This document shows, in pieces, positions 1 through 64,000 of a stretch of 64,000 bases of DNA; the first letter of the stretch is position 1, and every line of letters begins with the position of its first letter. The stretch comes from Amoebophrya sp. A120. Its lineage: Eukaryota; Protista; Dinoflagellata. The notes under the pieces were generated by a model. That model was not told the DNA's origin, did not search any database, and was given only the letters and a program-made list of their open reading frames with translations. The DNA lies in the NCBI GenBank assembly GCA_905178155.1, contig CAJINV010000004.1, positions 2,502,228 to 2,566,227 of the forward strand, read 5' to 3'. Both the position numbers and the translations under genes were made by a program.

Positions 1-12300: not shown

Positions 12301-13083
12301 GAATTTGTGATGCTGTATTTGAGTACACCAGTCGACTTGTATTGCTAGAAGGCCAAGAGACGAAGCTGCGGCCTAAATTGCAGGTAATCTGTCATGCTGT
12401 TTCCCACTTCCAGTTGCCTCCTGTCATCCTGGAGCTGCAAGGCTTTCCCACGCTAGACAGCACTACAGTCTGCATCTTTTGCCTTCTAGCATCACAAAGC
12501 TGATTTGTGGCCACAAATCTGCATCACAGACTTCCGCTTTGATATGGGGAGGGGGGATTTTTCCTTTTGATACCACACACAGCAGGGTCGCAACCGCAAA
12601 TGCGGCAACCATCAGACACTGAGCCACAACGAAGCGTCCGATGTGCCCGCAAGAGGTGTAGGCGTCCTTCTCAGCCTCGGTGTTTCCAGGCAAATCTGCC
12701 AAATCGTCGTAGGAATCGAAAGCAGGCATGGCGAACCCCGCACTGATGCTCACCGCGTCACCGGCTACGCTGACGAACTTGCCGGCAAGGTTCGCATTCG
12801 CGTCGAAAACCCCCTTGGGAATGACGGCAAAAATGAGGAGCTCCTCCATGATATAGCCCGTGACGTAGACAATCAACGCGAACAGGGCGGCACTATGAAC
12901 TGCAAAAGTATCGTACTCGTATTAATGCATGACAAATTTCCTCAGCATGAGAAAGAAAATTTGTAATGCAGATTCACCTTGAGAAAAAAATTTGTAATGC
13001 AGGACTGCAATACGAGTACGATACTTTTGCACAGGATAGGCACCACCGCCACACCCGGCGCCGATCCAGGACAGGATCGTCAT
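9381..13083 (-). CDS. Four-TM membrane protein, amastin/claudin-like topology (8 exons)
   Basis: Removing 6 introners and the GT-AG intron 9492-10731 gives MTILSWIGAGCGGGAALFALIVYV, a long loop, SCGHIGRFVVAQCLMVAAFAVATLLCVV, GALLFLFAVVTFFLFPFSC, WYMAGGFYIYVFQSFLVAGAAGLV and an Ala/acidic tail ending DNVV*. Family assignment is by eye. Confidence 0.75.
9570..10578. repeat. 55-bp direct repeats (9570-9624, 10524-10578) enclosing a hairpin (10080-10230)
   Basis: GCCGCTCTTCGATGATGCATC...CAAGCACAAGTT twice with 3 mismatches; inner ~55-bp inverted repeat rich in GCGAATTT. Confidence 0.8.
10842..11156. mobile_element. Introner family D with internal duplication
   Basis: D TIRs; TSD GCCAC. Confidence 0.9.
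11215..11497. mobile_element. Introner family F
   Basis: TATCGTGAGTAAAAATGTCCCCA...TGGGGACGTTTTTACACAGGATA; TSD CCGCC. Confidence 0.9.
11583..11856. mobile_element. Introner family E
   Basis: E TIRs; TSD irregular (CCGT repeat offset by 3 nt); frame restorable. Confidence 0.8.
11902..12132. mobile_element. Introner family D
   Basis: TSD CGCAT/CGCAG. Confidence 0.9.
12252..12572. mobile_element. Introner family C
   Basis: TSD CCACA. Confidence 0.9.
12894..13038. mobile_element. Introner family B
   Basis: TSD GGCAC. Confidence 0.9.
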
Positions 13084-14553
13084 GATGGTCTTCCTTTCTT
13101 TCCTTCTTCGATTTGGAAAGAAACTAGTACTAGTAGTTTCTTGTAGTTATTTAAATATTTTTTTGGTCAGAGTACAACTGACACTAGTAGAGGTTTTTAG
13201 ATTTGTTTCAAGATTTTTATTCCGGAGTCAAAGGCACCCACTACGGGACGTCGTGGGCTACCCAGCGGCAAAGGGTGAGAGTGAGATCCTGGACAGTTTG
13301 TTTCATCGTTAATATTTGCTGGGAAATAAAATAGATTTCATTTGACTTTGATGTTGACGTCGAAAAAATATAATTTTCACACTTAGACAGAAACCCACGA
13401 AGGAGAAGATGGCCCTCTCCTTGACATTGAAATTTTTCGCACGAAGCCGACGTTCTTTAATATGGTACGAAAGATGCACAAAGAACCGAAGAAATTACGT
13501 TGCGCTTCATGCGGCAAAAACTTGTATAAAACCGTGGCGCGGATGGACGTATAGGACAACCAGTAGTTCTAGTTTTCGCTACGTTTCGCTTTGTACGTGA
13601 TGGTAGGACGAAATTATATCACCGAGGTGCTTGTCTTCTACAGCGGATACCTCTATCACGAACCGACCTCGATGGAATGCTAACGAATTATGATAATGAC
13701 TGCCTACAATACTCTGAACGACTCCGAATTCATCTTTTTTGTTTCGACCTAGCACTTCTACCGAGTTCTGTTTTCATGGAATCACTTTCTTCTGCGACAA
13801 AAGAAAGGGCAGGGTCCGAGGTGTGACACCCACGATTTTCTTGTGTACGACCGAAACAAGGTGCGACTTTTAATAAACTCCAGAGTTGCTAGAAATACTC
13901 AAACATGCTTGAAGCACTATACAAACACAACCGGGTTTTCCGGTATACAAACAAATCATGCGCGAGACCCAAGCCTCTTAGCAAGTTTTTGAAGCAGGCG
14001 AGCAAGTGAGTCCGGAACAGCAAATAGAGGTAGAAGCAACACCAGCAGCGAGTCCCGACGAACTCAATGGAGGTTCATCTAGTACCTAGTTCACACAACT
14101 ACAAGCACGAGCCGTTGTTCATAGCAGGTTTAGGTGGAGAATACATTTCCTCCTCCAGCTGCGGTGCAAGTGCGAGTTGCGAGGAGGTTGTAGTAAACCT
14201 GTGTCAAGCACGCCATAACTTCATTTTTTTAGGGAGATCCTATTTATTGAAAAAAACACACGACGTGTTGAAGTAGCTAGTAGCTAAAAAGATGGGTATA
14301 ATTTTTATCCTGCGAAGATTATATACCTCTGCGAGTAATTTGCGAGTAATGACCTGTGTGCGGTTCATCTTGCGTAGAATATTTCACAATTAGTAGGTTC
14401 TTGTGGGACCCAGTTCTAACAAGAAAGGAAGCTGTTGTTCTTGCTTACGTTAACAATATAACCTCACTACGTATGATTTTTTATTTTTTGTAATATCACT
14501 TTATTGTCGTCCGGGTCCGCCGGCACAGATGATAGTGCTGCTGAAGTACATCA

Positions 14554-17500
14554 TTATCCTCGAGCGTCCTTCCCCTCTTCCCCGGCTTTAGTTTTGCTCT
14601 TCCCTGCAGCTTATCAAATGTAAAAATGTCTGGGTCTGGAAGATTCTGAGACTTGTCATGCATGTTTTGCCTGGGCCATGATGTCTGTGATGCATGCCCT
14701 AGCATCACAGATTCTGCGCAGGCTTCGCGATGCCTATTCCGCATGACAAATGCCCCCTCCGCTTATCAAAAATTACACTCCCTTTGCTGCTCATGCAATA
14801 CAGATTTTTTTGAAATCCAAATTTAGCATGACAAGTTGCATTCTTCCAGACCCAGACATTTTTACATTTGATACAGCTTGTTGCTGCTCCAGATTTTTCT
14901 GCTCGCGCTGCTCTAGGATCTCTTGTTCCTTCGCAAATTTCAGAAACACTTGCTCCATGGTGGGCTCGCCGAGGGCATAGTCTTCAATGATCTGTAGCGG
15001 GTCCTCAATACACCACCGGAATAAGCTATGAGAGTGCACAACTGCACCTCCCCCTCACTTGTAAGTATAGCATGAACGGCAATACAAGCATCAGCAAGAA
15101 TGCCGGTTTTGCATGACAAGTTTGCACTGGAGTGTAGTGCTATTTGGGCTGCCCGAACTTGTCATGCATAATAGTGACAAGAGGGAGAGCGTGGATTTGG
15201 TATTCTGCATGAGAAATGTTGAGAACGAGGGGGAGTAGTTGTGCACTCTCATATAAGCTCGCGAGCTTAACCTTGTTCTTGTCCCTCCGGCTGCTGCCAT
15301 ATGAGAGTGCACAACTCCCCCTCCCCCTCATTTGTCATGCAAAATACCAAATCCAAAGAAACTGTGCTCCTACTTGGCACTGTTTGCATGACAAGCTCCG
15401 GAAGCCCAAACAGCACTACACTCCAGTGCAAATTTGTCATGCAAACCGGCATTCTTGCTGACCCTTGTATTGCCGTTCATGCTATACAAATGAGGGGGAG
15501 GGGGAGTTGTGCACTGTCATATTCCACGGGTCGTGGTGCCCGAGCCCGAGGAGGAGGGGCCTCCACGCGGAGGTATTACAACTTGTTCGGACTCAAGGAA
15601 TTCATCCTGGTGGGGCGCTGCACTAGTGCCGCCTTTTTGCTCCTCACTACTTCCCGAGCGACCTCCCGCTCCACTTGGAAGAGGACTTCTTTTACTTCCG
15701 CCCACAGAGGACAGAGATCCACTTTCCGGCGCGGCGAGAAAAGTACTTGACCGCTGCTCGCGGTCGCGTACGGTGTTATAATTTCTGCCACTCTCAACAG
15801 CTACATCACCGGTCGTGCCACTAGTAGTAGTTGTACTTCTTTCCGGCAGGCCGGCGGGGACTCCCGCAACAATAGTGGACCCTCCAATGGCCATGCTCGC
15901 AGAGGTTATCCTACTGTAGTCCTCGCGCAGTAGAGAGGCCTCGGAATTGTCCCGATCGTTCGGTTTGGAGAATCCCAGCACAAGCCGCATCTTGTGGACG
16001 CCAAACGGGATGGCTTCGAGGACCTGCAGGTCCTGTATTCCCCGAAAATTTATTTCAACCATGATCCCATGCATTGCCATCCACTTTTTGCATGACGAAA
16101 ACAGAACCTGCTACATGTTTGGCATGACCAATTGGATCTGGATGGCAAAAAATTTTCAGGGAGTATCTTCGTCGTTCGGGATCACTTGCGCTGTGATCAG
16201 GCTCTGGATGATCTTTTGCTGCACATTCTCCATCGTCACGTCCTCTCGTGTAGTTTCGCCATGTCCTACTTGTTGACCAGAAGATCGTACAACTTGCTCC
16301 CGCCCTGTGGTCCGTGTGCCTGCGCTCGCTTGCTCGAGGAATGGTGGTGTTACGCCTTCTTCTTCTATGCGGTCACCCGTGATCTGGAGCCTAGATAGCA
16401 GGGACCGACCTGTTGACGATCTTCGGCCTATGAACGTCTCGTCTTTTTGTTCCTCGTCCTGATTTATATTTATTTCGTGTTTTTCGATATCTTTCAAGAT
16501 GCTGCTCTGCATCATTTGATGATGCGCCACTGTTTTGTTATTGTTCTTCACGGAAGTAGACGTTGTTACAGATTCAGCAGAAGCGGCCATGTCATCGTTC
16601 GCCGGTGCGGATCGTCGTCGTCTCTGTGCAGACCCACCTACTTCGTCTACGGCCACTGGCACATCACCTGGCGTTCTGTTAAAAGCCGCAGGCGGTCGCG
16701 GGGTGGTTGTGCTCTCGCCGATATGTTCATGTTGAACCGTCCGGCCGACGTTGCCTGGCTCGTTGGTATGGAAAGAAAAAAGTTCGGCGCAATAACTTCT
16801 CATCTCTATCTATTTTGCATAGCTTTGCATGAGAAATTTTCCAGAGTTTTCTTGCATTGCACGAACACATATTAAGGCACTCGCCCCGTATAAATTGACT
16901 TCCGTCAGGCATTTTTACGCGTGGCTGACAATTTTTTAGAGACCGGCACGCTCTGAGACCTAAAACGCGAAACACGACGGCAGCACGAAGGACGCTTGTG
17001 ATTTTCCGGGAAATTAAATACCGGGAATCACGTATATCGCCCGTGAAACAGATTGCCCGCTCCCCGGGGGATCCGCCCTCACCCGGGGGATCCGCCCTCA
17101 CCCGGGGGATCCACCCTCATCCCGGGGACCCGCCTTCGCCCCGGGGATCCGCCTTCGCCCGGGGGATCCTCCCTCGCCCGGGGGATCCGCCCGTCCCCCG
17201 GGGGTGCCGCCCGTTCCCCGGGGATCCGCCCTCACCCGGGGGATCCACCCTCATCCCGGGGATCCGCCCTTGCCCCGGGGATCCGCCTTCGCCCGGGGGA
17301 TCCACCCTCGCCCGGGGGATCCGCCCGTCCCCCGGGGGATCCGCCCGTTCCCCGGGGGTCCGCCCTCACCCGGGGGATCCGCCCTCTTTGCGGGGATCCG
17401 CCTTCGCCCCGGGGATCCGCCTTCGCCCGGGGGATCCGCCCTCACCCCCGGGGATCCACCCGTTCCCCGGGGGGTCCGCCCGCTCTCCGGGGGGTCCGCC

Positions 17501-20500
17501 CGTTCTCCGGGGGTCCGCCCGCTCCCCGGGGGATCCGCCCTCGCATCGGGGGGCCCGCCCTGTTCCCGGGGAAATCCGCCCGGCTGAGGTAGTGCGTACC
17601 ACGGGGGAAAGGGCACGAAAGACGACACAAATTGGGCCAGGGGATTCCGGAGAGGATTTTGGAGTCTCCGGAGGAATCCTCTCCGGAATCCCCTCCCGAA
17701 ATCGACGCTGTACCGCCGGGGAAAGACCGCGAAGGACGGCGCGAATCCGGTCAGAGGATTCCGGAGAGGATTTTGGAAGCCTCTGCGGAATCCTCTGTGG
17801 AATCCTCTCCCGAAATCGAGGCCGTAGCATCGGGGAAACAAAGGGCGCGAAAGACGGCTCAACGCGGGCCAGAGGATTCCGGAGAGGATTTTGGAATCCC
17901 CTCCGGAATCCTTGGCGGAATCCTCTCCCGAAGTCGAGGCCTTAGCATCGGGGAAAGGGCGCGAAAGACGGCGCAACCTGGGCCAGAGGATTCCGGAGAG
18001 GATTTTGGAATCCTCTGCGGAATCCTCTGTGGAATCCTCTCCCGAAATCGAGGCCGTAGCACCGGGGAAAGGGCGCGAGACGGTTCAACTTGGGCCAGAG
18101 GATTCCGGAGAGGATTTTGGAATCCTCTCCGGAATCCTCTGGGGAATCCCCTCCCGAAATCGAGGCCATAGCATCGGGGAAAGGGCGCGGAAGACGGCTC
18201 AACCTGGGCCAGGGGATTCCGGAGAGGATTTTGGAATCCTCTGCGGAATCCTCTGTGGAATCCTCTCCCGAAATCGAGGCCGTAGCATCGGGGAAAGGGC
18301 GCGAAAGACGGTTCAACTTGGGCCAGAGGATTCCGGAGAGGATTTTGGAATCCTCTGCGGAATCCTCTGGGGAATCCTCTCCCGAAATCGAGGCCGTAGC
18401 ATCGGGGAAAGGGCGCGAAAGACGGTTCAACTTGGGCCAGAGGATTCCGGAGAGGATTTTGGAATCCTCTGCGGAATCCTCTGGGGAATCCTCTCCCGAA
18501 ATCGAGGCCGTAGCATCGGGGAAAGGGCGCGAAAGACGGCGCAACCTGGGCCAGAGGATTCCGGGAAGGATTTTGGAATCCTCTGCGGAATCCTCTGTGG
18601 AATCCTCTCCCGAAATCGAGGCCGTAGCATCGGGGAAAGGGCGCGAAAGACGGTTCAACTTGGGCCAGAGGATTCCGAAGAGGATTTTGGAATCCTCTCC
18701 GGAATCCTCTGGGGGATCCTCTCCCGAAATCGAGGCCGTAGCATCGGGGGAAGGCCCTCCGAGCCGGACCAAATTGGGCCAGAAAATCCGCGAGGCAAAT
18801 TCCGCGGGAAATGTGCGCCGGTTTGCCGCGCTTCCAAATCCGGCGGCAAACAGCACGGGACTCTGCCACTTCGCTCGTTTTTGTGTTGTTTTGAAACGCT
18901 TAGCCAAAGCAAACACAATCACGAGCGGACTGCGTCGCCACAAGAGGCAAATCGCGTGACATTTACAAGGCCAATCACCATGGGAGTACTCTCCGGCGGC
19001 CGCGCTGGTTTTTGAGGCTACAGGAGCGGAGCGGGTTGTTTTTTAGGGCCCACAGCGTACCCTTCTCTTTTTTATTGCAAAATAAAGAACTCATATAAGT
19101 GATCGTGACAAGCTTTTTTCGTTTGATAATTGGTTGGCTCGTTGTAATACAGCAGATGGCGAGAGACGTCGTGCGCCGCGGTCAATCCATCAGAAGATTC
19201 GGAGTCCTCCGAAGAAGCAATAGAAGAAGATGCGTGGAGGGACAGAGCCACTTCTGTGTCCTCATCGTTCATCTTCTCGTGGTCTCCTTGTGGTCGTCTT
19301 ATCATTTCGATTTCATTTCTTCCACTTCCTGCCCCGACGTCGCTCGCGTTTACTTGTTGTAGGTCTCGCGGCTGGCGGTGGTGCGAAAAATTCAGCATCG
19401 TAAGGCGAGGACTTCTACCCTCGCCCACCTCCACCTCGCTACTAGTACTACTTTTACTACCCCGTGGCATCATGTTATGAGAGTGCACAACTCCCCCACT
19501 TTCCCGTCATTTGTAGTGCATCTGTACAGGCAAGAACGGAAAGCATCTGAAAAATTATGCAGTGCTTGCACCATGACAAACGACCTAGACCCGGTCCCGG
19601 AACAAAGTGCAGATTGGGCTTCCAGATAACTTGCCATGGAAACGTAAGTAGCCAAAAGGCTGAGCCTGAGACGGGATCTGGCACTTTTGCATGACAAATG
19701 AGGAAGGGAGTTGCGCACCACTCATCTCGTACATGTCGACCGTTGAGTGGGCACGCAGCACCTCGCGCGAGGTGGGTTCCGGGTGCGCTACGAGCATGGG
19801 AAACCCGTGGGGGCCGAGGACGGTGCTGAAATGTTTTTGCTCCCGCCTGTCTTTGTTGGGTCCTCGTCGTGGTTGTCTACTAGCGAGATTTCGTGTGCTC
19901 GAAGTTCCTCTACCTCCGGTAATGGATGTGTCAATAAACGATAAAGTACTTCTAGGAGGCACTATTTCACTTTTGTCCGCCGGGAAGAACGGGTCCAAAC
20001 TCCGATCTTCTTCTCCCTCTTCCTCGCCCTCATCTAGATGAAGTTCTGACTGGAATCTTTCACCCTCTGGCCCAACGACCTGACGGGTGGTTTTCTTGGT
20101 CCCTGACCCTGAGTTTACTTTTCGCGTTCTCTGATGCAGGTCCTCGTGGCCCCTTTTGCTTTCGCTATTGCTGCTTCCCTCGCCGTAATTGTCTTCTGGT
20201 AGATGATCTACAGATACGAGCTGCTGTATTGCTCGTCCACCTACTTCTTCACTGTGGTTTATTGCTTGTTCTTGACCAACATGATACTCGTCATCCTGAG
20301 AGGCTGAATCCCTGAACAACGACATCATGGTCGCAGCAGCTGCGCCCGCAGAGCTTATCTCCTGTCTCTCCGGATGAAGATGCTTTAGCTCTCCTTGTTC
20401 GCCTTGTACAATGGCTTCCAGCGCGGCAACTTCCTTCCTAGCCTGCGCGTCCTCGGGCCGCGAGACCCGGAGAAATTCATCTTGTTCGCGGCTTGTGGTA

Positions 20501-23500
20501 GTTCCCTGCTGCCTACTATGGAATGCAAATATGTGTGGGTCTGGAAGAATGCAAGTTTGTCATGCTTGGCTCACATGACTCTTAAATCTGTAATGCATGA
20601 GCAGGAAAAAAGTAAAAGGCTGTCCTCTGTCATGCATATATGCAACTTGTCATGCGGAAAGCGAAACACACAGGAGCTCCCAAACTTGTCATGCGTGGCT
20701 GCATATTGTAATGCGCCCACCATTCACAAACTAGCATCAGAAGCTTCCAGACCCAGACATTTTTGCATTTGATACCTACTTTTCACTTCGATGTCTCTGT
20801 TCAGGGACGCACGGATTTGCTGCGTCAGCGTTGGAGGCTGAAGGTGCGAAGTAGATACAGCTCCAGGTCGTCCAGGACTTGAAGTTGATATTGATCCTCT
20901 CCTGGGGGCGGGTAATATCAAAGCGAGATTTATTTTGTTTTCTTCGTTGGACGTCGCGTCTTTTGCAATTCCGAGTTCTTCTCTATCCTCGTCTTCCCGG
21001 CCTAGCAAGGAAAGAATGTGACTCCGGGTACTTCTTTCAGGGATATTTGGTCCAAGAGCCACGTCGTCCGCAACTGACCGTTTGTAATTTTCCGAGCTTC
21101 TTTTTTGCGAAGATGACGTTGACGTCTCAGCGAATTTTGTTCTAGGTGTACTAGATTGGAGGTCTCTGTGCTTTTGATGGCCACCCGCACCGCCGGCCCG
21201 CCTCAAGTCTCGCATCGAGGGCATCTGCATCGCCGACGCAGGGTAGGCGAGCAGCGTTTCCTGGTCCTTCGCGGAGAGTACCCGACCGCTGCGTACAAAC
21301 TCCGCCACGGCCCGCTCCTCGGCGGTGGGTTGCAGGTTCAGATTGAGTATGGATTGCAAAAGTACTTCTATAACCGAGCGAGTCCTTGCTCTTGCAGTAT
21401 TTCTTGTATGAGAAATTTATTGCTCAGCATTAAAACGAAATTCAATTTCAGCATCATGCAGAGAAGGTACTAGAGAAACACATCTGTCATGCCTGCGGGG
21501 AGATACCGTCTACAACAACTGTGGGGCTTTTAAAATACTTTCGCATCGAAGTGGATATTCAGTTCGAGGTGGTACCCGTTCCCGTACTGGTTTTTGATGT
21601 GCAGTGTCTCGCCCAAACACTGCAGCCGGCCCGCAACCAGGATCCCCACGCGGTCGCAGGTTGCGTCGGCTTCCATCATCGAATGGGTCGTCGTGATGAC
21701 GGTCTGTCTATCAAATGAAATAAACATGTCTGGGTCTGGGAGAATGCAAGATTTGTCATGCAGTTTTTCCTAGCTCCCTCAAATCTGGAATGCGGGCCCT
21801 AGCATCTTCACAGGTTCGGAAGTCCCTTCGTGAAGATGCGTACTCTGCATGAGAAATTAATACCCTCTCAGCATGGCCACGGCCAGAAGTGAGCAACTGT
21901 TCTTGCCAGTCAACATGCAACACAAATGTTTGTACGATCCGCAATTCGCATGACAAGTTCCGCTCTTCCAGACCCAGACGTATTTGCAGTTGATACTGTC
22001 CCCGGGGCCGGTTGATCAGTTTGTTCCACAATGAGCGCTGGGCCACTATAGCGTTCTCAAACGTTACAATCTCAACTGTTACATGAATTTGTCATGCAAA
22101 AATACCGTGAGCATCCACAAGATCAAGCTGCTTCGCATGACAAATTTGCGAAGGGCTAAACAGCACCAAAATCTGCGCAAAATTTGTATTGCAAAAGGCG
22201 CTATCTTCCTCCTTTCACTTTTCCCATTCTTGCATCACAAATTCATGTTGTAACACTTGAGAATGTAACAGTTGAGAACGCCATAGCCACTATGTCCACC
22301 CCGGCCGACATCTCGTCGAGAAACACGACGTGCGGGTCGGTGATCAGAGTGAGCGCCACGGAAAGCTTGCGCTTCATCCCCCCGGAGTACTCGCCACTTG
22401 CTCGGTCGGCATCTTCCGGAGACAGCGACACATCTCGAAGAAATCTTTCGATGCGAGCCTCCCCAAAGTCGGCGGGCGGGTTTTTACTACTTTTTGTTTG
22501 TTGGTCTTTTTTTGTGCTAGAGAAAGAGAAGTAGGACGAAGATGCTGCTCCTGTTGCACTCGTGCCTAAGTTGCTCTCCATGTTACTGGTGGTGGCATCA
22601 AATGAACCTTCATCTTCCTCTTCCGAAGAGGTGGCTGTCTCCGCGCTGTCTTCTGACGTCGATAGGTCATCTTCTTTTCCGGGCGGAGAGGCCGATGCAC
22701 CGTTATAAAACTTGACACTTTTGTCTGCGACGTTGTCTTGCTGATTCTTTTTCTTCTCGACGCTTGCCAACACCCTCTCCCGCTTTGCTGCTTTCGTGGT
22801 TTGCTCGGAGGACGCGGCGAGGCCGATTCTCTTGCTAGAAGTTGTACTAGCGAAGGCGGACGAACCTCCAGGAGGATCTCCACCTCCCGGTTGTAGTTCC
22901 TTATCCCTTCCCAGCAGCACAGTTTGATTTCCTTCTTCCCTTGCCGACGCGGCGAGCACGTCCTGCATGCGTTTCCGCGTTTTCACCCGTTTCTTATTCT
23001 TTGAGGGCTTTTTGCTCATCTCCAAGCTGAGGAACGCCTTGCGCCGCTGCTGCCGCGCTTCCTCGTCCGCCGCAGTAGGGGGATCGTACATTCCGGAGAT
23101 GCGACTGTAAAACCTCAAGTGCGTCCTCGCCGACACGCGGGGCCACAGTTTGTCGAACTGCGGCGCGATCTATGACAGCGCACAAGTGGTCCACCTCTCC
23201 CTCGTCTGTATTCTTGCAAGAACAGCAACACAAGCAACGGCAGCCATGTGGCTTCCGCGTGACAAATCTGCACAGGGAGTGCAGTACTGCTTGAGATTCC
23301 AAAATTATTTGGCATGCAGACACTCCCTACTACAGGTACGATGTGGACTTGGTATTTTGCATGACAAATGAGGGGACGAGGGGGGGTTGTGCACAACTCT
23401 CATACGATCCCGGTGAGCGTGCGCGCAAAGGTGAACGCGTCGGCGGCCGTATCCTGAGTAAAAACGTACCCACCCCAGAGTTGTCATGCAAAACAAAATG

Positions 23501-26500
23501 CGACCACCCCAGAGTTGTCATGCAAATCTGCATGCGTAGAATGTTTGTCATGCGGAGCCCCATGAGAGGCATTTTCTAGTCGTGTTTTGGAATTTGTAAT
23601 GCTCCAATCAGCATTTTTTACTAGATCTGTGATGCTGCAGAACTACCTCAAACAGCACTACGCTGCGAGTCCAAATTTGTCATGCAAAACAGCAAAAACT
23701 TGTGGACTTGTCTAGCCGATTCCCCATCTAGACTCTGGTGTGGGGACGTTTTTACTCAGGATAGGCCGCGTCCCGCCGGAAGACCAGGATTTTTCCCGTG
23801 GTCGGCGGCCCAACGTCGTCGTTGCCGCTCATCATGTTGAACAACGTGGTTTTGCCCGCGCCGTTGGGGCCGAGCAGCCCGAAGCACTCGCCCGCCGGGA
23901 TCCCCAGCGTGACCCCCTTGGTGGCCCACATGGGCTTCTTGCCTCCCTCGACCATGAACCTCTTGCGCACGCCGCGGAGGTCAATGGCGAACTCGGCGGC
24001 CAACAGGTGGTCTGCGACCCGGTCGTTGCCTGCAGCTTCTCCCAGACTCTTGATCTGGAAATTCGTCACCAGTTTGTCGGCTGAGATAGCTGTATCTGTA
24101 GTTCCAGCAGCTGCATGATCTTTGTTGTCACCGGTGGTGTTGCCGTCGGTTACTACTCCGAGGCCATCATTTTCAGCTTGTTTTCCTGGTTGGTCCTTCT
24201 GACCGGCGGAAGACCGGATCCGATCCCCCCGGGCGGCCGTGCATCGAAAGCGACAATGCAGTCCCGACCCAAACGCAGGAAGCAAAAATGAAGCTAATAA
24301 TTATTGCCCAAGAGCGGCGAAACGCTCACGCTCGCGGCGTTTCGGTTTCGCGCAAAATTTGCTGGGCCAACTGCTTGCCAATGCAAGACGCCCGCCCGGC
24401 TCCGTCGGTCCGGCGGGCGGGCCGCCCACACGGGCGGTCGGTCAGATATCAGCGACCCTCAGCGGAGTGATGCTTCTCACAGGAGCACTCGCCGACTCAC
24501 ACACAGAGTCAGTCAGTTCACAGACAGGCGCGCTGGGAGACGGCGCCTATCTTCGGCCCCACCCGCGAAGACCTTCTGGCCACCCCCATTGCACCGGAAG
24601 GGGAGGGGTGGAGCCATCCAGATTTCTTTGCTGGCCATCCGCAACGACCGCACGCTTCCAGCCGAGACACTGGTGAATCCGACCCATAAATACCCAACTG
24701 CCACACCCAACGCTCCGGGCCGGGGCACTGGATCCACCCAGGCCTGCTAGCCACCAACACCACACCACACCGACAACCCGGGATGGGGCGGTGGATCCGC
24801 TCGCTGTCGCTTCCGCGCAAACACAGATATGCGCCAGTACATTTCCGCGAAATTTCAAAATTTTATTTTTATGGACGGATAATTATCATGGAAAAATCAC
24901 TCAAGTGAAGCGGCTGCAGGAAACGAAACAGGAGCCAGATTGAGGCGTGACTCGACATGGGTTTATTTAAGACAACCGCAACAACTCACCAACCACGAAA
25001 TTTTAAAATTTTATTTTTATTGAAGTTGAAAATTCGCGAAATTTCAAAAATTTATTTTTAATGCAAGGTGGAACGATAAATAGCCGACGTCGAAGCGAAA
25101 AATGACGGACGAAACGTGTCGGTCGTCCCGCCCGAGGCTCAGCGATGCTGGAGAGCGGGTGCTGAGGCTGACTGGATCAGATTTTCAAGTTGAAATCCGC
25201 GAATTTTCAAAATTTTGTTTTTATTAATCTAGATCACACAACTACCACAGTCAGTTGCTTGAGCTTGATTGTATATCGAAAGCGGCCCACCTCTTCGACG
25301 CTGGCTGCGCAGAAAAATGCACCGACATTGCGCCAGGGATCGGGTAGTTGCGCACAGTGAGGGCGCGAGCCGGCTGCTGAGCGAGCGGGGCCGAAAATTC
25401 GGAAATGTAGTCTACGTACTTACCCTGCGAGCGCTTTTGTTTTTTGTTCCTCGCGTTGTACCCGCCTAGAAAATTTCTAGGAAAAAACACATGGCAATCA
25501 CATAGTGGTTTTTCGCACAATGGGTTGGTAAATGTTTTCGCACACGATACGGCCGCACCGTCGGCAATGGCGGTCGACGCGGGTGGTGCCTTGCCTTTAT
25601 TTTCAACAACCGCGCCGAGCCCGACTGCGAGTTGTGGTTCTGCCGCTCCACTGGAAATGCTTTCTCCGGGATGCAGCATGGCGGACGAGAACGTACGGTA
25701 GATCTCCAGGCCGGTTTTTGGTCCTTGTCCAGATGAGCCGTCTAGTTCCAGTACTGGCTGGCGGGGCCGCTGCTCCTCCGCCACAACGTCGGGGTCCCGA
25801 AGGTGGGCCTCCTCGGGCGGCGGCAGTTCCTCGAGGGCAATGGCCTCGACCTGCTTGGTATCCTGTGCAAAAGTATCGCACTCGTAGTAATTGCAATCAT
25901 GCATTACAAGTTTTTTTCTGAAGCTAAATCCGCATTGCGTATTTTATTTCTCATGCTGAGGAAATTTGTAATGCATTTATACGAGTACGATACTTTTGCA
26001 ATGCATACTTGGTCATGCGGTTCCGCCGGATTACGCGCTCGAAGAAGAACAGCAGGAGCCAATGCAGAACTCCGCTGTAAACGAGCCCGTAGAAGTAGGC
26101 GAAATGAAGCCTGCCGACTACGGATTGGTCAATGTAGTTGAAGCCCAGGCCGAGGGCGTTCAGCATCGCAAGGTCTTTCTTGCGGTCCTCGCCAAACAAA
26201 GCGAGAACGTCGGCCAAGCCCTTCTATCCTGAGTAAAAACGTCCCTGTCATGCAAATGCGCACTGACAGGAACATTTGCAATGCGCAGCTCCATGAGAGG
26301 AGTTTCTAATTATGCTTTGGAATTTGTAATGCTGTAAACAGGATGTGAAAATGGCTTTCTCATGCGGCTTCTCTTGCCAATCAGCCCTATACTGCAGAGG
26401 GAGACTTGTGTTGCTAGATTCCCAACGTGACTATGGGGTGGGGAGGCGTTTGCTTAGGATACTTTCCCCGTCTTCGCCAAGCGCTCGATCGCGGCCTCGG

Positions 26501-29500
26501 CGCGCCGAATCGCGTGCGGGTTCTGCAGCGTGGGCCAAAAGTACCAGCCCGCAGCCTGGGTATTTTTTGTCAGCTGCTCGATCGGGTCGCACGGGTCCAG
26601 GGACGGGGTGGCACTGGTACTGGTGCTATTCGTGGGTACCGCTGTCACATCATAATTTTCAACAAGTTCATCTGGTGAGGTGACGCCGCTGTCGTCCTTA
26701 GAAGTTAACATCCTTGTTTCGTGGTCTCTTGCTGATGTCCTCGTTATAATTCTCTTTGCTGTGGTAGTTCTCCTGCCTGCTGCTGCTTCTTGTCGCTTCT
26801 CCTGTCTTCGGTTCGCTACGTACATCTCCAAAAACCTCGATACTGACGGCATCGGGAACATATTAGAGGGTCTTTTACCTTCTTCATAGCCGTCCTCTTC
26901 ACCATCATCTATACCCGTCGAGTAGGAAAGTTTGTCTACAAAAATAGATGAACCATTTCCAACATTGCCTCCCTCGTCCTGCTCGTCTCTGTCTTCCAAA
27001 ATAAACGACGAAGCACTACTAGAAGTGGATTTTTTCTTGCCTTTCTTTGGCGTATTTGGCGTGTAGGCGCCGCTGCTCCTCTTATTTCGCGAGGTGGAAA
27101 CCAGACTCTGCAGCACAAATTTTATGTCCCCAGCGCCGGTGCACTCTGCGGGCATAGTCCACCCGGCCAGCGCGGCGGTGTTGTGCAACAGGTAGATGTG
27201 ACTAATGGCGTTGTTCATGGCAATGTTAGGGAAGAAAAATCCCAGCAGCACGTTCCAGAGGACCGTGCCGGACCCCGACCCGTCCACCGGTAACACGACC
27301 AGGCCCAAGCTGCTTTCACCCCCCACCATGTTGACAATTTCCAAGGCGAGTTTGATTAGCGGTGTGAGGATCAACAAAACTAGGTGGGTATCAAATGTAA
27401 AAATGTCTGGGTCTGGAAGAGGAGAAGTTTGTCATGCACATTTTCCATGATGTCTGTGATGTATGCCATGGCATCACAGATTTTTTGAGAGCCTATCGAT
27501 GCACATCCTGCATGAAAAATGCCCTCTACGCGTAGCCAAATTTGACTCCTCCTGCTGCTCATGCAATACAGCTTTTTTTAGCATCCAAATGCAGCATCAC
27601 AAGTTTGGCTCTTGCAGACCCAGACATTTTTGCACTTGATAGTAGGTCCCTTGCAGAAACTTCGCGTCGAACAGTGCGACAACCTGGGCGATCAAACTAT
27701 GGCGTTCTCAACTGTTACATTCTCAACTGTTAGCACATAAAACTTGTGATGCAAGAATTGGAAAAGGGGAAGGGGGAAGGTTGCGCCTGTAGCATTACAA
27801 ATTCCGCACAGATTTAGGTGCGGGCTAGCCCTTCGCAAATTTGTCACGCGGGAGCAGCTTGCTCGCGAGGATGATGATGGTGCTTTTGCATGAGAAATTT
27901 ATGTAACAGTTGAGAATGTAACATTTGAGAATCTCATACAAACAGGTATTCATGGCCGCGAGGAAAAGCACGAAGAATAACGCGGTGCCCGCACCACCAG
28001 GGGTTGTGATGTTGTAGGGGGGCACGTTGAGACTCATGCCGATAAAGATGTTGAGGAACATAATCAAGCAGGGAAGCAGGAGATAGCTGCAGAAATTCCC
28101 CACGTGATAGGCCATCGGTCCCATGCCGTGCATGTGCAGGTGCCGCACTAACCCGTCGCTGCGCTCCTCGCTCAATTGACCGACGATCTTCAGGTAGCCG
28201 GCCATCAGCATTAGGATCGCCCAGATGATGCCGCCGAAAAAGCAGAACAGAATGTTGACCATTTGGCCGGTCAAAAGTTCGGAGAAGTCCGTAATGTCCG
28301 TGTCCGGCCGGATTGCGTTGAAAAAAAGTTGAATCAAAACCGACATGAAGATCAGCTTGAAAATTGCATACGCCCCCGACTTATCAAATGCAAAAATGTC
28401 TGGGTCTGGAACGAAGAGTCATGCTGTTTTTGCATGACACAGAAGGTCTGGCATGGAAGCTCTAGCATCACAGGTCTTGAAGAGAAGCGTTCGCAATGCC
28501 GAATCCGCATGACACGTCCCTGATTTTGGTGACAGAAAGTGGGCAACTTTTGCTGCCTATGCATGACGAGAGATTTTTCTGTCTTCTGAAATGCGCATCA
28601 CAAGTTTGTATTCTTCCAGACCATATTTGCACTTGAGACCACTCGCTCGTCCAGCGGAGCAGCATCATCGCGTGCACCTGCCGCGTATGCATTGCAAAAG
28701 TAATAAAGTACTAGTAGAAATCGCATGACAAATTCACTCAGCATGAGAAATGGAGTTTGTCATGCTGTTTTGCCTTGGGATCGAGATTTGTGATGCATGA
28801 CTGCGATTATTACGAGCACGATACTTTTGCACAGGATACCGCGGCAGCGAGAAGTGGCGCGGCCGCAGCGGGGCCATCGACAAGCGGCGGTCGTTTTCCA
28901 GGAGTCTTTTTCGCTCAGTCGTTAATGCCACCAGGTCGGCGTTTTCTTTGTCTTTTTCGGTGAGGAGGAGCAAGGGCTCTTTTGCTTCGAAGATGCTGTT
29001 ATCCTGTGCAAAAGTATCGTACTCGTACAAATGCATTACAAATTTCCTTAGCATGAGAAATAGAATTTGTAAATGCTGATTTACCTCCCTGAAGGAAAAG
29101 ATTTGCGATGCATGAGTGCAATACGAGTGCGATACTTTTGCACAGGATAGCTGTCCTCGCGCGACGAGGGAAAGCTGGAGTCCCGGCTAGTAGAAATTGA
29201 TGCTCTTCTTGCACTTTTGTCATCCATTTTCGACGCAGTGGTCTCATCTACTACGCCCGCCCCACCGGCCCCAGACCTGGTGGCAGCGGCGGCAATTTGA
29301 ATATTTTTGTCGTTCGTTGTACTAGTACTTTTTTTTCGCTTTTTTTTCTCCTCTTCCGCCCGTTTCTCCAGCGCGCGGCGCTCCTTGTCGCGCTCAGCGG
29401 CCTCGCCGGCAAGGTGGAAAACCTCCTCCATCGTGGTCATTTCCACATTTACGTCCCGGATGCCGTAGTAGGTTTGTACCTCCTCGATCTTTTCTAGCAG

Positions 29501-32500
29501 TGCAGGCACGCAGTACACTTTTTCCCAGGGGATGCTGTAGGAGAGGAAAAAATCGTTCATCTTCGGATTTTTCGTTTGGATCTGGGTTCTTTTCGAAGCA
29601 CTTCGTCTACTGCTTCTAGCGGCATTGTTTGATGTCCTCTCGTCCTGCAACGCGGCGAGCCTGTCGAGCGTTTTCTCGAAAACGTCCTCTTTCAACACTT
29701 TCCCCAGCACCTTCCGCGCGTCCCTTCGCTCCGCCAAGGTCGGGTTGTGGCCGTGGTGCAGACTGAGATTCACCCAGTACCCCACGCCCCACTGGTGCTT
29801 CAGCTGCGAGCTGGTCCCCAACGCCATCACGCGGCCGTTCGCAATGATCACCTTGCGCGACGCGAGCAGGTCCGCTTCCTCCAGGTAGTGCGTGGTAAAC
29901 ACGACCGCACGCTTTTCCTGGTTCACAATGTGTTTCAATAACACCCAGAAGTCGCGGCGCGCCTGTATAACCCGCTCAGGTGTTACAATCTCAAACGTTG
30001 CAATAGAATATGGAAATCTGTGATGCAAGATTGCACGATCTAGCCAAGTCTTATAGGATAGCGCATGACAAGTTCCGGAGCCCCAAACCCCACTGCAATT
30101 TGGCGAAATTTGTATTGCAGAAAGTGGAACGGTCTGCACGTCTGTCATGCTCATCATGCAACACGAATTCCAGATTCTATTGTAACGTTTGAGAATGTAA
30201 CGCTTGCGCAAGTCATAGCCTGCGGGTCCATGCCGCTGGTGGGTTCGTCCATCAGAATCAGCGGCGTGTCCTATTAAGAGGAAAAATCCCCGCTCATTCC
30301 CATATCGAAAACGAAACTTGTCGTGCTGTATTTGCGTACATAAATCGGATTCTATTGCTAGAAGGCCAAGAGACGCAGTTGTGCCTTCGCTTGCAGACAA
30401 TCTGCCATGCTGTTTTCCGCTTACAGTTACTTCCTGTCATGCTGAAGACGCAAGGCATTCTAACACCGGGCAGCACAACAGTCGGCATCTCTGCTTTCCT
30501 TCTAGCATGACAACGCGACTTGCGATCACAAATCCGCATCACATATTTTCATTTTGATATGGGGAGGGGGCATTTTTCATTTTGATATGTCCCCGAACAG
30601 CGCGACTAACACCCACATCCGCCGCTTCTGCCCTCCGGACAAGTCTTTGCACAGGGTGTCCAATTTCTGCGAAATCCCCAGCCCCTCGGCGTGTTGCTCC
30701 GTTAACGCTGTGATTTTCCCGTTATCCGTGTACCCCCTGAGCCGGGCGAAAAATTCGATATGCCGCCGAAGCGTGAACTGTTCGTACAAGGGGTTGTCCT
30801 GCGGGCAAACCGACACGGCCTTCCGTACCTTCTTCATTTCGCGCTTGATGCTGTAGCCCGCCACGTAGGCTTCGCCGCTGGAGCAGGGCAGCATTCCCGT
30901 GATCTGGTTGATCAAAGTCGACTTGCCCGCGCCGTTGTGCCCCAGCAGGGCGAAAATCTCCCCGCGGTTGACGTCGAACGTCAGGTGATCGTTGGCGAGT
31001 ACCCCCGAGCCGTATTTTTTCGTCAACTGATGAAGCTCCAGCGCCTTGTCGGGATCGGGTGGGGGGTAACTGTTACTGCTCGCACGGTCGTTCTTGTTTT
31101 TCGATTTTCTCTTTGCAGCGGCCTTGTTTATTTCGGCGAGCTGAGTAGATTCCGATTCGTGTCCGGGTGTTGCACCACCAGCTCCTGCAATAGGTGGAGC
31201 TCGTCGATCTGAAGATGTCATGGCGGTTTTTTTGTTCTCTTCTGTGACAGCTGCCAATTCATCATCATCTTCCTTCTCCGCCGTCGCCGACGCCTCCTCC
31301 TCTACCTCCTGCATGCCGGTTTCCTGTCGCCGTGCGTCTTCCGTGTAGTTTAACAAGTACACCCAGAGCACCACGTGGCCAAACAGGCCGACGTAGTCCA
31401 GAAATCGGAGGAACCAAAACACCCCCGACTTGTCGTGCCGGGCCAGTTTGCCCTCGGATGGACCGCCTCGGGTCCAGTGCTCCGGGCCGTGCGCGATGCT
31501 CCCGTTATGGAAGCGTCAGGATTGAAATCGTCAAAGTTGAAATAATTTACCATGCAGAAATTGCAAGGCATGAAGTGCCTCTCTTGCAGCCAGGGATGGC
31601 AAGTGAGGCCGACTGACACCCTGTTTGGGGTCTGAGATAGAGCTGCTGAAGTAGCATGGCAAAAGACGCCTTCTGTCCCTAAACAGCACGACAGACTGGA
31701 TTTAGACGGTGCCAAAATTTGTCATGCACCGCTTGGAACTTGGGATTCCAACTGGTATCGATTTTATGCATTACAAGTTATTTCAACTTGAACTTTGTCG
31801 ATTTCAATCCTGACACTCCCATACCCGTGGCCGGAGTCGTCGTCCATCACGCTACCCGAGGCGCCGCCGCGCCAGTCGTCTTCCCGGGTTTTCAAGGTTC
31901 CTGCCGTGCCCGCGGACGGCGGCCACGGGTACCCGTGAAAGGGGCACCAATAGAAGCTGCGCTCCTTGTATGACACCCTCAGAATGGAAATGCTCAAAGT
32001 GGAAATGGTTTGTGATGCATGAAATGCGACACCAAAAAGACTGTATTGCAGAGAACGCAATGGAGGCCGACTATTGTGCTTCTACGGGTTCAGAATTGAG
32101 CTCCTGATTAGCATGAGAGGAGGGCACCCCTTTGCCTAACTAGCATGACAGACACGTTTTCAGTGCCCGCGAAATTTGTCATGCGCCGACTACAAATGGC
32201 GCTTCAACTGGAGTCGTCTTTTTGCATTACAAATTATTTCCACTTTGAGGATTTCCAACCTGAGGCTGTCATACCTTGATCCGCACCTGCTGCGCGTTCC
32301 AAATGCGTGGCTCGTAAATGGGCACGGCAGTTTCGGTATGACAGTGCACAACCGCCCCTCCCCCTCATTTGTAGTGCATTTCTAGCAACAGAAACCACCT
32401 CAAGGATGCAGAAGTCTCTGCATTACAAATCCACGCGCAGGGGAGCATAGTGCAGTTCGGCCTTCCAGAACTTGTCATGCAAGCACAGCCAAAAGGCTTA

Positions 32501-35500
32501 GACAGGATTTGGCATTTTTGCATTACAAATGAGGGGAAGCAGGGGGAGTTGTGCACTGTCATATTCGGGGACCAGGTGCATCGGAGCGGCTTGCGGGTCG
32601 GCGTTGTTGAAGCGAACGGTCGTTACCAACGACTCGCTTGGGTAGCTGTAGAAGTTAGGGCTATTGTTCTCTTGGTCATTTTTTCCACCGCCTCCTATGG
32701 CGGCGGTAGCTCATTTATTTGGAAAAATTTTTTTTTTTTCTATATAGCGCTTAAATAGCTAGCAAGATATGCATTTATTGGCCCCATTACTGTAGCTAAA
32801 GGCGGAGTGCCCGTCTGCGAAAGGAAAACGAAGGCCGATACTGCGGCAGCCGAAGGCGTGGTAGACCATGGAGTTGGGACACGGATTCGTCGCAAATCCG
32901 TTCAGCAGGAGGTCGTGCTTACCGGATCGTGGGTGCTCCGCTGTTCCGGAATCTGGCTGAAGACTTCGAATTGGATACGTTAACTAGCTACAGTAATGGG
33001 GCATTTGGCATGCAAAAGAGAATGCGTAGCTAAGTGGTATAGCTAAAAAAAAAATATTTTACAAATAAATGAGCTACCGCCGCCATACCTCCCATACTAC
33101 CCTTTTCTTCCTTCTCCAGAACCTTTCGAGGCTCGTCTCTACTTCTGCCAGATTCGTCTTCTTCGACGGTCATACTACTCTGGACAAGAACTTCAACTTC
33201 TTGCTCGCCGGTCTTTCTCTTTTCGCCGCGTGTACTAGTAGTTCCCTCCTCGTCCTCCTCCGGAGGCACGTCCCCCGCACCAGCTTCTTCAGAATACAGC
33301 GTCGCATCCATTCTGGAAAGGTCTTTGTCATCTTCATCTTGGCCCTTCCTCCCAGCTCCTCCCATCAGGATCGGCGCGCCCGAAGCGAGCTGGATGCGCA
33401 GCCCTTTTTCACCAGTGCCCTTTGTCCCTTTTCCATGGTGAGAAATTGACGCATGATTATCCATTTTCGGGTCGCTGTCTTCGTGTCGCGGAGCATTGGA
33501 CCACGACGACAGAAGCATCTCGTCGTCAGAGTTGTCGTTATTTAGGTGACTCCTGATACCAGGTCTGCCCCCTGCTCCTGTGGAGTCTGCCCCTGCTCGA
33601 TTTCTGCGTTCGAACTCCTTCCGGTCCTTGGCGTCCGCTGCTTTTTTCTGCAGTTGTTTTTTCCAGATAAACGCATCGATGGTCAGCTCAACTGGCTGCT
33701 TGCTAGTCTTCACGCGTGGTTGGTCATTTGAATCCACTTTGTCCATCGTCGTAGCCGCCCCGGGCCCAGCCGTTGCTTCGTCGTTCTCCGCATCGGTCCT
33801 CGCAGCGGCCGAGTTTTCAGAAGTCTTTAACATTTTCCCCAAACTCGCTGCCACTGCATCCGCTCCGAAGATTCCATCTTCGTTGACGTTAACGTCCACT
33901 TCATCATTTTTAGTACCTCCCGCCTTTTTGTCGTCTTCTTGTTCATCTTCGCTAATTCTACGTGATGTGCCCCCTCGTGAAGATGTTGCACTTGCAGCTC
34001 TTGATGCTGACTCTATTTCCAGAGAAGACGATGAAATATCATCTTTAGCATCTTCTTCACCACCTCCGCTACGTCTTCTTTTGCGAAAAAACTCCGCTAC
34101 AGACCACGCCGCATCTTCTGCTCCTGCGAAATCAGCCTTGTTGTCACCCTATGAATTGCAAAACTAGTATGGTACTAGTAGTATAGTTAGATTGCATAAC
34201 AAATTGCCTTAGCGTTACAAATCAAATTTGTCATGCGGATTTGCCCTAAGAAAAGGATTTGTAATGCATAAATATAACGCTAACGCAATTAGTACGAGTG
34301 CGATACTTTTGCAATGCATACGCCCCGGTGCAACTGGTCGTCCAGCCGCAGCTTTTGTTTTCCAAGGTCTGGAATCAAGTGCAAATATGTCTGGGTCTGG
34401 ATCTTCATGAGTGCCGATGTAGTCTGTCATGCTGTTTATGGATGTTGTTGTTGACCCACAAGGTCTGCCATGCAGGCCCTAGCATCACGAATTCAATTCA
34501 GAAGGGGAGTCAACGCCTCCTCCGCATGGCAGATTCCCACTTGTTTCGGTCGTGACAAGAAGTGGGCAACTTTCGCTGTCCACGCATGAGAAACTTTTGT
34601 ACTATGATCCGGAACGCGGAACGCGCATCACAAGTTCGCATTCTTCCAGACCGCCCAGACATAGAATTTGCAATGCATATCTGCAATCACGCTACTCTGA
34701 CTTGTGCGGAAGCCTGGGTCATTGCGGCAGTGCTTCGCCTCCTCGACCGTCCCCTGTTCGATGGAACAGCGGAGATACCGGGGCTCGTGGAAGGGCATGG
34801 CGTTCTCAACCGTTACATTCTCAATTGTTACATGATTTGTCATGCAAAATGGCAATCAGAATCGACGCGATCAAGCTGCTTCGCATTACAAATTGTGGAA
34901 GAGCCCAACAGGCTGAGAGTCTGCGCCAAACTTGTAATGCAAAAGGCGCAACTTCTTCCCCCCTTTCACTTTTCCCATTCTTGCATTACAAATTCATGTA
35001 ACAGCTGAGAATGTAACATTTGAGCGCTCCATAAAGGGGTATCGCTCATTGTAACTCTCCACGTATTTTGTGCGACCGAGCACCATATCAAATGCAAAAG
35101 TGTCTGGGTCTGGAAGAACCAGATTTGTCATGCATGTTTTTTTTTTTTTGATTAGGCCCCATCTTCATGTAAATTCATCATTTTTTTAAGCTAGGAGCCG
35201 GTGTGCGTTACTTAACATGTGAAATCTGATCTCACGAACACCGGCCTGCGACCAAGCAGGACAGGGCCGACACAATATTTCACACAGTTAAGCAGATGGC
35301 GCGGGTATCTGAGTGCTGTTTTTTTTTGTACCAAATTTAAACTTGTCGCCTGCCCCAGCAACTTGTTCTCGCTTCGCAGCCGTTCTATCCCTCCGCACCA
35401 CACGCGTATCCCTGGTCCTCCACACGTTGGCCTAGTCCTCCCCGCTCTCCCCCTCCGCTCCACACGTTGGCCTAGTCCTCCTCGTCCTCCTGTAGCTCGA

Positions 35501-38500
35501 ACGGTGCGCGCGGCTCCCCTCATTGGCACTTGTCTTGAGCCCCTGGCCATTTGTCCCGATTCCCTTGCCGTGTCCTCGCTGGCAGGCCGCGCCCCTGCCC
35601 CCGCTTTGCCGCGTTGTCTCCGATTCCGCGTTCGTTGTTCATGATGTTTTCTTTTTATCTCAGCCAAAAAATACTATACCCAACTACGACCCCATTTATG
35701 TATCGAAGTAGTTCCGGTTTTCTACCTTACCAGCACGGCTCTTCTTAGTCTTTTCTACATTCACGACCTACATACTTCCTTATCCTATATTACGCCCCCA
35801 CCAGCCACTTGCTGGAAAAAAAAAGAACCGCGACACGGTTTTCCTGGATGTTTTGGAAAAAGCACAGCCGGTGGGGGGGGACCACAGGAGTCACCCCCCC
35901 GCTAGCTGCGCGGCTGTTGAAGTATCTGCTTCTACTTTTTACATGATGCTTGTCTACAATTTTAATGTTTGTCATGACCCATGATGCATGTTTGTCATGA
36001 CCCATGATGCTTGTGATGCATGACCTAGCATCGCAGACATTTAGAGGGCTTCCTGATGCACCTTCCGCATGAGAAATGCCCTGTCCGGGTAGCACAAACT
36101 GCGCCCCTCTTGCTGGTCATGCAATACAATTTTTTTTACCGTCCAAGAACAGCATGACAGGTTGCATTCTTCCAGACCCAGACATTTTTACATTTGATAC
36201 ACCAGCAGGCTCTTCAATTCTTCGCGCTTCCGCATCCACAAATGATAATCTTCGTCGCCCTGCTCGGGTTTCGACGCCTCCCAGGGCGCGATCGCTGTGG
36301 TGAGCTCGGCTATGTCGCGCTGGCGGCCGCTGGCCTCGGAATAGACAAACTCCATGTCTTTGGTCAACCCCATCTGCTCGTAGGTAGAGGAAATAATCAT
36401 GGCGAGAACCAGCTGCTTCATCAACATCTTGGTCGCCGAGTACCCTGGCAGGAACAACGACATGAGAAAGTGGAACAACGAGTGCCAGGGCTCGCTGGTC
36501 GCCGGACACATGCCGCTGACGTGCGCCGCGGGACCGATCAGGACCATGATGAAGAGGTGCCAGAAGCTGTACCGCCCGGGGAACATCATGTCGGCAAACA
36601 CGATGAGAATGGGGATCATGCAGGCGACGAAATACGGTGTCCGGCTGTAGACCTTTTCCAACGTTTCTTGGTTATCAATCACCAACGCGAGAAACGCGGC
36701 GACGAGAAAAGTACTCGACAGCGTGCAGAGCGGCGTGAAAAAAAACACCATCGCGGAGCCCTCCGCGAAGAAAAAGTAGCTATCACCCTTGACCGCCTGC
36801 GGCATGATGAACAGGAAGAAGGACTGGAGCATAAACCCGGGAAGTAGGGTTATAACCGCGAATAGGTAGTGTGACAGCCAGTAGATCGTTCTGCTCACGC
36901 CGTTATGAACCGCAAATAGGTCTGGGTTACTGGCGGCACGACGGGCCACAGACGACGCCCTGAGAACCCACGAAGATCCTGAAAAGATCACCCCCGACAC
37001 TCCAGAGGGAGGGGTCGGAAAGATTCGGAGCGTCCGCCCCTCTGTAGCTTCCAGGGACAGCCTGCCGACGAAAGGGAAGCATAGACCGCTCGTGTAACGC
37101 GCGTTACACGAAGGTATGGTAGATGTGAGAAAGGGCAGACGCCCCGCGGGCGTTGCCACAGGCGTTAGCTTGCTGGGAGTGACGAATAACCACGCCCAAC
37201 AAAGGCGAGCGAGTGGTCGAGCGGTTGTAAAAGCCCTGGCGCGACGCGGAACAATCTGGGGCCCGGCAATGGACGGAATTGCCCCCGTCCGCAGGGTCCA
37301 TCTCGCTTCCATGGGCCAGATATACCCGAGCCCGAGGGCAAGGCCAGGTCGGAAATGGTCCAGCAAAAGACGGCGCACTAGCCCCAAAGCGAGTTTTTTT
37401 TTTGATTCAAAAACGAAGCCGCTGAATTTGTTGAATCAAAGAAACAGCATGTGTTTCAAGGGTAGAGAGGCCACTTCTTGAACCCCGAACAAAGGATCCG
37501 ACCAAGGTTCAAACAAGGTTCAAAGTCGCCAATCACGGGGGTATGGCAAAAGCTTCAGAGGCCAAAAAAAAGCTACTAAAAAGTTCCGAGCAAGATCCGA
37601 TAAAGTTCCGATCAAGATCCTGTCCAGAGGACACTTTTTTGGCCACTTTTTTGCGCCGCCAAATCCGTAGATTCTAGGCGGGGGAGGGGCCAGGAAAAGC
37701 GGCGAAAAAAGTGTCCTCTGGACAGGATCTTGATCGGAACTTTTGAAAATGGAGATGGCGGCCATGAACTCTGGAAAATGGCCCCGTGCCTGGCCGAATT
37801 CCACTGGAGAATGCTCCTGAGTACAAAAATTGTGCCGCGGGGAGAAAACTCCCACCCTTGTTTGACATGTTTTCTGCAGGATTGGCCTGCCGATCCCGGC
37901 GACCCCAAGAAGCAAAACACTTGGCACTGCATCGCGCCAAAGGCCATCGCCTCTCTGCGGGCTCCCGGATGCTGGGAGGGCAGGTAGAATGCCTGCGGTC
38001 GAAACACCTCCGCGCCACCCCCTATCCAATGTCCAAGACTACCGCGAAAAAACTACAGAAGCACACCAGAAGGGGGGGCAAAAGGACACGCTGGCCGCGG
38101 CGGGCGGCGCGTTCCCTGACGGCTGGCCCGCGCCAAGTTTTGCGTGGCCGTAAAATACCGACATACCCCCGCAACAGGAAAAAAAATCGCGCTTCCCAAA
38201 CAGGGCGGCCCTCGGGGTAGGCTCGGCAGCTATGCGACACGCCCAGAAAAGGCCGCGCAAATTTGCTATACAAAGGAGGCAAAGCGAAGGCCAAAACATT
38301 GGGCCTGATTCGTAATTTCGGGGCGCCGAAGTAGCCCAGCGGCCAGGATCTTGATAGGATCTTTTTGGGATCTCAGACGAGCTGAAGTGGCCCGGCGTTC
38401 CGTGAGTAACTGGGTCTGGAAACATGAAAACTTCTGACGCGCGTTTCACACCAGACAAAAATCTGTCATGCATGGGCCGCAAAAGTTGCTCATTTGTTGT

Positions 38501-39320
38501 CTCCCAAAGGTGGCATTTGTCATGCGAATTAGGGATGGGAAAACCTGATCAAAACCTGTGATGCTGGGACTTGCATGCCAGAGCTTCTGTGTCATGCGCA
38601 AGCAGCATCACACTCTTCCAGACCCAGACATATTTGCATTCAGTATCCGTAGACCTGCTGGATCTCCATCATGCGGGACTGCTCTTCGCCGTAGATCACC
38701 ATGCCATACTGGCGGTACAGGAAGGCGAAGGGGATCGTGTAGCACAGGGAAAAGGCGAGGACGAACGATAACGGGAGAATCTGGGCGGCAAAGTTCGTTT
38801 CCATCGCTTCTCCGCCCTGGTGGTAGGCTTGGAACCCAGCGTAGTTGTTGGTTACGGGGGTCTATCAGATGCAAATATGTCTGAGTCTGGAAACTTGTGT
38901 TGCTAAGACTTCGATTCATTGCAGACTTTCTCCTTGTACGGCATAATAGCATGACAAGTTATCGCTATGCTCGGCTTATTGCGCTCGCACTCGTTCGCGT
39001 TTAGCATTACAAGCTGACTTCCAGCACGACAAAAAAATGGCCAATCGTATTCATGCATTACAGGTCTTATTGCCTTTGAAAACTTGCATTACACATTCAG
39101 ATCCACACATTTTTGCATTGCATAGGGTCCGGAGTTTATCCACGTCGTCCAGCATGAAAAAGACAAACCACCCGGACAACACCGCAATCACCTGGATTAA
39201 AGTGAGCATCACCCACTGCGGCCGCCCCACCACGTCGGCGTTCTTCTGGAGCAGGATGCGGAGGGTCAGGAGGGACTCCAGCATGTTGGCCCACGTGGGC
39301 GACTGGCTGGAACTCGTCAT
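14554..39320 (-). CDS. ABCA: ABC transporter subfamily A, full size (TMD-NBD-TMD-NBD), ~33 exons
   Basis: N-terminal LRILLQKN; GVSRTIYWLS. NBD1: GEIFALLGHNGAGKST, CPQDNPL, LSGGQKRR, ILMDEPTSGMDPQARR, FTTHYLEEAD. NBD2: GECFGLLGPNGAGKTT, YSGGMKRKLS, FLDEMSAGVD, TTHSMMEADATCDRVGI. C-terminal IEDYALGEPTMEQVFLKFA. Motifs become contiguous only after introner removal; start codon uncertain. Confidence 0.93.
14612..14873. mobile_element. Introner family A
   Basis: TSD CAGCT. Confidence 0.92.
15027..15253. mobile_element. Introner family D
   Basis: TSD TAAGC; inverted near-copy of 15300-15521. Confidence 0.92.
15300..15521. mobile_element. Introner family D
   Basis: TSD TGCCA/TTCCA. Confidence 0.92.
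16036..16165. mobile_element. Introner family J (130 bp)
   Basis: TATTCCCCGAAAATTT...AATTTTCAGGGAGTA; TSD TCCTG/TCTTC; removal deletes an in-frame TGA and joins PNDED-LQVLE. Confidence 0.75.
17053..17582. repeat. GC-rich minisatellite, 19-20 bp unit (CCCGGGGGATCCGCCCTCA)
   Basis: GGATCC-type core recurs at 17069, 17088, 17107, 17126, 17145, 17164, 17183 and onward; roughly 25 copies. Confidence 0.95.
17600..18760. repeat. 114-bp tandem satellite, ~10 copies, each with a 19-bp-stem hairpin
   Basis: Unit marker at 17640, 17754, 17872, 17986, 18098, 18212, 18326, 18440, 18554, 18668; GAGGATTCCGGAGAGGATT-TTGG-AATCCTCTCCGGAATCCTC. Confidence 0.95.
19476..19731. mobile_element. Introner family D
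   Basis: TSD CATGT. Confidence 0.87.
20517..20774. mobile_element. Introner family A
   Basis: TSD CCTAC. Confidence 0.9.
21348..21557. mobile_element. Degenerate family B introner
   Basis: TATGGATTGCAAAAGTAC...ATACTTTCGCATCGAAGTGGATA; TSD TTGAG/TTCAG; joins GYHLELN-LNLQ. Confidence 0.75.
21709..21995. mobile_element. Introner family A
   Basis: TSD CTGTC. Confidence 0.9.
22047..22285. mobile_element. Introner family E
   Basis: TATAGCGTTCTCAAACGTTACA...TGTAACAGTTGAGAACGCCATA; TSD GCCAC. Confidence 0.92.
23171..23404. mobile_element. Introner family D
   Basis: TSD CGATC. Confidence 0.9.
23450..23763. mobile_element. Introner family F
   Basis: TIR TATCCTGAGTAAAAACGT; TSD GGCCG. Confidence 0.92.
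24239..25549. mobile_element. Probable disrupted family F introner with a large insertion; left TIR not found
   Basis: F-like right end ATGTTTTCGCACACGATA followed by CGGCC; CGGCC at 24234-24238 restores frame; left boundary uncertain (24209 is an alternative). Confidence 0.5.
24845..25223. repeat. Four dispersed copies of CGAAATTTCAAAATTTTATTTTTA
   Basis: Copies near 24847, 24996, 25036 and 25199. Confidence 0.8.
25859..26007. mobile_element. Introner family B
   Basis: TSD CTTGG. Confidence 0.92.
26225..26461. mobile_element. Introner family F
   Basis: TSD CCTTC/CTTTC. Confidence 0.87.
27389..27641. mobile_element. Introner family A
   Basis: TSD GTGGG/GTAGG. Confidence 0.9.
27698..27938. 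mobile_element. Introner family E
   Basis: TSD CAAAC. Confidence 0.92.
28382..28638. mobile_element. Introner family A
   Basis: TSD CGACT/CCACT; right end mutated to AGA. Confidence 0.85.
28686..28838. mobile_element. Introner family B
   Basis: TSD CCGCG. Confidence 0.9.
29000..29149. mobile_element. Introner family B
   Basis: TIR TATCCTGTGCAAAAGTATCG; TSD GCTGT. Confidence 0.92.
29966..30217. mobile_element. Introner family H (E-related)
   Basis: TSD GCCTG; splits the D-loop GMDPQ-ARR. Confidence 0.9.
30272..30587. mobile_element. Introner family C
   Basis: TSD TGTCC; joins FGD-TPLILMDE. Confidence 0.9.
31506..31823. mobile_element. Introner family G
   Basis: TSD CCCGT; homologous to 37-346. 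Confidence 0.92.
31969..32273. mobile_element. Introner family I (G-related)
   Basis: TATGACACCCTCAG...CTGAGGCTGTCATA; TSD CCTTG. Confidence 0.9.
32337..32563. mobile_element. Introner family D
   Basis: TSD TTCGG. Confidence 0.92.
32696..33087. mobile_element. Introner family L (singleton, no octamer array)
   Basis: Perfect 26-bp TIR TATGGCGGCGGTAGCTCATTTATTTG; TSD CCTCC. Confidence 0.92.
34150..34320. mobile_element. Introner family B
   Basis: TSD CACCC/CGCCC. Confidence 0.87.
34373..34679. mobile_element. Introner family A (diverged)
   Basis: Left end AAT; TSD TCTGG/TCTGC. Confidence 0.8.
34796..35033. mobile_element. Introner family E
   Basis: Left end CAT; TSD AAGGG. Confidence 0.88.
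35086..36199. mobile_element. Family A introner carrying a ~0.8-kb poly(T)-headed insertion
   Basis: Family A TIRs; TSD CACCA; foreign sequence from ~35137 to ~35965. Confidence 0.85.
36904..38645. mobile_element. Family A introner whose left TIR is interrupted by a 1.48-kb transposon
   Basis: TSD GCCGT/TCCGT; removal joins MEIQQVYG-VSRTIYWLS. Confidence 0.85.
36927..38409. mobile_element. Non-autonomous TTA...TAA TIR element with central inverted repeat
   Basis: TTACTGGCGGCACGACGGGCCAC versus reverse complement TTACTCACGGAACGCCGGGCCAC; TSD CTGGG; central IR ~37603-37745. Confidence 0.85.
38863..39124. mobile_element. Introner family A
   Basis: TSD GGGTC. Confidence 0.88.
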
Positions 39321-40485
39321 AGTCGCGGGCAAATCGTCTAGGCACTTGGCCTAGCAATCTTGTGGCTAGTGCTGCATTTTTTCAGCACTGCCAGTGGTGC
39401 CGGGGTGGTGCTCGTTCAACTTCTGGGAAGATACGGCAGCTGGTCGTAGCGGTGCCATACTTCTGAAGAAGAGGAGCCGCGAGAGAAGCACTGCTAGTGA
39501 CAATTCGTCACCGGCTCTTACCGTGGGCTTTTTCGTTGACATGATGGTGCTACGGTTGCGGTAAGCAACTCGCGACGACCCGCATCGACATCTGTCATGT
39601 CAATTGGCACTGCGTCGTTGGATGAGTTGCGATACTCTACTTTACTATATTTATACTCTTTTAGCGGAAGAGGCAGTCATGCATGAGCTGTCTTAACTGA
39701 TTGCGAGCCGAGCCCTTTCTTTAATTTCTTTTCAATGAAAGACGAAGACCCTACCCCGACGCCCACATGAATTATGTAGGCGTCGGGTCGATAAAAAGGG
39801 AAATTTCTACTTCTGCGCTTCTCAATCTCAACATTCTGTCTCTTCCATAAAATTCTCTCAAGAATATGATAATTGTGAGGAGGATGTGTTAATCTCCAAG
39901 GAAATTTATCTACACTTTAGATGCTTCTTTTAGTAGCTACGGACGCTACATGATCAAATGGCCGGAACTGCAACAGCCAGGATTTTAGGCCGTCTACCAG
40001 TTCATCCAAATATTGATTCTGTACTTTCGCACCGACATAAGTGCACAAGGTAACGACAAGAAAACATGCTTTTGTGAACCATCACGCCAACACCGACATT
40101 GTTTTTCACCGACTGGCAGTGGTCTGTACAAGCAAGAAGAGGACGGGCGCCCATGCCAAAACCGATGAAGACCGAGATGGCAAATCACGATCAACACTGG
40201 GGTTTTCGATTTTATCGACTCGAAAATGATCGTGTTCGTGTCTCGACGAACAGTATGTAACCCTCACCGGCGGTGAGATTCCATATGAGTCGACTTATTC
40301 AGTAGTTTGTCGATAGGCTAAACAGAATTTCCGAGTGATACGCCTGAACTGACGCACGCGATCGAACGAGCCAAACCAAAGCTACTTATTTTTTCTTGTA
40401 CTTATATAGCAGGATGAACGAGACACCTGCTCAATATCTCGATTGCCTAGGTACGAGCTGAATTGGTCACCCTCTTGTTCATTTT

Positions 40486-41336
40486 TCAGTCTTCGTCTTC
40501 GATGAGCAGGTTGATCGTCTGCCTGGGGTCGTGCTCGCTGCTCCGCGGAATGTGCGCGATCGCGGACGTCCCATCCTCTTTTCCGGTCCCATCATCCTCG
40601 TCTTCCATGTTCGGGCGACGCCTGTAATATCCTGCGCAAATTATACGTCCGAGACTGCAGTAGAAGAAATCGAAATAAGTACTTACTCGCCAGGGCGAGA
40701 CCTACAGGCAATGTTATTTTCATGCCTTGCCCAGCTCCAATCAGTCACAGTTTGAGTTTCTTCAAAATTGAAACTCGCATTCTTTGAGTTTTACATTCTC
40801 CAACATCAAGATAGAATGTTTAAACGCCCACCTGAAGCCAGGTAGGCACACACTCAGAAACTACAAGGTATTCATTCATTATGTTACAACATAAAAGGAG
40901 CTGGAATAAAGGCAAAAGAGCACCACAACACATTTTCTCAGGCGCGGACAAATGAGTGCGTGCATACAAGAATCGCATCCCTCGTGGCAGCGGGGCGGTC
41001 CGAATTGGCAATCTCCAGTAGTTCGGCGTCCGAGAAAATGGGCCGGACTCGACTACTCGCTGCTGGTCGTGACGGCAGCCACCGTCGGAGACGCTCTCCC
41101 CACGGACGCTGCTTCGCCTCTTGTTCTCCAACACGAGTCTCCTCCTGTTCGGTCACCAGCTCTTCTTTCCGCCGCCGCTTCACCACGTTCACTTCGTTAA
41201 ACGACCCGTCATGTTCGACTTCTTCAGAGTAAAACTCCGCGTCCGGATCATAGTCCTTGTCCATCACGACTGCGAGCGTCCCGATACCGATAAGGTAGAT
41301 CCACAGGAGCCATCCCGCGATGGTGACGATCCACAT
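40486..41336 (-). CDS. Hypothetical N-terminally anchored membrane protein; canonical introns only
   Basis: Exons 40968-41336, 40832-40860, 40687-40701, 40486-40621 with GT-AG introns in compatible phases; MWIVTIAGWLLWIYLIGIGTLAVV...RDAIL-FLSVCLPGFR-SRPGE-RRPNMEDED...IEDED*. Confidence 0.65.
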
Positions 41337-42158
41337 GGCTTCGTTTAGATGTTTTCTTCGCACAAGAGCAAGATTTTGCTTTGCTGACTGGCGGCAGTTT
41401 TCTTCGTTCCACTTCTTTCCTCACTTCAAGTTCCAATGTTGAAAAAAAAAGTGATGTGATGAAGAACGAAATCTAAAATTACTGAAGGTCTCTGGTGCGT
41501 GCGACGTTTTGTCTCTGGTACAACAGCGGCCTCTTCGGTTCCTCCATTTCCCTCACGATAGCGATACTGAAAACGATTTGCACGAGCATGTGAAGCAAAT
41601 TGTGGTAGTTTTGGAAGTTGTCAACTTTGCTTTTCTTTCACTCAACTTCGATGCCCACGACAATCAACACCCATCCTGAGCCCGACGAACATGACGATGA
41701 AGTCCACATTAATATGCTACGTTTCATCTACTTCCGGAACAAAAAATATTCCACAACGGTGGACGGGACACATGCCTCATACCAGTGTCAAATCGAAGCT
41801 GATGACTCCTCGCGACTTCTTGCTTCAACTCTGCGTGCGCGCTGCTTATGATGGATCGTTCATACACTTTTTCAGTTTGCAAGCATTGCAGACAGCAAGA
41901 AGAAAGTGACACAAATGTGCGTGTTAGGGGTACTACACAAGAAGATGCTTGTTATGGTATTACTTACTTTGAAAACAAAATTCGAATTCCTGAATTCATG
42001 TGCTCTGTGTTCTAGGAAGATTTTCCAGTAATCTATTGGAAGTGCTTACTTACGGCTACGTACGATAACGATTGCGCTCATAGATGTTTCTTGCTTTGTG
42101 GAACATTTGGCACCGGAAACTAAGTACATGGATAGTAAGTACTGAGACAATTTAACGT

Positions 42159-43076
42159 CTAATCAAACGAAAACGCCGACGTGGTGACCACCATCAATTC
42201 CATTTTCCCGCTGTCCAGCATGTCCCCGAAAGCGTCGTGCGCGCACTGAAACAACCGCGGAATGTCCGCTCTTAGCTTCGCCGTTACCAGCACAACCTGC
42301 CCGCTTTGCGGGTTGGGTACAATCTTCGCGTCCGGCGTTGGGTTGCCTTTGCCGTCGGTCGCAGTGTCGGTTGGCTTGGTGTTGGCAGCGACGCAGGCGG
42401 GGGTGCGGTTAAGGTTCTGTGTAGTTTTGATTTGTTTTTCTTTTTCAATGAATTTCAATTGACCAACGCGATTGTATTTCGCAAAAATATGACGGTTCGT
42501 GTTCGTGATTTAGGCAAGAGTGGAATCGGAAGATCTTTACCCGTAGGTGCGAAGATGAGAGATCAAAAACGAAGAAACCGAGAGAAGCAAGATAGATCTT
42601 CTACTTCCCGAAAAATAGAAACATCAAACGAAAGAATCAGTGAGTACCCTGTCAAAAATGCGCTGCTGGTCAAAGTTCCCACCGTTCACCATGCAGAAGC
42701 TTTCCCACATGTGCTGCGGCGGAAAGTTCTGCCCCAACAGGTATACCGTGTACCCGATCTTCTGCACGCCCTCGATGTATTTCCTGCGCATCTGCTCCCC
42801 AATGTCCTTCCCGGGGACCCGCTCGCCCGTGTTGGCGGCCACCATCGCGCCCACGTCGCAGACCGTGTCGTAGCCGTGGTAGGTGAAGTTGACCCGCATA
42901 GCGCCACCGAGGTCCACCACAAAGGGCACTTTTCCGCTCGCGTTGGACTTCTTGATCGCGTCCATGAAGTTATTTTGCGTCGTTTTCACCACCTTCAACG
43001 CAATCTGCTTCTCCGGCTTCTTCACGCGGAAAACTTCCGGGGCACCGTCGCCCGGCTGGGCGTCGATCTTTCCCAT
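42159..43076 (-). CDS. Hypothetical protein, ~228 aa, one canonical intron
   Basis: Exons 42648-43076 and 42159-42416, GT-AG phase 0; GC3-rich codon usage. Confidence 0.75.
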
Positions 43077-44458
43077 GATGAGGAGCGGGAAGTATTGGAA
43101 TTTTTAAGCGAGTCGTGGCGTAGTTTCGATGTAGATGGGTGGTTGTAAATGTTGCGGAAAGTTGTAAAAGTCAAAAAGAGGAAGAGGAACGGGGCCGAAG
43201 ATCAAGTAGTGCTGTAGCGAGCGAGAAAATATATATACGTTTAGGACGGGGGGAAGAGTAGTGATTCTTAGTGAAAGTGTGGGTCTGGAAATGAATGGAC
43301 AAAAAAGTTTTATCTTCCTCTATTGTGTGGCTTCAACGCAACAGAAACACATGAAGACGGCCGTCCTAAAAATACCGACTATGCCGTATATTCGCAGGGC
43401 AGCACAATTTGATGAGACTAACCGAAGCGCCTTGGCCTTTTGTGCTGTGGGCCAACAGCACACAGGAGTGGCGAAATGAGTACGAGAAAGATGACCGAAG
43501 GTGCTAGTACTTTTCCTTCTTGCATGAGCTATGCAATACACGACCGAGCAGGTAGTTAGTTTTCATCTGCTGCGCAGAGGGATGGACGGAGCGACATCTT
43601 CGAACTGAGTGATGAGCCAAGATAAGTGAACGACAGGACCGACAGAGGCTCTTTGAGCAGAACGAAATCCGCAATATGTTGACGACGACGACATATTAAA
43701 GAACCTTCTCAGCTGCAGCCTGCAGCTGCTGCGCGGATGAAAAAACTACCGCTGTAGAACGAGGAGCGCAAAACTTCGCATGGGACGAGGTGCGCCACTC
43801 TTTACGTTCTGTGGTCGCTGAATAGATGCGGTAATGTCGCTTTTGTTGAAGCTTCATTCCAAAATTTTTGTACGGTAAAAGCGTAAGTGTTTGCAGTCGT
43901 TCATTTTACATGCAGAGCTAAGACATGCTCATCGACAAATTCATACTAGCTACTGAGTGTGAAGATATCTTGAATGACGTAGTTCATTGAAACTGTGCAT
44001 GTGCTGTTTTGAATTAGAGCTCGAAAGAAGTATGAGTGTCACAATTTTCACTTAAAATTCGCCCGCGTTCGACCGAGATTGACATCGTTTCTGTAAAGTC
44101 GTAAATGTCATCTTTTCCATTTCCAGAATGTAAAACTTTTCCAGTTTTATGCAGCTAATAATTCCTCGTCTCTCAATCTCAATGATCGTCATCATACAAA
44201 CATCAATAGAAAAGCTAAAAATACCGGCGCTTACTAGTACCAGATTTTGCTCGAAGTGAAGAAATAATCCAAATCGTAAAATTGCGTGGACGTCTTCGTC
44301 TAATCATCATCAATTGTTTGACTGTTTTTTTGGTATATACACATTTTCGTGGATAGGATTCACGCGTTGTCTGTTGACTGCGATACAGTACACATCAATC
44401 GCACAGTTGTTTGTGCATCGACATCCTGTACTCACTTGATGATCGGTGCCATCTTCAA

Positions 44459-47400
44459 TCAAAATTCTCCGTCGTACAACTCCTGCTGTTCGTAATCCCT
44501 CACCGTCGTTCTTCTTCCTCCTACTCCTCCACCACCACTATTGTCCAAAAACATCCCGCTCGCGGCCGTCGTGGTTCTCCGTTTCATCTCTGACAAAATG
44601 GCTTCTTCCGGAGAAGTGAACGCTTCGACAAACGGGTAGTAGTCGTCACTATCGGCCCCCTATCCTGTGCAAAAGTATCGTTGTACTCGTAGCGATTGCA
44701 TTTATGCATTACAAATCCCCTTTTTAAGCTGAAAGCGCATGACAAAGTCTAGTTGTAATGCTGAGCGAATTTGTATAATTGCAAAACTACGAGTACGATA
44801 CTTTTGCAATTCATACTCCCCCGCGCCCAGCAACTTCCCTCTCGACCTCGTTTGTTTTCAGAAAATCTTCAAAGTCACCCGAATTGTCCTCGCTGCTGTC
44901 AGAATTCGAGCTAGTGTCGAAATCCTCCATCACCAGTATGGAGTTCTCAAATGTTGCGCATCAGCTGTTACATGAATTTGTGATGCAAGAATGGCAACAG
45001 TCAAAGGGGCAAGCTTGCTGCTTTCGCATCACAGATTTGGCACAGATTTAAATGCTGTTTGGCCTCCCGGAGATTTGTCATGCGTAGCAGCTGGATCATC
45101 TGGCGGCTTAAGGCAGTCTTGCATGACAAATTCATGTAACAGGTGAGAATGTAACGTTTGAGAATGCCATAAGCATGCTGTTTACCCACCCGCGCTGCCG
45201 GCGCTGGTTCACGAAGGGGCTGGCGTTCATGAAGCTAAAGAGCTTGGTACTTCTGCTCTGCTCGGCAGGTATGGGAGTGGAAAATTTCGGGCTCAACGGC
45301 CAAAATTTCTTCAATTTGCGTGCAGATCAAGCACCAAGAAGTGTTCTCTTTTCGTTTCAGTGCCTGTAAATCGGTACCACATGTAAAAATCTTAGTTTCA
45401 TGCATCTTGACGCGGCGACAGCAGATCACAATCATCATCATCATTTACAACTTCAAAAAATCTTATCGTAAAGGTAAAGTAGACTTCAAAAATTCCCATC
45501 CCATACCCATGGGCGTGCCCGCACGCGAGGCAGGTGCGCCGGGTGACGCGCGCCCGCTGGCATTCTCGTGGTCTTGATCCACGGTGCTCCGGCGTCTGCG
45601 TCCTTTGGAACTCGTTCTCGCGATGACTTTCGTGCCATCTGTATCTTCCTCCGAATCTGGACCACGATAATCATTATCCCGAGCAGTTGTACTGCTACCT
45701 TGCTGCTGTTCTCCTCCTCCTGCCGCTTGTTCCCCGCCAAATACCTGCCCGCGGCCGAACAGCGCGGCTGTTGGGGTGGTCTTGCTCTTTTATCCAAAAT
45801 AAAAACGTCGTCCTCGCCCCATAGGTGTCACGCAAATTATCGATAGGCCGACAATGTTTCTCATGGATGTTGCGCAGCCCCAACTACATGAGAGGTATTT
45901 TCTAATTGTGTTTCGGAATAATTGGTCATGCTTGAATCATCGCGACAAGGTGCTGAATCTTTGACGCTTCTACACTACCTAAGCAGGAGGACTACAATAC
46001 GATCCCAAAGAACTTGTCATGCACACCAGCCAAAAGTTGTTGACTTGTCTTGCAGATTTCCCATCTTGACAACTCTGGGGTGGGGACGTTTTTGCTCAGG
46101 ACCTACCTTTCCAACGAAACCACGACCTTTTTCTTCTCTCCCACTGTCGTCCTCGATACTCGGCAAACGGTATGCATTGCAAAAGCATCGCACTTGCAGT
46201 AATTGCAATCATGCATTACAAATCTCTTTCTTGAGGCAGATCTGCATTACAAATTGCATTTCTCATGCTGAGGAAATTTCTCATGCGATTTATACTAGTA
46301 CAAGTGCGACACTTTTGAACTGCATAAACGGAAGAGATCGTTCGTTCCGGAAGAAACGTTCTTCGCAGTCGGTTATCAAACTGAAAAATCCTCCCTCCCC
46401 ATATCCAAGCGGAAATCTGTGATGCAGATTTGTGGCAGCTTTGTCATGCTAGAAGGGAAGAGATGCGGACTGTAGTGCTGGGTTGCGTGGAAAAGCCTTG
46501 CATCTTCAGCATGACAGGAGGCAGCTGGAAGTGGGAAACAGCATGACAAATTGCTTCCAAACGCAAACGAGGCCGCAGCTGCGCCTCTTTGCCTTCTAGC
46601 AATACAAGTGGACTTGTGTACTCAAATACAGCATCACAAATTTCGTTTTCGATTTGGGGAGGGGGGATTGTTCCTCGCGATATCGGTCCCACCCGCGTTT
46701 TACTGTCCGGCCGGTAGGGAAGCACCGCGTAGAGCGAAGCGGGATTTCGGTCCTGGTCGCTTTTCAGGCTTGATGTGTGGGTAACAGCAAGAAGCGGCGA
46801 AGCTGATGAAACCGCGGCTGTATTAAGTAGTGGCGCCTTGTTCGTGGTATTGAGCTTGGCTTTCGGCACGACCGGATCCTTTCGCGCCTGCTTCTCGTGG
46901 TCCAAGTGGCCTAGACTCTTGGCCGCCAATTCCGCCATTCCGACGAGAAACTCGTCCCGGGAAATCTCGTATCAAATGCAGATATGTCTGGGGCTTGAAA
47001 CTTGTAATGCTTAGTTGGAAATAGTGAATGCTCCGTAATGCACAGCCAAGCATGAGAAGTATTTTCGTGCCTAAGTGTGAGTGTTGCGGTTTTCGCATGA
47101 CAAACTGCGTTTTTGCATGACATGCAAAAGGGTGCGTTCTTGGACACGCATAACAAGCTCTTCAATCATGCCAGACAAGCATGACAAACCCTGCATCCTT
47201 CCGGACCCAGACAGATTTGCAAAGCATATCTCGCCAATCCCGTCGGCGTTAATTAAGTGGTACAAAATGCAGCGGTTCACCCGCTGGTACTGGTACCGCT
47301 TGACCGCTTGGATGTACTCCTTTTCCGAGATGCTGCCGCCGCCATCGCGGTCAAGGGCCTGCCAAACCTCTTCCAGGCTGCAGAGCGTGAAGGGTTTGGT

Positions 47401-50400
47401 GGTTTGCGAAGTAGTTGTTCCGTACTTTCCACCTTTGCTCGCCGCTGTCCTCAACGAGGACGACCCACTGCCAACACCTGTTGGAATAAAATCGTGGGCG
47501 GCGGGCAAATCCCGGCTGCGCGCGGTTTTGTAGTGCTCTGAGACCGTTTTGCCAAAAGCCATCTGCATGGAGGAGGCATGATCCTCTTCGCCTAATTTTT
47601 CTTTGCTACTTGTACTGGTGTTAATATTGGCAATCTGAACGTTTTTCTTTCCAGCAGTCGACTTACCCGGCGCGGATGATGCTGCTGCCCCGCCAGAGGT
47701 GCTCAGTCTCCTCCCCCCCGCTGTGGTGGGTGTGATTTGCACTTTCTTGTTGTTGCCAGTGGTCGACGTTGTTGTTCCGCTGGAAGAGGATTTGTTGCCA
47801 GTCTTGTTCTTTTGGGAAGTGGGAGAGGCACTGCGCTGGTCGTCTTTGGACTGTTTATTGCGGCCTCCACTAGCAGCTGTATTAAAACCTGTACCATTGT
47901 AACCCCCATCTGCTTCTTGTTCCTCATCCGTGCCCGCTGCTCTGTCAAACTCTTCCTCGCAAATCTCCGGCAACTCGTCGAGGTCTGCGAGAAAACTATC
48001 CCTCGCCCGCCCATCCGTGATGGTGATCCTCTTCCCGCCACCAGGGGCCGCGCTGGACGTGATTTGCACCCCCGAGCTGGTTATCAAATGTAAAAATGTC
48101 TGGGTCTGGAAGATTGCGAGGTTCTTTGTCATGCACGTTTTGCATGACTTTTGATGTCTGTGATGCATGCCCTAGCGTCACAGATTTTGTGAGGGCTACC
48201 TGATGCCTGTACCGCATGACAAATGCTCTTTCCGTGTAGCAAAACTTGGGCTCTCTTTGCTGCTCATGCAATACAGATTTTTTTACAATCCAAAATCAGC
48301 ATCACAAGTTGCATTCTTCCAGACCCAGACATTTTTACAGTTGATACTGGTGGTCGTCGTGAAGGATTGCCTATCAAATGTAAAAATGTCTGGGTCTGGA
48401 AGGTTGGAACTTGTCATGCTAACTCTAAATGATGCAGAAATCTGTGTTGCGTGAGTGCCAAAAGCTGTCCGCTTTTGACCAAGTTGAGAGGGGGTTTCTC
48501 ATGCAGGAAAGGCATGGTAGAGACCTCAAAGAATCTGTCATGCTGGGCCTCGCATTCCAGACCTCGTGGGTCATGGAAAACATGCATCACAAACCTGGCA
48601 TTTTCCAGACCCAGACATTTTTACAGTTGATATTGCCGTTTACTATTATTCGAAGAAGAGGAACTGGAGGTAATTATAGAAGCCCTGCCTCCACCAGAAA
48701 GAACGCTTCCCCTCTTCGCCCCGCTGGCTGTTGAACTACTCAACATTCCAGCCCCAACATCGGTTGAAAAGTTCGTTGTGTGCCGCCCTGCCCGCATCAT
48801 CTCCCGCCTCCGCGCCGCGCTCATCGGCGGGGGGCGTTGCGCTTTTAGCAAAAGTTTTTGCTTCGCGAGCTTCTCTGCGGTGACTTTTAACTTGAGGAAA
48901 AACACGAATTCCTCCAAACCAAGAAACATTTCCGACCAAATGTCGTTCAGAACCTTGTATTATCAAATGGAAAAATGTCTGGGTCTGGAAGGTTGCCAGG
49001 TGTGTCATACATATTTTGCATGACTCGGGATGTCTTTAATGTATGATCTAGCATCAGATACTTCTAGAGGCCTTCCTGATGCCTATCCCGCATGACAAAT
49101 GCCCTCCCCGCGTAGCACAAACTGGGCGCCTCTTGCTGGTCATGCAATACAGATTTTGTTAGAGTCCAGAGTTAGCAACACAAGTTGCATTCGTCCAGAC
49201 CCAGACACTTTTGCATTTGATATGTATTCGATCCAGCTAATGGACCCCTCCCGGGTCCGGTCGAGAAAACGAAAGCAGGACAAAATTTTGTTCTCGGAAG
49301 AAGCAGCTTGTTCACCACCTCCGGGAAGATTTGAACCTCCAGAGGCACCGGCTTCTTTGTTTATTTCCCTGTCCGTCCCCGAGTCGTCATTGCCGCTACT
49401 GTTGCCACCCCCAGAGGTACTGCTCAAGTTTAGGGCGGAAAAATCGGCAAATACCATCAATTTTGTAAGCTCACACTTTGGGGGGGTAATTTTTTCTTTC
49501 TTGTCCGGAAGTCAACTACCCGGAAATCAACAGAAGTAAAGCATCACTTCATCTTTTCCACGAGAAACGTGATAGCTCGGCTTTCAAAAGGCCTTCATAG
49601 CAAGACACGAAACAGGCTGCAGCGCCTTCGTGCTGCGCGTTGTCGCTCAGATGGCCCGGCAATGTTGAATAGGCCCGCTCTTCGAGAAGTGGTTGGGCCA
49701 CCTCCACCGGGACCGGACCACAACGAGGACGTTCGCCAGGAAGAGGAAACCCGGCAAGGGGGGTGGTCAGGGGGGTGCATTTTTGCCCCCTTCGGACACA
49801 CCTTCCGGGTACCCCTTCCGGGTACCCTTTCGGTAGCCTATTCCGACCCCCTAGTCCCCCTTGGAAACTGCTGATTTGGCATGTCCCAAAATGGTAGCCC
49901 AGTGGTAGCCCAAGCCGACCCCCTTACCCCCCCCCCTTCGGCACCCCCTCCGGAGGCACTAGACTGCTGGCGCGTCCGCATTTTCAACATCCGGCCGCAG
50001 AGGGAAGATGAGAAGATGTCTGGGCGCGTACGGAGTTGGATGTGGGAGAGGGGACGCGGCTCTCCGTGCCGGAGGGCCGCAGGCCTGTGCAACTTCAGCA
50101 AAGTGTTGCGGTTCTAATGGAAAAAGGGGAGGGCCGGAGGGCGGACCCTGACAACGAAGAGTGGCGCCAGCATCTATATGGCCAACAGGAAAAGAAGCAG
50201 CGTCGACAACCCCAACAGCCGTAATTTTTTTGCCACCCCAAAATGCGTGCTCGCAAAAATGATGGTATTTGCCGATTTTTCCGCCCTAACAAGTTAATCC
50301 CGATATAGAAGAAGAAAAGCTTGTAAATGTAGCTTTCTTGATGGAATAGCATGACAAATCTGTAACTGTATCGCATAGAGAGAGAAAACCTGTCATGCGC

Positions 50401-53400
50401 AGATGGTACTACGTGAAAACCCGCTTGAATGGACCTTGCAAAGCAAGCCCAGCATGACAGCCGCAATCATCTTGCAGATTGCGCATCACAAAGTTACACT
50501 GACAATGTTTTTTCTACTTCGATACCCGAGCCGGGCCAACCCCTCTTCCACCGTTTTCATGTATCCTGTGCAAAAGTATCGCACTCTTACGAATTGCATT
50601 ATTGCATTACAAATCTGGTTCCTAAGGCGAATCCGCATTACAAATTCGATTTGTAATGCTGAGCAAATTTCTTGTAATGCAATTCATACTAGAACTAGTA
50701 CGATACTGTTGCAATTCATATCATGGTCAACGTCCCAACGCGGAGCTTGTCCAAGAACCGGAAGCTGTCTGGCAAGGAATCGAAGGAATGAAGCATATAC
50801 ACTGCAAAAGTATCGTCATCGTACTAATTGCGTTTATGCATTGCAAATCTCTTTCTGAAGGCGAATCCGCATCACAAATTCAATTTGTAATGCTAAGTCA
50901 ATTTGTAATGCAATTTATACAAGTAGGTACGGCACTTCTGCAATGCATAAAGCAAGTAGATCGCCAACTCGCGCATGTGCGGGGGGGTTTCTTCCAAACT
51001 CATCCACCACTCGATATCGCGGCTTTCCTGCTCGAGATTTTTCAGGTCGACGTTCCAATTCCCGTAGACCGAAGCCATGGCGTATCCTGAGGAAAAACGT
51101 CCCCAACCCATAGTTGTCATGCAGATTTGCAATTACAGGGCGATTTGTGATGCGCATCTCCATGAGAGGCATTTCCAATCGCGTTTTGGAATTTGTAATG
51201 CTGTAAACAGGAAGATAACGATAAAGCAGATGGATTCGCGATGCGGTTGTCCTTGCTGACATGCACTACGCTACGGACTGCAACTTGTCATGCGTTGCTC
51301 GCAAAACTTCTGGATTTGTGTTGCTAAGATCCGAACTTGATTATCGCGTGGGGACGTTTTTACGTATGATATGGTGAGCCGGAAGTCGGTCTCTGCGAAC
51401 TCGGGCGCGCAAATGTACTGCACCTCGAGGTTGCCGCGCTTCGGCGGGTCGAGCTCCCAGGTCTTGGGGAGGTAGCTGGTTTCGGTAGTGGTTGTTTTTG
51501 GAGCAGAACTTTTTTACTTTTGTGTGTAGCTACCTCCAGAAAATAAATGTTGATGGTTGCAAGAAAGTGGAATGTGGCAGACCTCTCCTCCTGCTTGTAC
51601 TCCTTGCAATTTCATCTCATGTCAAGGAATTTCTGTGTCAAGAAATTTTTCATCGCATGAAAAAAAACAAATCAATTCTTCATAAGTACCCGTTCCAAAC
51701 CAAGTTGTCTGGGTTATCAAAGAAAATTTGATCCGTCGGCAAATTCTCGCCTTCCTCCATTTTCTCATACTGCAGGAGACTGTGCAACACAATTCGGTCC
51801 TCGTGGTAGCGCAAGTCCATGTGAAACCGATAGTTTTCCGGCTGCACGTAGGGGAATAAGAAGATACTCCCGACCCGCTTCCGCAGCCCCTTGGTCCACT
51901 CTTTGATCGGAATCGCGGATCGGACGACTTTTTCATTCAAATACCAATCCGTGCACCTCGTGCAATATGACCTGCAACAGTATCGCCATGGTATAAATGC
52001 ATTACTTTACACATTTCCTCAGCATGAGAAATAAAATTTGTCATGCTGATTTACCTTAAGAGCAAGATTTGTAATGCATGTTTGCAAGTGCTACGAGTAC
52101 GATACTTTTGCACAGGATATGCAATAGTTTACGACGATGTCTAGCGCCATTTTCTGCCCCAGTTTGTTGTTAATGAACAGCTGGAGCAACCTCCTCAATT
52201 GCTTGCACGTCAAGAAAATCTGATCGGACAGAATGTGCAGGGCGGATTTGTAATCCCGGATCCCCGTGTTCGACTTCAAAAGCGTCTCGATCAGCATCAA
52301 AACTTGCTCATCCGTCATCGTCGTCGCGTTTTTCGGCGGCCGCCGGCTGGAGAAAAAGTCGAACTCCAACCGAGCTTTGGTCGGCAGCTGGAAGGTGCTG
52401 TTCATTTCGAAGGGTTGGAGATTGATGGTTTCGTTCCGGAACTGGGATTGGTTCCCGAACTGGGACAGGTAGAGCTGCTGATGAGACGACTTACCACCAC
52501 CACCACCGCCACCATTTCCGCTGTTGAAATTTCCCGGCTTCAAATTGTTGGGTTTGCTATTCCAAATCTCGTTTTCCCACCGGTCGAGGTACAGCAAACT
52601 TTCCGCCACCGCGTAGTCCGCACACGATTCCAACTCCAGCGAGTATTTTCCACTAGGGTTTTCCGGAAGAAACGACAAGAACTTCTGTGCGTACAGTTTG
52701 AGTTTGAAGGTGTCCGACTTTTTCACGCAATGCTTTGCGATGAGCAACTGCGTTCGCACCATGGCGCTGCCCCGCCCGGAAACGGCGTGGAGGAGGTAAA
52801 ACAGGATTTTGTGCTTCAGCAGCGGGGCGTAGGTGATCAGCATGTGGCAGAAGGTGAGGGAGAGCGAGAAGTCCGCGGACAGGGCAAGCAGCATCAAATT
52901 CTGGTCCCGGGGGTCCTGGTCAAGGAAGGACTTCCACACTTTTGCGAGTTTTACTTCGGCGTCGAACCCCGCGGCCACGCGGAAAACTTCCCGCGCGCGC
53001 CGCAGGGTCGAGACGGAAAGGGGCTCGGACACCTGGTCCGGTTGCGCAGCAACGAGTGGCGCCGCTTGTTTGGCAGTTGTGTGCTGTACCTTTGCCCCCG
53101 TGGGCATTCCATTTCCACCTCGCGCCTTTGTTTGTTGTTCCGCGTCTCCGTTCAACTTCGCGTTTAGTTGGAAGGAAAACAAGACAATGCCGCTTGGCTG
53201 TATGGTGAACTGCTTTTTTTCAATGTCGTACCCGATTACGGAGTTGACCGGGACGGTTTTTTCCGCCAACGAATCACGATCCGTAAATTGGCAGTCCGGT
53301 AGAAGCTCCTTTAGGTACAGCAACAGGTACAAGACCGCCCTGCCGCCCGCGTCGAACAGATTCAGTCGGTAAATCCTCTGCGCCGCGGACTGCCGGAAAT

Positions 53401-56400
53401 TCCACAAGCTGTAGCCCAGCCCCTCCACCGCATTTTCGTCTGTCGGATCGATAATCTTCCGGGAGATCGCGCGGTTTTCCTGCTCCAGTAACGTTTCTGC
53501 GATGTTGGGACTAGCTCCGCCGGGGACAGCGCCGGCTTTGTTTACCGCATCCGTTGCGCTGGAAGACGAATTCGGCCGGCTGGTGAGATATGCAGTTTTG
53601 GAAGAACGAAGAAAGAAAATGTCGTGGTTGCCGAGGGATAGTACACAGATGAAAGATTTTTGCAGGGTGTTGACAGGAGGTTCCGGCGAAAGCTTTCTCT
53701 GACTGAGTGACAAACTGGACTGCAACTTGTTCTTCATACGTACTTGCAATGTCAAGAGTCTCGTGATAGGTGTGTAGTATCATGCAATCTGCTTTTCGAT
53801 ATTAGTCTGATCGTCATCGTACAGCACGCTACTTTAAACTTTACCCTTCATTTGCAAGCATACCTCACCGTTCCGCATGTTCATCAGACCCGTCCCGGGT
53901 CTGCCCTCTGCCGTAGCCTCCGGTTCTTTCCCAAACTGCCCCGTGTTACTGGTTGACAGGCCCTTCAAATTTAGGTTCTTCAACCTCGGGTGCTTCACCA
54001 GCGCGCGCAGCAACGACCTGCACCCCTCCGACCCGATCGCGTTGTCGTTGCAATTCAGATCGACCAGGTGCTTGTTGTAAAACAGCCCGGCTTCCAGAAT
54101 ACAGGCGGATTTCGCTGATAGGTGGTTCAAGGACAGGTCCAACACCTCGACCGAATTGAAATTCCGGATCCCCTCCAAAAAGTAGTTCAGCGGGTTCGGC
54201 TTCTGCCGTTGCTTTACCGCGGTGTTACTGATGTTTAACACCCGGAGGGAGTCGTGCTTTTCCAATTCCACACGGAGCGCGTTATACGCTGGCTCCTCGA
54301 AACAATTCCAGGACAGGTCGAGGTTTTTCAGCCGGATGTTTTCAAACAAGTTGTGAATCACCTTGTCCGCCTGGTCGGTCGGCAGATTTACATCGGAAAA
54401 ATTGATCGTCTGCACCGGTCTTTCGCCCAATAAATGACTCAGTTGCAGCATGGTGCTCGCGGAGATTTGCTTCAAGCCGGACAGTATGAAGTGCAAAAGT
54501 ATCGTATTCGTATAAATGCATTACAAATTTCCTCAGCATGAGCAATGAAATTTGTATCAATTTGTAATGCGGATTTACCTTGAGAAAAAGAATTGTAATG
54601 CATGATTGCAATACAAGTACGATGCTTTTGCATTTCATAGACAAGTACAAGTGCCGTAAGCCGAACATCTTCGGCAAACACACTTCCGTCAGCTGCTCCA
54701 TGCTGTAGTTTCCTAAACCGAAGCAGTTTTTCAGCGTGAACTTCTTCAGAGACCGCTTCATGTGGTCGGATTGGATAATACTGTGCAGGAAGGGCACGAA
54801 GCTGTCGTCGGTCAGTGCTGGGTTATCCGTCAAGTCAATGTGGGTCACCGGGTTTCGTTGAACCAGAACGGATATCCATTGCAAAAGTATCGCACTGGTC
54901 TAACTTGCAGCCATGCATGACAAATCTGTTTTCTTACCTGAATTCGCATCACAAATTCCAGTTTTCCTCTCGAGAGAGTTTGCCATGCGATTCATACTAG
55001 TGCGATTCGTTTTGCAATCCATAACGGACAACGCTTTCAAGTCGTTGTCCTGTAAATTGTCGTTATTCGCGACGAACTGTGTGGGGTCGTTGTTGATTAA
55101 GAACTTCTGCAGCGGGACCAAACCGGCGAGCTCACACATATGAAATGCAAAAGTGTCTGGGTCTGGAAGGTTGCAAGATTTGCGATGCAGGTGTTCCATG
55201 ACCCATGAGGTCTGGAATGCGAGACCCAGCATGACAGATTTTTTGAGGTCTCTATCATGCCTTTCCTGCATGAGAAACTCCCTCTCAACTTGGTCAAAAG
55301 CGGACAGCTTTTGGTACTCACGCAACACAGATTTTTGCATCATTCAGATTTAGCATGACAAGTTCTAACCTTCCAGACCCAGACATTTTTGCATTTGATA
55401 ACACAACTTTGCGTACGATTTCACCGCCTGCCTCTGGTCGTTTTTCGTCGCCTCCAGCATTTTTTTCAGTTCGTCCGGTGCGAGCTATCCTGTGTAAAAA
55501 CGTCCCCAACCCATAGTCAAGCTGGGAAATCTGCTAGACAAGTCCACAAGGCTTGGCTGTTGCGCATGACAGGTTTGGCCTCGTAGTGTAATCCTGTTTA
55601 GTTAGTTCAGCAGCATCACAAATCTAGCGCATCATGCTGATTGGAGCATGACAAATCCCGAAACACGACTAGAAAATGCTTCTCATGGGACTCCGCATGA
55701 GAAACATCTTCAGCATGCAGAATTGCATCCCAACTATGGGGTGAGGACGTTTTTACAAATGATACGAGCGACCGCATCTTCTTCCAATTTACCGGATCAT
55801 TTTCGAATTGCCGCTATGCATCGCAAAAGTATCGTCTTCGCAGTAATCGCAACCGTGCATGACAAATTCATTTTGTTTGAGGTAAGTTAGGATGACAACT
55901 TTCATTTCTCATCCTGAGGAAATTTGTGATGGTGCGATTTGGTTTTCTACCAGTACAATACTTTTGCACCGGATAGCCGTAGCGCATCGGGATTGTTCAG
56001 TAATTGTTCAAAATAGAAGGATTTGTACTCGGTTATCCCGCAGTTCTCCTCGTTTTTCAAGAAGTTGTTGGGCAGCATTTTGCCCGCGAAATTCGGATCG
56101 GAAGAGGAGAGCGCGCGGGAAGTTGTCCCAGACTTACCGCTTGTGCCAGACTTGCCCCCTGTGCCTTTCCCGTACGCGGGTAAACCAAATTGAAATAACG
56201 TTTTCTCCATCGGGTGGAGCGCCGCGAGTATCTCCCGCGGGTCGTCCTTTGAAATGTCGAACTTCGCTAGTTTGTCCCCATGCCACTTGTTTCGGATCTC
56301 CCGCTGCCACTTCCGGTGTTTGTATTATGGATTTCTCGAATGTTAATACACTCTCAGCTGTCACATGCTTTGTCATCCAAACTTACCATCGGCGTAGACA

Positions 56401-59400
56401 CGATCAAGCTGCTTCCCATGACAAATTCTCGAAGAGCCGAGCAGGGTCCTACTCTGTTCCAAATCTGTAATGCAGGACGCGCATCAAGGCCCCCCTCTTC
56501 ACTTTTGCCAGTCTTGCGTCACAAATCCATGGAACAGCTGAGAATGTAACAGTTGAGAACGCCAACATATGTATTTCGGGTCCTGGACCAGACGGGAAGA
56601 AGAGGAAGTCGTGGTAGTGGAAGTAGATGTGATACTGGTTGTGGAGGAGTTATGTTGGTTAATATGGTTTCGATTGGCAGATGATGTGGAATTTTTATCC
56701 GGCGCGTACTGGGGATACATGTTCAAGGCCCGCGGCATCGTGGTGCTCATCTGGTCCACCTCTCCGGGTATCAAAGAAAAAAACTGCTTTACTAGTGTAG
56801 GTCCGTCTCGTGGTACAGTGACAGCATGACAAACACAATCAGATCTGTTCTGCATCTGCATGACACAGCACCAGAAAGCCTGTAATGTTGCACAGCGAGT
56901 ACACGGAAACGCGTGTGAAATAGGATTTCATGGCTGGTGGCCAACATCCATGACAATCGTAAACTGTGTTGCATGCTTTGCATTACAGATTTACACGAGC
57001 TACACACTTTTTTCTTGCACCATACCAGCATCCCCTCCTACTTCCACCAGCGCGTCCGCCACACTCTGCCAGCTGTCGTGATTCCGATCCCCCTTTTTCC
57101 CAGCAGCTGCCAAGTACGCGTGCGTCCGCTGCATTTTGTCCAAGTGATAACTCGAGATCCCGGCGATTTTCAGCTTTTTCGCGTACTCCTTCGCCTCCTT
57201 TTTCATCAGATCCGGGCCCATCGCCAGGTTTTCCGCGCCCATCCAGGACTTCCGGCTGTCAAGCTTGAATTGCTGTTCGTTCTTTTTCTTAAAAGCGTTG
57301 AACTTGCTGCTGGTGTACTGGGACACATTACCAGTTCCGCCGGAGTTCTGACTCTTTTTACTCGCCATGGTCCCCAAAAACGTGTCCATGACTGATTGCG
57401 CGTCCTTGACGCACATGTGCTGCCCCCGGTATTTTGCCCCCGGGTCCTCGATGTCGCTGCGCTTCAGCCCCCTTATGGCCTGCTCAAACGTTACAATCTC
57501 AAACGGCACAATAGAATCTGGAATTTGTATTGCATGAAGAGCATGAGGAACGCAGAGAGAGTTGAGCTTTCCGCAATACAAATTTTGCCGGATTTCATGT
57601 GGGTTTGGGACTCCGAAACGTGTCATGCGCAATCCCATGGGAGTAGGCTAGATTTCATGCAGTTCTTGCATCACAGATTTCCAGCAGACTCTATTGCAAC
57701 AGTTGAGATTGTAACGTGTGAGCGGGTCATACCCCTCTTCGCGTTGTTCTGGTTATTCGCGAGCAGCTCTTCGACGCCGTGCAAACTGAGCGGCTTTCCG
57801 TATGCACTGCAAAAGTATCGCACTCGTAGTAATTGCAGTCATGCATTACAAATTTTTTTCTGAAGCTAAATACGCATTACAAATTTTATTTCTCATGCTG
57901 AGCAAATTTGTAATGCATTTATACGAGTACTATGAACGGACAAAATGCAAAACCGGACACGAAAAAAACCAAGAATAATCGTGATCCGCACCTTTTCGGC
58001 CGTTCGCGGCCAGTGTGTGCGAAGACGAAACGACAACGCCCGGACGGCCAACAACGAGAAGAACTGGCCGCAGGGAAGGCTTGACGCGGATGCGCAGGCG
58101 ATTCTTTTGTTGGGTTGTTGTTCGCGATCAGCCCTCTCTTCGGCCCAACACCAATACCCGAAACGAAGGCGCAAAGTCTTCACGCGAGACAGGCAACAAC
58201 CCCCGCCTGCGAGCTCTACCACCCCGCCCACCGAGCGGACTTCGCCGAGGCTTGTGGCCTGAAGTTGGGCCACAAGGAGTCACGCACAGGGGGCAACGGG
58301 ATACTAGAAAGAGCCTAGGCTTAGGCCTTCCGCCAACTTTATTTGAAGCGGGCCCTCCCATGCAAAGCGCTGGGATTGGGAGGCGGGGCGGACAGGGAGA
58401 GGCGGGGCTGTGGCCTCTGGTCTTGCATGGGCCCAGCCGCCGCTCGGCCCCTCGGAAAAATTGGCTGCGGAAAAATAGCTTAAAAGCTTGCAGCGTGCTT
58501 GGGGGGCTGCTTCCGAATTTGTTCGCATTTTTGCCCGACCGAAATTCGCGGGGAAGGGTCCCTCCCTTGGCTGCCGAAGGGGGCAAAACACCCACGAAAA
58601 AACCGTCGCTGCCCCAAGGCCATAAGCTGCGAAAAACCTTCAAACGCCTACGGTTTTAGGTGATGGGCGCTGGTTTCGCCGCGTGCAAAATTGCGAGCCA
58701 ACAACAAGAAAAGCAGCCAAAACACGAAAGGTGCCGGGGCCGCGACACTTCCGCAGGCAGTCGCGACCGGGCCAAGCGCGCGGCGTTTCGCTTCGAATTT
58801 GCAAGGCGGCGCGCAAAGTCCCTACCAAGAGTCTTGGTTTTTTCCAGGTTTTTTTACCCCCTTCTGGCCAATTCTTGGCCAAAAAGCGGCTTTTTGGCCA
58901 AGAATTGGCCAGATGGGGAAAAAAACCCGCGAAAAAACCAAGATTCTTGGATCGGCCATCTTTTGCGGCCCTGAATCGGCCTCGACGCCTTGCAGGTTTT
59001 TTGCCCGGCCTTGCGCACATTCAACGCTGGATATTTGTCGTTGGGCCCCTTCGCGACCGCCCGAAGAAACATCGCGGCCCCTGGGTTTTCCGCATTTGGC
59101 CTGTTTTTTTTCTGTTGCCGATTTGCAATTTCGCACGCGGCAAAGCGCCCACCCAACATACAAAATGGCAGGTGTGGATGAAGGCTTTCCCACACCCTTC
59201 GAAACATTGGACTGGGTGCGCAGGGGAAGGCAAGATGGAGAAGGATGGCGAACATGCTGGGGACTGGAGGGCCACCTTGCTAAAGTTGGGTGGGCTGGGC
59301 ATGGGGATGGAAAATAAAGGGGGGGGGGGGAGGCGCACGCCGGGAAGCACCCAGGCCCCTTCGCCGATCCGGTTTGCGCGGCTGATCGCCCTCCCCTGCT

Positions 59401-62400
59401 GGCGCTGGGTTCGGGTTTTCCCTTTTTTTTTCATGCCGAGACCATGATAACCACCGAGCCCATATTTGGGCAACACAGAGGCGAAACCAGAAACCCGGCC
59501 TCGCCGTTGCAAGCGCAATGGCGTAACTCATTATGGGCCCCCCTCGCTAGGCGGGCTGGCAGAGCTCGCGGGCGGGATCTGCTGTCCATCCCGGTCAAAG
59601 CCCTTGCGCCTTCGCTTCGTTTGTTGAAACTCGGCCGAAGAGCAAGCGGACCGCCAGCAGCAGCCCCGAAAAGGCTCCCACCCCACATCCGCGCCAAGGC
59701 TTCGCGGCCACCAGTTCTTGGCGCTGTTGGTCGCCCAAACATGGGCACCGCGTCGCCTCACGACCCAACTCTGAACCGCCCAAAAATTGAAAATCGCAAT
59801 TGTTCTTGGTTTTTTTCGTGTCCGGTTTTGCATTTTGTCCGTTCATAACGAGTACGATAACGATACTTTTGCACAGGATATTCCGGTCCTGCCGGCGAAG
59901 TTCGGCAGCGTCTTCGCTCTGGGGTCGCCGGGGATCTGCCGGAAGAAATTGCGCACCGTCGGGGACAGGTTGCTGGTGTTGGTGTCGTTCTGGATCCGGG
60001 ACAGCAATTGGTGCTCCGCTTCGGTCGTAGAAGTTTCATCAGGATCAAGTTCCGATTTGAAGTGGTCCGTTGGAGTTGGTAAAGGGAGGGAAAGGTCTTG
60101 TGGTGCTTCTCGTGTTCGATGATCTGGTTGGTGATGAAGACCTGGCGCAGCAGCTTTAGAAGTTGTAGTGTTGTTTGGATGCTGATGATGTCCCGGCTGA
60201 TGTGGTCCATGATTCCCCCCTCCTGCAGCTGCAGTGCTCATCACGAAATTCTTGTCCGCGAAGGGGTCGGGCGGTTTCTTGTTTAGCGGATGGTTTTTCA
60301 GTTTCAGCAACCGCTGCTCCTCGTCGTAAAGGGTTTTTGACGCAGCTTCTGCTTCACCGTCATTCATTCCGTTCTCCAGCAATGCCGATGTTGCATCGCG
60401 GTAAGGGTCGTCTTTTTCAGTGTCAGCGTGATTTCTGTTCCTCCCACCGTTCTTCGGACTCCCAGCTCTATGATTTCTTGTACTCGTTGCAGCTCCACCA
60501 CGACCGCCGTTTGCACCACTGAACAACTTATTTCCACCCGTTGTGTTCATCTGTTCCCTAGCACCTCCACCGGCTCCTCCGAAGCTTGGTTTATTTCCGT
60601 TATTTCCCGCCGCGTTGTTCATCTGTGCTCTCACCATCGGCGTGTCCTTGCCCAGCGCTTCTAACAACGTCTCCGAGTGCGCGAGATTTTTCGCACTAGT
60701 CGCCCTGAGCATCTGGGTGTCCAAATCCTCCTCCATCAACGCTAGTGGGGGCGGTAGGGTCAAAAGTCGTTCTTCCTGTTCCGATTGCAGTCGCTCCTTC
60801 ATCTCGTCATGCTTTCCCTTGTCCAAAGCGACCTCTAACCCCCGGACCACAGCCGCGCGCTTCTCACTGGTCTTCAGCCAGGAGGTTTGGTTCTTGGTGT
60901 CAAGGATTGTATAATTTTGCGGGTGCACGTGATTTTGATTTGTGTTGCTGTTTCTCCAAGCAGCAGCTGCACCAGCCGTTTTCGCCATTTGTACTAGTTC
61001 CTGCTGTTGTTCTGCCTCCACCATTTCTTTCGAGATCTCCACTAGCCGCCTTCGAAACAACTGGCCAGCTTCCTCGATTTGCTCGAGAACTTGGTTCCTC
61101 CTACTTTTAGAATCCAGTACACGCTCGTGAGGCAGGACGAGGTTCATCGCATGCTTGTTCTTGTTGCGCTTCTTGTTTTCGGAAGTTGTGGATGCTGGAC
61201 TGAGACTGTCAACTTCGCTCATCGTTCTCCCGGTCGTGAGCTGCATGCTCTCTTCGTCAAAGTGCACCGCTGTGTTCCTGCCGGATTTGTTCGTCGTTGT
61301 ACCTCTGGCTTGAGAAAAATCGCTTCTAGCTGTTGTCGGGGACATGTCCACATCGTAGTTCAAGTCATTAGTGTTGTTCGTCGTGGTATTTGCATTTGAC
61401 GGCTGAATTTGTGGCAACAGTGCCGCGTTGGCCTCCTCCTTCGTCACGTGGCCACCCACAGTCGTCGTGCCCATCTTGACCCCTTTGTTCTGCGTTGTTG
61501 TTCCCTGCTTTGTAACTCCCGTGGATGATGATGAACTCGCTTTCTTCAGCAACCCACTCTTCCCGCCCCCAGCCGCCGGCGTCGCTACTGACGATCCCCC
61601 GCCGAAGTTGGATTTCGGGCTGCTGAGTGCGGAGTGGTTTTGATTCGCTCCTGCTGCTTTAGGCGTCTTCCCGCCAGGCGTTTTCTGCTGCTGTAGTTCT
61701 CCTCCTGCCAAAGCCGCCACCTCGTCTCCGCCTAAAGCCAGTGCCAAAGTGTTCTTTCGCTTTTTTCTTCGACTGCCCGGTCCTCCATTCGCGTCGAAAT
61801 TTGTGTTCATCGGATCAGATGATCCAGGTCCTCCTGCTCCGCGAAGAATATTGTTTTTCGGACTGTACCCCCCGTCCGAGCTGCAATTCGGGCTGTAATT
61901 GTTGTTGTACATCAATTCTGAGGGCACAAACCCGCAATCGCTGCTCATCATGCTTTGCAAGTGCTGCTCAAACCGCGCATCGGCCATGGACATGATGCTG
62001 TAATCGTAGTAGCTCATGCCACTCATCAACATCTCCTCCTTGTCTCGCCTCAGCGCCCGCTCCTTCGCCTTTTTTTCCCGCAATTTCCTCGCGACGGTTT
62101 CGCTCGCCAGCTGCGACTCCCGAGCGGGTAACACCCGCTTCGCCTTGCCGCGGGTGCACCAACTAATCCGGTCGTCGGACCCGAAACGTTTAGTCGCGGA
62201 TTCCTTTTGCCGGAGGAGACTCTGCAACTGCGGCTGGTTTTTCACACGGTGGTAGTGGGGGAAAAAGGACTTCGCGGTGGTACTTTGTGGTTGTAGACCA
62301 ACAGCACCGTGCTGTTCCTGTTGCTCGTCGTCAAGATGATCTACTCGTGCGGCGGAGTGTAGGTTCTGCGTCTCCTCCGATCGGTCAAAGGGGACAACGC

Positions 62401-63934
62401 GGTCCGCGTGACTGCCGTGTTTACTCGTCGTCTTGTTCTTTGAGAAGTCCGAAGGGGACTTCATCTTACAACTACCCGTGAGTGCGTTTATTTGATGCTC
62501 ATTTTCCTCCTGATCCTCTGCTCCCCCGCCTTGTTCCCCAAACCGCACCGCTTTGACCCCCGTATCTACTTCGGGATCATGACTTTTCGGTTGGTCTGTT
62601 TGTTGAGCGGAAATGTTAATGTTTCCATCTTCCGCCTCCTCCTCGTGGAGTTGCGCAAACACCAATCGCATTTCCTCTTCCTTCCTCCGCAATCTCTCTT
62701 TCTCCACTTCCGCAAACGCCACTGCGTCCGCAGACGCTAAAAGTGCTCCCTCCAGCGTCGCCGGGCCCTCGGTTAAAGACAACGCGTTCCAAATTTCCCG
62801 CTTTTGCTCCGGCTCGGGCGATCTGGGGACGCGGTAGGTTTGATAGTGTGCCTTTCCTCTTGCGTCTTCGGCTTGCTGTTCTTTCGTTCGTTCCTCGCTT
62901 TTATGTTTCGTAGTAGAGGTGGTGGATGAGGAAGCTGGAGCTGCCGAAGCGGAAGCTCCACCACCCACCGTTGTGGTACTGGAGCCTAGAACTCCTTCAG
63001 CTTTCGGCTTTTTGCCCATCTTGTTCGTGCGAAACACCTGGATTTCCGGGGTTTGGGGCTTCAACTTCTCGCGCAACCGGTCCGCGACTTGCACCCGGAT
63101 GGTCTGATCGCTGTCGTCCAGCCATTGCTGCCGCCGTAAGGCCGCGGCCTCTTTGGTCGTTATTGGCACGGTGGGTGAAGATGAGGCCGCCCCCGCGGGG
63201 GTAGTGGAGAAAGGCTTTACCTGGAGTGGTTGATGAAATATTTATACAGAGTGGGCGAATTCTTTCGTCATGTTGTTCGATCTAGTTACATTCGATCACT
63301 GTACTACATGGACGTGGGAGCAGGACCGCGACGAAATCAAAATTATGCACACAATGAGGTAAAAACACGGCACCTAGAGGTGTTTTAGGCTACCGCTCTC
63401 CTTCCTTACCTCTCTTTTCCCGCCTCCAACAGCAGCACCCCCCGCTTCCGCCTCCCGCCACATCGCTTTCGACTGCTTCGCGCACCTCGGGGACCACGCT
63501 TCGGAATCCTTATTTGCCACCACGGGTGCTTTATTCGCCGTGGTGGAAACGTGCTGGGAAACTAAATTCAGCTTGCTGGACCGCTGTGCCTGCAATCTTT
63601 CAGCCATGTTCAGGTGATCCGAGTTAGTACCCCCTGCGCGCTGCTGGACGGGGCTGTTGCTACTGGCAGGAAAAAATGATGAGTCGTTATTTCCAGAAGT
63701 AGAACCTGTCGCTCTATGCGCCACATGGTCTAGCAAGTAATAATCCGCTTGCGCCGCGCTCGGCCGAAACGCTTCCCAGAAGAAGTTTCGTTGCGGTCGT
63801 TTTTCCGGCTCGTCGACGGGGTTCCCCTCGCCCTCGGCGGACGTAGCGGATTTTTCTTCCTCCCAAATCTCTTCGTACCGCGTCGGAACTTCGGCTTCGC
63901 TGATAAAGTTTTTTGGGCAGTGCACTTCACTCAT
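44459..63934 (-). CDS. Very large leucine-rich-repeat (RNI-like) and EF-hand protein
   Basis: Long low-complexity N-terminus; LRRs (VTHIDLTDN, LKNLDLSWN, LRVLNISNT, VEVLDLSLN, LVDLNCNDNAIG); EF-hand-like loops (DRTREGSISWIEY, DRDGGGSISEKEY, NADGIGEISRDEF). About 26 element-introns plus GT-AG introns 51476-51689 and 63221-63409; start uncertain. Confidence 0.8.
44661..44815. mobile_element. Introner family B
   Basis: TSD CCCCC/CTCCC. Confidence 0.88.
44937..45171. mobile_element. Introner family E
   Basis: TSD ACCAG/AGCAT (eroded). Confidence 0.85.
45270..45505. mobile_element. Highly degenerate introner
   Basis: TATGGGAGTGGAAAATTT...AAAAATTCCCATCCCATA; TSD unrecognisable, but removing the element plus 5 nt restores frame. 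Confidence 0.6.
45791..46105. mobile_element. Introner family F (diverged)
   Basis: TSD TCTTT/CCTTT. Confidence 0.8.
46171..46326. mobile_element. Introner family B
   Basis: TSD AACGG. Confidence 0.9.
46374..46682. mobile_element. Introner family C
   Basis: TSD TCGGT. Confidence 0.9.
46970..47228. mobile_element. Introner family A
   Basis: TSD TCTCG; splits an EF-hand loop. Confidence 0.88.
48082..48346. mobile_element. Introner family A
   Basis: TSD CTGGT. Confidence 0.92.
48372..48632. mobile_element. Introner family A
   Basis: TSD TTGCC. Confidence 0.92.
48961..49222. mobile_element. Introner family A
   Basis: TSD TGTAT. Confidence 0.92.
49430..50289. mobile_element. 860-bp TTA...TAA TIR element occupying an intron position
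   Basis: Perfect TIR TTAGGGCGGAAAAATCGGCAAATACCATCA; TSD CAAGT; removal joins LGINL-SSTSGG. Confidence 0.9.
50304..50524. mobile_element. Introner family K
   Basis: TATAGAAGAAGAAAA...TTTTTTCTACTTCGATA; TSD CCCGA. Confidence 0.87.
50562..50720. mobile_element. Introner family B
   Basis: TSD TCATG. Confidence 0.9.
50796..50949. mobile_element. Introner family B
   Basis: TSD AAGCA. Confidence 0.9.
51083..51371. mobile_element. Introner family F
   Basis: TSD TGGCG/TGGTG. Confidence 0.88.
51966..52119. mobile_element. Introner family B
   Basis: TSD TGCAA. Confidence 0.9.
53589..53862. other. Intron, probably a relic introner (boundaries uncertain)
   Basis: Only TATGC...GCATA is retained; element plus 5 nt is frame-compatible; a GT donor (GAG|GTATGC) is also present. 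Confidence 0.45.
54485..54639. mobile_element. Introner family B
   Basis: TSD GACAG/GACAA; joins HLYLS-GLKQI. Confidence 0.9.
54873..55023. mobile_element. Introner family B
   Basis: TSD ACGGA. Confidence 0.88.
55139..55400. mobile_element. Introner family A
   Basis: TSD ACACA; inverted near-copy of 48372-48632. Confidence 0.92.
55486..55764. mobile_element. Introner family F
   Basis: TSD CGAGC. Confidence 0.9.
55815..55975. mobile_element. Introner family B
   Basis: TSD GCCGC/GCCGT. Confidence 0.88.
56326..56569. mobile_element. Introner family E
   Basis: TSD TGTAT. Confidence 0.87.
56769..57024. mobile_element. Introner family K (diverged)
   Basis: TSD CCGGG/CCAGC; joins GDAG-EVDQM. 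Confidence 0.75.
57474..57731. mobile_element. Introner family H
   Basis: TSD CCCCT; inverted homologue of 29966-30217. Confidence 0.9.
57801..59880. mobile_element. Family B introner hosting a 1.9-kb foldback element
   Basis: B TIRs; TSD TTCCG. Confidence 0.9.
57931..59847. mobile_element. Non-autonomous foldback DNA transposon with 8-bp TSD
   Basis: 45-bp perfect TIR TATGAACGGACAAAATGCAAAACCGGACACG...; arms alignable for ~300 bp; central palindrome at ~58825-58950; TSD ACGAGTAC. Confidence 0.9.
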
Positions 63935-64000
63935 TGAAATGCACAATTTCCGTAACGACAAGCTCACTGTCCTGATATACAAAATGCCATCGAAGTTGTA

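Follow-up and report, generated by a model that had tools for sequence, protein, structure and literature searches.

An 860-bp element with TTA...TAA ends lies in a gene of the marine parasite Amoebophrya sp. A120 beside one of the TAT...ATA introners that dominate the surrounding DNA, and the locus raises the question of whether such an element leaves the transcript as an intron and, if so, by which route. The DNA analysed (the window) was a single stretch of 64 kb, and the coordinates of the features considered here are collected in Table 1.

Anatomy and repeat status of the 860-bp element

The element starts with TTAGGG and finishes with CCCTAA. Its TIRs are perfect over exactly 30 bp and keep 87% identity when extended to 60 bp; perfect inverted repeats reached only 12-15 bp in 20 Markov-generated random sequences of 64 kb and similar composition. 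The GC content is 0.56, compared with 0.35-0.49 in 11 neighbouring TAT elements, and a search of both strands with the pattern GCAT[GCT]ACA revealed no octamer motif. An earlier sequence-only reading had described a GC-rich, octamer-free element of 860 bp with a 30-bp perfect TIR and the TSD CAAGT, and all of these properties were recovered. That both TIR and TSD are perfect suggests a recent insertion. The last TSD base and the start of the element together spell TTTAGGG (49429-49435), the telomere unit given for A120 (PMC7789003), which occurs here as a single unit only.

Table 1. Positions of the 860-bp element, its neighbours and the surrounding exons in the window.
Feature	Position	Strand	Description
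TTA...TAA element	49430..50289	.	860 bp, non-autonomous, multi-copy TIR DNA element; candidate non-canonical intron of minus-strand gene
Left TIR	49430..49459	+	30 bp perfect; imperfect to 49489
Right TIR	50260..50289	-	30 bp perfect; imperfect from 50230
TSD copy CAAGT, low-coordinate side of TTA element	49425..49429	+	
TSD copy CAAGT, high-coordinate side of TTA element	50290..50294	+	
TAT...ATA introner	50304..50524	.	221 bp, 4 octamer motifs, TSD CCCGA (50299-50303, 50525-50529)
Micro-exon	50290..50303	-	14 bp gross, 9 nt net; two TSD copies and 4 bases
Upstream exon	50525..50561	-	End of first EF-hand-like unit
Downstream exon	49223..49429	-	Gly/Ser-rich loop, then second EF-hand-like unit
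Loop segment missing in homologues	49308..49424	-	Most of the 41-aa loop; scores as coding
Second TTA...TAA element	36927..38409	.	1483 bp, TSD CTGGG, no octamer, nested in TAT introner

Both junctions of the element were spanned by contigs of DNA run X1 with 0 differences and a depth of 44-46 on the flanks, a support that is not independent, since the window may itself derive from X1. Inside the element, X1 contig depth was 132-969, which is not a copy count. Variant contigs with 3-17 differences were present in X1, and loose contig ends in X1 and X5 carried other flanks beside element sequence. The 860-bp element belongs to a dispersed multi-copy family. No second copy was found by blastn within the window, and no empty-site joint lacking the element was found in X1, X3 or X5.

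The longest open frame in the element was of 146 aa, and comparison of three open frames with Pfam gave no match at E 0.1 and no integrase-like frame; Rfam gave only 3 matches, each far under the gathering score. The element is therefore non-autonomous and MITE-like, with TIR and TSD and no transposase found. The TIR pattern had no match in viral contigs, and two metagenome contigs matching a 20-base TIR pattern (L001 and L002) were discarded as unrelated, showing no further likeness, partner TIR or TSD.

TAT...ATA elements with 5-bp TSDs number at least 43 in the window; they measure 145-392 bp, apart from two that are longer through nesting. They cover about 11 kb, and 1-6 octamer motifs were present in 42 of the 43. 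The 14-bp spacing to the nearest introner and the micro-exon of 9 nt net, both proposed previously, are borne out by the coordinates. As a special feature the micro-exon was rejected, because it is expected by chance: when 44 elements were placed at random 20000 times, 31% of the placements produced a gap no longer than 9 nt. Another very short exon of the same gene (48347-48371, 20 nt net) lies between two TAT introners. A further TAT introner (51083-51371) has a degenerate TSD, its removal is still needed for the frame, and it is probably an older insertion.

The interrupted gene and the site of insertion

The host gene is long, lies on the minus strand (46020-63241) and gave weak LRR and EF-hand Pfam matches; it contains at least 17 transposon-type introns. 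Removal of 12 elements, each with one TSD copy, produced a 781-aa open stretch (51611-46020). Retention of the TTA element (865 nt) breaks this frame, and a stop lies inside the element, so that either the element is removed or the allele is dead. When the TTA element and its TAT neighbour were both removed, each with one TSD copy, the product read LARLG-INL-SSTSGG. Downstream of the insertion, about 620 codons were free of stops and frameshifts; if the insertion is young, this open frame is no proof of selection.

Homologues of the host gene carry the labels Amoebophrya A25 (P0013) and AT5.2 (P0001), and a paralogue is labelled A120 (P0011); no protein identical to the host gene product was found in the homologue or representative protein searches. 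P0013 aligned across the insertion site with 87 identities in 170 columns, 41 of which form one gap, and P0010 and P0011 aligned across it in the same way, in one block. Left out of the junction comparison were P0001, which ends before the junction, P0012, which diverges before the site, and P0005, a repeat artefact. Opposite LGI of the window, the three homologues aligned across the site carry LGV, LNV and LSV, so the micro-exon Ile aligns with Val in all three homologues that cover the position.

A 41-aa Gly/Ser-rich loop starts at the insertion site and is absent from these three proteins. The loop had a coding score of 18.1, against an in-sample coding median of 17.7, and 4 of 132 non-coding pieces scored as high; this score excluded a hidden intron of 114-123 nt in the loop. 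Since the loop scores as coding, the 860-bp element is exonic rather than part of a hidden intron. These results indicated that the element interrupts a coding exon of a conserved gene.

The sequence-only reading had further regarded exons as a tolerated landing site for many transposons, a view that the long inserts examined did not bear out. Of four, three are nested in TAT introners, and the only exonic one, the 860-bp element, stands at the start of the lineage-specific 41-aa loop. Small as these numbers are, they do not favour exons as a free landing site. One of the nested inserts is the second TTA...TAA element, which has no blastn likeness to the 860-bp element and starts with TTACT instead of TTA and two purines. 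Its host is a TAT introner (about 36904-38644), whose TIR it interrupts; it contains an internal palindrome near 37600-37745, and its removal restores the sequence of the host introner family. Another, a TAT...ATA element of 1917 bp (57931-59847), lies within introner 57801-59880; its TIR is perfect over 45 bp, its TSD measures 8 bp, and its three open frames of 217-273 aa gave no Pfam match. The third, of about 850 bp (35140-35980), has a T run at its start and no TIR seen, and lies inside introner 35086-36199.

Three further segments are unplaced and stand outside this count. One, of 481 bp (8219-8699), has TGT...ACA ends and the 5-bp direct repeat AGAAC, and might represent either a solo LTR or an element of Ginger type. 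The second is a GC-rich insert (16938-19068) with two tandem arrays, the repeat unit being about 20 bp in one and about 114 bp in the other. In the third, inverted repeats (9655-10217) lie in a segment (9575-10580) flanked by direct repeats, each about 50 bp long, one near 9575 and the other near 10530.

Possible removal from the transcript and competing explanations

A contig of run X4, which is RNA by guess, joined 46368 to 46683 and 46963 to 47228. The joins skip 314 and 264 nt and correspond to the TAT elements 46374-46682 and 46970-47228, each with 5 further nucleotides; both introners belong to the host gene and lie downstream of the TTA insertion. Of the elements in the gene, 16 were tested, the two X4-supported ones included, and none offered an exact GT-AG cut. 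Taking X4 as RNA, exact non-canonical removal operates for two TAT introners of the host gene. Over 49223-50561, X4 contributed 0 records, and none inside the element; its cover is patchy, and this counts neither for nor against splicing. Raw RNA runs X6-X8 gave depth in 2, 2 and 4 of 30 bins, from repeat pieces only, the gene being uncovered.

On balance, we lean towards the 860-bp element being cut from the pre-mRNA together with one TSD copy, by hairpin-guided, non-GT-AG splicing that leaves the 9-nt exon. A transposase acting in trans would have inserted the element by cut-and-paste with a 5-bp duplication. In the pre-mRNA, the 30-bp TIRs are predicted to pair, with a pair probability of 0.93-1.0 at 29 of the 30 pairs (local fold) and a z of -8.5 against 20 shuffles, and this pairing would bring the direct repeats at either end into proximity. 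Cleavage within these repeats would restore the pre-insertion sequence, as seen for two TAT neighbours, and the micro-exon would be retained. The machinery would be the same as for the neighbouring TAT introners; if true, splicing would need neither the TAT triplet nor the octamer array.

Several observations argue for this hairpin-guided removal: the 781-aa frame that is open only once it is removed, the conservation of the host gene on either side with P0010, P0011 and P0013 aligning across, the exact removal of two of the gene's TAT introners (X4), the predicted TIR stem, the A25-type ends of TTA and two purines (PMC7789003) and the existence of A120 TIR introner families of about 630-1600 bp (PMC12130899). 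Other observations argue against it. The insertion is at the edge of a loop missing in homologues, so imprecise cuts would probably be tolerated; in-frame canonical routes exist and are unranked by homology; the location of three of the four long inserts inside introners hints at selection against exonic ones; and the TIR resembles the TAT end profile of the window weakly, its score being -1.0 where the median is 12.9, a value reached by 4.6% of positions in the window.

We consider it unlikely that the element is instead unspliced or poorly spliced, as a recent insertion knocking out or truncating the gene. The perfect TIR and TSD, the avoidance of exons by three of the four long inserts, the presence of a paralogue labelled A120 (P0011) and the fact that no RNA junction was seen in the patchy cover of X4 would all fit a dead allele, but spliced transcript pieces derive from the region downstream of the insertion, the roughly 620 codons there are intact, and long TIR introners are in print for Amoebophrya (PMC12130899).

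If the element is spliced, ordinary GT-AG junctions could also serve. The last minus-strand base of the high-side CAAGT and the first T of the TIR form a GT at 50290, and AGs lie 2 or 5 nt into the next exon. The resulting routes, 50290-49423 and 50290-49420, are in frame and stop-free, keep the micro-exon and cost 1 and 2 aa, which fall in the loop missing from homologues; the same repeat layout occurs in 15% of A120 canonical introns (PMC7789003). However, the donor GTTAGG is unlike GTACTT, the sole putative canonical donor examined in the gene, and exact removal without GT-AG is seen in both neighbours that have RNA support. Removal by the ordinary spliceosome along these routes thus seems quite improbable.

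Slightly less probable still is the removal of a single intron of about 1.1 kb comprising the two elements and the micro-exon, from the GT at 50525 to the AG at 49423 or 49420, with a loss of 4 or 5 aa. Both routes are in frame and stop-free, and 9 nt is very short for exon definition. All the GT-AG routes yield GINFST, GINFT or micro-exon skipping, and three compared products scored the same 134 bits against P0010, so homology does not rank the routes. A single intron would nevertheless lose a hydrophobic residue kept in P0010, P0011 and P0013, a separate stem is predicted for each of the two elements, and the micro-exon is part of the ancestral sequence fixed by both TSDs. The conserved Gly-Val, compared with the Gly-Ile of the micro-exon, mildly favours inclusion, this conserved hydrophobic residue being the only argument for micro-exon retention. 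The reading GLARLG-INL-SSTSGG proposed earlier thus stands as far as the open frame after removal of both elements is concerned; the exact peptide is not forced, the GT-AG alternatives scoring equally.

Finally, PIF/Harbinger MITEs have GGG...CCC-type ends and a 3-bp TWA direct target duplication, and a reading of the ends as TTA-GGG...CCC-TAA, with TTA/TAA as target site, was rejected as extremely improbable, since TTA on the left and TAA on the right are inverted and not direct repeats, a 5-bp direct repeat lies directly outside, the second TTA...TAA element also has a 5-bp TSD and its removal restores the host introner, and removal of GGG...CCC with or without the 3 bases leads to stops.

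Relation to described introners and significance

Introner elements of Amoebophrya have been described as an inverted repeat of 8-20 nt joining the ends, with a direct repeat of 3-5 nt at the exon borders (Farhat 2021, PMC7789003). The end motif given there is a TAT triplet, 7 bases and AAA in A120, and TTA and two purines in A25, and a shared mechanism was predicted for both; more than 60% of introns are without GT-AG ends, the U1 snRNA is apparently missing, and the mean non-canonical intron in A120 measures 240 nt (PMC7789003). Like these introners, the 860-bp element has a TIR and a 5-nt direct repeat at the exon border, is repeated in the genome, interrupts coding sequence, and is without coding capacity and without an exact GT-AG cut. 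It begins with TTAGG, as A25 ends do, and has AAA at positions 11-13, as A120 ends do, although with TTA in place of TAT (PMC7789003). It departs from the described introners in length (860 nt against the mean of 240 nt) and in TIR size (30-60 bp against 8-20), and from the dominant A120 type of the window in its A25-type ends and the lack of an octamer array, its splicing being only inferred. The element had been assigned to a different transposon class, an assignment that we do not follow: the 5-bp TSD and the T...A ends are common to the TAT elements, and TTA and two purines is the A25 motif. Judged by these sequence features, it is probably a different family of the same kind as the TAT introners.

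A120 introners derive from LTR, non-LTR and diverse TIR transposons, with 58 A120 families, and it was concluded that seemingly any kind of transposon can make introns (Gozashti 2025, PMC12130899). The long A120 TIR introner families of that study have 5-bp or 8-9-bp TSDs (supplement file 8). Among the long TIR elements annotated as introns there, fam38 (808-810 bp, '5-bp TSD, TA/TA Termini', classed as Ginger) agrees with the 860-bp element in TSD length and differs in its termini, which are TT...AA here; fam196 (811 bp), fam26 and fam71 (720-730 bp) and fam65 (627 bp, Mutator, 8-9-bp TSD) are further cases (PMC12130899). None of the 58 A120 rows, compared by description in a table that holds no sequences, has a length near 860 bp or TTA ends (PMC12130899), and literature outside subscription papers gave no report of the 860-bp family or of introner-made micro-exons in Amoebophrya. 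The earlier suggestion of a removal generic for TIR elements gains from the exonic position of the element, which must be removed if the frame is to be kept, and from several published intron-forming TIR families of Amoebophrya that differ in ends and TSD length; the idea itself is already in print.

Comparable systems are described in other lineages. Euglenid nonconventional introns and the non-canonical introns of Fritillaria borealis are MITE-like, with TIR and TSD, and are removed without GT-AG; in euglenids, a stem joins the ends, as proposed for the 860-bp element, whereas lineages, end motifs and TSD lengths differ (PMC11282704). In the dinoflagellate Polarella glacialis, introns of a single genome arise from fifteen classes of introner-like elements whose TSDs measure 3-8 nt, the splice sites being recruited from the TSD and the element ends; GT/GC/GA donors and AG acceptors are used there, while exact removal at the present locus has no such option (bioRxiv 10.1101/2020.10.14.339549).

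Taken together, the 860-bp element is a real, exonic, multi-copy TIR element and probably acts as an intron in an already described system. That many kinds of transposon become introns in Amoebophrya has been published, and the value added here is that of a test case and not of a new system. The removal of non-GT-AG introns in Amoebophrya is presented as an open question (PMC7789003), so the locus matters as a test: an element without TAT triplet or octamer array beside a 9-nt exon offers, at a single locus, a test of the features that the machinery needs. A more far-reaching reading, which we put forward tentatively and think doubtful as a whole, is that a TTA-ended, octamer-free family of the type dominant in A25 is active where TAT elements dominate the genome and is removed with single-base precision, with splicing that reads only the terminal RNA stem and the short direct repeat. 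If that reading is true, a 9-nt exon would be definable without any splice signal, TAT ends and octamer arrays would serve mobility rather than splicing, and transfer from one Amoebophrya lineage to another would come into consideration for the element.
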